From contig OX597833.1 of the NCBI GenBank assembly GCA_951406725.2, positions 56,792,001 through 56,856,000 on the forward strand: DNA of 64,000 nt. The letters are read 5' to 3'. Shown piece after piece: positions 1 through 64,000 of the stretch (position 1 is the first letter of the stretch; each line of letters begins with the position of its first letter). The DNA comes from Octopus vulgaris. Its lineage: Eukaryota. Below the pieces are notes generated by a model. That model was given only the letters and a program-made list of their open reading frames with translations. It searched no databases and was not told the origin of the DNA. The position numbers and the translations under genes are program-made.

Positions 1-1409
1 AAAACGGACGTTAAACGATGATGATGATGATGATGATGATTAAAAGCATCAATTTGAGGTGAAATAGTAAAACAGGCAACTGATGGGACTAGAACCACAC
101 ATATACATTGTTTGCCAGGTGAGTACATTACCAATTGCATGCAAATGCTCTATAATGTAATCAGTAATATGATCACTTGCCAAATGAGTGCTTATGTTCC
201 ATATCATTTACATTAAAATTACTTCCTAATCTGTAACAGTTTATGGTGTACATCAAGCATAAACATAACTCTGAGATCGGCAACATCTCACCAAAACGTG
301 CCTGATATATTTTATGTAATAAAACACATACGCAATTAATGTTTACAAAAACCTGAAGGGGAGAGGGCTGAGAAGAACAATTTTTTAAAATATATTCCAA
401 AAAAGTTATATCCAATTAATAACAGCCTATTTTTATTCAAATTCAACATTGTATTTTGTTTAAATATTGATTAATGTAACTAATGTAACAGAGATAACAC
501 AATCAATATGAACACATTTCGTGTATTGTATGATGACAAATCTACCTACCTATATTGATTTCATAAATATATGACCAAATATTAATTGATGAGAGATATG
601 GGAGTTTTGTGACATTCACTTTTTCCCTATTGAAGCACTAGAAACTGTTACGACCAGAATGGAAACTGGCTTTCAGGTTTAATTGAGAGTTTACTATTCT
701 CACACTCGGGCAGGATTTCTTTTCCAGAAGTATATGGTCAATTTTTCAAAAGGTTATGGTTCAGTGAATCAACCCCATTTCATAGATCTTAGCAAAATGG
801 AAAGTAAATTTGACTCTAACAGAGTTTATTTAGACTCAAAGAGAAAAGACAAAATACCGTAAAGCAGGGAGTACTTTCAATTTCAAATTGTAATAAGTGT
901 AAGATGATATAAACATGGAAATTAGTAAATAAATTCTTTTGCTTTAAAGCTTATATGTTCAAAGATACCTGTCAAATAGCACAAGATCGTCATAGCTAGA
1001 AACCTCGATCCAACTTCCTTTTTGATTAGCCATCTGGGTGTCAGATGTTAGCCCAGGACTAATTTAGAGCTAAATAACAATATCTGTAACATTCTATGAA
1101 CTTCAATTCATAAGCTAGATGCCTTAGTTACCTAATCAACCAACACTTCACTTTCAATAAAAGTATTACTAATTCTTGATTCTCATACTGGTACGAAATA
1201 GGATTTTCAAATTTTTGTAGAAAATATTATCCTGCTTTTTCTAGGAACATTAGAAAAATATATAAAGCGAAGCATTTACAATCAGGAATCAAAGTCAAAT
1301 TGTAGGCTCAGTTCACTGAGAAATCACAGTAACTTGCAAATGGTAACAGCAATAATACCAACAATCATAGTAATACTAATTTCTTTTGACTAGCATCAAG
1401 GAGCATAGA

Positions 1410-2150
1410 CCTACTTGCCTTCATGTCCAACAGTGGCCACTCTTATGCAGATGATATGGTCCTTCATTCTTCTTTAAGCTTCTTCACTCAAGTGTCATCC
1501 ACATTCCACTTCACTCCAAACCTGTACTGGACTCCATAAACAGAGACCACAAATGCATCCACCAATGGAGCCATATTAATCCTGTCTTTTTCAATAGCAA
1601 AAAAACACAAGCACTGCTCATACCAAAAAAAAACATCTTTGCACCTCACTCCTCTTGAACACGGACAGCACCCAAGGGCCCATGCAATCACTCCAAATAG
1701 CAAATACTCATCTTTAACAATGCTAGAACTGCATCTCAAAACTGGCCTGTCTTTTCAGAGCCAGAAAATACATCAAGCCATAATAATTACTAACCCTCAA
1801 CAAAGTTCAGATGAGACCCATACTGGAATACTGCTCCATATCTGTGATAGTCCTGCTGCAAACACAGACCACATCCAGAGAAAGGCCACTCAATTGACTG
1901 GCGTAAGGTCACCACAGACACACTTGAACCAAAGACATGATATCTCCTCTCTCTACCTTTTCTATCAGTACTTACAATAGCTTCTGCTCCTTGGATCGCA
2001 TTGATCTATCCAGGCACTCATTTTTTTACTCATCCTTTCATCATCCATGTTATGTCCAACTTTTGTAGGCTCCTCACTAACCACTACACCTATTCCATCT
2101 GCCCAAGAAAACCATCCTTCTGAAATTCCTTTCTTGCAATCATTGATTTG
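1410..2150 (+). mobile_element. Decayed CR1/L2-clade LINE, 3' part of ORF2
   Basis: YADD motif at about 1445 (TATGCAGATGAT). Frameshifted ASQKLACLFRARKY, PILEYCS and DHIQRKATQL...SSLYLFYQY motifs. Confidence 0.8.
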
Positions 2151-3334
2151 TAATAGCTTAAACAGAATGTTAACATTATCTCACCAATCACAACGGACTT
2201 GCAAAGGCCATGGATACTGCTTTCTTCCCTCAGAACTAGCAACTAAAAGCAAACAAAAAGCCTAACCCTGGTGAAATTTGAACTATGCTCATATAAGAAC
2301 AACACTAAATGTTGAAAGTTATTCAGTCAAAAGCTCTGCCATTTCTATTCACCTAACACCCTAAATTCTATATAACAATGCCATTTTAAGAACATTATCC
2401 CTCTCACTCAGTACAAACAAACTCAAAAACATATAGACAAAAACAGGAAGAACATAAAACCTAAATAGAACTCAGTTACAGTATATCTTGAATACCAGAA
2501 CAGAGGAATGAACCTTATCATTTAACTTATTGCCTATGTACCATAAGGCTCCTCAATCAATGCTAGTTGGGTTGCACAACAACATATCACTCTCAGTTGT
2601 AATAATATTAATATCAAAAGAAAACATATAAAAATGTTCGTCAGTAAAGAGAATTCACAAGAACCATTAACTGTTAATACACAAACCCAATTATTTAATT
2701 GCAGCTGTTATGCTACAATATATAACACACAAGAAGTACATACATAGAGAGAAAGAGAGTTATTACAAAGACTATCATTTTACTACAGACACTCAGATTT
2801 GCAGTAGTTGCAATGTAATCACACACAAACGCATACATCAGCCATTAAATTATTTATTTTAAAGTAAATTCAAGATTTTCTAGATAACAATATAAGAAAA
2901 TTTCAGGTATCATCAACTAATTGCTAAGTTTAAAATTTACAAAAATATATGTCATGCATTTCTTAGAAACTTTAGCGAAATCAATATATGTTTCACTACA
3001 CACTAGGTATGTAATATTAAACATTGATAAAACCACAATAAAGTGATGTTTTCTGTACTAAGCGTAGAATATGTAAAAAGAAAATGGTTCAGTCACTAAA
3101 ATAAACAGTAAGACAATTACACTAAATTTCTTTCTAGAAAACTAAGTATGAATACGATAATAAAAATACAGCTAGATTAGACCTTGACAACATATGGAAA
3201 GAATCTCAGGTGGACATAAATAAAAGGAAAGATTCTGAAAAGAGAATCGACTCAACTCTTGTTCAGAAGCCTAGATTTTAGAGCATGTATTAAACAATCA
3301 TGATGAATACAGTTGTTCAAACATCTTTCTAGAT

Positions 3335-3898
3335 CAGGAGTGAGGAGACCCTGCCCACAGGCACAATTGTGCCCACAAGCCTATTTTATTGTGCCTGCAG
3401 GCTGATATACTCATATGTACAAAATATAGTAAATTTTTCAATCATAAAATTTATACAATATTTTTATGCCTATTTGCAACATAGGTCACATTTCCACTAC
3501 AACTTAAAACGGTTAAACTCAACAAGAAAATCATCCAGTAATTGTCATTTGAATGGAAATTTTGTTTTCACTATAAAACACATATTACTAGGCTTGTACC
3601 ACCCCCTTGAGACCCAATTACACTCAAGCTGAAAAATGTAGGATAAATCATAAGTAATATAAATGTCTTAAATTCAGTGGTAGTGTTAATGAAGATGTTA
3701 TGCATTAATTTAGTGTGTTAAACTTATCTTTATTAATGTATATCGAATTATACATAGGTATATACAAGATTATCATCATCGTTTAACGTCCGTTTTCCAT
3801 GCACTACACAGATATAAGAGTTAGAACTTGTGATTCACCCACAGACCTTATTCTTTGGAAATTTTTGCTCACTGCACTAAAAAGTCACCCCAGCCCTG
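3335..3898. mobile_element. hAT (Charlie-like) MITE
   Basis: TSD TTCTAGAT at 3327-3334 and 3899-3906. Degenerate TIRs CAGGAGTGAGGAGA / TCACCCCAGCCCTG. Confidence 0.7.
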
Positions 3899-6405
3899 TT
3901 CTAGATCAATAGTTCCAAAACTCTTTAGCTATGATTTTGTTGCTTTCATGAATTTCCCCAATTCCTCCTACACACTATATTAAAAACAATATTTATTATA
4001 AAATTGTTTATGAACATATTGAATATAATGACACAAAACTATTCCAAGTTCCATAAATCTCATAGTCCTTGTGGTAGATAGATAGCTGTGCTCAATTTGA
4101 AGAACCTCTACACTAGGTGATGATGTCTGACAATGAATGCATATGAAATTCAAGATCACATTAATTTTTCAACTAAAATTTTTTGAATCATCAACAGAAC
4201 ATTTTACAATTTTAAGTTTGAATTTGTTGAAGCTTGACTTAACCCAAACACAGAATCTCAGATTGGTAAACTATTCCATTGCCAAAGCATTTGAATAAGC
4301 ACCACCACCACCCACCTCCCCATAAAAGATTAACCTTAGTGTTATTCAACGACAACAGCAAAATGTAATTCATACGTGACTGTGATACATTAAAGATTTT
4401 CTGAACAAGAATAAGAAATTTGGAAGTATTTACAAATTAATCATATAAGTTAACAAACTAAGCTTCGTAGGAAACAATGTTTTTAAATCTCAAACTAAAC
4501 ATGAAATATGATAACAAAAAGTACAGCTACATTAGACCTTGACAACATCCTCTTAAATAATCTACAATGTATTCATTTCCTCCATAATATCAATGATAGT
4601 TGATGTAGAGACTATAATTTATTTAACAGGAATATGAAATCGTTTTTATTTCAAAGTTTTATCAGATTAAAATTTTTAAACGTACAAGACCTTATTTTGG
4701 TTCTAAAAGAAAAGTTTATTTATCTATATGTAATTAAAAATAAATATCTTGCCCTAGTTTTGATTTGAAAGGATGAAGGCTACTGCAGGCTGAAATGAAG
4801 AAGAAAGGAAGAGAATGTGATATAACTGGAAATTAAAACACGAATATATTTTATATTACAACTACAAAATTGTTTAGTTTCAAACTAAAAGCAAAGAAAA
4901 CATCTTTGGTACTATATATTATTTACTATTTTATATCACAATGACTATTATGTAATGGTACCACATTAGTATACATGATATTAGTATACCAAGCAGGATA
5001 CAATTATTTGTTTAAAGGTACAACTAGCTGCCTTTGTCTCCTCATAACAAAATGTAACTAGATTTCAGATTCTTTTCTTCTTACAGATGTGTTGTGCTGT
5101 AAATATTTATAACTAAAAACAACTGGTGCTCATTTTTGAAACATGGTATATAAGATTAGTATAATCTATGATATTTATATGCAACATATTCTGTTAAATA
5201 TGTAAAGGATTTGAAGTTAAGTAAAGAATATATTTCTGTTTTCATATGGCTTCCTACAAGAAAATCTTTTGAAAGTTAGTAGCTAAAGCATGGATAGTGT
5301 AAACATTTCAGAGCGATAGAGAAGGATAAAGTAAAATATTTAGTATAACGTATAGAAAGATAGCATACAGTGGAGGCAAAAGAAGGATGACAGGTTTCAC
5401 CAGAGTTGGTAACCAACCATTGAGTTGAGAGAAGCTGAAACCATTGCATTGCTAGAAAAAGAAACTGATCAAAGACAAAGCTCAAAATGAGCCAGTATCG
5501 CTGAGTGATATTTTAGCAGTAGGCAGACTTTTTATACAAGCTATCAAGTATTTGGGTCAATGATGAATTTTCCATCCTAAATATGTCAGCCCTTTGTTGA
5601 GTAAAAAAGGAATATTTAGATATTTTACTCATGCTAAAGAATTGTAATCCATTTTATTATTAAAAAAATAATAAATATATAGGTCATTTCCTAACTTATG
5701 CTAATAGCTACTGTATAAACCCTTTTTATATGAGGGCTTCGGTGCACAATTTCATCTGTTTAGGATATAAATAGTAAAATATTTATTTAAGATAAACTGA
5801 GGTAATTTAGCAAAACTACACACTTCTTTACTTTGAAGCCAATTATAGAAATAATAATTCTGCCTCTTTAACAAAAGTATATGATATATCTGACCAATTC
5901 TACCATTCGACACACATTGAAACCAATACCACATCTAAAAAAGGGATGAAACATCTCAAATAATATCAAATTAAAATGTGAAGATGCTTTAGATAGATCG
6001 TGTGTCACAGTCTAGTAGTTATTTAGAGCAAAACATTTATTCAACTAAATTCACACAGAAGCCTATCAAAACACACAAACGAAGGTAACATATGGTCTGG
6101 GGCTATAAATTTCAGTAAAAAAATAATATATATATCTACATGCTAAGGTGCAAAATCTAGTACTAACAGACTGGCTTTGTAGGATAGCTTCATATTAGTG
6201 CTGATTGGTATCAGAAAAGAATAAATTCAGAAGGAATGTGTTTTCATCTCTGGATATGACACTTTTAGGAGAACATTTTGCTGAAGTTCCCATAAAAAAC
6301 TTTATGTATGCACTATTTATTTACTAAATTTAGAAATGTGAGAGCATCAGCTACATTGTTGATTTCCCAACATTTTTAAACATTTTCTTCATGATACATC
6401 ATTTC

Positions 6406-6482
<77 letters not shown>

Positions 6483-8076
6483 ACAGCATTACTTTGAAAG
6501 AGAGGGTCTCAAAACACTATTTAAAAAATGATCTTACAAGAACTTGTTAAACCCAAAGCTTAACTTAACTCACTGTTTATCCTCAAAGGAGCTTTTTCAA
6601 ACATAGTGCCCACTTAAGCCATCTCAAAATCCTTTGTAACTACACTTAAATATAAACCAAGAGAGAACCTCCACATGGTCAATCAACTTGCTAAAAATAG
6701 TAGCAGCCAAATCTGCCTTAAAATTACACCATATAAAGAGAAGCCACATCACACAATTTAATTCTATATATTCCTAAAAAGACGGCATGGTAATGGCTGA
6801 AATGCCTTTGACAACAGGTCTACTTAAGGGTCAACTGAGTCTTAACAACATCAAAATAGACAGACGCTTTCCATCAAATTTAATCTCAATGCAAATTTGC
6901 ACATCACACAGTATTTCTACCATCCTTTTATGCACCTCTATATTACTAATTCTTATTTTATTCATTCAAGATTAAAAGTGAATCTAAAGAACTCTGTCAT
7001 AGAGCTATCAAGTCTCTCTGATGCTCCATTAATAAGCCATCGCCTAAATTAAGTGTAACTTAGAATCAAAGTTCACAGAGTGCATTCTTTCTTAATCTTG
7101 TAAAAAGAAAATCAGAGATCAATCAGGTTTTCTATAATTTCCCCACACCAGTTCTTGCAGGAATTTTAGTCATCAATAGATGTTCGGAAAGCAATATGAA
7201 AGAAAAAAGGTGGTGTAAATGAAAATGAATGAATTTAAGTAATTAACAAATAACATGTTAGTAGAAAAATTAGTTAAAAATTGGGAAAATCAGGACGTGT
7301 TAAAAGAAATAATCTGAAGGAAACTAAACTAGATTACAATATTTAAACATCTGATCTTATGATTTTGTTTGGAGTTAGACCTATTTATTCCAAGATTCCC
7401 AACAATTAAAACACTAAAGCCATTGATATGATTGAAAGAAATTCAAACACCCATTAGGACCAGGAACATATTTCCATACTTAGTTCTGTTTACATGATAT
7501 GAAGAGATGAGAGATGAATTTTTCTTTCAATAGGATTACCGATCTATTAAAAATAACAGTTCCAGATGATTAGATACCTATTCCTGAAATGAAATGATAT
7601 CAGTATTCTACACAGAAACCCAAGAAAAGGAATATACCTGATTTGAAATAGTGACCTATTAGTACGTGGCCAAATACATTATCCATCTAGCCATCTTCCT
7701 GGCAATGACCTTATTTAATCATGTTTAACTTTTTTTAACTATTTACCACTCAACTTCTCAGGCTACCATTCAAATAGGTAGGTATTTTGTTGATTCTAAG
7801 CACTTCACCACAAAGGACTGGAACACTCACATATTTTCAGCAAGACAAACTGAGGCAAGAAAAGAAACTTGTTGTGTACAAGATTATAATCCAACGGTTG
7901 CAGGTAGGTTACAACAATATTTCAACACATGATGCTAGTTTATATTCCTCATGAATAATTCCTTGGTAGTAAATAAAGGTTTAATACAGTTTCAGCTTTG
8001 CAACAACAAATATAATTTTTAATGGAGATCATTTGTAGACCAAGAAAGATGTTCCTTTAACAGTGAATGTTTACAT

Positions 8077-8467
8077 AGGCGCAGGAGTGGCTGTGTGGTA
8101 AGTAGCTTGTTTACCAACCACATGGTTCCGGGTTCAGTCCCACTGCGGGCACCTTGGGCAAGAGTCTTCTACTATAGCCTCTGGCCGACCAAAGCCTTGT
8201 GAGTGGATTTGGTAGACGGAAACTGTATATATATGTATATATATGTGTGTGTGTGTTTGTGTTTGTCCCCCTAGCATTGCTTGACAACTGATGCTGGTGT
8301 GTTTATGTCCCCGTTACCTAGCGATTCAGCAAAAGAGACCGATAGAATAAGTACTGGCCTTACAAAAGAATAAGTCCCGGAATCGAGTTGCTCGATTAAA
8401 GGCGGTGCTCCAGCATGGCCGCAGTCAAATGACTGAAACAAGTAAAAGAGTAAAAGAGAGTAAGAGT
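8077..8467 (+). mobile_element. tRNA-derived SINE, family A (full length)
   Basis: Head GGCGCAGGAGTGGCTGTGTGGTAAG (A box) and GGTTCAGTCCC (B box), CCTTGGGCAAG core, internal TA/TG microsatellite and (GTAAAAGA)n tail. Near-identical to other copies in the window. Confidence 0.9.
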
Positions 8468-9859
8468 ATGCGGTAACAAAGTAGGTTGAGACAAGTGATG
8501 ACCACTTGTCTGATTGGGATGATTCTGGCTCCACAGGAGATGAACTCAGTATTGTAAGCTTATAAATCATTTGATAATTTTGAAAGGATGCCTGCAGCCA
8601 TCAGCTGTTCATAACATGGGCTACCACTTTACAGCTAGGAGGACTGGGTTATAAGAGTCAGGTGTCTTTGTTACAAGCAAACTTACATGAATGACAATAT
8701 ATGATGCTGACTGTGCCCCTACTTCTCTATGTATGTGTATGTGTGCATAAGTGTATATATATCACCATCATCGTTTTACATCCACTTGCCATACTGGCAT
8801 GGGCTGAACCGTTTGAAAGAATCTGACAGGTTGAAAGGCCAAGTCTTGCTTCAGCATTTCAGTCTGAACTTGTTTTCTAGAGTTGGATGTCCTTCCTAGC
8901 ACCAACCAGTACACATTACAAAGTGCAGATTGTGCATCTTTTCAAGGCACCAGCACTGTAGTGTCTTGCTGTAGACAAAATTGCATTTTTCTTTACATGA
9001 TTCACCAATTCTTACAAGAAGGGGAAGACTGACCAACATATAACATCATTCTCCTTTTAACATCTATTTATGCATGAGATGAGACTTAGTAGAGAATTTT
9101 CTATGGTCAAATGCCCTTCTTGACACCAAACCTCACCTGTTTTCAAGCAAGGTAATAATTTCCCCTGTCTATTAAACAATAGGCACCTTGAACATGCTTT
9201 CACAAAAGACTGCATGCAAACAATACTGCTTGTATGAATGGTGGTATTGCCCCAGCATGGCCACAGTCCAATGAGTGAAACAACAGGTAATATATATATA
9301 TATATATATATATAAAAGGGACAGACAGACATATAGAAAGACACTTTTTACTATTTTTACTATTACCATTAACTCATCAAATATAATAGTAATTTCAAAC
9401 TTCTAAAATGGTTGATTTTTTTTGATGAAGCATAAAGCTCATTCTTAAGGGACCATATAAATTAATATATCTCAATACATTATCGACACCAGTTTAATCA
9501 ACTTCTAAATGTTAACATCAACTCAGTTAAGACATATATCTAATGAGTGGTTCTGCCAGACTAATTACAGTAAATCACTTAATCTCATGTCATCACTATC
9601 ATTTTTACCCTAGAAATAGATATTATATAAGTTAACTCAGTCAACACTGAACCCTACAGACAGATACAATCTGGTGTTTATATCACTTGAGATTGAATGA
9701 CATATCAATTATCTTTCTTGAAGAATTTAACCTTTAAAAGTTAACATCTATGCAAGTGACATGGATACTAAGTACAATAAATGGGTCATGACTACTGCAA
9801 CCAATTACACTTCACAATCGGTTTAAAAGAAACTAGAAACAAGCCGGCGAAGGAGTCTC

Positions 9860-10575
9860 TCTCTATCTACCTGGCAGAGATAGAAGCCAAGTCTGCCTCA
9901 CTTGATCATCTAAAAAATTAATTCATTTAAAAATTATACATTATACATAAAAAAAAGGCGGGGATTAAATAAGATGAGTTGATCAGACTTGGAATGCTTT
10001 CCATCATATTCAACATAGTAGAGATAGCAGCCAAATCTCCCTCACCTGACCATCAAAAACAAAAATTAATTCATTTAAAAATGAAACACAAAGACGAAAT
10101 AAGTTGAGCTGGTCAAAGCAGGAATCCTTTCGATCTTAAATCTCCTTGAATGGGCTGACATCAAGTTAAACAACAACAGAAAGTAACACATTGCATAATG
10201 TAGTCTTAGATATAATATGGCAAAAATTAAAGGATAATTGTTGCCACAACACCATTAATCAAAGGTCGGCAGGATCAGATTAACCTGGGATTAAACAACA
10301 GATAACCGGAATGGTTCACATCTAAGTTATACACTTACAGTTACATGTATATGCAAACAGTAAGGGAACCTCCATGCGCACTCACAACCTGCTAATAATA
10401 GCAGCCAAATGTATGCCTCAATTCATATACCCTAATGTCTTAAATAAATAAAATTTAAAAAATAATTAAAAAAATAAATAGGACACATACAAAAAGGAGA
10501 TGATGGTGATGATGGCTAGAATGTCTGCTTATTAGTCTGCTGATCAGGATTGACCTGGAGTTAATAAACAACAAC
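9860..10575 (+). repeat. Cluster of several degenerate copies of repeat family D with (AAC)n tails (also 6665-6850 and 54200-54330)
   Basis: Repeated ATAGCAGCCAAATCT(C/G)CCTCA and GGAATGC(C/T)TT...GATTAACCTGGG...AAACAACA motifs. Confidence 0.6.
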
Positions 10576-10691
10576 AGTTAATACAAAATACAGAGAGAAT
10601 AAGGAAGAGATTCACAGAGGATATAAATGCGATGAAAAGAAAGAGAAAGGAACAAGGATCGGTTTCAAATACTTTTCAGATTTTATTATAT

Positions 10692-10722
<31 letters not shown>

Positions 10723-11119
10723 CTTTTTTTTAAATTGAATTCTAATTTTGTTTTCTGAATTCATATTGAAAATTTATGACTTGAATAAATTTCATTTATT
10801 ATTATTATTATTTTTTTTTTTTTAATTTAAACAGGATGTCGTTGATCAATTAATCTTTCAATTTCGGTACAAGACAAATCATTTTTAAAAGTAATGCTCT
10901 AGAAACGAGTTTATACATTTTGATGATTCTTTTTTTTTTTTTTTTCCAAGTTTTCAATTAAGACTGAAATGGTTTCATAAAAACCACCTTATTTAATAGC
11001 AAAATGGAGTTGAAAAAAAATATATAAAGCAAGTAAGCAAAAGTGAGATTTTTAAGGGAAAGGAGTATAAATAGCAGCACAAGCTAAATTCAAGCAACAA
11101 AAGATGACAAAAAAAAATA

Positions 11120-11727
11120 TTGATGATAATGGTAGTAGTAGTAGATGATGATGATGACGATGACTATGATGATGATGATAGTGGTAGAGGAACAGATGAC
11201 AACCATAATATGGAGGCTGATGGTAGTGGTAGCAGTAGTGATAAAGATTCACCATGACTGGTCATGGTGAGTCTTTTGAAGTATTGACAAAATCATAATG
11301 ATGATGATGATGATGATGGTGGTGGTGATGATAGCAGTGGTAGAGGTGGTGGTGGTGGTGGTGGTGATGTGTTGTTGGGGTGGGAGGTCAGCAATCTTGT
11401 TAGTGGCAGAGACAAATGTGATGTTATTTGTTAGTGATATTTTGATTTTTTTTTTTGTTCTTTTTTTCTATTTTTTTTTTTAGGGTGCTGAAGAACTAAT
11501 AATCTCAGTTCCCATAAATCTTGATGAGGAAGAGGAAGAGAAGGAACATAAGTAGTGATGATAAAGCTGTCAATGTTGCTTGGGCTTTGACTTGAGGAAC
11601 TGGTTCAAGAAGAGGAGGCAGGAGATATGGAGATTGGAGGGAGTTATGATTTCAGTAATCTTGCTAATCACAGTAGTAGTAGTGGTAGTGGTGGTGGTGG
11701 TGGTGGTGTAGTAGTAGTAGTAGTAGC

Positions 11728-11776
<49 letters not shown>

Positions 11777-11820
11777 TCGATGGTGGTGATGGTGGTGGTG
11801 GCGACGATGGTGGTGTTTGA
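11120..11820. repeat. Compound trinucleotide microsatellite field (GAT/GGT/GTA)n
   Basis: Direct reading; produces the poly-M/V/H/Y/L spurious ORFs. Confidence 0.9.
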
Positions 11821-12227
11821 AAAGAAATGAAAATGATGTCAAGGGAAACAATGACAATGATACCAAGCAAAGGTGACAGCAGCGGAAAGCTAGCATGCTG
11901 CTACTGATGCTTACAATAATTTTTATAATTAATGTAGTGCAATGTCATACAATTTTCAATTCCCCTCACCGCTCCGAGCACCTTTATTTTATTTTATCTT
12001 TTAATGACAACATCGGTAACATGACAGGAAGTGAAGGGAAAAGCTTGTAAAGAAGTATTGGTAATAGGATGAATCATATCCAGACTAATGTCAACATAAA
12101 CAAACAGCAGCATGAAGGTGTAAGATTTTTACAATTAAGAGCCTGAACTTAACATTTTGAAGAGGAATTCAAAACATTGCAAGCAACTGCTAAAATAATA
12201 AAAGGTCTATGCAATGATAAAATACTG

Positions 12228-12480
12228 TTTATTTCATACACAACCTATTTTAGAGATTTCTGCTAAAAGTGGTACCATAAATTTACTGATGGCTTTGATT
12301 TAATTCTCAAATCTTTTCAAATCCATGTTCAAATGGCAAAAATCCATTGATAAATTTCTAAAAATATAATTTTTTTTTTTCCTTTTTTTGCTTTTTACTC
12401 TTTCAACTGTTTTGTGACAAGTGTTCATGTAACTATGATGAATGTGTATGCAAAGGTATGTGAGTATATATAGAGAGAGA

Positions 12481-12530
<50 letters not shown>

Positions 12531-15191
12531 GTGTGTTTGATAAAAAATACCTATAATATCTTCTAACGAATGTATCAATCAGCATCTTTAGTATGAGCCT
12601 TGATTAGCTCGATTGAATTGATATCAAAAGATATATTTGCTTTGAATTAAAAGAAATTGGACACATGAAAAAAATATGATGAAAAAAATGTATGTATCAC
12701 ACATTAACTGTAAATGGAAACACACATTTTTATGAGCATATTATCAAATTGAAAAAATAATATCTGAAATCAGTTGACAACATTTAATTAAGACAATAAA
12801 AAAATATAAATAAAGAGCTGAACTTTAATTATGTCTCTTTAAAAGTTTTAATTTAAGCTTGAAAATTTTCAATGTACATATTTTTGTTCGCTTTAAAAAA
12901 AAAAAGGAAAAAACGGAAAAACTTGATAAAATCAGTTTTTAGTATGTAGACTGAAATTTTAGCAAAAAAAAAATAATAAAGAAAATCAATAAGCTCTGAG
13001 GTTATGCTATTCTTATTAAGGAATTCTAGCTGAGCAAAAGTCATGTTCCCTCTATAATATCACTAAAATATATATTTATCTTGTGTTTTAAACTTACAGA
13101 AAAAAAAAACTAATTTAACAAAAGAAGGAATCTTTAAAAAATATCAGCTAATATATATGTAAAGTTTCTTCTGTTTTTTGTGGCGCAAACTAAATAATAA
13201 GTTCTTAATAATTCCATGATATTTATTATTGCAATAAACAGTGATTCAAATGTAGTATTCTTTGAAATGGTATCAATATCTTATAGATAGAAGAATAAAA
13301 ATGAAGATCTGTATGAGTTGGTAATATTTGCCAATCTTGTTAATGCATAGATAAGTGGGCACCATTTTCATGTTAAAAATATACAAATGGGTATATTTAC
13401 CAGTATATTATACAGGTATCAATTTTGTAAACGGTACTTTCTGTTGATGTTATTTGACAAAATGACCAGCCCCGTTTCTTGATTTTATAGTGACATACAT
13501 TTGTCATTGACAACTGGAAACATTTTTATTGGGCTTGAAAACGGTAAGGAAATGGATGAAATGCTCAAATATTACAGGTAAGGTTGAAATCATTTCACTT
13601 TCATCATTCACCAGCATGCTACCAACAAGACAATGAGGACTATGAGTATACCAAGAGTATATCAAGAGGCTCACATCTACACAAGAATTTATATAGATTA
13701 TCTGAGACTGCAGTTTAAATGAACTAATAAAGAGTATGTACAAATGATGAGAATTGCCCAAATTAGAAACAATTTATATAAATTTTAAAACAATTTTTTT
13801 TGTGTTGTTTTATTACAAGGACAGTTTTGTTTAGTTTTTTGAATGATCTGCAAAGACCAAAAGATGCAAAGTAATTGTGTCTTAGATAAAATATGCTACA
13901 AATATAAACCAATATGGTTGTAGGTGAAGATCAATTTCTGTCGGCTTCAAATTTACAGTACATACTTAAACTAACCAGCAAATTTATAGTATGTACTTCA
14001 AATTGACAGCACACACTTAAACGGTCAGAGAATAATTACTATATAAAGGAAAAATGTTAGAAAAAGCAGTTTAGAAAGATCTAAAAATAAGAAAGTTATT
14101 TGAAAACTAATCAAATTTTAGTCTTCCAATAATTGATTTTACAATATAAATTGAGCTTGTCGTTTTAATTTCGGATAAAAATGTTTTTACCATTTAGGAA
14201 ATGAATTATCAAACGAGCTTTTTGAAAGAAGGTGTGTATTTTAGGCTACATAAACAACGAAATCTAGCATAAACAATTAAAACTGTAAAATCGTAAGTAA
14301 ATATTATAATATGCAATTGAAAATTAAAAATCTAAAAACAAAATAATTCAAAACAAGAAATTAAATTCTGCTGGAAATGCAAGTTAGAATCTAAATCTAA
14401 AAAACAAAGCAGCAAAAGAATTTGAATAAAAATTGAAAGTTAATTTTATTTTTAAATAATACTCTGCAGAAAATGTTTGTAATATGATGTAAAATTTTCC
14501 CCCATGTACAGGTATGGAAAACATTAAAAATAGTTCAATAAAAATCTAAAAGTTAACATAGTCAAGAGCTCTTACTTTATTTACCCCAACCCTCTCTTTT
14601 TAAGTAGATGATTGTGTTCAAGTTGGTGGCATGCTTTAGCCCACAAGTAGGAAAGGGCCAAATGTTTAGAACAATTCCGAGCATGGACAATGGACTTCTC
14701 TGCAGGGTGTCACCAAATATAATGCATCACACACAATTTTACAAGTAAAAAAAATCATTATTTCTCTTTTGAGAAAATAACATTTAAAGTTGATGTCTAT
14801 TGATTATGATAGATAATGTGAAGAATAATTGTCACATACAAAATACTATAATCTTTTTAATAGAAAATACTTAGAACCAAGATTGTTAGCAATAATTTTG
14901 CTAACATCTATTCCAAATGTCCTGCATGTGTGTTCTTCAGTTTGCATACTTAGATGCACGTTTATCTTCAAACTGTATGGTTCGTAATTTTACGTAAAGA
15001 ATTCTAGAAGTTTGAGAGTCTTAAAGATCCCCTGCAGCAAGTCCCAATAATAGAATCCAGTGGCAAGGAGTTTGCATGCGAACATTCAGGCTAATGGTAG
15101 TAGTAGTAGAAATGTATGTCTGTCGTAGAAAGCTTTTGAGGAGGGATAACTCCAAATATAGGACACACCAAAATACAAAGCAGTTAAACAA
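12228..15191 (-). other. Putative long 3' UTR of the 838-aa gene with alternative polyadenylation signals
   Basis: About 3 kb of AT-rich DNA with no recognisable transposon downstream of the stop. AATAAA on the minus strand at 13808-13813 and 12228-12233, each followed by U/GU-rich sequence. Confidence 0.5.
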
Positions 15192-17708
15192 CTACAGCAT
15201 ACCTTCCTCTGTTTGAACTTGGTTTTCTCCATTAGGAAGTGACTGTACATCCTGTGAATGACTTATCACATTGGACTCATTGTCCATATCTGCAGACACA
15301 GAACTGCTATTTTCAGTTGGAATTGTGGATTTCTGTACAGGTAATTCCTCCATTGCAACAGTTGGTTGCTGAGAAATTTCAGAATTATCTTTAACTACAA
15401 TAGATTCTTTGTCATCATCAGCAACAGGCACTTGTTCAACAGAACCAGAAATGTCTATCTGCTCAGCGCTGCTTGGACCATTTTCTGTAGATTTATCATT
15501 TTCAGTATTTGCTACCTCATTTTCAGCTGTTACCTCCTCAGTGTGACTGTCACCCTTTCCAGGTGCATTATCAATATCTTGTTCTGAGACTGCTTCTGAT
15601 GTAATTTCACCTGCTGGTGTTAATTCTGTTGCTATCGTCTCTGCTGCTTCTTTTACTTGTTCAGCTTCATCAGCTGATGCTTTCTCTTCCACTACATCAC
15701 TGCTATTATCCTCATTTGTTTTGGCTTCTGATGGTGTTAAAGCTGCCCCTTCTTCTGTATGTACAGACTGAGCAGATTCTTCTACAGCTGGTTGTTTTGT
15801 TTCCTCTTCTGATGGAATTTCCTCAACAGTTTCTTGGGGTTCTAAATGTTCTTCAGCTACAGATTCATGAGGTTCTTCAATAACAGCCTCTTTGAGTTCC
15901 TCAACCACAGCCTCTCCAGCCTCAGCCACTTGAGATTCTTCGACTGCAATTTTTTGCTGTTCTACAGCTTCGTGTTGCTTTTGCTCAAATTCCTGCTGAA
16001 CTTCTTCCAATACTGCTTCTACTAAGCTCTCTTCATAAGGTTTTTTAACAGGTTCTTCAACAATAGCAGTTTTCTCTTCAATATCCACTAAAACTGGGCT
16101 TTCTGTTGATTGTACCTCTTCAACTACAGATTTAACAGCACTAGCTGCTTCTTCTGTTGGTAGTATTAAGTCCTCTTCATAGGCACCTTTAGGAGAGGGT
16201 AATGCTGAAGGTACTTCAGCTGTCATCAAGTCAGTTGACAAAATATTGTTAGATTCAGTATGTTCACTCTTGAAAATCTCTTCAGTTTTCTCTTCATCTT
16301 CCACAACTGGTGGTGGAGGAGGAGGTAAGCTATCTTCTACTTGATGAGCAGCCTCTTCAATTTCTTGCTTCACAGTATCTACAACGGTGTCTACACTGGT
16401 CTCGGTGATGGCTTCAACAATGTTTCCACTGTCAACACTAGTTTCCTGGAGTTCAACCTTAGGCATAACCAGTGCATCTACACTAGTTTCAGTAGCATCA
16501 GGTTCAACAATTTTACCACTATCTACACTAGTCTCGGCAACATCAATATCCAGGGGAACAGCTGGAATATCAACAGGTTCTTCTTTAGAAACTTTATCTT
16601 CAACAAGTTCTTTAACATCACTACTATCAACATTAGATGTTAATACAGTAGATGATTCAGATTCTTTACTAGTGGGAAGAAATTTATCAATTAAAGAGGA
16701 GGGCATTTTCTCAGAAACAGCTGAAATAACAGTTGATACTTTCTCTTCAACAACAGGAACAACCACTTCTTCAACTTTATCAGCAACTTTAGTCACACCT
16801 TCTTTTACTTTTTCTGTAGCAAAGCTTACAATACCGGCATCTTTTGAATCACTTTCAACCTTTTTCACTTCAGTAACTGTTTCTGAAACGGTAGTGATAA
16901 TTGGCTCAGATTTAATTACTTTGCTGGACTCCTTGGTGAAATGTTGAACCTCAGTAACCACATCCTCTTTTGCAGGAACTGAGTCAATTGCTGAGCCGAC
17001 TGAGTCTGAAAATTTACTAACAGACGAAACTACAGTTTTATATTCTTGAGTGGAGCTACTGGTAATTTTGCTCACTGATTCAGTTGCGCTGGTAGTATGT
17101 TTGGTTACTGATTCTGATACATTGTTACTAAGAGTCTTCACAGATTCATTAGTACCAGACACAACTTTACTAACTTGCTCAGAAGCACTGCTTGTAATTT
17201 TGCTCACTTCTTTTGTGACCATAGTCTTACATTCCTCAGTAACAGATTTCACAACTTCAGATGCAACCTCCATTGCAGTTGCTTTAATATCTTCTGCAAC
17301 ATCTTTCTTGTCAACCATAACAAAATCTTCCTCTTTCTTTTCCAAAGTAGACTTAACTTCTTTAGTCACATCTGAGACAGTTGAAGCAGCTTCAGCTGTA
17401 GCAGATGCTACTTCATCTTTCTTTTCCTCAACCGCAGCTTCAACTTTAGCAGCTTCTGCACTCACAGCCTCTCCCACATCTGTCACATTTTTCAGTATGT
17501 CCAACTCTGTTTTATCTATTTGTATATCTGCGGTTCCTTCCTTGCTCACCTCAACACTAACCCCTTGGAGAAGTGGCTCTTGGGCATTTTCCCCAGAAGC
17601 TGCAGGACGTTCAAATAGCACATTTTCTTCATTTTTTTCAACAGGCTTATCTACTAAATTTTCTTCTTCAGCCTCTTTTTTGGCTTGTTTACCCAAAGAA
17701 CACCCCAT
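15192..17708 (-). CDS. Uninterrupted ORF for an 838-aa acidic, intrinsically disordered, probably N-myristoylated/palmitoylated membrane scaffold (AKAP12/GAP43/BASP1/smAKAP-like architecture; no orthologue recognised)
   Basis: 2.5-kb stop-free ORF in AT-rich DNA. ATG context is AAACATGG, with an in-frame TGA upstream at 17748-17750. N-terminus is MGCSLGKQAKK. E/V/S/T/A/K-rich, with no Trp, a single Arg and two Cys. No transposon motifs. Confidence 0.9.
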   Translation of the reverse strand: MGCSLGKQAKKEAEEENLVDKPVEKNEENVLFERPAASGENAQEPLLQGVSVEVSKEGTADIQIDKTELDILKNVTDVGEAVSAEAAKVEAAVEEKKDEVASATAEAASTVSDVTKEVKSTLEKKEEDFVMVDKKDVAEDIKATAMEVASEVVKSVTEECKTMVTKEVSKITSSASEQVSKVVSGTNESVKTLSNNVSESVTKHTTSATESVSKITSSSTQEYKTVVSSVSKFSDSVGSAIDSVPAKEDVVTEVQHFTKESSKVIKSEPIITTVSETVTEVKKVESDSKDAGIVSFATEKVKEGVTKVADKVEEVVVPVVEEKVSTVISAVSEKMPSSLIDKFLPTSKESESSTVLTSNVDSSDVKELVEDKVSKEEPVDIPAVPLDIDVAETSVDSGKIVEPDATETSVDALVMPKVELQETSVDSGNIVEAITETSVDTVVDTVKQEIEEAAHQVEDSLPPPPPPVVEDEEKTEEIFKSEHTESNNILSTDLMTAEVPSALPSPKGAYEEDLILPTEEAASAVKSVVEEVQSTESPVLVDIEEKTAIVEEPVKKPYEESLVEAVLEEVQQEFEQKQHEAVEQQKIAVEESQVAEAGEAVVEELKEAVIEEPHESVAEEHLEPQETVEEIPSEEETKQPAVEESAQSVHTEEGAALTPSEAKTNEDNSSDVVEEKASADEAEQVKEAAETIATELTPAGEITSEAVSEQDIDNAPGKGDSHTEEVTAENEVANTENDKSTENGPSSAEQIDISGSVEQVPVADDDKESIVVKDNSEISQQPTVAMEELPVQKSTIPTENSSSVSADMDNESNVISHSQDVQSLPNGENQVQTEEGML

Positions 17709-18800
17709 GTTTCCTAGCTTACAGTAATTTCTATTTCTCAGAAAATCTCACAAAAATAAGTTTGTATTTAGCTTCACGTTCTCCTTTACTTTCTTAACTT
17801 CTTATTTTTCTTTCAAAGAAAAAAAACTTACAGATCAACAAATAACTTTGAAGAAACAGAAATACTTCTATTTTTTTCCCTTTTGTTGTAAATTATTAAA
17901 GATATAGTGGACTTCGTTAAAGCATACTTAATTCAACAAAACAACAGCAAATCATTCAAATTACAAAATCCAACAAAAATATGTATGCAAAGTCTTTCAA
18001 AGGAGGATATTTGTCATGGATAAAGCAAATATTTTCTCAACTGAAATACTAAATCCAAATAAGGTACTCCAAGTGTTTAATGTTTCCAATATAATTCAAA
18101 AGTAGAAAATTCCAGGTTTCTCTTTTAGTTAGGTATTCAATCAAGAAAAAAAAAAGTTGTGTAAATCCACGTGAAAGCCACAATTATTGCAACTAATTAA
18201 CAGAAGCTAAGTGAGGAAAACCAACTCACCAAAAAAAAGTTGTAGCAAGAATTCTTGAAATACAAATTGAAAATTTTTTTTTTACACAATAATATAAAAA
18301 AAAGTATTTTTTTTTCCTCTCTTTTTAGCACGTGTGATAGTAAAAAATGGCTTATCCAGTACTGCAATTTCTTTTTCTAGTAAAGAATAAATCTCCAAAA
18401 TGTAAATATGAAATAATCCGAGAGTGTAGAATGAAGAAATCAGTCCAAGTTGGTGTTATAAGGTGTGGGCTTTTTGCTTTCTTCAAGAGCCAGCACAAAA
18501 CATATACTGCTATCTCCTCGACAATTATTACAGATAAAATACAAAGGTATATCCCAGCAGAAAAACTGTAATCTTTTTACCAGAATTTGATTTTCATGAA
18601 GTCTTAATTAATTGATTCCAGGATGCATTTCTAACATCACTGCTACAAGACAAACCTTCTGTCAAATTAAGGAGTTCTGTGGTGTGCGCGCGGCTCTGAT
18701 ATGCAGTCTGTAAGCACAGACAAAACCAGGCAATGTAGCTGACTGCTCAGGAGGAAAGCAGAGGGCAGTAGTGGCTGGTTAGAAATCCTAGCTGCCACTC
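17709..18800 (-). promoter_or_regulatory. Putative 5' UTR/proximal promoter of the 838-aa gene
   Basis: Unique, repeat-free sequence. CACGTG at 18168-18173 and 18329-18334, and a CpG patch GTGCGCGCGG near 18683-18693. Possible minus-strand acceptors at 18041 (TATTTCAG) and 18708 (TTTTGTCTGTGCTTACAG). Confidence 0.35.
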
Positions 18801-19424
18801 CTAACAATGTATGAAGATGGTAGCATAGAGAAAAGTGCTGAGAAGAGAGAAGATTCTTTTCCCATCAGTAAAAGTGAGTTGAGATTAACAGCTATCTAGT
18901 CTGAAGGCTAAACTACTACTGCTGTTGTGAAGGTAAAAGTTATGGTAGGTGTAGTAATGACAGAACTGGCAGTGTTGCGAGTAGTTCTTATAGTAGTGGC
19001 AACAGCTAATGCTGGCTACTGCTGCTCACTAAAACTAGTAGTAGTAGTAATAGTAGTAGTAGCAGCAACAGCAGCAGCAGCAGTAGCAGCAATAGTAGTA
19101 GTAGTAGTAGTAGTTGTAGTAGTAGTAAGGATAAAAAGGGAGGAGTATGTCTAAATACACACACACATACAGTACACAAACACACAAACACAAAGAATAT
19201 CCATCCACCAACTGACTAGGTGTCTGCGGCTATGTCAGGGAGAACTGACTGTCTCAGAAAATGGCTATAGTCAGTGAGTGTTATGTTTCCTTTGCTGTTT
19301 CCACTTCTTGCTTGTCTGACAGACTGACTGCCTGTCTAGTTTGATGCCCCTCTCTTCACACATCAATTCCTTTATCCATTCAGTACACCATGGACTTGTA
19401 CACTACTCAGCACCATTCAATCAG

Positions 19425-19568
<144 letters not shown>

Positions 19569-19624
19569 TTCTCAAATGTTGTACAGAATTGAATTTCAAC
19601 CAACAGAAAACTATGAGGAGGGGA

Positions 19625-19655
<31 letters not shown>

Positions 19656-19967
19656 GGAGTAAATTGAGAAGAATGGAAGGGAAATAGTAAAGAAAGGGAA
19701 ATCTAAAGACAAAAGAAAAAGAAAAAAAAAAAAATACATCAACTTCCCTATGGAAAAAGAATACCAATGAGACTAAGTAGTAACAGAGGGGTGAGAGAGA
19801 AAGAGGAAAAAAGTATTTAAGAGAAGGATATTTTCAAGTAAGAAAGGAAATCAGCCTTCTCACTAACAATAAAAAAAAAAAAACACCCAAGTGGAAAATG
19901 CATTCAAGAGAGGATCACTTTAAAATCACCCCTCTCTTTTTCTCTATCTCTCTCCCTCCCTCCCTCC

Positions 19968-20007
<40 letters not shown>

Positions 20008-20181
20008 CTTCTTCTCCATCTACATATCTGCCTATCTAACTGCATTTGCTTTTATTTTTGTTCTTAATAATTGATTAGAAAGTTGCTCCTGCAATAAGGT
20101 AACAATTATTAGCTCATTAATTATTTCCCCCCCACTTACAGCTCTGAATCCCCCACCGCCAGCTACCAAACCATTTCCCCA

Positions 20182-20228
<47 letters not shown>

Positions 20229-22621
20229 TACACCTACATCTACACCCACTATATAACTATATAACAGAACATTCATCAGTACACCACCACTCTCTTAGGT
20301 TGCTCTATTACTAATGTGACTTGCTCCTGATTTTCATCATTATCTCTATGCTACACTAACAACATATTTTGGAAAGGATTTTTTGTTTTCAGGTCCTCTT
20401 TTTTGTAAAATATTGAGTTAACCGAAGAATTCAGGCATTAAAAATTCCCAAAATTATTTTGGTCTAATTATATTGCTTTGCAAATAATTTTGGTTCAGAG
20501 GAGTCACTTTTGGAGGAGTAGAGGGATGGCAGTGCTGGTGCTTATTTATAGACAGCTACTTAGATGTGTCCACTTAAATTCTTATATACATATATTTATA
20601 CATATATATATATATACAAACATGCATAGCCATTTTCTGGCATATATGGCATGCAAAGATGTATATTAATGTATTCTGATGTGGATGAAGAAAGGAAGAA
20701 AGGAAGGAAGGAATAGAAAGATGAAGTATAGTTATTTTGTTAATCAACATTTTGAATATTAAATCAAAAGCTATCAATTTATGAATTCTAGAACAACTAT
20801 ACCACCCCAGTTTTCAATATCTCTCTATCTCTAGAGAGAAATGGATAATTTGACCACACACACACGCACGCGTGCGCATGTGTGTGTGTGTGTGTGCACT
20901 CTCATAAACCATGCTTTATTTAAAAATGTATGTGAGCTACATTTCATACTAGTTATGTGTACACATCGTTCACATTACACACATAATAAAACAGATACAC
21001 TACATACCGCCACACAATATACGTTATGCACCCACCCACTTTGGTTCTATTTTGTAGTTGGAAGGAAACCGTTCACTTTTATGTTGTTAATACTTTCGGA
21101 AAAGCATGAATGCCACGATATCAGCCAAACTCAGAGATTATGAAAATATATTTATTTAAGCAACTATGTGTGTATGTAATGTATACTATGTATGTATGTA
21201 TGCATGCATGCATACAGTATACATACATACAGAGAGAGAGAGAGAGAGAGAGAGTCAGAGACAGTAAGAATGAATGATATTAGACAGTATAGAAATTTAT
21301 CATTCACATTTAGTTGATTTAATGCAGGTTATATTCTAAAATATAGGGCAATATACACATTAAATACAAAGTCGTATATTTCATACATGTTAGTCATGGT
21401 CATACATAACAGAAACTTTTTCTTGTTTCCTTTTTATTTGCTTTTTTTTTCTTTTCACTTGGTAGATGTACATATGCATACAGATGCCTAATAAAATGCA
21501 TGCATTTTACGTTTGATGTGTAGCAGTTAATATGATTAAAGCTTTTGGTGGGGGCAAGGAGGAGGGGCATAAAATTTTGTTAGTCATAATGGAATGACCA
21601 TGCTGATTAGTAAAACTGTAAACAGGATTTTCAGAGCCATTTACTTGGTATCAGTTGGCATTTATTATGAAGTGACATCTTAAAGCCACTGCTGCTGAGC
21701 TTCCAGAAAAGGACAAATAATACAAATGGCAGGTATAGGAGCAGAGGAAGGGAGAATAGGGGTAAGAAGGCAGAAGAGGATGGAAATGAAAGGCTGAAAA
21801 AAAAGAAGTAAAAAAAAAATAAATAAAGCTGTGATTTGATGAATGAAATTAGTGGGAATGAAAAAAAGAAACTGAAGGAATGATGAATACCAGGTAAGAA
21901 TTAAAAAGAGATAGATAGAGAGAATGAAATAAGCTGGAAAGAAAATTATGATAAAATATAAGGGAAAAAGGCTCCAGATTTAGAAGAAATTGTTGCTTAA
22001 TTCCTTGAGTCATTTTCACATGACTTCAATTATTTGGGGTTTAAATCGGAACCGAATTTAAAATTATTTAATTGTATTACGAAGCGAATATTTTAAAAAT
22101 CTATATGTATGTGCATAACTATGAATAAAAGATTGCATGTGATGACACAATGTAATGATACGCACGTGATGATAATTCATGTGTGCAAGGGTTCTTGCAA
22201 GGGTATGCACATGTGGTTGTGTATTTCGATGAGTGTTTGTATGCTAAAGTGTGTCTGTATAAGCATTATTATCGAACATGTATGCACAATAAAACAGCTA
22301 TTTTTCACGTTTTATCAAATATACAGGTGATGGTTGTAAAAAAAGAATTCGATAGTTATGCCAAAGATTGGTCCAGTTGAATTACTTTCAGACTTATCCA
22401 TCAGACATTACAGCCACAGATATATGACAGATATTGCATATAAGATTATGCAACTGAAACACATATATACATATCTTTATATAAATATATACATACATGC
22501 ATACATACATATTAATGTAATAAAACTCTGAGTAGTAACAAAGAATAAACTCAACACACCAATAAAATACATTTATATTGATGCGTATGTGCGTATATAT
22601 CAATATCTTTCTATTTCTCTA

Positions 22622-22655
<34 letters not shown>

Positions 22656-22718
22656 GATATATATATATATATACACACATACACATACATATACCTAAAT
22701 ACACACACACACGCACAC

Positions 22719-22753
<35 letters not shown>

Positions 22754-22787
22754 TACACAATCTCATTCTTTCTCCCACTCTCATTTG

Positions 22788-22945
22788 AGCTTCTTTCAGT
22801 TTCCATCTGTCATATTAACTCACAAGGCTTTGTGGTTAGTCTGGGACTATAATAGAAGACACTTTCCTAAGGTGAGACATAGTAAGGCTGAACTTGAAAC
22901 CATGTGATTCGAAAGCGAACCTCTTAACCACACAGTTATGCTTAC
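22788..22945 (-). mobile_element. Family A SINE 5' portion
   Basis: AGCTTCTTTCAGTTTCCATCTG...ACTCACAAGGCTTTG...CCACACAG. Confidence 0.7.
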
Positions 22946-23664
22946 ATACATACTTGCTTACAAGAAAAAATACTCAACAGGATACATAAGTTCATTTCCA
23001 AGCTGATGATTCATTCTGCTGTGATTCTTTAGTCACCCGAATGAATCCACACAACTAAGAAACTTAGAGTAATGACAAAGCGAGCCATCAGATTCAAAAG
23101 TATAAATACACATATATGTGTGCACATATTTTTTTCACATCCTGTTTCCATGCTGGCATTGGCTGGAGATATACATATATTTGTGTGTGTGTGTGAGAGA
23201 GAGAGTGTGTGTGTGTGTAGCTTCAGAAAAGAATAAATTTCACATAGTTCAAAATTTGTATTCTACAGCTGTTTCGTAAGGATAAACACCACCAAATTTG
23301 CAATTACGTAACTGTTATTGATATTTAATTTAATTTAATTTAGTACCACAAATATGAAATATACTTTTGATGTTTATCTTAATGAAACAGCTGTCAAACA
23401 CAAATATGAAATACATGTGAAATTTCTGCATTTCTGTTTTTATTCAAAATATGTTGCTTTAGCTGATTATGTAAATACATGGTCATTGATTCTATTTGGA
23501 TTTACTACAAAATAATAATGTGTTTGGGTATAACAATCTGTTATTAATTGGGCCTTTAATTATCATGGATTTATTCTTTAATGTTTATACATCAATTTTC
23601 TATATGGCTATGGATGAGTGGATGGATGGATAGATAGATAATACACACATGCACATGCATACAG

Positions 23665-24710
23665 TTAAGCCCCAACACTTCCTGTAAAGTCTATGCTTGG
23701 TGTCTAGAAAAGAGATGAAAGGATAGATGTTGTTGAGCCCAAGCTAGCTGAAGAACTGTGTGGTTTTCATCCAGAACACAGTACAACTGACCAGATATTC
23801 ACTCTACAGCAGGTCTTCAAGAAATTGTGGGAATATTGCCAAAACGTGTATGCTTGGCTAGTAGACCTCACAAAGTATATGACCATGTGCCACAGGACAT
23901 GGCATGGAGGGTTTTGCAGGAGTTTTGAGGCCCAATGCGTAACTTCTGGTTTCCATGAAGTCTATATGCATACACAAATGTTTGTGCTTGGATAAATGGT
24001 GCTAAGTCAAAGCCTTTCAATCTGGGAGTTGGACTCAAACAAGGGTTCATATTATCACTCTCCTTTTCATAATTTTTATAAACTAGATTGGCATGTAAAG
24101 CAATTGTGGAAGTGGCATCACAACAGGTGAGTGTCAGATCAGTTGGCTGATAACTACAGACAACCTGGTGCTACTAGGCTCATCAAGTGATCTCCAGTAT
24201 GTACTAGTTTCCCTATTAAGTACAGCAAGGCAAGGAAGATAATTAGTGCTGCAAAAACTGAGATATTGGTCCTCTCAAAACAGTCTTCTCAGTGCACTCT
24301 GCATTTTAATGGAATATCATTCAGGCAAGTGGAAAACTTTAAGTATCTTAAGGCTGTATTTATGAGTGATGGAAGGCAGGAGGCCAAATTTAATGCAAGA
24401 ATTGTAGGTGCTGGTACAGTAATGTGCTAGCTTCGACATTTAATCCCCAGAAGAGGAAAGTTCCATTTAAAAAAATGGCTAAACTTGCTATCTTCGGGTT
24501 TTGTGCCTATCCTACCTATGGTCATGAATGCTGGATAATGACCAAAAGAGTACAATTGAAAATAACAAGCAGCTGAAATGCTGGTTCTCCAAAGGATCTC
24601 AGAAGTAACATTACTTGACAGTGTGTATAGCTCTGAGATCAGGATGTCTCTCTAGATCAAACTGCTACTTCACACTGAGAGATCACAGCTCTGGTACTAT
24701 GAACATGTGC
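23665..24710 (+). mobile_element. Decayed RTE-clade LINE reverse transcriptase fragment
   Basis: KVYA.CLEKR, EPKLAEELCGFHPEHSTTDQIFTLQQVFKKLWEY, GVGLKQG, VENFKYL and LPYGHECW-like motifs with frameshifts. Confidence 0.85.
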
Positions 24711-24974
24711 ACGTTGTCATCATCTCAGTGGTTTTACAATTCTGGAATGGATTGCTTTAATTTTGATACTTGTACATAATGTCATTTGCTCAGTCAGCAA
24801 CCTCTTAGGAATGAAACAAAAATGATTTCTCCAAAAAGTATTTCTATAAAATTGAGCTTAAATCCCTTGTAAACATGAAAAAAGTCACATAGTATAAATA
24901 AAGTGTATTAGTATATTCCTCGAATGATACATCATTGAAAAAAATTATGAAAATTAGGGTGTTTGTGTATCCTT

Positions 24975-25250
24975 TATCTTTCACTTTTTTCAGTCACTAA
25001 ACTGCAGCCATACCCCAGTACTTTTTAATATTTTAAAGTCTGGTACTTATTCCATTCATCTCCTTGGCCAAACTGCTAACAGTGATATCAACGACCCAAT
25101 ACCAATCATCATGCAGTGACAAGGAAGGCACAAACACAAAAGTATCAATCACAAGGCACTGGTTAGCCCAGGGCTATAGGAGAAAACATTTGCCCAAGGC
25201 ACAACCCAGTGGAACTGATCCCAAAACCACATAGTTGCAAAGCAAGCTCT
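24975..25250 (-). mobile_element. Diverged family A SINE
   Basis: TTCAGTCACTAAACTGCAGCCAT...GGCTATAGGAGAAAACATTTGCCCAAGG aligns to the family A reverse complement. Confidence 0.65.
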
Positions 25251-25254
25251 GCAT

Positions 25255-25298
<44 letters not shown>

Positions 25299-25340
25299 TT
25301 TTAACAGTGACTTTGAAGTTTCAGCTTATTAGACATCAAC

Positions 25341-25737
25341 AGGCGCAGGAGTGGCTGTGTGGTAAGTAGCTTGTTTACCAACCAAATGGTTCCGGGTTCA
25401 GTGCCACTGCGTGGCATCTTGGGCAAGTGTCTTCTGCTATAGCATTGGGCCGACCAAAGCCTTGTGAGTGGATTTGGTAGACGGAAACTGAAAGAAGCCT
25501 ATCGTATATATGTATATGTATGTGCGTGTATATGTTTGTCCCCCTAGCATTGCTTGACAACTGATGCTGGTGTGTTTACGTCCCCGTCACATAGCAGTTC
25601 GGCAAAAGAGACCAATAGAATAAGTACTGGGCTTACAAAGAATAAGTCCCAGGGTCGATTTGCTCGACTAAAGGCGGTGCTCCAGCATGGCTGCAGTCAA
25701 ATGACTGAAACAAGTAAAAGAGTAAAAGAGTAAGAGT
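25341..25737 (+). mobile_element. tRNA-derived SINE, family A (full length)
   Basis: Same head, core and tail as 8077. AACAG is duplicated at 25338-25342 and 25738-25742. Confidence 0.9.
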
Positions 25738-27614
25738 AACAGTTTGATGACAACTAGTAAACCAAATCTTCAAAGTCACTGTCAACCTTCTTGTAAAAAT
25801 GAATAAACGTGATACTCTAAAAAGTATTTTTAACTGTTTTTATACATAACTTTACATAAAAATAAACATTAATGTCTGCGTGTGTTTGTGAGTACATGTA
25901 TATGCAAGTATCCACAGACTCACTCATATACACACAATATACACAATCATATATAATTAATTGTTGTATGTGAACAAATTTTATCAGGAAACTATTTATT
26001 TGTAAATGTCATAAGAAATTTAAGTAGTGGAAGCAAAATATTATGCAACAAGTCAGTGTATAATTAAGTTCAATCTGGAGTTGGCTGGATGATATTTTAG
26101 AAACTGAATCTGAACTATAGGACAATGTACAGTATAGAACAGCTTAACAGTGTAACATATAGATAGATATAAAATATAATTGATCTATTGTGAACAGGAA
26201 TGATTAACTGTTACACCCTGCCACTGCCGTTACCACTTTACATACAAACAAACACACATGGTTCACACTTGAAAGAATACAGGGAAGCAACTGTTATATT
26301 GTACCTCCTAAACAAAGAAGGGGTGTGATCTCAGAGAATGGATCAACATTAAACTGAATGGTAGGAGCTGGGGTATATGTCAATCTAAATCACAATGGGT
26401 GAAACTGCACTTATGAAAACATGGCCCACTTCACTCACCCATGTGTGGAGTAGTAGCAGTGGTGATGGTGGTGGTGGTGGTGATGGTGGTAATATGTGTT
26501 CACTGTCAGCTGGTAGTTGACAGCAGCTGGGACATTGGGTAGGCCAATTAAGACTTAGAAGTGAAGTGGTAATTAGAAGTGACCATAACCAAGTGTGCCC
26601 CACACTCTCTTAAAAAAAAAAATCAATGAGAATAGGAATAATAGGGTGGTGGTAGTAGGAGGAGGAGGAAGAGGAGGATGTTGATAATCATGAAGGTGGT
26701 GATACTGGGGGGGCATATGCTTGGACATAAAATTGTATCCTGAGGCAAGGCATATTTGTCTACAACTTAAAAAAAAAAGTGGTACTTAGGCTGACTTAAA
26801 ACTTCATACTATTGCTGAACAATTAAAAAGGCCATCAAGCTGTGTAGCAACAAGTCACCAACTTCAAACATAAAAGGAAGTTTTAAAATTTACAGAAAAC
26901 ATCACCTGATGCTTGCACTGGAAAACAGACATTAAAGTTGAGAAAAAAACGAATGCACTCATTCTCTTACAAGACAATTCAATCTGAGTTACGCGCGTGT
27001 GTTGATCAAGATCCAGTACAATACTTTGAAGGTCTTAATAGTTCCCAACTCATCAGTGAAAACAAAATCATAGCAAATGCTGAAGTAGCCATCAGTGATT
27101 TGCTATCTTCGATTACAGTCAAGACTATATCCAAGAGGTGTGTTACATTTGTGAGAAACGGGTGATGAATGCAGAGCAGCAGAGACATAGGAAAGAATGG
27201 AAACGAGAATGATTTGCTAGCTGAATGGAGTATGATTGAGAGAGAGAGAAGACAAACAATAAATTGCAGAGAACTAGGAAAAGAGAGCCAGTGGTGTTGC
27301 AGAGAGAAATGGGATGAGATGGCTGGGTCATGTGCAGAAGAAGGATGAAAGTGACTGGGTGAAAGGTATGATGGAAATGATTATGGACAGAAGAAGGAGA
27401 AGACTAAAAAAAACAGGACTAAAGATGATGATGGAGAAGGGAATGAGGACAAAGGAGATGACCAGGGGAAATGTAGATGATTGAGCAAAATGGTGAAGAC
27501 AGTTATGAGGCTCACAAAGCGAACCTCTGCTTTAGCATGAAAAATGGTCTTGAAAATGTTTGTTGTATCTGGGAAGAAGTATATATTAGTATTCATGAGT
27601 GATTAATATAAACT

Positions 27615-27996
27615 GGAGGCGCAATGGCCCAGTGGTTAGGGCAGCGGACTCGCGGTCGTGGGATCATGGTTTTGATTCCCAGACCGGGTGTTGTGAGTGT
27701 TTATTGAGCAAAAACACCTAAAGCTCCACGAAGCTCCGGCAGGGATGGTGGTGATCCCTGCTGTACTCTTTCACCACAACTTTCTCTCACTCTTACTTCC
27801 TTTTTCTGTTGTACCTGTATTTCAAAGGGCCAGCCTTGTCACTCACTGTGTCACACTGAATATCCCCGAGAACTGCGTTAAGGGTAAACGTGTCTGTGGA
27901 GTGCTCAGCCACTTACACGTTAATTTCACGAGCAGGCTGTTCCGTTGATCAGATCAACCGGAACCCTCGTCGTCGTAACCGACGGAGTGCTTCCCC
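27615..27996 (+). mobile_element. tRNA-derived SINE, family B (full length, young)
   Basis: tRNA-like head GGAGGCGCAATGGCCCAGTGGTTAGGGCAGCGGACTCGC...GGTTTTGATTCCC. CpG-rich, with a 10-bp TSD AATATAAACT at 27605-27614 and 27997-28006. Confidence 0.9.
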
Positions 27997-28551
27997 AATA
28001 TAAACTATTCAATTCCCAAATCAAAAGTATTAAAGAAATAAACTCATGAGTGAATTGTTTTAATCTTTTTATATAACCCTAATTAGTTGACAATAAATGT
28101 TCAAATTAAAACTATGAGATCAAAATAAGTGTAACTCTCCTAGAGAAAATAGTTTTGATGTAATGTAATAAAGATGGAGTATTTTAAGAATAAAATTCAG
28201 CAAATGCCATGAGAAATAATGTTAGTGACATTTGATAACTCTAAATGGGCTGGGGGTAGTTAACAAGTTCAGGAGAGCATAGTCCATTGTATTCTTGTTA
28301 ACCATAAATAAAATTTGTTTTCACAATAACAAGCAAAGAAAAGCAGAGTAAAAACACTATTTGAGAGTAAGAGAAATTCCTGAAGGAATTTCTTGATTAA
28401 AACAAACATACAAAACGGGATAAAAATATATAATTTTACAGCAAAATGGACTGTAGTAGAGTATAATTAAGTAACTTGGTTAAGAACACTACTCAATGTT
28501 TGTGACAATAAAAAAATTCCAATTTTTTCAAACAAGAACTGGATCACTTAA

Positions 28552-28772
28552 CCCTTTAGTGTTCACATTATTCTGCCAAAATTAATACTTCTTTATTCAC
28601 ATTGCTTTGAACTAATCATGCATTATCTTGTAGCTTTGAGATTTTGATGTGGTAGCTGTTAATTTTTAAAACGATATTGTAGGGTTGGTGTGAGAGACCA
28701 GATCTGGCCAGTCGGAACATAAAACAGGCAGAATACTTTTGGCCGGATATGGCCGGTTTAAATGCTAAAGGG
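28552..28772. mobile_element. piggyBac-type MITE
   Basis: TTAA TSD on both sides and TIRs CCCTTTAG.../...CTAAAGGG. Homologous to 57913-58091. Confidence 0.85.
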
Positions 28773-30122
28773 TTAAAGTGTTTTCTATTAGTTCCTGTGA
28801 GAAGGAGCAATGCCCACAACCATTTGTAGATCTTCCCAGACTGAAGGATAGAGATAGCTGAGCAAATTCAATTTAGATACGTTTACTTAAATCTTTGTAG
28901 CTTGTTGGGTAGAGAGAGACAACATAGGTCATGGGGAAATTCTATAAGACTGTGCTTTGGGGAAAAGGGATTGGAAGAATCAACAGTATTCACTTTCAAG
29001 TAACTTAAGTTTATAACATTTTATAAACCCAAGTTTATAGCTCCTCTATTACAAAATGAAAGACAAATTTATAAAAGGTATTTTGCATGTGAGATTTAAA
29101 TGACATCTAGAGATGAGCGTTAAAGGTCTAATATGGATTCCAATAATAAAAATATGTTTATCACGAGAAAGACAATTATTGCCAATTACCTTTCATAATA
29201 ATTTTATTATTCTCACTGATGACCAAGCAAGGTGTAATAACATGATAAAACAGTGTCTGTGAAACACTCCACTACATCTTCCACTTATGGATCATCAATA
29301 TCACTGCTTCATTTAACATCTGTTTTTTCAATGTTTGCATGACTTAAACTAGTATTACAAACTACATCTGTCACCAGAGAAACTACACAGAAATCAGATA
29401 ACATTTTCAGTTTTCCCTCCAGTATAACTGGAGCAAAAGACTTACATGACTGGATATTATTCTTCCTCGTATCAGCTACAGTATTGATGAGAAATGTGCA
29501 AAGAATAGCGGGGAGGAGGTATAGAAGGATTTGGAGAAAGACGGAAAGAAAAAGAAAAAAAAATAAGAAAAACAATGAAGAGAAAGTTAGCAAGAGAGCG
29601 AGAGGGATGTGTAACAGATCAGAGTAAAAGTGTAAAGTAGAAATAGAGGGAAGAGAAGAGAAAGAGAGATATGGTGATTGGGGAAGAGATAACATGAAAA
29701 ATAGAAGACAGAGAGAGTGGAGAGCGGGGAGAAAGAAAGAAATAGGAGTGATGAAAGGGAATATAAAAAGAATCAGTTCTGTTGAATTCCTAGTGTACTT
29801 CCAATCTATAAAGAATGTTAAAAGCTGACTACCCTAACTATGCAGATGTAAAATTCAGAGTTGAAGGGAAAAGCAGCTAGCTTCTGGGGAAAAAAAAAAA
29901 TTTTTTTTTTTTAAAATCTACATGTTACTATATATTTAAAGACAGCAAAAAGATTTATTGGCTGTAATCTGTCATTGTATTATGTACATAGTTAACAACA
30001 CATCAATTTAACTGTTTAGAATTTACAACTCTGAGCCAATTTACATACACTATCCACATATAATTAGTCATTTCGTTTTATTTGATGTGTTTGGGGTTTC
30101 TAGGAAAACTTTCTCCTTCTCC

Positions 30123-30158
<36 letters not shown>

Positions 30159-30622
30159 GTATCTCTCTCTCCCTCTTTCTCTCTCTCATTTCACTTTTTC
30201 AGATAAGTCTGTAACATTAATATACATCACTGAAATTTCTGAATAATACTTTGTTAGATAAATTTTCATTTTTCTTTCTTTTTTTTTTTTTTCCTTATTT
30301 ATTTAATATATAGTAAAAGAAGAAATAATCAAGCTACTAATTGATTTAAAATGAAGCATCATTCCAAAACTTTATTATTAGGAATGCACAGCAGTGAAAT
30401 AGATAGTATTAGCAACACAACAACATAAATAAGATTAACACATTTTTCTAAACTCAGATCAATAAAAGGGGTACCGGTAATGTATTGGAACAAATAAAGA
30501 GAATCTAGTATATAAATTTTAAAGTGGCTTCTCGGAATTAGCTTGGGTAACTCAATAACAGCTGTTGCGATTTGAGTTTTTGAAGGAACATATTCTGAAT
30601 GATGATATTCTTCGCTTCCCAC

Positions 30623-31219
30623 ATATTCTTTTATTCTTTTACTTGTTTCAGTCATTTGACAGCAGCCAAGCTGGAGCACCACCTTTAGTCGAACAAATAG
30701 ACCCCAGGACTTATTCTTTGTAAACCTACTACTTATTCTATTGGTCTCTTGGATCTTTTTGGTTTGAACGGCAGTTTTTTCTAGCAGTGTCATATGAAAT
30801 TGTTACCCATAATTATGACCCTAGTATCGATCTATTGCATTTCAATCTCTTTTAGAGTTAGGGTTAGGGGTGGGGGAAGGGTATCTTTTTTTCTTCACAA
30901 ATGTAAATAAACCCAATCTGTTTCTTAAACAAGGGACATATTCATACGACACAGAATGTTGTTTACCTCAATGGACGTCATTGATTGGTTGAAATTGCAG
31001 AAATTGAAGAAAAAAAACATCTTACAAACTATAGAATTTTCTCAATAAAGCCAAGAGGAAAAGATGTTTTATAAACACATTCTACCAGTATACGAAGTTT
31101 GAAATTTTTTAGTTACCTAGAAATTATATTAAAAACTGCCGTTCAAACTGAAAAGATCCGGTCTCTTTTGCCAAACCGCTAAGTTACAGGGATGTAAACA
31201 CACCAACATCAGTTGTCAT
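30623..31219 (-). mobile_element. 3' half of family A SINE, interrupted by the MITE above
   Basis: Removing 30751-31167 restores the SINE sequence CTTATTCTAT(C/T)GGTCTCTTTTGCC(G/A)AACCGCTAAGTTAC seen in the copies at 50721 and 51543. Confidence 0.85.
30751..31159. mobile_element. 409-bp MITE with 29-bp TIRs and 8-bp TSD (Merlin-like GG termini), nested in a SINE
   Basis: TIRs GGATCTTTTTGGTTTGAACGGCAGTTTTT (30751-30779) and AAAAACTGCCGTTCAAACTGAAAAGATCC (31131-31159). TSD GGTCTCTT at 30743-30750 and 31160-31167. Confidence 0.85.
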
Positions 31220-32789
31220 ATGTCATTTCTTTCACATAATATGAGCTGTGACTTGAACTCAGTCTTTTACTGAAGTTTAAAATACTAAGAGTCCCATTCC
31301 TCCATTGCATTGTCTTGTATGCTCGATTACAGACAAAAACAAAAAAAGTTACTGACTCATACTCTCAAATACACAAACAGAACAATTGTTTACATTCAGC
31401 TTGTGGAAGTGGATAAATACTTCTGCAAGAGGATAATGGTATTATTTAAAGTGTTAAATGAAATAGAACAAAACTCATTAAACAAGTTCCTTCAGTTGAA
31501 TAGGCAAGAGCAGATAGTTCAAACTGTGTTTTTTACTGACAGAAATACTGATTTCATGACATTTATATCCAAAATAAATATCTCATAATAATGCAATCAA
31601 CATTTAGAGATCTGATTTATTTGTCTCAGTATAATAAAACAACCTGAATGACATTGAATATCAATCTTACCTCAATAGTGATTGTCTAGAGAAAGAGAAG
31701 TTTAAGAAATTTATTGTGTTATTTTCTTTAAGTACAGAGCTTCTACAATAATTGGAGAGAAAGCAAATTGAGTATAATCTGCTGGGTGTGCAGTGTTAAC
31801 AATCAATAGAAATCAAGAGAAAGTGAAATGAGAAAGCAAATGAGTATAAATGTGTTAGCTGATATCTACAGTAGACACAAACTGCACTTACTGATATGGA
31901 CATGTGATGTAAATAAATAGTGTTGGACATAAAAACAAATGTTTTGAGTTAGAACATAAGTTTATATCTCAGAGAGAAAGATTTCAGAAGAAGCAGTTAG
32001 AACAAGGTAAACTGAATTCATTACTCACTTTTACACTACTATCTCACTATTGGGTGCCTTTACATGCTTGTAGAGTCCATTTTACACCAAGTCTCCAACC
32101 TGAGGATAATACAATATCTTAGCACACAGCTTTTTACATCATGAGTCCACAAATCATGGGGTTTCTTTACTTCCTTTCCCTTCACCAATTTCAGAGATCT
32201 TACAGAAGTCATGGCTACCTCCTTTCCACCTTTGATTAAACCATGATAAAAATGACTGAATTGAGAACATTGTGTCTTACAAGATAGAAATGTGCTGTAT
32301 TACAGTTTTATCCAAGACATGCCAGTGGAGAAAGATGGGTCATTAAAATTATGCTAACAATAGTGATACCAATCCAGATGAAAATAATAATGAGTAGTCT
32401 GTAGATAATTATTATAAAACAGATAAATTGAAAACTGCCCAATTGATAAGATTTTATATAAATTATCAATAAACCTGATTGCCAATACATCTAAAATCTC
32501 AACTACTATAAATTATTTCATCAACACAGCCCAATATTCTCAGGTTTGATTTTGTTGCTCCACCCCAAGCTTTATTTGATAACTTCTACCATTGATATAA
32601 ATTATTTCATTGCCTAACTTTGAAGTATGTTGTATCTTCTAAAAGGAATTGTTTTCTCAGATGGAAACTGCAACTTATGGCTTTTCAACAGTGCATATAC
32701 ATTAATTATGTCATATAGATAAAGATTTTATTCTAGACCTGTTTCTGTTGCATTATTCGAATACAGACAGTCTGGTATAGTTATATATA

Positions 32790-34080
32790 TCATCATCATC
32801 ATTTTAACATCTACTTTTCTATGCTTGCATGAGTCAGATGAAATTCAGTGAAGCAGGCATTCTATGGCTGGATGCTCTTCCTATTACAATCCATCATCAA
32901 TTATCAAGCAAGGTAATATTTCCCTCATGCCTAGACATGTTTCTCTTGGATGACTAGAAATGAACAACATTCTTCTTTGTGCAACTGTACTTATCCATGC
33001 ACATCAGATGGCCAAACCAGTGTAGTTGCCTCTCTTGTACACAACATCTGACTCCTCTTATGCCTAATGTTTCTCTTATTTGCACTTTGTCATACATGCA
33101 CACTAACATTGCTCATACAGTGGAGCATACTAGCTTCATTCTTCTCTAGTCTTCGTATGTTCTTTGCATTTGGGGTCTACATCTCCCTGTACATTCACAA
33201 GCATCATACAATGTCTTTCACTGAGAGAGAGAGAGAGTGACCTTTTGTTGCCAACAGAGACAATAGCTCTCTAAACTTTTTTTATTCTAGTGTCTATCTA
33301 CACTTTCAGAACATCATCCTCCACAGCTAATTTAGTCACCTAGGTGACAGAAACCATCCAGTATCTCTAGGAAGCCTCCAGGGTATTTCAGAGAATCAAT
33401 TTCCCATGTGACCTTGGACTTTATGGCACCAGTGCTTCTTCCACATACAAAAACTACTTTCTCTGTCAATCTTCTTGCACTTCTTCTGTGTCCAGGACTT
33501 GCATTGGATACACCATTTGGAATTTCGGTCTACATCTTTCTTACATATCAAGCAGGGCCATTGCAGCTTACTAGGATTTTGGTCTTTGCTAAGCTGAGGT
33601 CCTTCAATTCCAGGTTTTGCTTCCATACCTCAAATTACTTTTTTAATTCAGTTACAGATTCTGCTATGAAAACAAGAGCATCAGTCACAGGAACAGCCAA
33701 TTTTTAATTCTATTATAGCCTGGAGAACAATGATAAATAGGAAGGGACTGAAAAATGAGTCCTTGTGAACACTCAATTCATTACTGTATTCATGGCTAAC
33801 TTTCACCTTACTAACAGCTCCCCTGTACATGACTTTTACAGCTTAACAAGCAATTCATCTACCCCTAGCTTCTTCAAAGACTACCATATCACAGAGCAAG
33901 GGACTTTGTCAAAGGCTTTCTCCAAGTCAACAAATACCAAGTATAATGGATTATTCTTAGCTACAAACTTCTCCTGCAATTGTCAAAGAGGACAGCATTG
34001 ATAGTACTTCTACCTGGTACAAAACCAAACTGCATCTCATCTGCTCTAATTCTGCTTCTAATTAATTAGGTTATAACTTA
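32790..34080 (-). mobile_element. Decayed RTE (BovB-like) LINE 3' portion with (GAT)n tail
   Basis: Minus-strand GFVPGRST, LVFVDLEKAFDKVP, SPFLFIIVLQAI and WPCLICKKDVDRNSKWC motifs, with a CATCATCATC tail at 32791. Confidence 0.8.
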
Positions 34081-34145
34081 CTCTGTAATACTTTAAATAT
34101 ATATTTTAATTATATAGAAGGAAACACTGCTAATGATTATAATAG

Positions 34146-34510
34146 AGCTGATAGAGAGAACACAGAGGCATGGTTGTGTGGTTAAGCATTTTACTTTAGA
34201 ATAATTAAGCTGTTCCCTTCATAATTACGGGGTTCAATTCCACTACATATTTTGGGCAAGTGACTTTTAACATTGCTTTGTGCCTACCTTATGAGAGGAA
34301 CTGGGTAATCAGAAATTCTATGGAAGCCCATTAGATGGACTGCACCTGTAATTCATAGAACCAACTTTGTCTCATTGTGTGATGCTGATTCTGCTTGGAG
34401 ATTATATTAAGGGTACGAAATGTCTGTGGAATACTTAGCCAATATAATTCAATGAGCAGGCAATTCTGTTAAACAAGGAACTGGAACACATATCACGAAA
34501 ACCAACAGTG
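34146..34510 (+). mobile_element. Old chimeric SINE (family A head/core plus family B 3' region)
   Basis: GGCATGGTTGTGTGGTTAAG...TTGGGCAAGTG...GAAGCCC is followed by CACCTGTAATTCA...TTAAGGGTAC...TGTCTGTGGA...GAGCAGGC...GGAAC, similar to 27812-27965. Confidence 0.6.
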
Positions 34511-35965
34511 AATTATTCATCATCATATAAGGGAAAGTTCTTTTCAATAATATGATCGTGATAGACATTCTGTGGAGAAACTAATCTTATTTTTATTCCT
34601 CAAAAAATCGTTAATGATAGAGAACACAAAGTGTAGGCTGTCAACCATAAGCTTCAGACCTATAGATTCCATGCGATGTTTTACAATGTAAACTCGAAGA
34701 AATCAATTTCATTTAGTGAAACTAAACAAAACATGTTTTATCCAATGAACTAGAGACCAATGTACAATGAAATTATAGAATTCCATGTATAACAGTCTCT
34801 GCTATGACTGAGTCAGATATCTGACCTTTCTTTTTTTTTCTGTTTTTTTTTTTTCTCTTGAAGCTTTATTTATAAATCATAGAACACAATTCTCACAGAT
34901 ATTAAGTTTATGAATTTAAACAGGTTTTGACAGGAACAAGTGTAAATCACTGGCCAAACTGATCAATTATATGCTTTAGATTGGTTTACATAATCTATGT
35001 GCAGGAAAACAAAAACCGGCATATATAAATATGCACAACCCAGCACATAAATATTACGAGATAATAGCATATGCACAAATTTGTACAAAACATTTTATTG
35101 GCCTTCAAAGGGTAATATTATACACCTTTCTCCATCATGTAGCTGCTATTCATTTCAACACTGCTAGAGCTTTAATGCTCTCTGCCTCTACGTCAGCCTT
35201 TGTGTATGTGTGTATCTGAATATTTGCGTATGCTTGTTTGCGTGGGTGTATACATGCATATCACTTTCTTTCTCTTTCTCGTAATAAAACGATGCACGAA
35301 GATAATAAGATACATAATTTTAAGCAAAATATTAAATAAATTTCATCATGAGAATTTTATATTTCAATATTTTAGCCTTGAAGTCTTTGAAATAATTGCA
35401 AATTACAATAAATTGCCGCTTAAAATAAAATCACGTAAGTTATGCAACGGCAGCAAACTAAACTAACAACTTAATGGGAAACTTATCTGACTACAAATCA
35501 GGTATTTTATTTCCCTAGAATAGAATGAATGGTTCCACAAAATGTTTAAGCATCAGCATGAATTGTTGAAGTATATATTTTATGGCTAGCTGTTTTCCTG
35601 TCAACTACGAAACAACCTCATGGGTGAAGCTGTACTTATCTGTCAAGACTAACTGGGGTAAATATTGCGCCTTGTCTAAAAGACAGGACATTATACTAGA
35701 TGTGCTATAACTTCTGTTACCAATCATCAATATACTTTAATACTCTTGAATTTGAATAACTACATGTCAATAATAAAATGACAATAGATGTACAGAATAA
35801 TCTACATTATGAAATCATAATATTAGAAGGTACACTTATGTTTTAGTATTGCTGAGAAAAGATCTCGTTCTTGTTTTATTTTTATTCATTACCTCATGTC
35901 ATCTCTGATCAAATATTCACCTGATGCTGGAAAAGCTCTTCTAAAATGTTTTGTTAATAGTGCAT

Positions 35966-36316
35966 TGCTTACCAACCACATGGTTCCGGGTTCAGTCCCA
36001 CTGCATGGCACCTTGGGCAAGTGTCTTCTACTATAGCCTCAGGCTGACCAAAGCCTTGTGAATGGATTTGGTAGATAGAAACTAAAAGAAGCCCGTCATA
36101 TATATGTATGTATGTATATGTTTGTGTGCCTGTGTTTGACCCCCCACCACCACCATCACTTGGCAACTGATGTTGGTGTGTTTATGTCCCCGTAACTTAG
36201 CAGTTCGACAAAAGAAACTGATAGAGCAAGTACTAGGCTTACAAAGAATAAGTCCTGGGATTGATTTGTTTGACTAAAAGTGGTGCTCCGGCACTGAAAC
36301 AAATAAATGAATAAAA
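35966..36316 (+). mobile_element. Family A SINE, 5'-truncated
   Basis: Begins at GCTTACCAACCACATGGTTCCGGGTTCAGTCCC and continues through the core and tail. Confidence 0.85.
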
Positions 36317-36790
36317 GAATACATATATATGTATATATGTATGTATGATATTTATCTTCATGCATTGCTCAGCCTATAGGCTCTGTTGTCTCCTAAACTT
36401 CAGCCAGGTCTTCTTGTACCTCCCTTACTAAGAGGGTCTCTGATAACTGTATAAAATTCTCTAAAATAGTTTCCTAAATACTGATAAAGCCACTCTGTTT
36501 GTGGTCTGTTTTTCTTTTGATGCTATGCTGTACACATATATACACATGAACATGCAGTCAGATAGCCTCAAACCAATGAAACAGCCTCTACGTGGTCTCT
36601 CTTAAATCACAGTCTAACACTTACAAAAAGATGAAGGGACATAATAAATTAGTCTGTGACTACAAACAATAAATGTACATCATTGCCACTCTCCCTGCTA
36701 TTTATCATTATCATTGCATAACATGGAAGATAGTTAGGAAGATGCTGTTATACTATTAGATATTTGGTGGCATGATAGATGTTGTGGAGA

Positions 36791-36839
<49 letters not shown>

Positions 36840-37329
36840 ACTTGCACATGCATGCGTGTTATTTTTGTGGTTAAACTCCAGGGAGAGTGGCAATGATGTA
36901 CATTTGTTGTTTGTAGTCACAGGGGAGGTTGTAGGGGCACATGGTGCTTTTCAAATTTCACTTCACAAAAACAAAATAGTTTGCTATTAACTCCTTACAA
37001 AATGCAACCATCACCATCGTTTCTATTAACTAACAATCTATCAATATCATCATCACAACAAAGTATTACAGTTTTCAATGTATGTCTGAATATTTTGAAA
37101 TATTATTTTCTGTTGTTTACAAATATGTATGTGTGTAGTATGTGTATCACAACTTTTGCCTCCTCTCCCTCCCCCCCTCTCTCTCACCTGTCTTGCTATT
37201 TGCTGTTATCTCCATGATCACAACAACAGCAAACAACAGTTCTCACTTTTCACAAACAAAACCTGCAGAATTTTCGCTAGTTTTGTTCATGCATAGTTAC
37301 TAAATTACCAAATGTAAACATTTTTTGCT

Positions 37330-37590
37330 TCATCCCAGGAAGGCAACCAGTTCTGATGCTGTTCTTTCCATTGCCCTCAAGCAGTGTATCCCTGAGCAAT
37401 ATCCTATCCCCACCAGACTGTTTGGTCTTTAGCTCTCTGTCTTAAATTATGGAAATATCTAGAAGTGTAACCCATTACCAAAACAGGTAAGCTATCCAAC
37501 TCTGCCATCTCTCAATCTTTCGCATCTCAAAAGTAATGGAAACAGTTAAAACATCTGATTTCTTCCTAATCTGATCTAGTGGAGACTTGT
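37330..37590 (+). mobile_element. Decayed CR1-type LINE RT N-terminal fragment
   Basis: Broken LKQCIPE...TRLF...WKY...PITK...ISKVMETV motifs. Confidence 0.55.
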
Positions 37591-37889
37591 TCTCCTGGAC
37601 CACACACACAATCACATTGACACCAATACACCTATGATGTGTATGTGTGCGTGTGTGTGTCTCTCTCTCAACAAGGTTTCCTCAGCAAGGCCAAAAACTA
37701 TTTTGCCCCTAATCAGTCACTGACCTTCTACAAAGTAAAACTAATATTGCAGCATTTTCACAACATATACTGAATCAAACTCTGTGTATAACTGACCATT
37801 TAACTTAACAATATTGATTTGTAAATATATTACCAAGAAAACCTCTTCTATTCTATGTTGTAATTAACTCCTTACAACATACAGATGAT

Positions 37890-38327
37890 ATAGAGCTCAC
37901 AGTGGCAGTGGAGAGAGCAAAGCCAGAGCTTTTTGAGTCGATCCCAATAGTCGAAGTTTGTCGTGTCATCCTCCGCAGATCTCTGCCAAGCAACTCATTT
38001 TAAAATAGATATGCGAATAAACTTTGGAAACAGCAACATCACCATAGGTTAGGTGGAAATGATGAACGTGTTTTCAAGGGAGATAATCAAAGAACGTAAC
38101 ATTGTAATACTTCATGGAAAGTAAATATAACAAATGAAAAATCCTTCAAGAATCCATAAAAATTCCCGGGTCACTACCAGAATTTCATCATTTGTTCCTC
38201 GTGTCATTACCAACATTTTCTGCAAGTTTCATCAAATACCATTCACAACTTTTTGAGTTATTTTGCACACAGATGGACAGCCGGACAAACCAATGCCGAT
38301 GAACACTTCCTTGGTGGAGGTAATTAT
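37890..38327 (+). mobile_element. Helentron/Helitron-associated non-autonomous element (HINE-like)
   Basis: AAGTTTCATCAAA...TTTTTGAGTTAT...GGACAG/GACA repeats and terminal CCTTGGTGGAGGTAAT, with complementary CTCTGCCAAGG near 37981. Confidence 0.55.
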
Positions 38328-39524
38328 TATTTGTTGCTCAATTCAAAGGCTGTTGAGCAGAAATAGGTGAATTGTAATTTGAAGGAAGTTCTTTCTTGTG
38401 TATTTACTGCCATGTGAATAGTGCCCCAACTTATTTTTTTCTCTTGGTGACAAAAGAAAACAACAAAAAAACAAAACAAAATGCTATGAGGGGGAAGCTA
38501 GGATTTGAAATAGAAACCTTATGGCTTCTAATTAGATGCTCATCTAGTACATGTAGCTTTTAGTATTAAGGGAAGAAATAAAGTAAAGGAAATTTATGTG
38601 AGTAAAGTTAAAATAAAGTGGTTCTTTAGAATGTAAGATAAGCAAAATCAAAATATATGTTCATTCATTATAGACACAGCCACAAGAGAATGAATAACTT
38701 TGCTGTGATTTTCTTTCAATGTTGAAACGGAAGTAAAGGTCAGGCAGGGTTGGAACTAGATGTTCTATGATTAAAAGCATCAATGGACTCTTTTATAACT
38801 AAGAATAGCAAAGTTGTTGTTTCGATTTTTGTTATTACTACTAGTGTCTTCTTTTCAAATGGCTCTTCTTCCCTTACAAATGCAAAGCAAAGGAAGAGTC
38901 AGATTAAATGAAAAAGACTTTTGTTCTTCATGTGGGATATAATGAGAAAAATCTACGGAATGTTTGAAGAACAAAAATACTTTAGTATTTATCAACAGAA
39001 GCAATGAAGAAACCATGTAGATGGAATTTAATTAATTAAACATCCAGCTAACGAAAACAGTTTAATTGAACCTAAATGTAACCAAAACAACCCTATTTTC
39101 TAAGTCACTATTCCTTTTACCTTTCTGACTTGGAATTTTTGTAGTTTATCTTTCTGTTTCACTTCCTTTTGCACTTTTTTTTTAATGGATATTTTCAAAT
39201 TTCTTAGCTTTTTTATATTTACTTTTGGAGCAAAATATTGTTCTTATTACCAAATCAATCAATTGGTCTGAGACTGGTACGTAACCAAAAGTTGGTGGGA
39301 TGTAACAAAATATTTCAGTTTATTAATAGGATTTCAAATAGATACTCAAACCACTCAGCTATCACTATTCCAATATTATGCTATCATTTGTTACTGATAT
39401 ATATGAGTGAGAATATATTAAGCAACACAGTCATCAATCAGCTAACAGTAACAGAATATTTAGTATTTTCATTGGCAAAAATGCACTTGAGAAAATATAT
39501 TTATCATTCATATTTCTACTATAA

Positions 39525-39915
39525 AAATGAACTAGGAGCAGAGGAGTGGCTGGTGAGAGCTGTACAAACCATGTACAGGGATGCTGTCAGTAAGGTGAGG
39601 GTTGGCAACGAGTATAGCGATGACTTCAGTGTACAAGTAGGAGTCCACCAAGGATCAGTCCTCATCCCCCTTTTGTTCATCATATTCCTCCAAGCAATGA
39701 CAGAGGAATTTAAGTCTGACTGCTCTTGGGAGCTCCTTTATGTTGATGACACTGTTCTTATAACTGAATCACAACCAGAACTGGAGAAAAAATTTCAGGA
39801 CTGGAAGCGAGGTCTGGAATCAAAGGACCTCAGAATTAATTTAGAAAAAGCCAAAGTCTCAATTAGTAGGAAAGCTGAGAAATCACATATCGCTTCAGGC
39901 TGATGGCCCTGTTCA
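39525..39915 (+). mobile_element. RTE LINE RT-core fragment
   Basis: LGAEEWLVRAVQTMYRDAVSKVRVG...GVHQGSVLIPLLFII...WELLYVDD. The ORF's N-terminal half (39238-39524) is unrelated read-through. Confidence 0.85.
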
Positions 39916-40155
39916 TACTTTTTCCATGTGTAAAGGGGGTCAAACAGAAATTGTTGAGACAGATTTTATAAAACTGGATGCCCTTCCTGTTGCCAACCCT
40001 CAGTTACTTTCAAATAAAGTAATATTTTCCCATGGTCCAACATCACATGATGCTGAGACAAGAAGACACATGTAGACATATATATGTATATACAAACACA
40101 CACGTACATTCACACACACACACATACATACATACACATACATACATACATGTAC

Positions 40156-40216
<61 letters not shown>

Positions 40217-40239
40217 TACATAAATACACACACACAAAG

Positions 40240-40390
40240 CAAGCTTCTTTAACCAAATCAACTCACAAAGCTTTTGCCAACTCAGGGCTGTAGTGAAAAG
40301 CACTTACCCACTGCCAAACAGTGGGACTGAATCTGAAAGCATGTGGTTGGAAAGCAAAAACATTTTATCCACACACAACCATGCCTATAA
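40240..40390 (-). mobile_element. Family A SINE 5' portion
   Basis: ACTCACAAAGCTTTTG...CAGTGGGACTGAATC...CCACACACAACCATGCCT. Confidence 0.65.
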
Positions 40391-40396
40391 ATATGC

Positions 40397-40430
<34 letters not shown>

Positions 40431-41426
40431 CAAGCAGTTGCAGTAGTAACAGCATCACTTAACCATAAGCGATGCTAGGATGCACACCACCAAAAATAAA
40501 CACTGAAAGACAAACAATTGCTGCTTATATGTGTCATGGTACTACTGAAATGGGGCTGGCCAAGGCTACAGTACAACTAAATTACTGTTTACAATAAATA
40601 CAGCAGTAAGCAGAGAACAATCATAAAGCACACAGCAAATAGGAACAATAGCCAGCAATAAAATCATCACTCAATTTACAAACAGATACCATCATATCTG
40701 TGCATCTGATGAGGTGATGGATGAATAAACATTAAATAGAAGAATAATGAAATGAGATTATATTACCAGTAATATGTTATCGATGTTTCTTTCTCTAATT
40801 TATTACCTATTGATATCTAGTATCTATAAATACTCTCCTAAACAGCTTTAAGCTTAGAAAATGCTGAATTAGATTTCTCTTCTGATTTCCCTTACAAATG
40901 TTCCTAACACAGTTTGTTCTTCTGCAAGTTATATTTTGACTTATTCCAGATTCAAAGATAAGATTTGCAAGTTTTAGTTCAAGTGAAGTGCTTAGTCCAG
41001 CACAAAATTACATCCCCTGAAATGTGACAGGCTATGTCTGATATAATGAAATATCATTATCACCATTATTATTATCATCCTCACTATTACTACTATCCTC
41101 CTCCTCCTTCTGTTTGGGTATTTTATCTGTTAAATTCATCATTTCATTCCCTTCTGCCCACTCTGGCCACTGACCCACTATCAACACTTCTCTCCACTTT
41201 TTACCCATCCCTCCTAACATGTGTGTGTGACATTCCTAACAGCTTCTCATGCCTCTACCTCATTCCCCAACACTGCACTTCATCACTCTGCCCACTGACT
41301 TATTATCTAAATGCCACTTACAACTATATCCCAGCCCCTCCCTCAATGATTTATTTTTTTTTTTTAAATATACTATCTATACCCTTCACACACAGGCACA
41401 CAGACACACATGCACACTCACACACA

Positions 41427-41493
<67 letters not shown>

Positions 41494-43117
41494 CAAATAT
41501 ACTACCTCAAAACATCAATTGAAAACATTTTTTGTCTTCCAGCTGTAAGGGCAGTTTCAAAACATCAGATTACCCTCATCCCACCCCACAACATAGAAAC
41601 TTTTCAAGCTCACTAACTTCACTAACTTCACTATAATCTTTACCTACAAAGACCACCTCCAGTTTTTTTTGTTTTTTTTTTCTAGGATAGGTTTTTCTAT
41701 ATTTTATTTAACATAAATCAAAAAGATTATACAGGATGATAGCCCAGTTTATCCTGCCTCATGAGTTTAAAAGCATGCAAAGATACACAAACAAATGTCT
41801 TACTGCTATTTTGAAAATAACATCATAAATGAAATTACCAAGTGATTTTTAAAATAAAGCAACTTTATTCACTTAATTTAGTAAAGCCACAGCATGAGAT
41901 TCATATGATTTTCATAACTTATTTATAGTTTGTTGGATTAAGAAAGTAAACTAAAAAAAATTATAAACAAGCATAGAGCTGCTCTAACTCTTCTAGATGA
42001 CATGTAACCAAAACACTAAATGCTATTTGACATTACAAGCATCAATTTAAGAAAGAAAACAAGTCGACTTATGGGACTTCAGTTATGTATATATTGCTTG
42101 CTAACTGAAGACATTACACAACAAAGTACATGCAGGTCAATCAAGCAAAACAATGAATAACAAAGATTTGTGAAAACTGGAAAGAAATGAAGCAAGCATG
42201 CTTTGCTAGGTGTGTAATGTTAGTGTGCATGAGTGACAAAGCACAAATGAGCTGAGAGAAAAACTGTATATAAAGAGTAATCAGATGGTGTCTATGAGAG
42301 AAAAGACTGTGCTAATATAGACATATTATGGATATGGAGGATGACGTTTGCTGTGACAATGGTGACAACAACAAGCATAACAACTTCTACTCTGTAACCT
42401 AGATACCTCCAAAGTCCCAGAAAGGTTCTTTACAACCAGTAGTGAACTTTGGTTTCATGATGTAAAAAAGATGAGAAATAATTTTCTACCCGGATAAGAT
42501 ACTCTTAATACTTGATGTTCTGGTGCCTGTTATTGACAGGTAGATGAAGAGGTGCAATGCAGAATAAAATGCTCTGCCAGAAATAGTGAAAAATTCTCAT
42601 AGGGTGAACATATGAATTGGTAGTCCAAACTGTCTCAATTTCTCTGCATGTAGCCTATGTCCAGGTCTGACAAATTACTCACAAAATACAATAAACAACT
42701 GTTTTAAAGCAATATAATACCATTTGATTACATTTTAGAATGGATTCCTCACAGTAGTAATGTTATACATGAAAAATTTTTGTGGTTGCTTTAACTGACA
42801 AGCATAACTATCCCTCAAAGACCTAATAGTTCAGAAGTAAAAACACTGAATTTAAAACTTCTCAGTTTTAGCTTCAAGAATACATAAGGGATTGCTCTAA
42901 AGAATGTGACTTTTTTTTTTTGAAAGAAATATAAAGAACAAAACATTATTTATTGTGGATGTATCTTAGTATAAATTCCAAGTGTAAAAAGCATCATAAG
43001 AAGGAAACTATCTCTTTTTTTATCTCTTTCTAGCTAATTACTGTGTAAGAGCAGGTTCAGAGAAGGCTTGCATTGTTCAACAACTCAAAGTAATCTCAAA
43101 ATTTTTAACAGAAATTT

Positions 43118-43190
<73 letters not shown>

Positions 43191-43867
43191 ATGAATAGAG
43201 TCTGTCAGCTTAAAACAACTAAACTATTGAAAGTTTTGTTTGAAGTTGTTATATATTATAGTCGTACCCCAAACCCTTTGCACTACACATCCACTCCCCA
43301 TCCCATTAAATATTGTATATCACAAGCTCCCAATTCTAAACATGACTAGACATCTTATTATGCATCATTTAATTGAGCCGAAATGTTTTATTTCGGAGAT
43401 GAGGCATCGCTCTTAATACCATGTTGCTGAGAAAAGATTAAATAGCAACAAGGCAGCAGCACAAACTACTTGCTAATTTGAAATATAATGTGAAGGCTAG
43501 GAGCTAGACTGATGTGCTGTTGAATTAAAAACACACCCCGACGCCCACTTTTTTCGACTTATTTGTTTCCTAATCTATTTTCTTTTGATGCATTTTTTTT
43601 TTGTTTGCTTTTGTGAAAAAAAAATTTTTTCGATTTTTCAGTTTTCTGTTTTCCCACTTTCTTAAAGGACAAGTAACCATTTATTATAAAATCAGTTTTG
43701 AATTAATGATGTGTATGTGTATGGAAGTAGGGGAGGGAAAAGGGAGAGACCGAACAGAAGCAAGCAGCAAGCAAAAAGGTAAGTTGAGAAAGTGAAAGGT
43801 ATCACAACCAGGTAGAAAGCACATGGAGTGCTAGGCAGAGAAAGTTACAGGCAAAGGTATGGGTCAC

Positions 43868-44270
43868 ATAGGTGCAGGTATGGCTATGTAGTTAAGAAGC
43901 TCATTTTGCAACCATGTGGTCTGAGGTTCAATCCCACAGCACAGCCCTCTGGGCAAGTGTCCTGTAGTAGAGCCCAGAGCCAACCAATCAAAGTCTTGTC
44001 AGTGAATTCAGTAGATGGAAACTGTGTTGAAGCCCACCATGTGTGTATATTGTATACCCCCATACCACCACCACTGCTTGACACCTGGTGTTGGTTTGTT
44101 TACGTCCTTGTAACTTAGCAGTTCAGCAATAGTGCCTGATAGAATAAGAACCAGACTTTTTTTTTTAAATCAGTGCCAGGGTTGATTTGTTTGATTAATT
44201 TCCTTCGGGATACTGCCCCAGCATGGCCACAGCACAATAAGTGAGTCAAATAAAAGATAGAAGATAAGAT
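43868..44270 (+). mobile_element. Diverged family A SINE
   Basis: Degenerate head, GGGCAAGTGTC core and GTCCTTGTAACTTAGCAGTTC...CAGCATGGCCACAG tail. Confidence 0.75.
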
Positions 44271-44499
44271 AAAAGAAACAGAAAAAGGGAATAACACAAA
44301 AGTTGTTACTAAAAAGGGGTGATTTACCAATATTGCTGAATATATTTATTAACAAAAAAGGCAGAACTTTACTAAGTTAGGTGACATAGGCAAAACAGTG
44401 ATATAAAATCCAATGGGTGCACTTGGAGGCCATTTTAGTAGGCAAGTTAGCTGAGTTAGTAGTCACAATGGTATCATATACACTAATACACACTTAAGT

Positions 44500-44752
44500 A
44501 TACATACTCCATTACACATATACCACTTCTCATATGTGACCGCGTGTGTACCATTGGCGATTTTTTTTCCTCTGTCTTCCCTTCTCTGGATCTTTCCTTC
44601 TCCTATGTTTCTGATGAAGAGCTCCGCTCGAAACGTTAAACCCTCCTTCTTTCCTTCTTTCCTGAGCATCCAATAATACTATATTTGTTCCACATCCTCG
44701 CGTTGTTGTGTTTTTTTGTGCTTTCATGTTTGGATTAACTATATATATATAT
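44500..44752 (+). mobile_element. Penelope-like pseudo-LTR / non-autonomous element carrying a hammerhead, ending in (TA)n
   Basis: Pyrimidine-rich body containing the hammerhead. Shares TTCCTGAGC and T-rich downstream motifs with 58163-58360. The 5' boundary is approximate. Confidence 0.55.
44607..44641 (+). ncRNA. Minimal type I hammerhead ribozyme (Penelope-like element type)
   Basis: GTTT-CTGATGA-A-GAGC(tcc)GCTC-GAAA-CGTT-AAAC. Intact core, 4-bp stems I and II, palindromic ACGT stem III, predicted GUU cleavage after 44637. Confidence 0.75.
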
Positions 44753-44966
44753 GTCACTACATATGCAAGGACAGACTCACACTACACATACTCTATCATA
44801 CACACAACTGCATATACCACAATACATGCACCACTACAACACTCACATCACCATAAGACAAGTGTATATGAGAGAGCATACAATCAATCGGGATTCAGTT
44901 TGCCTCCTAAAATGACCAGTGCTCTGTTCCAGCACATCCTTATCTAAATTGAGCATTACTATTTAG

Positions 44967-46241
44967 CAAACTTGGGTACCAAACTGTTAATTATCAATTA
45001 ATGAAGTCAACATTTTCGTTAACAATCTAACTTTTAAGTTAACTCTGGAAATCATTATTGGACTAATTAACTTCCGTTAATTCAAGTTTGCTTGAGTTTT
45101 AACTTCCATTAGCACAAGTTACTGCAATGATCTTTAGGCTCAAGTCAAAGGGCCTTGTCTACTGCAGCCCCTTGGTCAACACACTTTTGGCAGGCATTGA
45201 CAAAAGGTTTAGGACCCTCCTGGAAGATGAAGAATGCCAGATGGCTGCTGCCTTCCACCTCATGTTTTGCTTCATCTTGTTGAAGTATGACAACACCAAG
45301 ATTACCAAGGTGAGGAAAAGCACAGAGGGTAAGGTTGAGGAGGCCATGGGACAGCAGTCTGACAAAGTGAGCAGCAACAGTGAAGGCAGCAACAGCAAAG
45401 AGGAGAAGGATGACTTCTTCAGTGGTGTCACCCAGCCAAAAGAAAGCAGCAGGAGCCACAGATCACTCAAGGACAAGGCCCAGAATTTGATCAAGACTTG
45501 GTTGGAGACCGACTCCAAGGACTTGCTGGCAGATGCTGCTTTCTTGAGTGAGCAAGTGTTGGCGGACTTGTTCATCAAGTTCAGCACAGCCATCCCCTCT
45601 AGTGCTGCAGTGAAGCATTTGTTCTCTATAGGCAAGGACATCATGAGGGCCAAGAGATCATCCTTCTCTGATGGAAACATTGACATGCTAGTTTTCATGA
45701 AGGGCAACATGTATCTCATGAACAAAATGGAGAATGAGAAGAAAAATTAAATTATATATATATATATCATGTTTTTAATTTTTTATTTCTATCTTTTTAC
45801 AGCCACTTTATCAATAAACTTTTTAGTTTAAAACTAATATTGTTTCATTTGAGTTTTTTTTTTTTTTTTTTACCCTTTTCTGGTTCTAAAATCCTTTAGA
45901 AACCTAAAATGGGGCCAAAAAAGGGACCTAAAATCAGCCTTGTTTTAGGTCTTTTAAAAGTTAAAACTTCAAAATCAGCATTTTTTAACTCTAAAGCAAA
46001 AAAAGAAATTATAGTTTTTGGGTTCTAAAGCTCTTAAAAAGACCCAAAAAGGCCGATTTTTATAGTTTTGGCACTTTTTGAAGGTGTTTTAGGTGGTTTT
46101 AGAGCAAAAACTGATTTTTTTGTTATTTCTATGATAAAAATTCATGTTAACGGTTTATCCATAACTTCCATTACAATTTTACAGATTTAACTGATTAATG
46201 GTTATCAAAGTTAACTTTTCGATTAAGGGTGCCCAGCTTTG
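44967..46241 (+). mobile_element. Internally deleted hAT DNA transposon (1275 bp)
   Basis: 8-bp TSD CTATTTAG at 44959-44966 and 46242-46249. Imperfect TIRs CAAACTTGGGTACC / GGTGCCCAGCTTTG, repeated GTTAA(C) subterminal motifs and an internal transposase C-terminus. Confidence 0.9.
45127..45750 (+). pseudogene. hAT transposase C-terminal fragment (dimerisation domain), catalytic Glu lost
   Basis: LFIKFSTAIPSSAAVKHLFSIGKDIMRAKRSSFSDGNIDMLVFMK matches the hAT P-S-S-A-x-x-E-R-L-F-S...R-S-x-L-S-D motif, with ER replaced by KH at 45613-45618. Confidence 0.85.
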
Positions 46242-46764
46242 CTATTTAGACACTAGAAAAAGGTAGCTGGTGAAAAATTAAAAAGGGTGATACAAAGTTG
46301 GAATGAGAGAGTGAGAGGAGCAGCAAATGAATAAGGGAAGGAGAGAGAGAGAGGGAGAGAGAAGGAGTTGGAATGGTTGCCTTTACATCAAATCCTTTGA
46401 ATTAAATTACCAGACAGGAGTGGTGGGGGGTGAAGTGGGAAATATTTCTGAACTTTGTATGTTTGTATGTTTCTTACTTTTCTATTTTTATTACAACTAT
46501 GATACACTCCCATGGACACATCAGCATGGCTATACATGAGTGGGGCATCCAACAAAAATCTTTCATCAGCAAGGGATGTTGCCCAGCTGACTCCTTCAAC
46601 ACCCTGCAGGAATCATGATGGGTGGTAATCATTAAGTTGCACAAATCTGAGCATGCTAAACTAGCTGACTGTAATCTTAACTTTGTTTTTGTTTATACTT
46701 TAAAAACTTTACATTATTGATATATTAGAGGAAAAGCAAGGAAAGATGGAAAGAATATGTTGGG

Positions 46765-47237
46765 AATTTATCAACATGAATACATAGCAACCATATAAAA
46801 CCCTAGTTGCTTTATATTTAAAATTGAATAATAAAGAAAAAACGTTGATACATACTATTATTAATTGTATTACAATCATCAATTTAATTGTACAAAATTG
46901 TTTTGTGTGAATGAAGGTCTTACTAAAAATATTTTTTAGCTGCTATCAGCCAAATGATGAAATCAAAACTTCAAGATCCTAACCACTACTTTCCTTCAAA
47001 TTTATCAACATGAATACATAGCAACCATATAAAACCCTAGTTGCTTTATATTTAAAATTGAATAATAAAGAAAAAACGTTGATACATACTATTATTAATT
47101 GTATTACAATCATCAATTTAATTGTACAAAATTGTTTTGTGTGAATGAAGGTCTTACTAAAAATATTTTTTAGCTGCTATCAGCCAAATGATGAAATCAA
47201 AACTTCAAAATCCTAACCACTACTTTCCTTCAAATTT
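46765..47237. repeat. Near-perfect 234-bp tandem duplication
   Basis: 46765-46998 repeats as 46999-47232 with one difference seen (G46975/A47209). AATTT is present at all three boundaries. Confidence 0.95.
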
Positions 47238-48239
47238 CCAAGTATTACAGGGGAGTGAGGTTAAAGAGGCAAACATTACAGTAATGATAAAAGAAAGCTA
47301 GATTACATGAATGTTTAAACCTAGAGAGATATAGGAGAATAATTCCAAAGTAGGACAACTTCTAGCTTTACATATGAAGATAAGAATTGCTTTAGGTAAA
47401 AAAATTTATCTTCTGAACAAGTTTCATCAGGTCAGATTCTTTTATGTACTTTCCAGAAAAGAAACAAAATATAATCTGAATGATTAACTGATAGATAATC
47501 TTTCAACTTGATTTTTCAACCATGCAAAGAAAGTTAGTATTTTAAAATAAGTTAATTATTAGTAGACGTCCAGAGAGTTTCATTATGCAATAAAGTACTA
47601 AGAAATGTATCATTAGATTTCCAAAGTTAATGGTTGCAATATTTTTTCAGAGATGGGTGTGGTTTGTCTGGTTCCAACTAAATGACCATAAACAGCACTC
47701 TCTTTACACAGACATAACACACATTTTAGGTCACTTGATAGCGAAGGCCATACCAACTAACAACATCTAGTTATTGGTCTGTGATATTTCTAAAACCACT
47801 ACAAAATGTTTCTATTCCCCTTAAAAAAATTTAACTACTCAGTATTCTCACTTGATACTGTCCTTTGTTTTCATTCTCACAGACACTAATTTAAAACTCT
47901 TTTGATACCAACTTGCCAGAGTCTGCTCCTAGTTCTATGATGCAAACTTGCTGTCTCAAAGTGATCTTAACTAAAAAATCTTCCATTAACTTTTCATATA
48001 TATTTATTCCAAACACCAGCAATGTAGACAACTCTATAAAGAAGCACAAATCACTCAAAGTGGATAGAACTTATGGAAGAGAGAGAGACCCAGAGAAAAA
48101 TGGGACAATGTACTGAAGAGCAATCTTAGGACACTGAACCTTATGGAGAAAATGATAAAGGACTGAGATATCTGGCACCTTGCTATACTCAAGAAGATCT
48201 TCCCTCAACAGCAAAAGTGTTAATGTTGCTCCCCCTGCT

Positions 48240-48567
48240 GAAGAGGATTGGCTTGCAAGAGCCTTGTGGAAGTGCCATGTAAAAGGCGCCTGTGTTGGCA
48301 CAATGCAGGAAGCACTTGTGCTGGCATCACATAATGGTACTCATGCTGGCACCATATAAAAGCACCCATGCCAGTGCCACAAAAAAGCACCCAGAACACA
48401 CTTTGTAAAGTGGTTGGCATTAAGAAAGGCATCCAGGTGTAGAAACCAAGCCAAACCAGACTGGAACCTAGTGCAACTCTCCTACTTGCCAGCTCTGATC
48501 AAACTCTCCAACTCATGCCAGCATGGAAAGCAGACACTAAATGATGATGACAATGATGATGATGATG
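48240..48567 (+). mobile_element. RTE-family 3' end with (GAT)n tail (related ends at 1-40, 3772-3803, 8763-8960, 39917-40040 and 57180-57520)
   Basis: AAAGTGGTTGGCATTAAGAAAGGCATCCAG...CATGCCAGCATGGAAAGCAGACACTAAATGATGATG. The window itself starts with the same end (AAAACGGACGTTAAACGATGATG). Confidence 0.7.
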
Positions 48568-50505
48568 AAAGGCAGTGATTTCAACAGAAATATGATAACA
48601 GATAGATCAAACATTCATCTAAGCTTTACTTCCCAAAACTCAACTCCTCTATATAGCCACGAAAAAAGCAACCAGAAAGGTTTTCAATTTCTGTTAAAAT
48701 TACAACAACTTACATTTAACATTAAACCACAACAAAATGATTTAAAACTACAAAAATTTTTGACTGATCAATCACAATACACTGAGTTGTTCTTGTTTAA
48801 CCCCAGAGAAATTCTGATCAAGCAAACTATGGTCAAAGACTTTCCAGTCCAAACCATTTCAGTGGGTCAGTGGGAAGGCAGAGGTTTCAAACTCTTCCTT
48901 TATTTGTTGGTTCATATACACTGAGTCAGTATAGTTTTCTCTCTAAAATTAAATTTAAATGTTGATTTGTTCTACTGAAGATTTACTTCCACAAAATCTT
49001 TATTTATTTCATTAGAATTATTCTTATCTCTTCCACTTAAAAAAGAAAAGATATCTACCAAGTTTAACACAGTACAGGCTAATTCAGTGGAGCTGTCATT
49101 ATACATTCCAGGAAAGATAAATCATTTAGCTTAACACGGAAATGGCTGTTGCATGCCAACCATTATGTGCAGCTTGCAAAATCACATATATTCAATGGCA
49201 ATGATTGGTAGACACTGGTTTGAAGTTAGCATTCCAGATGATCTTTGACTTATACCCAGCACTTACATGGACTGTAAAAATAAAATGTTCTACACAGCAA
49301 TACAATAACACACCAACAGAAGATTTGAATACACAACTCAATGATAAGTGGAATAACATCTTATTCAGTTGACCACCTTAACATCACGCATACACACTAA
49401 CACCCACATGTGTATAAGTGCGTACATATACACGTGTACACACACATACAAGTATATACGTGGTAATTGTGAACCTTGGATTAATGGTTTGTAAAGTTTA
49501 CCAGCTTCAATAAAATTTGATATTTCACTCTACCTTTGATAGTGAGTAACTTTTCCTATTCTCTCGTTTTGTGGCTTTTCTGCTAGCATTCACACACACA
49601 CACACACACGTACGTGTATATACATATATACATACACACACACGTGAACATAAAAGCATGTGCATACACACATTTTATTCTAAAATATAAATTGATTCTG
49701 CAACAGGATATTTAAATAAAAGTCGAGTTTAAGAGAAAGTAACTTGTTTTTATGTCCTTAGTGATTTTATGTATCCATATTCAAATTATTTTAGAACCTT
49801 TGAAGAATTGATTTGCTAAATGTACCTGGATAGAAAGGATGAGATTCTGAAAATGGTATGATATCAGCATATTATTATATTCGAATGTTAGGTAGATGGC
49901 ATCTGAATATGCTGATACTATTTTTAGGTTTATCCCTTCTATTGAGATACATTTAGCAAAACAAAATCAGTCAAATAAAGTTGCTAGAATATCAAATAAA
50001 AAAAATCATTGGGGATATAAGAACAGTTATGGAATAAAATTCCTGATACCAAAGATGTCAATGACTTGGATATTGTTAGAGTAACTATATATGAAAAAAA
50101 AAATTAACCTTATGTTAGAACTGTTTACATTTTATATAAGCAAAGAAAAATTAGTTTTCAAATTTATGTATATTTCTTTTATGATTAAAGTTACATATTT
50201 CATAAAACTGGAAAAGAAACATGCTTTTTGATTCTTTTCATCATGTTTTGATGTTTTTATTAATAATTTGTTTTCGCAATTCTACAAAATCTTTGATGAT
50301 AACAGCCAATAATTTTTCTATTTCTCATTACTATGGCAACACAAATTTTGATAAGCCTGCACGCCATAATTTGAAAGCAAATAAAAAAAAGAAGTATATT
50401 CATAAAGTGTCCTGATATGTTATCATTCCTTAGGAGGTCACTAACTAAGCATAAAAAAAAGATGTTTCTTTTACAGTTGTCTAGTTTATTCCTCAGGCAC
50501 CAAAA

Positions 50506-50575
<70 letters not shown>

Positions 50576-50720
50576 GTATATACTATAAATTCTTAAGTCC
50601 AAACACAGATCTTCAATTAATACATGAGGTTTTACTGAATAATCTAAATATCTTACTTCTAAAAACAACAAAAAAACAAAAGAGTACAGAAATACATTTA
50701 GGACAATGGTGATGATATCT

Positions 50721-51129
50721 CTCTCTTTTTACTCTTTTACTTGTTTCAGTCATTTGACTGTGGCCATGCTGGAGCACCACCTTTTAGTCGAGCAAATTGA
50801 CCCCAAGACTTATTCTTTGTAAGCCTAGTACTTATTCTATCGGTCTCTTTTGCCGAACCGCTAAGTTACGGGGACGTAAACACACCAGCATCGGTTGTCA
50901 AGCGATGTTGGGAGGACAAACACAGACACACAAACATATACACATACACATACATATATATATATATATACATATATACGACAGGCTTCTTTCAGTTTCC
51001 GTCTACCAAATCCACTCACAAGGCTTTGGTCGGCCCAAGGCTATAGTAGAAGGTGCCACGCAGTGGGACTGAACCCAGAACCATGTGGTTCGTAAGCAAG
51101 CTTCTTACCACACAGCCACTCCTACGCCT
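50721..51129 (-). mobile_element. tRNA-derived SINE, family A (small internal deletion)
   Basis: Reverse complement of the 8077 copy. Lacks ACACTTGCCCAAG between two AAG microhomologies. Confidence 0.9.
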
Positions 51130-51542
51130 ATATATCATTTTTTTAAAATTTTCTTTTTTGCTGATGAACTAATGACTTTGTAAGCAAAAGTAAGTTATCC
51201 TATGCACTAGTGCAAAATAGTATGACATCAGTTATCTGACTTCACATGGTCAGATGCATCCATCAATGGATAACTAACAATATTGAATTTAAATTAAAAA
51301 TGAAGCTCATGCTTTTTCTTTAGTCATTAGTAGCTAAATAAGTACAGTAGTTGCAAATCCTGAATTGAAATTGGGTCGTATACTCAACTTACCAACATCT
51401 TATCACCACAAATTCTATGGCATTTACCAACCAACTAACCAGCCAACCAACCAACCAGCAAATATAGATGTAGATCATGATTTGTGTGATTTTTGCATCT
51501 TGCTTTTTTTAAATTGTCTGTTTTATCTTTTATTATATTTAT

Positions 51543-51954
51543 CTCTTTTACTCTTTTACTCTTTTACTTGTTTCAGTCATTTGACTGCAGCCATGCTGGA
51601 GCACCGCCTTTAGTCGAGCAACTCGACCCCGGGACTTATTCTTTGTAAGCCCAGTACTTATTCTATCAGTCTCTTTTGCCAAACCGCTAAGTTACGGTGA
51701 CATAAACACACCAGCATCGGTTGTCAAGCAATGCTAGGGGGACAAACACAGACACACAAACACACACACGCATATATATATACATATATACGACGGGCTT
51801 CTTTCAGTTTCCGTCTACCAAATCCACTCACAAGGCTTTGGTCAGCCCGAGGCTATAGTAGAAGACACTTGCCCAAGGTGCCACGCAGTGGGACTGAACC
51901 CGGAACCATGTGGTTGGTAAGCAAGCTACTTACCACACAGCCACTCCTGCGCCT
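51543..51954 (-). mobile_element. tRNA-derived SINE, family A (young, full length)
   Basis: Reverse complement of the 8077 copy, flanked by TATTTAT on both sides (putative TSD). Confidence 0.9.
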
Positions 51955-54900
51955 ATTTATTTCTGTTAATTTAAACTTCTTTTGTCAGAGAAAAGTTGTT
52001 CTGCTTTTTAATTTTCATTTATCAAAAGCAAATGCAGAAAATACTCATTTATTATTATGAGGGCATCAACATCACTGAAGACAGGGTTTGGGGGACTTGT
52101 TTTTTACCATATTCCTGACAATAAAATTTGTTAAATTCCCTCCAAGCTTTTATTTAATTGCAGTTTTTCATTTTTTTTTTTTTTCAGTCAGGATATAATT
52201 TGAATACATGTAGAAATGGATGGAGTTGGGGAAGAATTCATTTGAAGTTATATTTCAAACCATATAATAAAATCCCTCGCTATTCATACAACAGCCACTG
52301 GTACTATGAAATAGTTGAGTGAATATTACATTATTTAAAATAAATAAATAAATCCCCCAATAGTAAGTTACTACACAGAGAGAATCTTGTAACTGCAAGT
52401 TTAACAGAAACCTACAGGGGTTTAGTTAGCCTTTCATCTTTCAAAAGGGTGATAAAGCGCTTCTTAGATTCCAGGATAAGCAGCTAAATTTCTATATATA
52501 TATATTATGTGACTGGTAGGAGTGACATCCATCTCTTCAACAGAGCAGGATGAGAAAACAAAAGAATAAATATCTAAAAGGTTAAGTCGAAAAACATTTT
52601 ATTTAATGCTTGATATTATTCTTGATGGACCACAGTTTCAAGAAAATTTTAAAAGCATCATATATTATTAAAAACAAAGCAAAAAAATAAGTCAAGAAAG
52701 GAAAATATTATGACAGTAAGCAATGAATGCAGTTTCTTGTTACAAAAATTGAGCTGCACTTGGCTTTTACTTAGGGTGCGTTTGAAAGTGTAATCTATCA
52801 TGCATACTCTAATTTTAACAGATATGTCAATGTAACCTGGTAGCTAAATATCAGCAGCAATGTGCATAGAATTTAGAAAAGAAGAATTTAATCTTTATTG
52901 TATGGAGTACATTGTATGCATGCCTCTGGATTTTAAGTTATTCTTTTAAAAAAAAGTAATAATAATAAAAGAGAATCTAAAAAAACATCCAATATTTTTC
53001 ATTTGTATATTTTTACTTTCATTTATTGATTTTATTTGGAAGCTTGACATATTTCATGTCTAACATCTTGAATAAGACTTTATTTAACAAAATACTTTAA
53101 TATAAAGTTTTGGTAACAGAAATAACAAGAGCAACAACAAAAGTATAAATCTTCAAGCAGATCAACGCATGCAACATTTGAAGTGGCCAATAAAACAGGG
53201 TTTTCTGACTCAGTTCACTATGACCACCTCTGCCACTATCACCACCACCACCACCAACAAGTTTTTCCTGATTAGACGGAAAGCTAATTTTCCAGTATGA
53301 AATATAAAGTCAATTGAATCTACTCCTATACAATACTAGGGTGGGATGAAAGTTAGCGCCACCCCAGTGAAGTTTTGATTCAGAATATAACAGGACATAA
53401 CTAAATAATGATTTCTAACAAAGGCACAATACCACGAACTTTAGGACAGAGAATAGTCAATTAGATTGATTGTAGTACATGACACCCACTTATTTTATTG
53501 ACTTTGGAAGGATGAATGATGCAGCCAACTTGGGTGTGATTTAAACTTAGAATGTAAGGATAAATAATTAAACACCACTAGGTATTTTATCCAATATCCT
53601 ATCAGATCTGCCTTTTAATTTGAAGTGCTAATTATTCTAAAATAAGCAGCAAGGTTAGAGAATACAACAACTACATGGTGATAGGAAAGAGCCAATTTGA
53701 GAAAACATACAAATATTGATCTATTTGGAAAAGAATAGATAGTCCATATATCTATTTTGCACAGTTACAACACATTAAATTGCTAGGGAACTAACAGTGC
53801 TTCTATTCATATTAACTAAAAAAAAAAAAGTTAATTATATTATTAATTTCTTTAGATGTTAATAAACCATTATGCTGAAACCATCCAAAGATAAACTATT
53901 AGCTAAACAATAAACACTTTATATAAACACTTTATGATGTGCAAATTAATTTTTAGGTAAGTTGCACATGAAAATCAAAAACAAAAAGCCTAAACATTAT
54001 CATCATAAATAGTCAAATTGAAGCCATTTATTATGAATAAATAGAAAAACCTATTATACAACCAATATACATCATAAGTAAAATACAGAGTGAAAATATA
54101 TGACAGTGAATAAGAGTGGTGTAACTGAGATAAAGTAGAGACTAATGTTTCTAGCAGCACCCTTCCTCACAGACTAACACTAACCAACAAATACTAGTAT
54201 CCTTTTACACAAACCAAGCTGATTAACCTATTAGAAATAGCAACCAAATTTCCTTCAAATCATACCATACAGTCTTTAAAAAAAAAAAAAAGAAGCTGGT
54301 TGTAGCTGGAACATCTTTGATCATTGGTTTGAAAAAGCAGCAACAATCCTTTTAACTTTGAATGCAAAGATCGTATTTTTAAACTCTCCTACTGTGTCCT
54401 TTGCTTTAAACAGAAAAGAGGTTCCACATTTTATGGTTGAGTGGTCAGAAGTAGCAAAGGCATTCAACAAATACTTACTACAACAAAGACAAATAACCAA
54501 ATTCTTTTTTACATCCATACAAATTAAGCTATAAAATATTAACCAGACAAAAAAAATAATAAATAACCTAACTAGGTTATATATATATCTGACATTTCAT
54601 TCTTTCACAAAAGTAGAAAAAAAAAAACATCACACTGTTGGTTTTGTTTATCTGTTTAACCATTTCATCTCCTATCTAAAAAGTTATGCATCCTAAAAGT
54701 TTTGTTGAGAGGTGTTGTTGATAGTATAGCAGCAAGGAATGTGGCAGATTATTCTGTTCATGAAGTAATGAAAGATTGCTGTGAATTTACTGTAAACTAA
54801 ACAGAGGTGGTGGTGGTGGTGGTGGTGGTGGTGGTAGTGGTGGGGCTACTGAACAGCAAAATACAGTGTATCCTAACCATAACTTCTGCTCTAGAGGAAA

Positions 54901-55334
54901 TGCTTGACGTAAAAAACACATATATAAGTTAATGAGTTGCATGCATTTCTGGTAGGAAAAGGTATCAAATTTTGTTTATGGGGTTACGTATACGAGGAAA
55001 ACATTTTGTCTATTTTGTTCACAATTACAAATAACTTTCATTCCTAATCCTATGTCGGAGTATAGTTGTGAAACTATACTGGTCACACTTAAAAGAGGAC
55101 AAAGAAACCTACATTTGACTAATAGCAAAGTTTATACCAAACATTTTCTTAACATGGAATTACAAATGTAGCTATTTTTAATCCCAGGGGTCATCATATA
55201 AATGAAGACAATAAATCTAGTTTATAAATATACATAGAAACTAAAAGGTTTTTGCTTCCATGAGACTTGACCTGCTGAATTAAAACAAATTTACAGCATA
55301 CTTTTACAAATGTAAACAATCTTATCTACTGGAG

Positions 55335-55533
55335 GTGCAAAGCCTGAAATTTGATGGGAGGAGGCTTATCAATTACATCAACCCCAGTGTTCAACTGCTA
55401 CTTATTTTGTCAACCCAGAAAAGATGAAAGGCAAAGTCAACCACAACAGAATTTGAACGCATAATGTAAAGTCAGAAGAAATACTGCTAAGCATTTTATC
55501 TGGTGTTCTAACAATTCTGCCAGCTCAATACCT
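55335..55533 (-). mobile_element. SINE-like repeat family C (decayed copies near 770-865, 2220-2345 and 53270-53612)
   Basis: Recurrent GAAAGATGAAAGGCAAAGTCAACC...GAATTTGAAC...AGCATTTT...ATTCTGCCAGCTC. Orientation is inferred. Confidence 0.6.
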
Positions 55534-56114
55534 ACAAATGTAAACGATAAATGTAAATAATAAAGTCGCTTATTATTTCAGTGTAGATAGCTTATTATAC
55601 ATTTTAAGTTATGCTTGTAGAGAATTAAATGTTATATTAGATTCAGACCAGCTAAAAAGCCATAAACAATATAAGTAATTGCCTAGTGTCAAATGGAAAA
55701 AAAATAGATCAGCTATCAACATAGGATATGAAATGATAATAATTTGCCTGATATGAAGTATAGTTTGTTCACAAAAACACTGATAGAGTAGTTTATTTGC
55801 CTATCTTTTCATTTTAAGTCAGTAGACTATATCTTAAGAAATATTTCCCTAAAACTTGGTTAAATTATCTAGATAGACTCCCCCAATCAGCGATCATGTC
55901 ACTATCAACTAGGCTAAAATACTGTGTAACTGATCTGATAAAGACTTATATCTCTATCCAAACTCTTAAGAAGAAAATATATTTCACAAAAAACTAAGAT
56001 AAATCCTTCTGAGCCAAAAGTGAAGCTTCCCACAACAGAATCTCGATACTACTCATACAATTTCTTTAAGAGAAAAAAAATTCTATTTATTATTTGAGCA
56101 CACACATTTTAAAT

Positions 56115-56418
56115 CAGTGGCTCCCAAACTTTTTCGAGCTATTGCCCCCTTGATGCCCAGGCCACATTCCTAGTGCCCCCACTCCAACTAACCATCACAA
56201 ACATAGAGTTCTTTCTCAAGCAAATTCAAAGCAACTATATTTCACAAATAAAACTTGTGAAATACATTATTTTGTTGTTTTTACATGAATTGCTATCCCA
56301 TTATCGCCCCACTTTTTATATGATCCACTATTCCATTATCACCCCACTTTTCTTCAATGCCCCCTTGGAAGTTTCCACAGCCTCCAGGGGGTAATACCAC
56401 CCACTTTAGGAACCACTG
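56115..56418. mobile_element. hAT (Charlie/MER5-like) MITE
   Basis: TIRs CAGTGGCTCCCAAA / TTTAGGAACCACTG. TSD TTTTAAAT at 56107-56114 and 56419-56426. Confidence 0.85.
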
Positions 56419-57540
56419 TTTTAAATCTTTCATCCAAAACCATTCGATTCTTACAGAGATGTTTTTTTTTTCCTCCAAGTTAAGCCTGAATGACTAAATC
56501 TTTAATCAAAGGCATCCCAACTGTTAACCATCACTCTTTTTTATCCAAAAATATTGTAACTAATGGTTACAATAAGGCTTTACAATCTTTATACTTTATT
56601 TCAGTTCTTCTGATTACCCTGGATGGTGAATATGTACATATTACACACACACACACTCACACACACACACACACACATGCTTCTAATGTGACAGGATGAT
56701 AGCACTGGATCTTTGCAACCAAGATACCACTCAATGGTACATCCCAACCTACTTTCCATTTGCTATGCACCACACTCATTGCTTGACCTCTCTGACAACA
56801 TCATGTTACCAATGTGAAGGTAAAGTGAACTATACCCAGTCCACTTTACTTTCTTTCTCCCCCTCCTCTACTGCCTGTAATTGACCCCATGTCACTCTAC
56901 CAGTAAATGTTTATTTCTTTACACCCACATGTCCTGGGCCACTGTCATTGTTCTATCACCACCTCCCAGGTAACATAGACATTAGTCACCTCCCAACCAC
57001 CTCAATGATGCTGCTCAGAATACTGAGTACACTTGTCACCCCTTCCCTGCAACACATCTCCCTCATCACTTGGTCATATATTTAAAAAAAAGTGACATGT
57101 AGTAACTATTGTATGAAGATCTGCAAAGAGGCTGGCAAGCAAGTGGAGACATGGGGATGTGCAGTCTCTTTAGTTGTGTTTAGAATATGGCTACCCAGCT
57201 ACCTGTCAAGTGCTGGTGTCACAAAAAAAAAAATGCACCCAGTACACTCTGGAAAGTGTGAGGTTGTGAGGCTACTTTGATCTTGTCAAGGGCATGATAA
57301 CTGTCTAGTCCTGGTAGCACAAAAACATAAGAAAGCACTCAGTACATTCTATAAAGTGGTTGGTGCATCAAGCTGAAGAAACCATGCCAACATGAAATGC
57401 CGGTGAGATGAAGTCCTCTTGGCCCGTCTATATAAATGATACCCATTTAACTATGTACTGGCTCTAACCTGCCTAACCCATAGCAGATTGGAAATCAGAC
57501 ATTACATGAAGCTGATGATGATAGTTATTATGATGTAAGA

Positions 57541-57576
<36 letters not shown>

Positions 57577-57912
57577 ACATATATATAAATATAAACCATA
57601 TGTATCTTAGACGCATATTACCCTATTAAACATCAAGAGTCCTCAATATGTAAATATAATTCTTCCAACACAAAACATGTATCAAGTTGCATATGTTCTA
57701 ACAGCAGTGCTTTTATTGACCTACCATTTATTTTCATTGCTCTTCTACTTTTACCTCTGTGTGTGTGTGTTTGCGTGTGTGTGTGTCTGTGTGTGTAAGA
57801 CCAAGAAGAGTAATAAAGATGAAAGCGAGATTCCTAAAATTACTTCAGCTGTTAGAACCTAGGCAACTAGATACATGCTTTATGCTCTTCCAGTTAATGT
57901 AATGATGGTTAA

Positions 57913-58091
57913 CCCTTTAGCATTCAGATTACTCTTTCAAATGTAATGCTTCATTTATTCACATTGTTTTGAGTTAATCATGCATTATCTCATACCTTCA
58001 AGATTTCAATATGATATGATAATTTATTCTGACAAAGACATTGTGAGGCAGGAGTGAGAAGTCAGATCTGGCCAGTTTAAATACTGAAAGG
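57913..58091. mobile_element. piggyBac-type MITE, second copy
   Basis: TTAA-CCCTTTAGCATTC...CAGATCTGGCCAG...CTGAAAGG-TTAA. Confidence 0.8.
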
Positions 58092-58118
58092 TTAAATTCA
58101 TCACGTGAAGTGAATAAT

Positions 58119-58162
<44 letters not shown>

Positions 58163-58165
<3 letters not shown>

Positions 58166-58357
58166 GCCATGATAGATCGTTAGCCACTACACACATTTTT
58201 TTCTCTCCTTGTTTCTCTCGTTTTTTCTGTGTCCCTTTCTGTAGAAGAGCGTAGGCTCGAAACGTAAAAGACTTTTTCTATTCCTGAGCGTTATACAAAC
58301 ACATCTGTTTGTTTTGTACACCACCTGTCTTCGTCTTTTGTTTTTTTCATAAACTCT

Positions 58358-58360
<3 letters not shown>
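58163..58360 (+). mobile_element. Penelope-like pseudo-LTR element inserted in a (TA)n microsatellite
   Basis: About 200-bp CpG-retaining unit flanked on both sides by long (TA)n, containing the variant hammerhead. Confidence 0.6.
58235..58270 (+). ncRNA. Variant minimal hammerhead ribozyme (core CUGUAGA)
   Basis: CTTT-CTGTAGA-A-GAGC(gtag)GCTC-GAAA-CGTA-AAAG. Stem I covaries relative to the copy at 44607. Confidence 0.6.
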
Positions 58361-58411
<51 letters not shown>

Positions 58412-60281
58412 CCATAGCTATTCCAGAATCAAGTTACAAAAAAAACAACCTTCACCTTGAAAACTGTAAGAAAAGCACAAAATGTGTGTGTGTGTGTAGG
58501 TGTGAGAGAGAGAGAGAGGGTGTGAATGTATCTGTGTGAAGTGTCAATGTATGTACATATACATTGACACACTTCATCGCACACACAGACACACTCAAAC
58601 TTGCATGCAATATACAAGCATGCATCCACCTAAAGGAAAAAATTTGAGAGACTGTGTGTATGTAAATGTGTGTGTACTCCTATGTTTTCACAAGAACAGG
58701 CTTTTTCTATTAAAAAATATCTGATAAATTGCTAGCAGCCAGTACCAATACATCATACATCTATAAATATTATATTCTATTTAAAATAGATGCATGTATT
58801 ATTTTCTTTTCTTAATCACTTCAAAAATATTTGAAATATGACTTATAATGACAACCACATTTATAGCAATATAGCATTACCAATACTGGAGCTCAGAATT
58901 AGTACATTTATTGTTGGATTGAAGTGTTCAGAATACTTCTTTTACATATTCTAAACTGAAGTCTTAAAATCCTAAAACGAATTTATTTCTCTGTTGTAAT
59001 TCCACAACTGCTAACATTATTTTGTCTTCTCAAAAACATGTATTAATTTAACTCTGGATACAGTCAAGAAAGAACTAAACTAGTTTTCTCTACGTATGAT
59101 ACTGCTTAGCTGTAGACATCTTTCATCTACAGATAAAAAATTCCAAAGGCCTGAGATCTAGAATATCAATTCTGAGGGTATTGATTGGGAGATTCTTAAT
59201 CACTGAGTCAATCGTCAATATTGAATATCAAGCCTTGCATTTGTAATAATACATTTTTTATATATATTTTTTTTTTCTGGGGAGTTACAAAGAACAACAA
59301 CCTTAAAAATATTCAATTCAGAATGCAGATTTGGGTCAGTGGTTTGAAAATGTTAAAATAAAAGTCAGTTACCAAAGTAAAAAAAAAATATTGGCTATGT
59401 TATATATTCTAATGGTTGAATGCAATTAAATACAGGTACACACTAATTTTCCAGCACATCTTCTAATCTAGACATAACAATGAGTAGACCTATGAATTTC
59501 TCATAACCCACTAGACTAGTTAACTGGGTGGCCACAGAGGGAACTGCGTATCATTTATGTTTCTAAAGAATAAGCAAAGGTTTGTCGTGAAGCTTTGCAA
59601 GAGAGATAGTTATGAATCACATGGTGATAGTCTCTTGGAAATACACTCTGAATTATTATTATTATGTGACTCCTGTTACTTCAGAAAAATGAATAATATG
59701 GTATGTGTCTCAAATAAAAGGTGCAAGGAAATTAGTGGTACACAGTTAAGAATATACCATTAAGGTCTGAAAACTTACTAGAATTACTATAAACCCAATG
59801 TGGCACATATCTAAGATTTTGATCTTACAAATCAAAATACTGACTGTTTGAAATTCTACATTACTTGCAGCAATGGTAAAATTAGCAAATGAAATATTAT
59901 GTGTGATCAGATAACAGAACATATTACAGTTGAACACATCTTTGTACAAGTTTGGTAGAGAAGAAAAATTTATTTGGTTCAATATTTATAGAAAAAAATG
60001 GATTGATAAGCTATTTTTGCATTGGTTAACACAAAAAAATTCCCTAAAGTCCACTGATTTGGCTAATCAGAACCAGTGGTAGTCAAAACTCTAATCAGGT
60101 CCCAAATCTAAACACATGCTAGTGATACATATTTTGCAGAACATTTTAAACTTTCAAATTAAAAACTAATAATAAATTTTCTTTTTATAAATTGAGCTCA
60201 CAGGCCATATGTTTGGCATCCTTGTTCTATACTACTGCATCCCTACAAAACCCTCATTCTATTCACATTTTCTTTATGAAC

Positions 60282-60341
<60 letters not shown>

Positions 60342-60629
60342 CAAAATAAGATACTAATCCTGCTAGCCTTACCCAGTTTCATTCTTATGATTTAGTCTAA
60401 ACAGACCTGAACAAGCTAACAAACAGAAAATATCTTGTTTCACTTCAATTGTTGCAAATCATCATACAATGCTGTTATACTATATTTCACTCATTTCACG
60501 TACATCCCCACAAAGAGGGGGCTTCTTTTAAACTGAAGTCAAACTCTGAAGCTGCAATTGCAGAATATAAATGTATTGAATTAAATATAGCATGCACACA
60601 CACACACACATACAATCACACGCATGCAT

Positions 60630-60674
<45 letters not shown>

Positions 60675-63253
60675 AAAGAATAACAGAGAGAAGTAGGACA
60701 CAGAAGAATAATACAAAAATAACAATAACAATACTCACAGATGAGTAAATATGAAAAGAAGCAATTTATCAAGCAATATCAGTTTATAATTCACTAATAA
60801 CCTGGTCAAATATGTTGAACCATCAACAGCTGTCAACCAACTTATTTATTCCAAAGTTTACATTATACAGCTGACAAATTTTGTAGAAGAGATGACAATA
60901 CTGCAAACTGAGCATGAAGTGGCTTAGCAAAATGGATAATATTGTAAAATTGTTAAAGGCCAGAAATAGAGAAACTAATCTATTTTACTAAAATTATTGT
61001 TCAGCTTTAATCTAAAGCATATATATTAAAGAAATAGAAACAAAAAAAAAAAGAAGATATTTTAAAGAATTTTATGAAATAAAATTCTAATAATAAATAA
61101 GGATAAAATTAAATTTAAACATTTATTATTGTTTATCTGTAGCATTTTATTAAAGGAGATTTTCAAACTCTCATCATTATTCAAGAAAAATGTGCCTTTA
61201 AAAGTTGACAACCATGAAAAATCTCAAGAAGATTGATGAAAATGTGAAGATATATATTAATAATTCATCTTACTTTCAAAATAAGACAGAATTTAACAAA
61301 GAAAAAAAGATAAGCTTTCAACATCATGACATGCCACAAACTCATTATACCCCTACAATCAATACAACACTGAGAATAAAGAATTTTGAAATAGATATGC
61401 TTGTTATAAAACATTTCTTTTAAGATATAGGATAGGCCTAGCTCACTCCATGGCCTAAGATATCTTAGTAACATACCAGAACACAATCATCATTCTAAAT
61501 CCCTGTGTTTGCAATTTAGCCTAGAAAATTTTACAATGTAAACACTGGAATAGCCTTCATATTAATTCTAGCTCATTGCTCAGCCTCAATGCTAGGTTAC
61601 CAGTCTCACTGATAAATCCCTATATAATCATTGCTTAGCAACTAGTTTCATAGTGACCCCTTTGATGATAGATGTGATGAAAGAATATTAAAACAGTAGC
61701 TTGTTGAGCAAACCATGAGTGTCATACTTTACCCCACACAATGAAATAATCAAATAATAGAGAATGCAGTATGGCACAGAACAAAATTAAAATATAGAAT
61801 ATCCTTTAGTTGGATCTTTTGTTCGCTTATAAATATTAATTACTCTTGTAACATAAGTCTGCTCAAGCAGAACTGACTTCAGCTACTTGACAAAATTCAC
61901 AAAACATGTATGTGTACTGTTGCTGCTTGAATATAGCCAGATGTCTGAGATTAATTATTATTAGGATTGATGGAGAAATACTTTGGACTGTTAATGTCAC
62001 CCCACTACGTTCCAAACAATTTGGCACCAATTCACCAGATCTGTCATGTCAATTGCACCTGATTCAAACTCATCAACTTTTATTTCAAATGTTGGAACTC
62101 AGCATGATACATACATCAATGACATAGACACCAAACCATTCAACAAACACGTGACTCACTCAACCAGAACAGAACAAACAGAGTGAACATTAAAAAAAAC
62201 TCCATTAGTAACAATATTTTGACTTTTGTGCTTACCTCTATCTCTGTCTGGCTTTTACACAAGCATATTTGCACAAACACACAAGCATTTAGGTATGCAT
62301 ATAAATACATAATTACTCCAATTTATGTAAATTTTTGTAATAAGATAAATCAGGCCTGTATAAAAGAACCTCTATATGTAATTAGAGAAAAATCAGAAGT
62401 ACATATCAATTTGGAATTTTAAATCACAAAGAAAATAAATAACTGAAAGTTGTTTGCAAAAGTAACAAATATAGAAACAGTTAAATAAGCTTGACGGTAT
62501 CATTTCCATGTGTATCCATTCAAGGATGTTACTTTGCATATCAAATAAATTGCTTAGCGGGTTGAGTAGAGGGTAATTTAGGTCTCTGTTTAGCTGGTGA
62601 CATTCATAAAAGCAAACCAAAAATAAAGTCTCTTCAATGGACACAATATGGCAAGAAAGACCCTGCTGTTGATTTTATAAATGAAACTTACTGTGTTTTC
62701 AACAAAGCTTTACTAAAGAGTATTTCACACATGTGAAAAGATTATTTTCAGATGTCAGGGATTTTCACAATAGACCCAATTTAAAATTAAAAATAAATAA
62801 GTAAAAATAAAATTTCTAAAAAATGAAAACAACATTAATATAGTTTTTTCTGGCCATAAAAAATAAATTGATTTTCTGAATGTAGTTCTTATAGTAGTTG
62901 TGGGTGGTACAATAAATATAACTAGATGGAATGAGAGAGTAAAAAGAGTGAAGACTATTCAAGAATGGAAACTGGACTAGACAAAAATTTCCTCACTCCA
63001 TTGAATATTTGAAAATAGAGCCTTGTTTAAAGAGTATATAGCACTATCTATTTCTGAGTCTTACATTCCATCAAATCAGCTACTTTTAACAATGCTTTAT
63101 AATAGTACACTTTACATGGTATCAAGGTTAGATGTACTTGAAAATTAACTTTTCATTTTCAAACCAGTTTTTTTCTATTAATTCACCATTCAGAATGAAT
63201 TTTTATATAGTTGTTGGTTTTTGCTTTCAATTTCTGCCACATATATTCAACAG

Positions 63254-63277
63254 CAGGCTTATTTCAAACCACAATTG
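63254..63277 (+). other. Candidate 24/21-nt microexon (NAGNAG acceptor) of an unidentified plus-strand gene
   Basis: Pyrimidine-rich tract with two TGC motifs, then AACAG|CAG|GCTTATTTCAAACCACAATTG|GTAAGT. Both lengths are multiples of 3 and no frame contains a stop. Confidence 0.4.
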
Positions 63278-64000
63278 GTAAGTAAATGTGTGTTTATCTA
63301 TAATCTGCCTGTAACAATAATTTATTCAGAACTGAAAACAAAAGGGGAAAAATACTAAGCTAAATATCAAATGTCACTAAAATGGCAATGATGACAAATG
63401 CACCTAATGAAATGCATGAATATTGATGAAACATTATGGTAAGGAGGATAGCTTATAAAAGCAAAAACATTTTTTAAAAATCTTGATAAATATATCATGT
63501 TCAGATAAATCTAACATTGAAGCTTTCAAATCTAAACACAATATATTGATTAGCATATGGACTGAACAGCAGAATTCAGAGAATATTAACCTTGTTCGTT
63601 TTACAGATTCACTGTTGCCAGAAGGTAATTTTTATACCATTAATATGTCTACCAAATTATACAAGTGAACTGTAAATGAACCGTACGCTATCTTTGCTAT
63701 CTCATAATGGTTAGTCATTTAAGTCACGAGGGGAATTTTAAAAAAAAACAACTTTTTTTTGCCTATCTGTACAAGTGTACTTCTTGTTTGAGTCATAAAC
63801 ATTGTTAAATCACATATGTTACAAATATTACTGCATTATACCACATTTTAGATTCATGCATTTCAATGAATTATATTTCACAATGGTTTCTTTCACAAAT
63901 GACAACAGATGTTTCAGTGCTTTCCTTCAAATTTTGAAATAGTTGTAAATGTTTAAAAAAAAAAATTACATTAATAACATATTCAAAGCAATATATATAT

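Follow-up and report, generated by a model that had tools for sequence, protein, structure and literature searches.

GAP-43 and neurogranin are regarded as proteins of vertebrate neurons, with one loosely related gene in the fly. The IQ motif is the defining element of GAP-43, a protein palmitoylated at Cys3 and Cys4, and igloo has several IQ motifs and an N-acylated long form. The neurogranin gene adjoins SPA17 in human and chicken. SPA17 (Sp17) belongs to the R2D2 family of D/D-domain proteins, and is docked on AKAPs by this domain. In excerpts of two reports, igloo (igl) from Drosophila is presented as an invertebrate 'GAP-43-like' calpacitin (PMC9618489, PMC6917273), and an excerpt of a third one gives the IQ consensus as (I/L/V)QxxxRxxxx(R/K) (PMC3589724).

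In this work we analysed a window of 64,000 nucleotides from Octopus vulgaris (contig OX597833.1, positions 56,792,001 to 56,856,000), in which an initial annotation had pointed out a single-exon, orphan-looking ORF. This ORF runs from 17708 to 15192 on the minus strand, with an in-frame stop nine codons 5' of its ATG, and its product has 838 residues, a net charge of -127 and a pI of 4.2; the acidic ORF and all the motifs that had been named were recovered at the residues given. The features of the window are the following:

14215..15191, minus strand: beginning of the intron, covered by contigs running across the donor; candidate 3' UTR for the read-through form, with AATAAA at 14581 and 14450
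15192..17708, minus strand: 838-codon ORF, i.e., the coding part of exon 1b plus three codons and the stop from the intron (IQ-less read-through form)
15197..15202, minus strand: 5' splice donor GTATGC, read from the sequence, opening an intron of 134,730 bp
15203..17708, minus strand: part present in the spliced isoforms, residues 1–835 and one further base (phase 1); its splice partner is the exon at G000:C20:56672472
16308..16328, minus strand: LPPPPPP, non-random and kept in O. bimaculoides
16389..16535, minus strand: four ETSVD units, a tandem repeat of about 15 residues (1/1000 shuffles)
16794..16811, minus strand: KVKEGV, a lone synuclein-like hexamer in the most amphipathic window; one post hoc match
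17013..17210, minus strand: six 11-residue repeats rich in S/T/K (residues 167–232), net charge +1, predicted 3-11 amphipathic helix
17241..17288, minus strand: amphipathic segment with AKAP-like spacing (residues 141–156), within chance frequency (P about 0.2)
17313..17333, minus strand: EEDFVMV, LIR-like, within chance frequency (P 0.27–0.43)
17688..17708, minus strand: MGCSLGK, predicted Gly2 myristoylation and Cys3 palmitoylation
17709..19417, minus strand: putative unspliced 5' leader of approx. 1.7 kb with 15 upstream ATGs; contig cover reaches about 19417 and shows no joints
19427..19566, no strand: GA/TC microsatellite where the contig cover ends on its 5' side, candidate internal-promoter region
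19567..64000, minus strand: putative intron of the D/D-type transcript, whose ATG lies outside the window, in the D/D exon (G000:C20:56969681)

The SPA17 gene of octopus spans approx. 480 kb, and the ORF is one of its alternative first coding exons; the view of the ORF as an orphan does not hold. Three alternative first exons, all ending in phase 1, precede one shared exon 2. The first contains the D/D domain and is located 160 kb upstream of the ORF on the same strand; its RIIa match (C20:56969532-639) has an E value of 6e-9, and it is 66–69% identical to the N-termini of Sp17 from mussel and chiton. The second is the ORF itself (exon 1b), with the donor G|GTATGC at 15203/15202 and codon 836 on the GT, so that GML, its last three residues, and the stop come from donor and intron sequence. 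The third has 18 codons beginning with Met-Gly (C20:56751626), is located in the interval from the D/D exon to exon 2, and corresponds to the O. vulgaris protein CAI9737863; apart from exon 1b, seven candidate Met-Gly ORFs were detected in this interval, only one of which has a matching protein record. Exon 2 is 52–57% identical to its mussel and chiton counterparts over 23 residues. The donor of the D/D exon in O. vulgaris is a GC, phase-compatible with exon 2, and both exons are joined in a model from Argonauta; the same join would occur in O. vulgaris. The Argonauta protein consists of the D/D domain followed by the same IQ exons (68% identity) and matches the Sp17 chains 9FQR, 8J07 (human) and 7MY4 (zebrafish) with E values from 5e-26 to 3e-19, and its alignment with human and zebrafish SPA17 includes the exon 2 segment. 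On the side of the 1b isoform, proteins P0001 and P0002 gave no RIIa match. A synteny check for SIAE (PF03629) found no candidate.

Exon 1b joins, across 134.7 kb, the exons that encode residues ~52–75 of SPA17 and up to seven IQ motifs; the initial description of the ORF as single-exon was not confirmed. The RefSeq isoforms X2–X5 of O. sinensis are identical to the ORF over residues 1–835 and then continue with three to six IQ motifs (Pfam IQ, E 2.6e-29), and the downstream exons map 135–320 kb further on, in the same contig and strand and in order. A contig (X14) has a loose end at 15203 and continues with the letters of exon 2, its part inside the window being 30 letters long, just short of the bar of 31. 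The automatic names 'golgin B1' and 'IgA1 protease' given to models of this gene were rejected and look driven by composition, the IQ being the only domain found; an ASPM or myosin-type IQ protein was also rejected as its identity.

A central Arg is present in six of the seven octopus IQ motifs, and IQ1 has Lys instead. IQ2 and the IQ of neuromodulin match at 15 of 19 positions, and in the PDB the IQ5 exon matches radial-spoke proteins, Sp17, neuromodulin and neurogranin, with myosin V ranking lower. The serine phosphorylated by PKC (Ser41/Ser36 position) is present in none of the seven motifs, where the residues are N, G, Q, M, G, G and N; for this reason, membership in the GAP-43 family was ruled out. 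This Ser is present in IQ1 of Argonauta, and an excerpt on teleost neurogranin describes it as likewise devoid of the PKC serine (PMC9415131).

Regarding exon 1b, its MGCSLGK start has Gly2 in a myristoylation context (PROSITE PS00008 pattern) and a nearby Cys, as in SH4-type dual-acylation starts, which supports a predicted acylation signal. For the 11-residue repeats, a segment chosen post hoc, neither the period-11 score (0/5000 shuffles) nor the hydrophobic moment as a 3-11 helix (0/2000) was reached by shuffling, and residues 167–232 are helical in a low-confidence AlphaFold model. The ETSVD block is a true 15-residue repeat. The composition of the protein, together with an AlphaFold model without alignment that showed no fold (mean pLDDT 40, pTM 0.23), predicts that it is intrinsically disordered. 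Synuclein homology was rejected, given that it depends on a single hexamer. The ORF by itself had no match in Pfam, NCBIfam, PDB or the ESM Atlas, those to DUF6277 and Baculo_PEP_C being weak and below the cut-off, and a search of the genome for residues 1–336 gave one match, i.e., no paralogue.

A switch between D/D and Met-Gly starts is also found in gene models of other animals, which are annotation models in all taxa beyond octopus. Both starts occur at the same locus in Mytilus trossulus, Rhopilema (LOC135684955) and Branchiostoma lanceolatum. Among 267 compared proteins, 67 have the exon 2 signature: 53 of them with a D/D start, 13 with Met-Gly and one with another start. Thus, Met-Gly accounts for 13 of the 14 N-termini without D/D, and represents nine distinct first exons; a Sepia model (P0248) with a start other than Met-Gly escaped the signature. 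The Met-Gly isoforms of Mytilus (XP_063441376), Rhopilema (XP_065056742), Biomphalaria (XP_055866575), Lymnaea and Solemya use the same exon slot and the Gly2 start, and that of amphioxus (XP_066301499) shares Gly2 but joins one exon later. These first exons encode ~17–130 residues versus 835 in octopus, with no detectable similarity. Relatives of the 835-residue exon were not found among proteins of 30–459 residues, among the best 150 of 699 representative matches, or among 261 other compared proteins, and the two matches among proteins of 460–1467 residues were both from Octopus; the internal function of the exon is therefore unconstrained. In the literature, we did not come across a description of this switch between SPA17 isoforms.

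Taken together, we consider it likely that this first exon of SPA17 swaps the D/D domain for a predicted lipid anchor, and that the resulting isoforms act as a calmodulin reservoir similar to GAP-43 and igloo. Exon 1b would replace the AKAP-binding domain with a predicted myristoyl/palmitoyl anchor that targets the N-terminus to a membrane, and would add a membrane-binding 11-mer helix and an acidic disordered spacer of ~500 residues; the IQ motifs of the spliced isoforms, up to seven, would therefore be held at a membrane. From the calpacitin-type sequence of these motifs, apo-calmodulin would be bound and released in a Ca2+-dependent manner, and the release would not depend on PKC, since the PKC serine is absent; the number of IQ motifs (3–6 in the RefSeq models) may be tuned by alternative splicing. 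Exon 1b would be under its own promoter, probably be used outside cilia and possibly in neurons. The contig cover of the leader may just end at the GA/TC microsatellite. The stop three codons into the intron would produce an acylated acidic form without IQ motifs, able to coat membranes without binding calmodulin.

This last form probably exists, because contigs run through the donor into the intron. Given that this occurs in four of four runs, from four studies, and the spliced join in one of four, the IQ-less protein could even be the main product, i.e., a lipid-anchored coat of membranes or lipid droplets formed by a helix of 11-mers, as in perilipin-4 or synuclein, and an acidic brush, with the IQ splice forms as minor products. 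The O. bimaculoides model XP_014778084, which terminates with the same three residues, the significance of the amphipathic repeat and the AATAAA at 14581 and 14450 agree with this idea. Nevertheless, no run listed with the ORF sequence is recorded as RNA, and those behind the contigs are only guessed to be so; contigs may represent pre-mRNA or DNA and cannot rank the isoforms; in addition, the splice is used by four RefSeq isoforms, and the phase and position of the exon fit a conserved first-exon slot. We hold this possibility as doubtful; it is compatible with the SPA17 first exon, and both may hold.

Some proteins reach cilia by means of dual acylation, and the acylated isoform could be a SPA17 of the ciliary or sperm membrane that uses acylation as its ciliary targeting signal, instead of a neuronal analogue of GAP-43. 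SPA17 is a protein of cilia and flagella according to excerpts of PMC8339350 and PMC11276731, and the closest PDB matches of an IQ exon are radial-spoke proteins. On the other hand, the isoform lacks the D/D domain, through which SPA17 docks on AKAPs, the ORF sequence occurs in 19 runs from seven studies (tissues not given), a breadth not expected of an isoform confined to sperm, and igloo, the GAP-43-like IQ protein, is neural according to the title of its paper. A ciliary role for exon 1b thus seems unlikely.

In the initial annotation, the protein was proposed to be a scaffold of neuronal membranes, bringing together PKA through an AKAP helix, Atg8 through a LIR and Ena/VASP through polyproline. 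The LIR core was seen twice versus 2.4 expected for the composition of the ORF, the acidic LIR once versus 0.32 (P 0.27), the AKAP-type helix four times versus 2.3 (P 0.18) and its long form once versus 0.24 (P 0.2). A complex predicted between residues 130–167 and the octopus PKA-RII D/D dimer scored 0.30, the mark being 0.34, and weighs neither for nor against the scaffold. The initial annotation had asked whether the motifs are conserved islands; in the single orthologue compared, from O. bimaculoides (94–96% identical), substitutions affect 3/157 motif residues and 28/681 flanking residues, with no detectable excess of conservation (Fisher P 0.24, low power). Although residues 141–156, with their AKAP-type spacing, show no change in O. 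bimaculoides, the LPPPPPP run is non-random and the helix, if real, could also dock the D/D isoform of this same locus, the scaffold is unsupported and quite improbable, given that the AKAP and LIR matches are at chance frequency (P 0.16–0.77), motif conservation is not significantly above that of the flanks, and a second polyproline run of the gene is missing in Argonauta.

Returning to the SPA17 isoforms with an anchored IQ region, their presence in cnidarian, mollusc and amphioxus models would give a concrete origin to the GAP-43/neurogranin class, and would provide these animals with a membrane calmodulin buffer of the GAP-43 kind. As a tentative reading, to be taken as a whole, the ancestral eumetazoan SPA17 could have had a ciliary D/D-IQ start and an N-acylated IQ start from an internal promoter, the latter being the source of igloo, neurogranin, GAP-43 and PCP4; neurogranin would be the split-off 3' half of SPA17, and the octopus exon a lineage-specific expansion of 835 residues of a proto-GAP-43, in which the intronic stop turns calmodulin binding off. 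A candidate membrane calmodulin buffer can also be named for cephalopods, animals in which little is known of the machinery of plasticity, and the annotation is corrected, since the octopus 'golgin B1' and 'IgA1 protease' models and the 838-residue 'orphan' belong to SPA17. Should the neural and evolutionary links fail, an unusual yet modest isoform finding would remain.

In comparison with known systems, the octopus protein resembles BASP1, MARCKS and AKAP12 only in bulk, i.e., acylated acidic disorder, and lacks their basic effector domain; with perilipin-4 and synuclein it shares only amphipathic 11-mer repeats rich in S/T/K, and none of these five proteins gave a sequence or profile match to the ORF. 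The proposal of a GAP-43/BASP1-like acylated acidic protein was right in spirit, the isoforms even carrying IQ motifs, but not as a stand-alone gene, this being an exon of SPA17. Igloo, far shorter, is alike by description; short Met-Gly-Cys proteins with three IQ motifs, of the igloo type, are among the matches (P0236, P0241 (Oratosquilla)). GAP-43/neuromodulin and neurogranin share with it a disordered acidic chain, a closely similar IQ motif and a predicted N-terminal lipid anchor, with no similarity shown beyond the IQ; the octopus protein differs in having several IQ motifs, placed at the C-terminus, a length about five times greater and a myristoyl-type start in place of the palmitoylated cysteines of GAP-43. 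With SPA17 (PDB 7MY4, 8J07, 9FQR) it is the same gene, sharing the D/D exon, exon 2 and the C-terminal IQ; the 1b isoform, devoid of the D/D helices (residues 1–51), starts with the 835-residue Met-Gly-Cys exon and has up to seven IQ motifs versus one in the mammalian chains of 147–151 residues.

The 838-codon reading frame on the minus strand of the window (17708–15192) encodes a protein with 17% Glu, 14% Val and a net charge of −127, and matches a single place in the 2.8-Gb genome searched. The initial annotation took it for a single-exon, orphan-looking scaffold; the frame was recovered and each named motif was found at its residue, whereas the single-exon status was not upheld: codons 1–835 belong to an alternative first exon of SPA17. 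Four O. sinensis RefSeq isoforms (1031–1239 aa), which bear the automatic names 'golgin B1' or 'IgA1 protease', match it without a difference over residues 1–835 and then continue into IQ (calmodulin-binding) motifs, 3–6 per isoform (Pfam E 2.6e-29). A donor is present at 15203/15202 (G followed by GTATGC), from which the last three codons and the stop are read. One contig of sequencing run X14 exits the window at 15203 and its onward letters were found in exon 2, although only 30 of its letters fall inside the window, slightly short of the tool's threshold; a second X14 contig likewise ends at 15203. Compared with the O. bimaculoides protein there are 31 substitutions, together with 21 inserted residues spread over four blocks, a pattern consistent with real coding sequence. 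The frame alone had no match in family or structure searches and no confident fold was predicted for it; relatives of the 835-residue exon sought outside Octopus were not detected. At 17088, contigs from three of four runs show G>A, allele and editing being indistinguishable.

By sequence comparison, the gene is SPA17. Among the relatives of the IQ region that have names, most are mollusc proteins combining an RIIa docking/dimerisation (D/D) domain with multiple IQs. Searching the genome with PF02197 located a D/D exon 160 kb upstream, and the exons of the locus (contig C20, OX597833.1, where the window spans 56,792,001–56,856,000) are as follows:

C20:56,969,532–639, minus strand, exon 1a (D/D)
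Window 17708–15203, minus strand, exon 1b (residues 1–835 of the frame)
C20:56,751,626, exon 1c (polybasic, 18 codons long, starting Met-Gly-Asn and ending in phase 1 at a GT donor)
C20:56,672,472, minus strand, exon 2, after a 134.7-kb intron from exon 1b
C20:56,660,563, minus strand, further exon
C20:56,640,572, minus strand, further exon
C20:56,588,490, minus strand, further exon
C20:56,546,29x, minus strand, further exon
C20:56,533,66x, minus strand, further exon
C20:56,520,409, minus strand, further exon
C20:56,516,718, minus strand, further exon
C20:56,487,375, minus strand, further exon

Exon 1a shares 66–69% identity with the N-termini of mussel and chiton Sp17. It stops in phase 1, after codon 51, at a GC donor (C20:56969528, L048) that would open a 297-kb first intron. 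Its joining to exon 2 in this octopus is inferred; in the Argonauta model GAB1603184 (68% identity) the D/D is joined to the same downstream exons, and this model matches PDB Sp17 chains (E 5e-26 to 3e-19) over a region that includes the exon-2 segment. The O. vulgaris protein CAI9737863 begins with exon 1c. At this locus, three phase-compatible first exons thus precede one shared exon. The exon at C20:56546293–56545802 (L030) is alternatively spliced, carries a poly-His tract and two IQs, and is kept in Argonauta and Sepia. A seventh IQ lies in the frame of the exon at C20:56,516,718 and matches the Argonauta C-terminus; there (56516718–56516030, L033), the O. sinensis C-terminus (X2, X3, X5) looks one-base frameshifted, while the frame in this genome runs on to the seventh IQ as in Argonauta. 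Two PKA-RII-like genes lie elsewhere, at C22:7.98 Mb (L049; its frame stays open for 386 codons, so that it may be a retrocopy) and C5:146.86 Mb (L047).

IQ2 and the neuromodulin IQ agree at 15 of 19 positions. The PKC serine is present in none of the seven octopus IQs, and therefore the PKC switch is missing; over 807 IQ motifs of D/D and Met-Gly proteins, this position is mostly Gly (494) or Ser (207). A separate promoter most likely drives the exon 1b form, whose protein would be tethered at the membrane through acylation of Gly2/Cys3 together with the 11-mer helix, while a long acidic spacer would bear 3–7 IQ motifs that hold apo-calmodulin and free it upon Ca2+ entry, by analogy with neuromodulin and neurogranin (PMC3589724). 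In a read-through form all IQs would be removed. Every functional step of this mechanism is one that we infer.

Such an IQ-less form, made by read-through, is probable because contigs of four of four runs (four studies) run through the donor and reach intron positions 14501, 14462, 14215 and past 14000, and because the same three residues close the O. bimaculoides model; the runs are presumed, as a guess, to be RNA, and their contigs reveal neither expression level nor transcript ends. That it is the main product, an IQ-less membrane coat, is rather doubtful. Contig cover reaches ~19417 without joints, giving a putative leader of ~1.7 kb with 15 upstream ATGs; at 19187 an X14 contig has a loose end in a simple repeat, its letters being absent from the 464 kb searched. 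It is unlikely that the exon 1b isoform is a ciliary-membrane form. These readings and the scaffold considered below are not fully exclusive.

The initial annotation suggested an acylated scaffold joining PKA, Atg8 and Ena/VASP. Its predicted acylation signal is supported, while the AKAP-type helices (4 versus 2.3 expected, P 0.18; the best one P about 0.2) and the LIR (2 versus 2.4 expected; acidic form P 0.27) are at chance level; the polyproline run is non-random, another run in the same gene being absent in Argonauta, and the scaffold as a whole is improbable. The six 11-mers are genuine, their period-11 score being reached by 0/5000 shuffles and their 3-11 moment by 0/2000, and this block has a net charge of +1 within an otherwise acidic chain. 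ETSVD belongs to a true 15-mer repeat (1/1000 shuffles), and KVKEGV (P 0.002–0.013) is one post-hoc match. Substitutions in O. bimaculoides fall on 3/157 motif residues versus 28/681 elsewhere, a weak test (P 0.24) that leans towards motif conservation without significance.

As judged from annotated isoforms, the first-exon switch is old. Three animals have a D/D isoform paired with a Met-Gly isoform at one locus: in Mytilus trossulus the two part at residue 51/31, in the jellyfish Rhopilema at 51/17, and in amphioxus at 87/21, which is one exon further on. Biomphalaria has two different Met-Gly starts, like octopus. Among 267 annotation models gathered by searching with the octopus protein as query, 67 carry the exon-2 signature, with 53 D/D starts, 13 Met-Gly starts and one other; one Sepia model, whose start is not Met-Gly, escaped the signature, as did two more proteins that begin Met-Gly. 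The 13 represent nine distinct first exons, eight of them fitting the myristoylation pattern. That Gly2 recurs on first exons unrelated to one another is the strongest argument for a real acylation signal. Daphnia and ostracod multi-IQ proteins (among P0098, P0124, P0104 and P0137) also have Met-Gly starts, the Daphnia one, with about 790 acidic residues ahead of its first IQ, being closest in size to the octopus form; these IQ repeats also form the end of a twitchin-like model from Saccoglossus. In SPA17-like models of mussel, scallop and nemertean (P0077, P0044, P0094, P0146, P0175) the C-terminus is a CaaX-like box, possibly a second lipid anchor or read-through into a neighbouring gene; the Mytilus model carries a Pex19 domain, and copepod SPA17-like models carry GST domains.

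Elsewhere in the window, a reverse-transcriptase fragment (39403–39903, plus strand; RVT_1, E 1.5e-11) is ordinary retroelement debris, a 207-aa frame (45127–45750, plus strand) has no Pfam match and looks, by eye, like the C-terminus of a DNA transposase, and a 234-bp tandem duplication (46765–47237, 99% identical) is recent or an assembly artefact.

GAP43, NRGN and PCP4 may belong to one paralogon, and SPA17 may directly adjoin NRGN. SPA17 and NRGN are close neighbours: a variant within an SPA17 intron acts as a cis-eQTL for NRGN (PMC3759718), and the two genes lie together within 1.3 Mb in human and within 1 Mb in chicken (PMC4642301, PMC6678660); zebrafish nrgnb is also named spa17 (PMC9415131). 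A paper on the D/D superfamily treats SPA17 as a metazoan-wide D/D protein (PMC8339350, where the terms 'IQ motif', 'calmodulin', 'myristoyl' and 'neurogranin' were not found), a review assigns Sp17 three domains, the last calmodulin-binding (PMC11276731), and igloo is cited as the GAP-43-like gene of invertebrates (PMC9618489, PMC6917273). The accessible portions of the literature outside subscription journals yielded nothing on acylated SPA17 isoforms, or tying SPA17 to igloo or GAP-43 origins; PMC11043121 contributed nothing further. We tentatively raise, as a minority possibility, that igloo and the vertebrate calpacitins both arose from acylated SPA17 isoforms of this class. The locus belongs to the SPA17 family, and the exon 1b isoform is itself no D/D protein; it plausibly works like a calpacitin, from which it differs in having no PKC serine.

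Follow-up and report, generated by a model that had tools for sequence, protein, structure and literature searches.

A candidate Atg8-binding motif in a predicted acylated, acidic protein encoded at an Octopus SPA17-family locus

Introduction

Which function can be assigned to an octopus protein in which a motif resembling the LIRs of ULK1 and ATG13 lies directly beside a helix resembling those that anchor PKA? The question arises from an open reading frame on the minus strand of the window, a stretch of 64,000 nucleotides of Octopus vulgaris DNA. An initial annotation had proposed that the two elements together make a convergent, membrane-tethered counterpart of AKAP11, a receptor or scaffold that brings PKA to autophagosomes. 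Our analysis points to a different combination: a predicted acylated, acidic protein encoded by an exon that gene models use as an alternative first exon of a SPA17-family gene, in which the LIR likely binds Atg8 and the adjacent helix likely serves as the C-helix of the LIR and as the start of a lipid-binding helix. We give this reading a probability of about 0.4.

Results

The reading frame (15192 to 17708; all features described here are on the minus strand) is a single coding exon for a stand-alone protein of 838 amino acids with a pI of 4.2 and a mass of 90 kDa. In NCBI models its aa1-835 are also used as an alternative first coding exon of an Octopus SPA17-family gene, and these spliced models carry the segment that follows the D/D domain as well as three to six IQ motifs. 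The N-terminal aa1-8 (17685 to 17708) fit a PROSITE-like myristoylation pattern, with Gly2 as predicted myristoylation and Cys3 as predicted palmitoylation site, and this signal supports the membrane tether that had been proposed. A weakly amphipathic helix predicted by single-sequence models, aa66-127 (17328 to 17513), stops directly before the LIR core; the periodicity of its part aa76-125 is not above that of shuffles (138 of 500). The extended LIR, aa126-141 (17286 to 17333), delimited by sequence and by the layout known from the literature, reaches into the start of a predicted C-helix. Periodicity and models together predict a degenerate 11-mer amphipathic helix of the 3-11 type with 109 residues, aa134-242 (16983 to 17309), and the AKAP-like segment aa140-161 (17226 to 17291), which comprises the helix of the initial annotation, is located inside it.

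A further amphipathic stretch, aa291-334 (16707 to 16838), contains the 18-mer whose hydrophobic moment is the largest in the protein. It is followed by four spaced ETSVD repeats at aa392, 407, 422 and 436 (16386 to 16544) and by a tail, aa460-835 (15204 to 16331), that is acidic and of low complexity by its composition, has a run of six prolines at its start (16325-16308) and presumably acts as a disordered spacer. A Pfam scan of the protein gave no domain at the cut-off. The NCBI names "golgin B1" and "IgA1 protease autotransporter-like" are low-complexity labels, and no such domain was found.

The motif EEDFVMVD is indeed located at aa126-133 (17333-17310), as coordinates and translation confirm. 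That it is one of few motifs with an aromatic residue also holds: only 11 of the 838 residues are aromatic, and plain LIR cores are found only twice, at F129 and Y223. The core F129-V130-M131-V132 (17324-17313) satisfies the general LIR pattern [W/F/Y]-x-x-[L/I/V] and fits the GIM, and is preceded by three acids, E126 (-3), E127 (-2) and D128 (-1). PMC5538626 gives the GIM consensus as [W/F]-[V/I]-x-V and the LIRs of ULK1 and ATG13 as TDDFVMVPA and HDDFVMIDF, in agreement with the sequences on which the original comparison had been built.

On the C-terminal side of the core we found an Asp at +4, D136 at +7 and V137 at +8; the +11 position is Asp and not hydrophobic. LIRs of the "core + C-helix" type have an acid at +7 and a hydrophobic residue at +8 or +11, placed in a helix after the core; FAM134B, SEC62 and Ede1 combine the acid at +7 with a hydrophobic residue at +8, and D459 of FAM134B is an Asp at +4. 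Two changes in the ULK1 LIR raise LC3 binding, T354E slightly and P361D strongly, and the octopus LIR already carries the corresponding Glu at -3 and Asp at +4. Both single-sequence models, which are of low confidence (mean pLDDT 53 and 71, 56-67 in this block), leave aa128-133 non-helical and begin a helix at aa134, and the LIR region could be the tight turn of a helical hairpin. Judged by its residues, the motif is thus a better LIR candidate than the initial annotation had stated, combining a core of the ULK1 type with the "core + C-helix" layout.

How often such a motif arises by chance depends on how it is defined. Among 20,000 shuffles, a plain LIR core was present in 93% and an xLIR (a regular expression of a type known for many false positives) in 39%. 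GABARAP-type cores with two acids were present in 1.1%, and 0.01% had the exact ULK1-like hexamer, a post hoc choice. The full layout of two acids, GIM core, acid at +7 and hydrophobic residue at +8, a pattern put together after the sequence was seen, occurred in 22 of 30,000 global shuffles and, when blocks were shuffled, in 11 of 10,000; without the GIM restriction it occurred in 292 of 30,000. It is present in none of the 124 other proteins compared (140,604 residues, with redundancy). Per-protein rates of 1% or 0.07% still give chance cases proteome-wide. The LIR pattern exceeds chance, the AKAP pattern not clearly so. A peptide with the LIR probably binds Atg8 in vitro, and the odds that the motif is used in vivo are slightly below even.

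Only one orthologue was found. At its 96% identity, and with a probability of 0.26 that aa126-161 stay unchanged at the protein's own rate, conservation of the motif lends no support. No homologue outside Octopus was detected by a word-indexed search (whole protein and aa1-260, near lengths only), in the ESM Atlas or with phmmer, which gave a single match for aa1-250 among 1.84 billion representatives; of 535 pattern matches in metagenome contigs, none was confirmed. Mytilus, Daphnia and an ostracod have alternative exons that show no acidic LIR of this kind, and therefore the LIR is not an ancestral feature.

These data leave considerable room for the LIR being incidental. The protein would then be a lineage-specific acylated and acidic component of the cortical membrane in the style of GAP-43, igloo or MARCKS and would work through its acyl anchor and amphipathic helices and, in the spliced form, also through the IQ motifs. 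We regard this as quite possible, since the acylation signal, the low pI and the IQ motifs of the spliced models all fit, and igloo has been described as an invertebrate GAP43-like gene, a calpacitin. Other SPA17-family forms with Gly2 starts do without an acidic LIR, the exon turns over fast and has no homologue beyond Octopus, and the frequency of xLIRs in shuffles agrees with a chance origin. However, the core, the GIM, the N-terminal acids and the residues at +4, +7 and +8 occur all together, both models place the motif where the helix is interrupted, and aa106-189 show no substitution between the two species, which has a probability of 0.04 at the protein's rate for a region chosen post hoc.

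The link to SPA17 is made in gene models through a phase-1 splice donor (15197 to 15203) after the G at 15203, with GT at 15202-15201; if it is read through, the protein ends with Gly-Met-Leu-stop. Four NCBI models of O. sinensis use this donor to join the SPA17 IQ exons, and the spliced octopus forms match Sp17 from aa828-921 (E 3e-5); a chiton relative matches Sp17 with an E value of 7e-35. The donor joins in frame to the exon start that is used by the D/D exon and by a Gly2 exon of Mytilus. This junction is common to 42 of the 130 proteins compared, of which 37 have a D/D exon before it, four are from octopus and one is from Mytilus. The Mytilus model has a short Gly2 exon of the myristoyl type at the junction, and its sister isoforms X1, X3 and X4 carry the D/D domain. 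A RIIa D/D domain was absent from all five long or orthologous proteins scanned, and tblastn found neither D/D nor IQ exons in the window.

In the octopus spliced models the exon is located at the point where other molluscs have the AKAP-binding D/D domain.

RNA contigs favour the unspliced stand-alone form: in three of four runs they cross the donor at 15203 unspliced and in none of the four is a joint present, in contigs that drop rare forms. The contig of run X3 extends past 13400, with 885 letters beyond the compared stretch, and that of run X17 covers the motif region (16980-17875) with 45 differing letters; run X18 is not over the motif and run X20 only touches the reading frame. The unspliced extension beyond the stop (13400 to 15191) is likely the 3' UTR of the stand-alone form. 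A 5' leader with seven upstream ATGs (17709 to 18800) is seen in contigs and is continuous with the reading frame in run X3 as far as the compared stretch reaches. In O. bimaculoides the read-through end is the same as in the stand-alone form, and stand-alone proteins have been recorded from two species.

The reading frame might also be an intronless gene of its own that lies within a SPA17 intron, the spliced fusions being rare or annotation artefacts, which would fit either functional reading. The RNA runs and the recorded stand-alone proteins agree with this, as does aa1-345, for which no match was found among the 124 other family proteins. Nevertheless, we consider a nested gene unlikely: the donor joins in frame to the very exon start of the D/D exon and the Mytilus Gly2 exon, the four O. 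sinensis models that use it are separate, and a rare spliced form could be lost from the contigs.

The D-AKAP2 helix has the spacing AxxIAxxIVxxV, to which the helix IKATAMEVASEVVKSV had been likened. Its position at aa141-156 (17288-17241) was confirmed. The spacing proposed for it was derived from this very sequence and is present in 0.95% of shuffles; a loose AKAP consensus matches at four places in the protein and in 92% of shuffles. AKAP helices are amphipathic, 14-18 residues long and hydrophobic at positions 2, 5, 6, 9, 10, 13, 14 and 17. Seven of these eight face positions agree in two registers, starting at aa140 and aa144, and these are the only 18-mers of the protein to reach seven; none reaches eight. 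At least seven are found somewhere in 61% of 2,000 shuffles, and two stricter patterns have no match in the protein. Face position 14 is a Thr. RI anchors, AKAP220/AKAP11 among them, are marked by an F/Y-A dipeptide at positions 1-2, which 97.7% of type I helices possess and which the RI site of AKAP220 also has. The octopus helix is without it; the aa140 register has D-I and the aa144 register T-A. The only FA dipeptide of the protein, at aa296 in the stretch aa291-334, comes with six of eight face positions and a Lys at position 5.

The helix also runs on. The segment aa137-246 has a period of 3.69 that was reached in none of 500 shuffles and a lag-11 identity of 0.24, for one of eight tested segments that were picked by eye. 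The 11-mer helix is rich in V/A/T/S, almost without aromatic residues, degenerate in its repeats and has a net charge of -2 (the Plin4 helix is basic). Its length of 109 residues, moment of 0.31 and hydrophobic, aromatic and charged fractions of 0.31, 0.018 and 0.26 may be set beside those of Plin3 (90, 0.35, 0.37, 0.01 and 0.23) and alpha-synuclein (89, 0.30, 0.47, 0.02 and 0.24). No perilipin or synuclein family or structure was found with Pfam (to E 1), PDB sequences (to E 10) or Foldseek (no match at E 0.001), and PDB sequence searches with aa117-161 and aa98-345 returned only designed proteins or weak matches.

A PKA receptor is thus poorly supported: the F/Y-A dipeptide is absent, position 14 is a Thr, a match of this grade is expected by chance, and the helix, instead of being a separate unit, opens a repeat helix of 109 residues. 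The proposal does have precedents: LIR-dependent capture of PKA by AKAP11, as the initial annotation had stated, is found in the literature; according to a preprint, the disordered tail of FAM134B has a helix next to the LIR that binds RI-alpha; and Drosophila AKAP200 has forms with and without a PKA site. In addition, the consensus for type II is degenerate, no other 18-mers of the protein reach seven face positions, and the proposed spacing is infrequent in shuffles. However, the nearest RI site of AKAP11 (aa1650-1663) is about 70 residues away from its LIR (aa1736-1739), whereas here the aa140 register starts three residues after +8 and the two partners may crowd each other. Homology does not help either, since searches gave only Octopus matches and no Pfam domain at the cut-off that could be shared with AKAP11 or D-AKAP2; AKAP220 originated at the base of the vertebrates and dAKAP2 is an old, separate gene. 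We consider a PKA receptor unlikely.

Docking of the helix into the D/D domain of SPA17's canonical product or of a SPA17-ROPN1L dimer, by which one isoform would anchor the other at the membrane, is in our view very unlikely: the SPA17 D/D domain binds AKAP18 helices (9.6 uM alone, 82 nM with ROPN1L) and the octopus exon replaces exactly this domain, but the helix statistics are as weak as for PKA and no octopus isoform with a D/D domain was seen among the gene models compared or in the window. A complex prediction with two copies of the chiton SPA17 D/D domain (aa1-75), a stand-in for the octopus domain and not for PKA-R, and octopus aa124-200 gave scores of 0.20 and 0.25 against a mark of 0.34, with alignments not used and controls not folded, and tips the balance in neither direction.

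Discussion

The LIR half of the original proposal has gained from the extended layout and the non-helical break at aa128-133, and the PKA half is poorly supported. Taken together, the sequence features favour an acylated membrane-to-Atg8 adaptor, in which the adjacent helix likely acts as the C-helix of the LIR and opens a long 11-mer helix that binds lipid, instead of anchoring PKA. Myristoylation of Gly2 and palmitoylation of Cys3 would fix the protein to the cytoplasmic face of a membrane, and aa134-242, in contact with a lipid surface, would form a 3-11 amphipathic helix like those of perilipin-3 or alpha-synuclein. The unpaired aa126-137 could then dock into GABARAP/LC3: F129 and V132 would fill the two pockets, the LIR acids would face the basic patch, and D136/V137 would contact helix 3 and the conserved Arg. 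The result would be an adaptor or receptor that connects the coated membrane or lipid body to Atg8. Read-through of the donor at 15203 would give this stand-alone form, and splicing there would add the calmodulin-binding IQ motifs of SPA17 in place of the D/D domain, giving a form similar to GAP-43 and igloo; the spliced form is known from gene models, with no splice joint in the RNA runs compared.

In the octopus and mussel gene models, a lipid-anchor exon takes the place of the AKAP-binding D/D domain of SPA17 at a single junction. A literature search, which had most subscription journals outside its reach, found no paper on such an exchange. A more far-reaching scenario, which we think rather improbable, starts from a short myristoylated exon that served as an alternative first exon in the ciliary gene SPA17. 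In octopuses it would have become an exon of 2.5 kb that, when the donor is skipped, yields a new stand-alone protein: a doubly acylated membrane coat of the synuclein/perilipin kind with a high-affinity LIR, acting as a lineage-born selective autophagy receptor for vesicles or lipid bodies, which splicing can switch to a calmodulin-binding, GAP-43-like form. In this scenario the exchange of the D/D domain for an acyl exon would point to the SPA17 locus as the source of the GAP-43-like IQ proteins of invertebrates, and PKA binding by the first helical turns would be an extra.

Each of these parts is known elsewhere, and it is the combination and the origin that are unusual. If the LIR works, the protein is a selective-autophagy adaptor apparently confined to octopods. 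Synucleins are known only from vertebrates; should the 11-mer helix bind lipid, it would be a candidate for an invertebrate analogue of synuclein or perilipin chemistry. The PKA-receptor idea would add a convergent copy of the mammalian AKAP11 and FAM134B designs and is the least supported part.

Comparison with known systems places the protein between several of them. It shares with ULK1 an identical F-V-M-V core and acids at -1 and -2. The LIRs of ULK1 and ATG13 are without the acid at +7 and without a C-helix, whereas in octopus Asp is present at both +4 and +7 and a predicted helix comes after the core, in a protein that is neither a kinase nor a HORMA protein (no Pfam domain at the cut-off). 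FAM134B, SEC62 and Ede1 (also AnkG/B and FYCO1) are closer in layout, with the acid at +7, the hydrophobic residue at +8, Asp at +4 and the helix after the core, in a membrane-attached protein (by prediction in octopus) with a large acidic disordered part. Unlike these receptors, to which it shows no homology, the octopus protein has a predicted acyl anchor instead of transmembrane segments, and its helix runs on for about 100 residues. AKAP11 and FAM134B, which are largely disordered, also have an amphipathic helix in addition to a LIR, and AKAP200 is described as a myristoylated scaffold with alternative forms; the octopus protein differs from AKAP11/AKAP220, FAM134B-PRKAR1A and AKAP200 in that it is not homologous, its helix has no FA motif and this helix is not discrete. 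With Plin3/4 and alpha-synuclein, aa134-242 share the same range of period, length, moment and low aromatic content. The octopus protein is without a detected PAT domain or four-helix bundle, however, is slightly acidic in this helix, and has a predicted acyl anchor and a LIR ahead of it.

The spliced octopus forms share the post-D/D segment and the IQ motifs with SPA17/Sp17, but their D/D domain is replaced by an exon of 835 amino acids, and the stand-alone form contains no SPA17 sequence. GAP-43 and Drosophila igloo, both calpacitins, are acylated, acidic and IQ-bearing, a design also predicted for the spliced octopus forms, whereas the form favoured by the RNA contigs has no IQ motif.

The candidate LIR and a possible membrane role

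The open reading frame at 17708-15192 (-) is the only long one in its region and encodes an acidic protein (838 residues, pI 4.2) with 11 aromatic residues, in which a Pfam scan found no family at or above its cut-off. It starts with Gly2-Cys3, which we take to match the myristoylation pattern with an adjoining palmitoylation site, a predicted acylation. The initial annotation had combined an Atg8-docking motif (LIR), EEDFVMVD at residues 126-133, and a D-AKAP2-like helix at residues 141-156 into an AKAP11-like receptor for PKA, and both motifs are found at these residues (17241-17333 (-)). Of this module the candidate LIR is supported by its sequence, with flanks stronger than had been claimed, whereas the PKA half is weak.

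The LIRs of ULK1 and ATG13 had been given correctly, and the octopus core also agrees with the GABARAP interaction motif (GIM, PMC5538626). By shuffle rates, a plain core (93% of 20,000 shuffles) or an xLIR (39%) is unremarkable in this protein, and the iLIR authors caution that false positives are many (PMC5119064). The flanks carry acids at -3 to -1, Asp at +4 and +7 and Val at +8; LC3B binders are enriched for acidic N-flanks and an acid at +7 (preprint 10.64898/2026.01.05.697675). The composite of core and flank features occurred in 22 of 30,000 shuffles (292 once the GIM restriction was dropped) and in none of the 124 other proteins compared, rates which flatter the LIR since the pattern was built after the sequence had been seen. 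Two single-sequence models (mean pLDDT 53 and 71) place helices at residues 66-127 and again from 134, with a gap at 128-133.

We infer from these features acylation, lipid binding, Atg8 binding and any autophagy role. Anchored by its acyl groups and by a long helix that binds lipid, the protein would stay on a membrane or on a lipid body; the extended LIR would draw Atg8 to the coated surface, making the protein an adaptor or receptor for it, and splicing could append calmodulin-binding IQ motifs. We give this reading a probability of about 40%. It is also quite possible that the LIR is incidental, in keeping with the rate for an xLIR, and that the protein is of the GAP-43/igloo style; igloo has been named as GAP-43-like (PMC6917273, PMC9618489), the likeness to the octopus protein being one of style. 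We found no paper on this octopus gene in a search that covered few subscription journals.

The module looks octopod-specific, since protein-sequence, ESM Atlas and metagenome-contig searches gave no homologue of the exon outside Octopus and the Gly2-type first segments of four Mytilus, Daphnia and Notodromas proteins lack the acidic LIR and the 7/8 helix described below. Residues 1-835 are identical in four Octopus sinensis models, and the O. bimaculoides protein is 94-96% identical, with 31 substitutions in 838 residues and none in residues 126-161 (probability 0.26).

Other features were also seen. Residues 291-334 (16707-16838 (-)), a second strongly amphipathic stretch, contain the protein's only FA dipeptide and a Lys/Glu/Gly/Val spacing reminiscent of synuclein repeats. 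ETSVD occurs four times at intervals of about 15 residues (16386-16544 (-)), followed by a six-proline run (16308-16325 (-)); these are possible phosphorylation or proline-binding sites. Elsewhere in the window lie a reverse-transcriptase remnant (39208-39903 (+), RVT_1, E 3e-11) and a 215-codon frame resembling a transposase C-terminus by eye (45103-45750 (+), no Pfam match at E 0.01).

The exon in SPA17 gene models

Four longer O. sinensis models leave the exon after residue 835 and continue into 3-6 IQ motifs; the donor in the window is the GT at 15202-15201 (-), and read-through adds three residues before a stop. The continuation matches Sp17 (E 3e-5), and its closest relatives (best 120 of 353 matches) combine a docking domain (D/D) with IQ motifs, one of them matching Sp17 at E 7e-35. 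The exon junction is common to 42 of the 130 proteins compared, preceded by a D/D exon in 37, by the octopus exon in 4 and by a Gly2 exon of 31 residues in 1, isoform X2 of Mytilus trossulus, whose isoforms X1, X3 and X4 carry the D/D at that point. Because the 42 include redundant isoforms and close species, they represent two lineages rather than 42 separate events. Since the SPA17 D/D binds AKAP helices (PMC8339350), the octopus exon stands where other forms have an AKAP-binding domain. Neither the D/D exon nor the IQ exons lie within the 64-kb window, and no D/D-bearing isoform was seen among the octopus proteins examined.

Contigs from 4 of 24 listed sequencing runs were compared. Run X3 has a single 5,768-letter contig across 13400-18282 (its RNA origin is a guess), contigs of X17 and X18, both recorded as RNA and divergent from the window sequence, likewise span the donor, and those of X20 do not cover it. 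No splice joint at the donor is listed in the four runs, in contigs that drop rare forms and whose unspliced state is compatible with DNA or pre-mRNA origin too. NCBI records hold the stand-alone protein for this genome's cluster and O. bimaculoides; together with the unspliced contigs, this makes the stand-alone form look common, while the putative IQ-bearing forms come from gene models. A separate question of gene structure is whether the frame forms a gene of its own nested within SPA17, the fusions being rare or artefacts of annotation; we consider this rather unlikely.

A long leader (17709-18800 (-)) lies under X3 contigs and largely also under run X17. Seven ATGs precede the frame there, and sequences resembling splice acceptors occur at three points (about 18207, 18743 and 18838). 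A histidine-rich exon in the IQ region (residues 954-990 of the octopus forms P0002, P0004 and P0006) is alternatively included and missing from P0005. Mussel SPA17-family proteins (P0082 and P0129, Mytilus trossulus) carry a C-terminal domain of the Pex19 family (E about 1e-16) and a CaaX-like terminus; scallop and nemertean relatives share these four C-terminal residues (C-termini of P0082, P0129, P0031, P0054 and P0098), the Pex19 scan covering mussel only. A SPA17-PEX19 fusion in several lophotrochozoans is possible; the octopus long forms lack such a C-terminus.

The helix as a proposed PKA anchor

Scored at published AKAP face positions (PMC12083921), the windows at residues 140 and 144 reach 7/8, the best in the protein, where 19 windows reach 6/8 and none 8/8; however, at least one 7/8 window arises in 61% of 2,000 shuffles. 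The helix spacing first proposed is rarer (0.95% of shuffles), though it had been derived from this very sequence. The dipeptide F/Y-A that marks RI anchors (PMC12083921), and that AKAP220/AKAP11 likewise has at its RI site, is absent from the octopus helix; AKAP11 itself captures RI holoenzyme (PMC12130464). In addition, the helix is not discrete: it extends past residue 156 as part of an 11-mer repeat (residues 137-246, identity peak at lag 11) whose hydrophobicity recurs with a period of 3.69 (equalled in 0 of 500 shuffles, for one of eight segments picked by eye), and a Val- and Ala-rich helix of 11-mer repeats yields AKAP-like spacing unaided. Precedents exist, as a FAM134B helix near its LIR binds RI-alpha (preprint 10.1101/2025.11.01.685922) and AKAP200 occurs in forms that either have or lack the PKA site (PMC5785023), yet a true PKA anchor appears improbable here. 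That the helix docks into the SPA17 D/D, a domain known to accept AKAP helices, is very improbable.

Comparison with known systems

The crustacean multi-IQ relatives P0103, P0122 and P0105 (among them Daphnia and Notodromas) have predicted Gly2 myristoylation-type starts, and the Daphnia protein has cysteines at positions 8-9 and an acidic stretch of about 790 residues upstream of its first IQ. They parallel the octopus spliced form in layout but lack the shared junction motif. For the membrane-bound Atg8 recruiter that we favor, residues 134-242 come close to perilipin-3 and alpha-synuclein in length, moment and composition (Table 1 of PMC5889406). They do not belong to these families, to which sequence and structure searches gave no match. 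The flank layout of the octopus LIR is that of the 'core + C-helix' class comprising FAM134B, SEC62 and Ede1 (PMC8727931). Substitutions that bring Glu into position -3 and Asp into position +4 of the ULK1 LIR raised its LC3 binding (PMC6499816); the octopus motif, for which Atg8 binding may be expected, has both residues.
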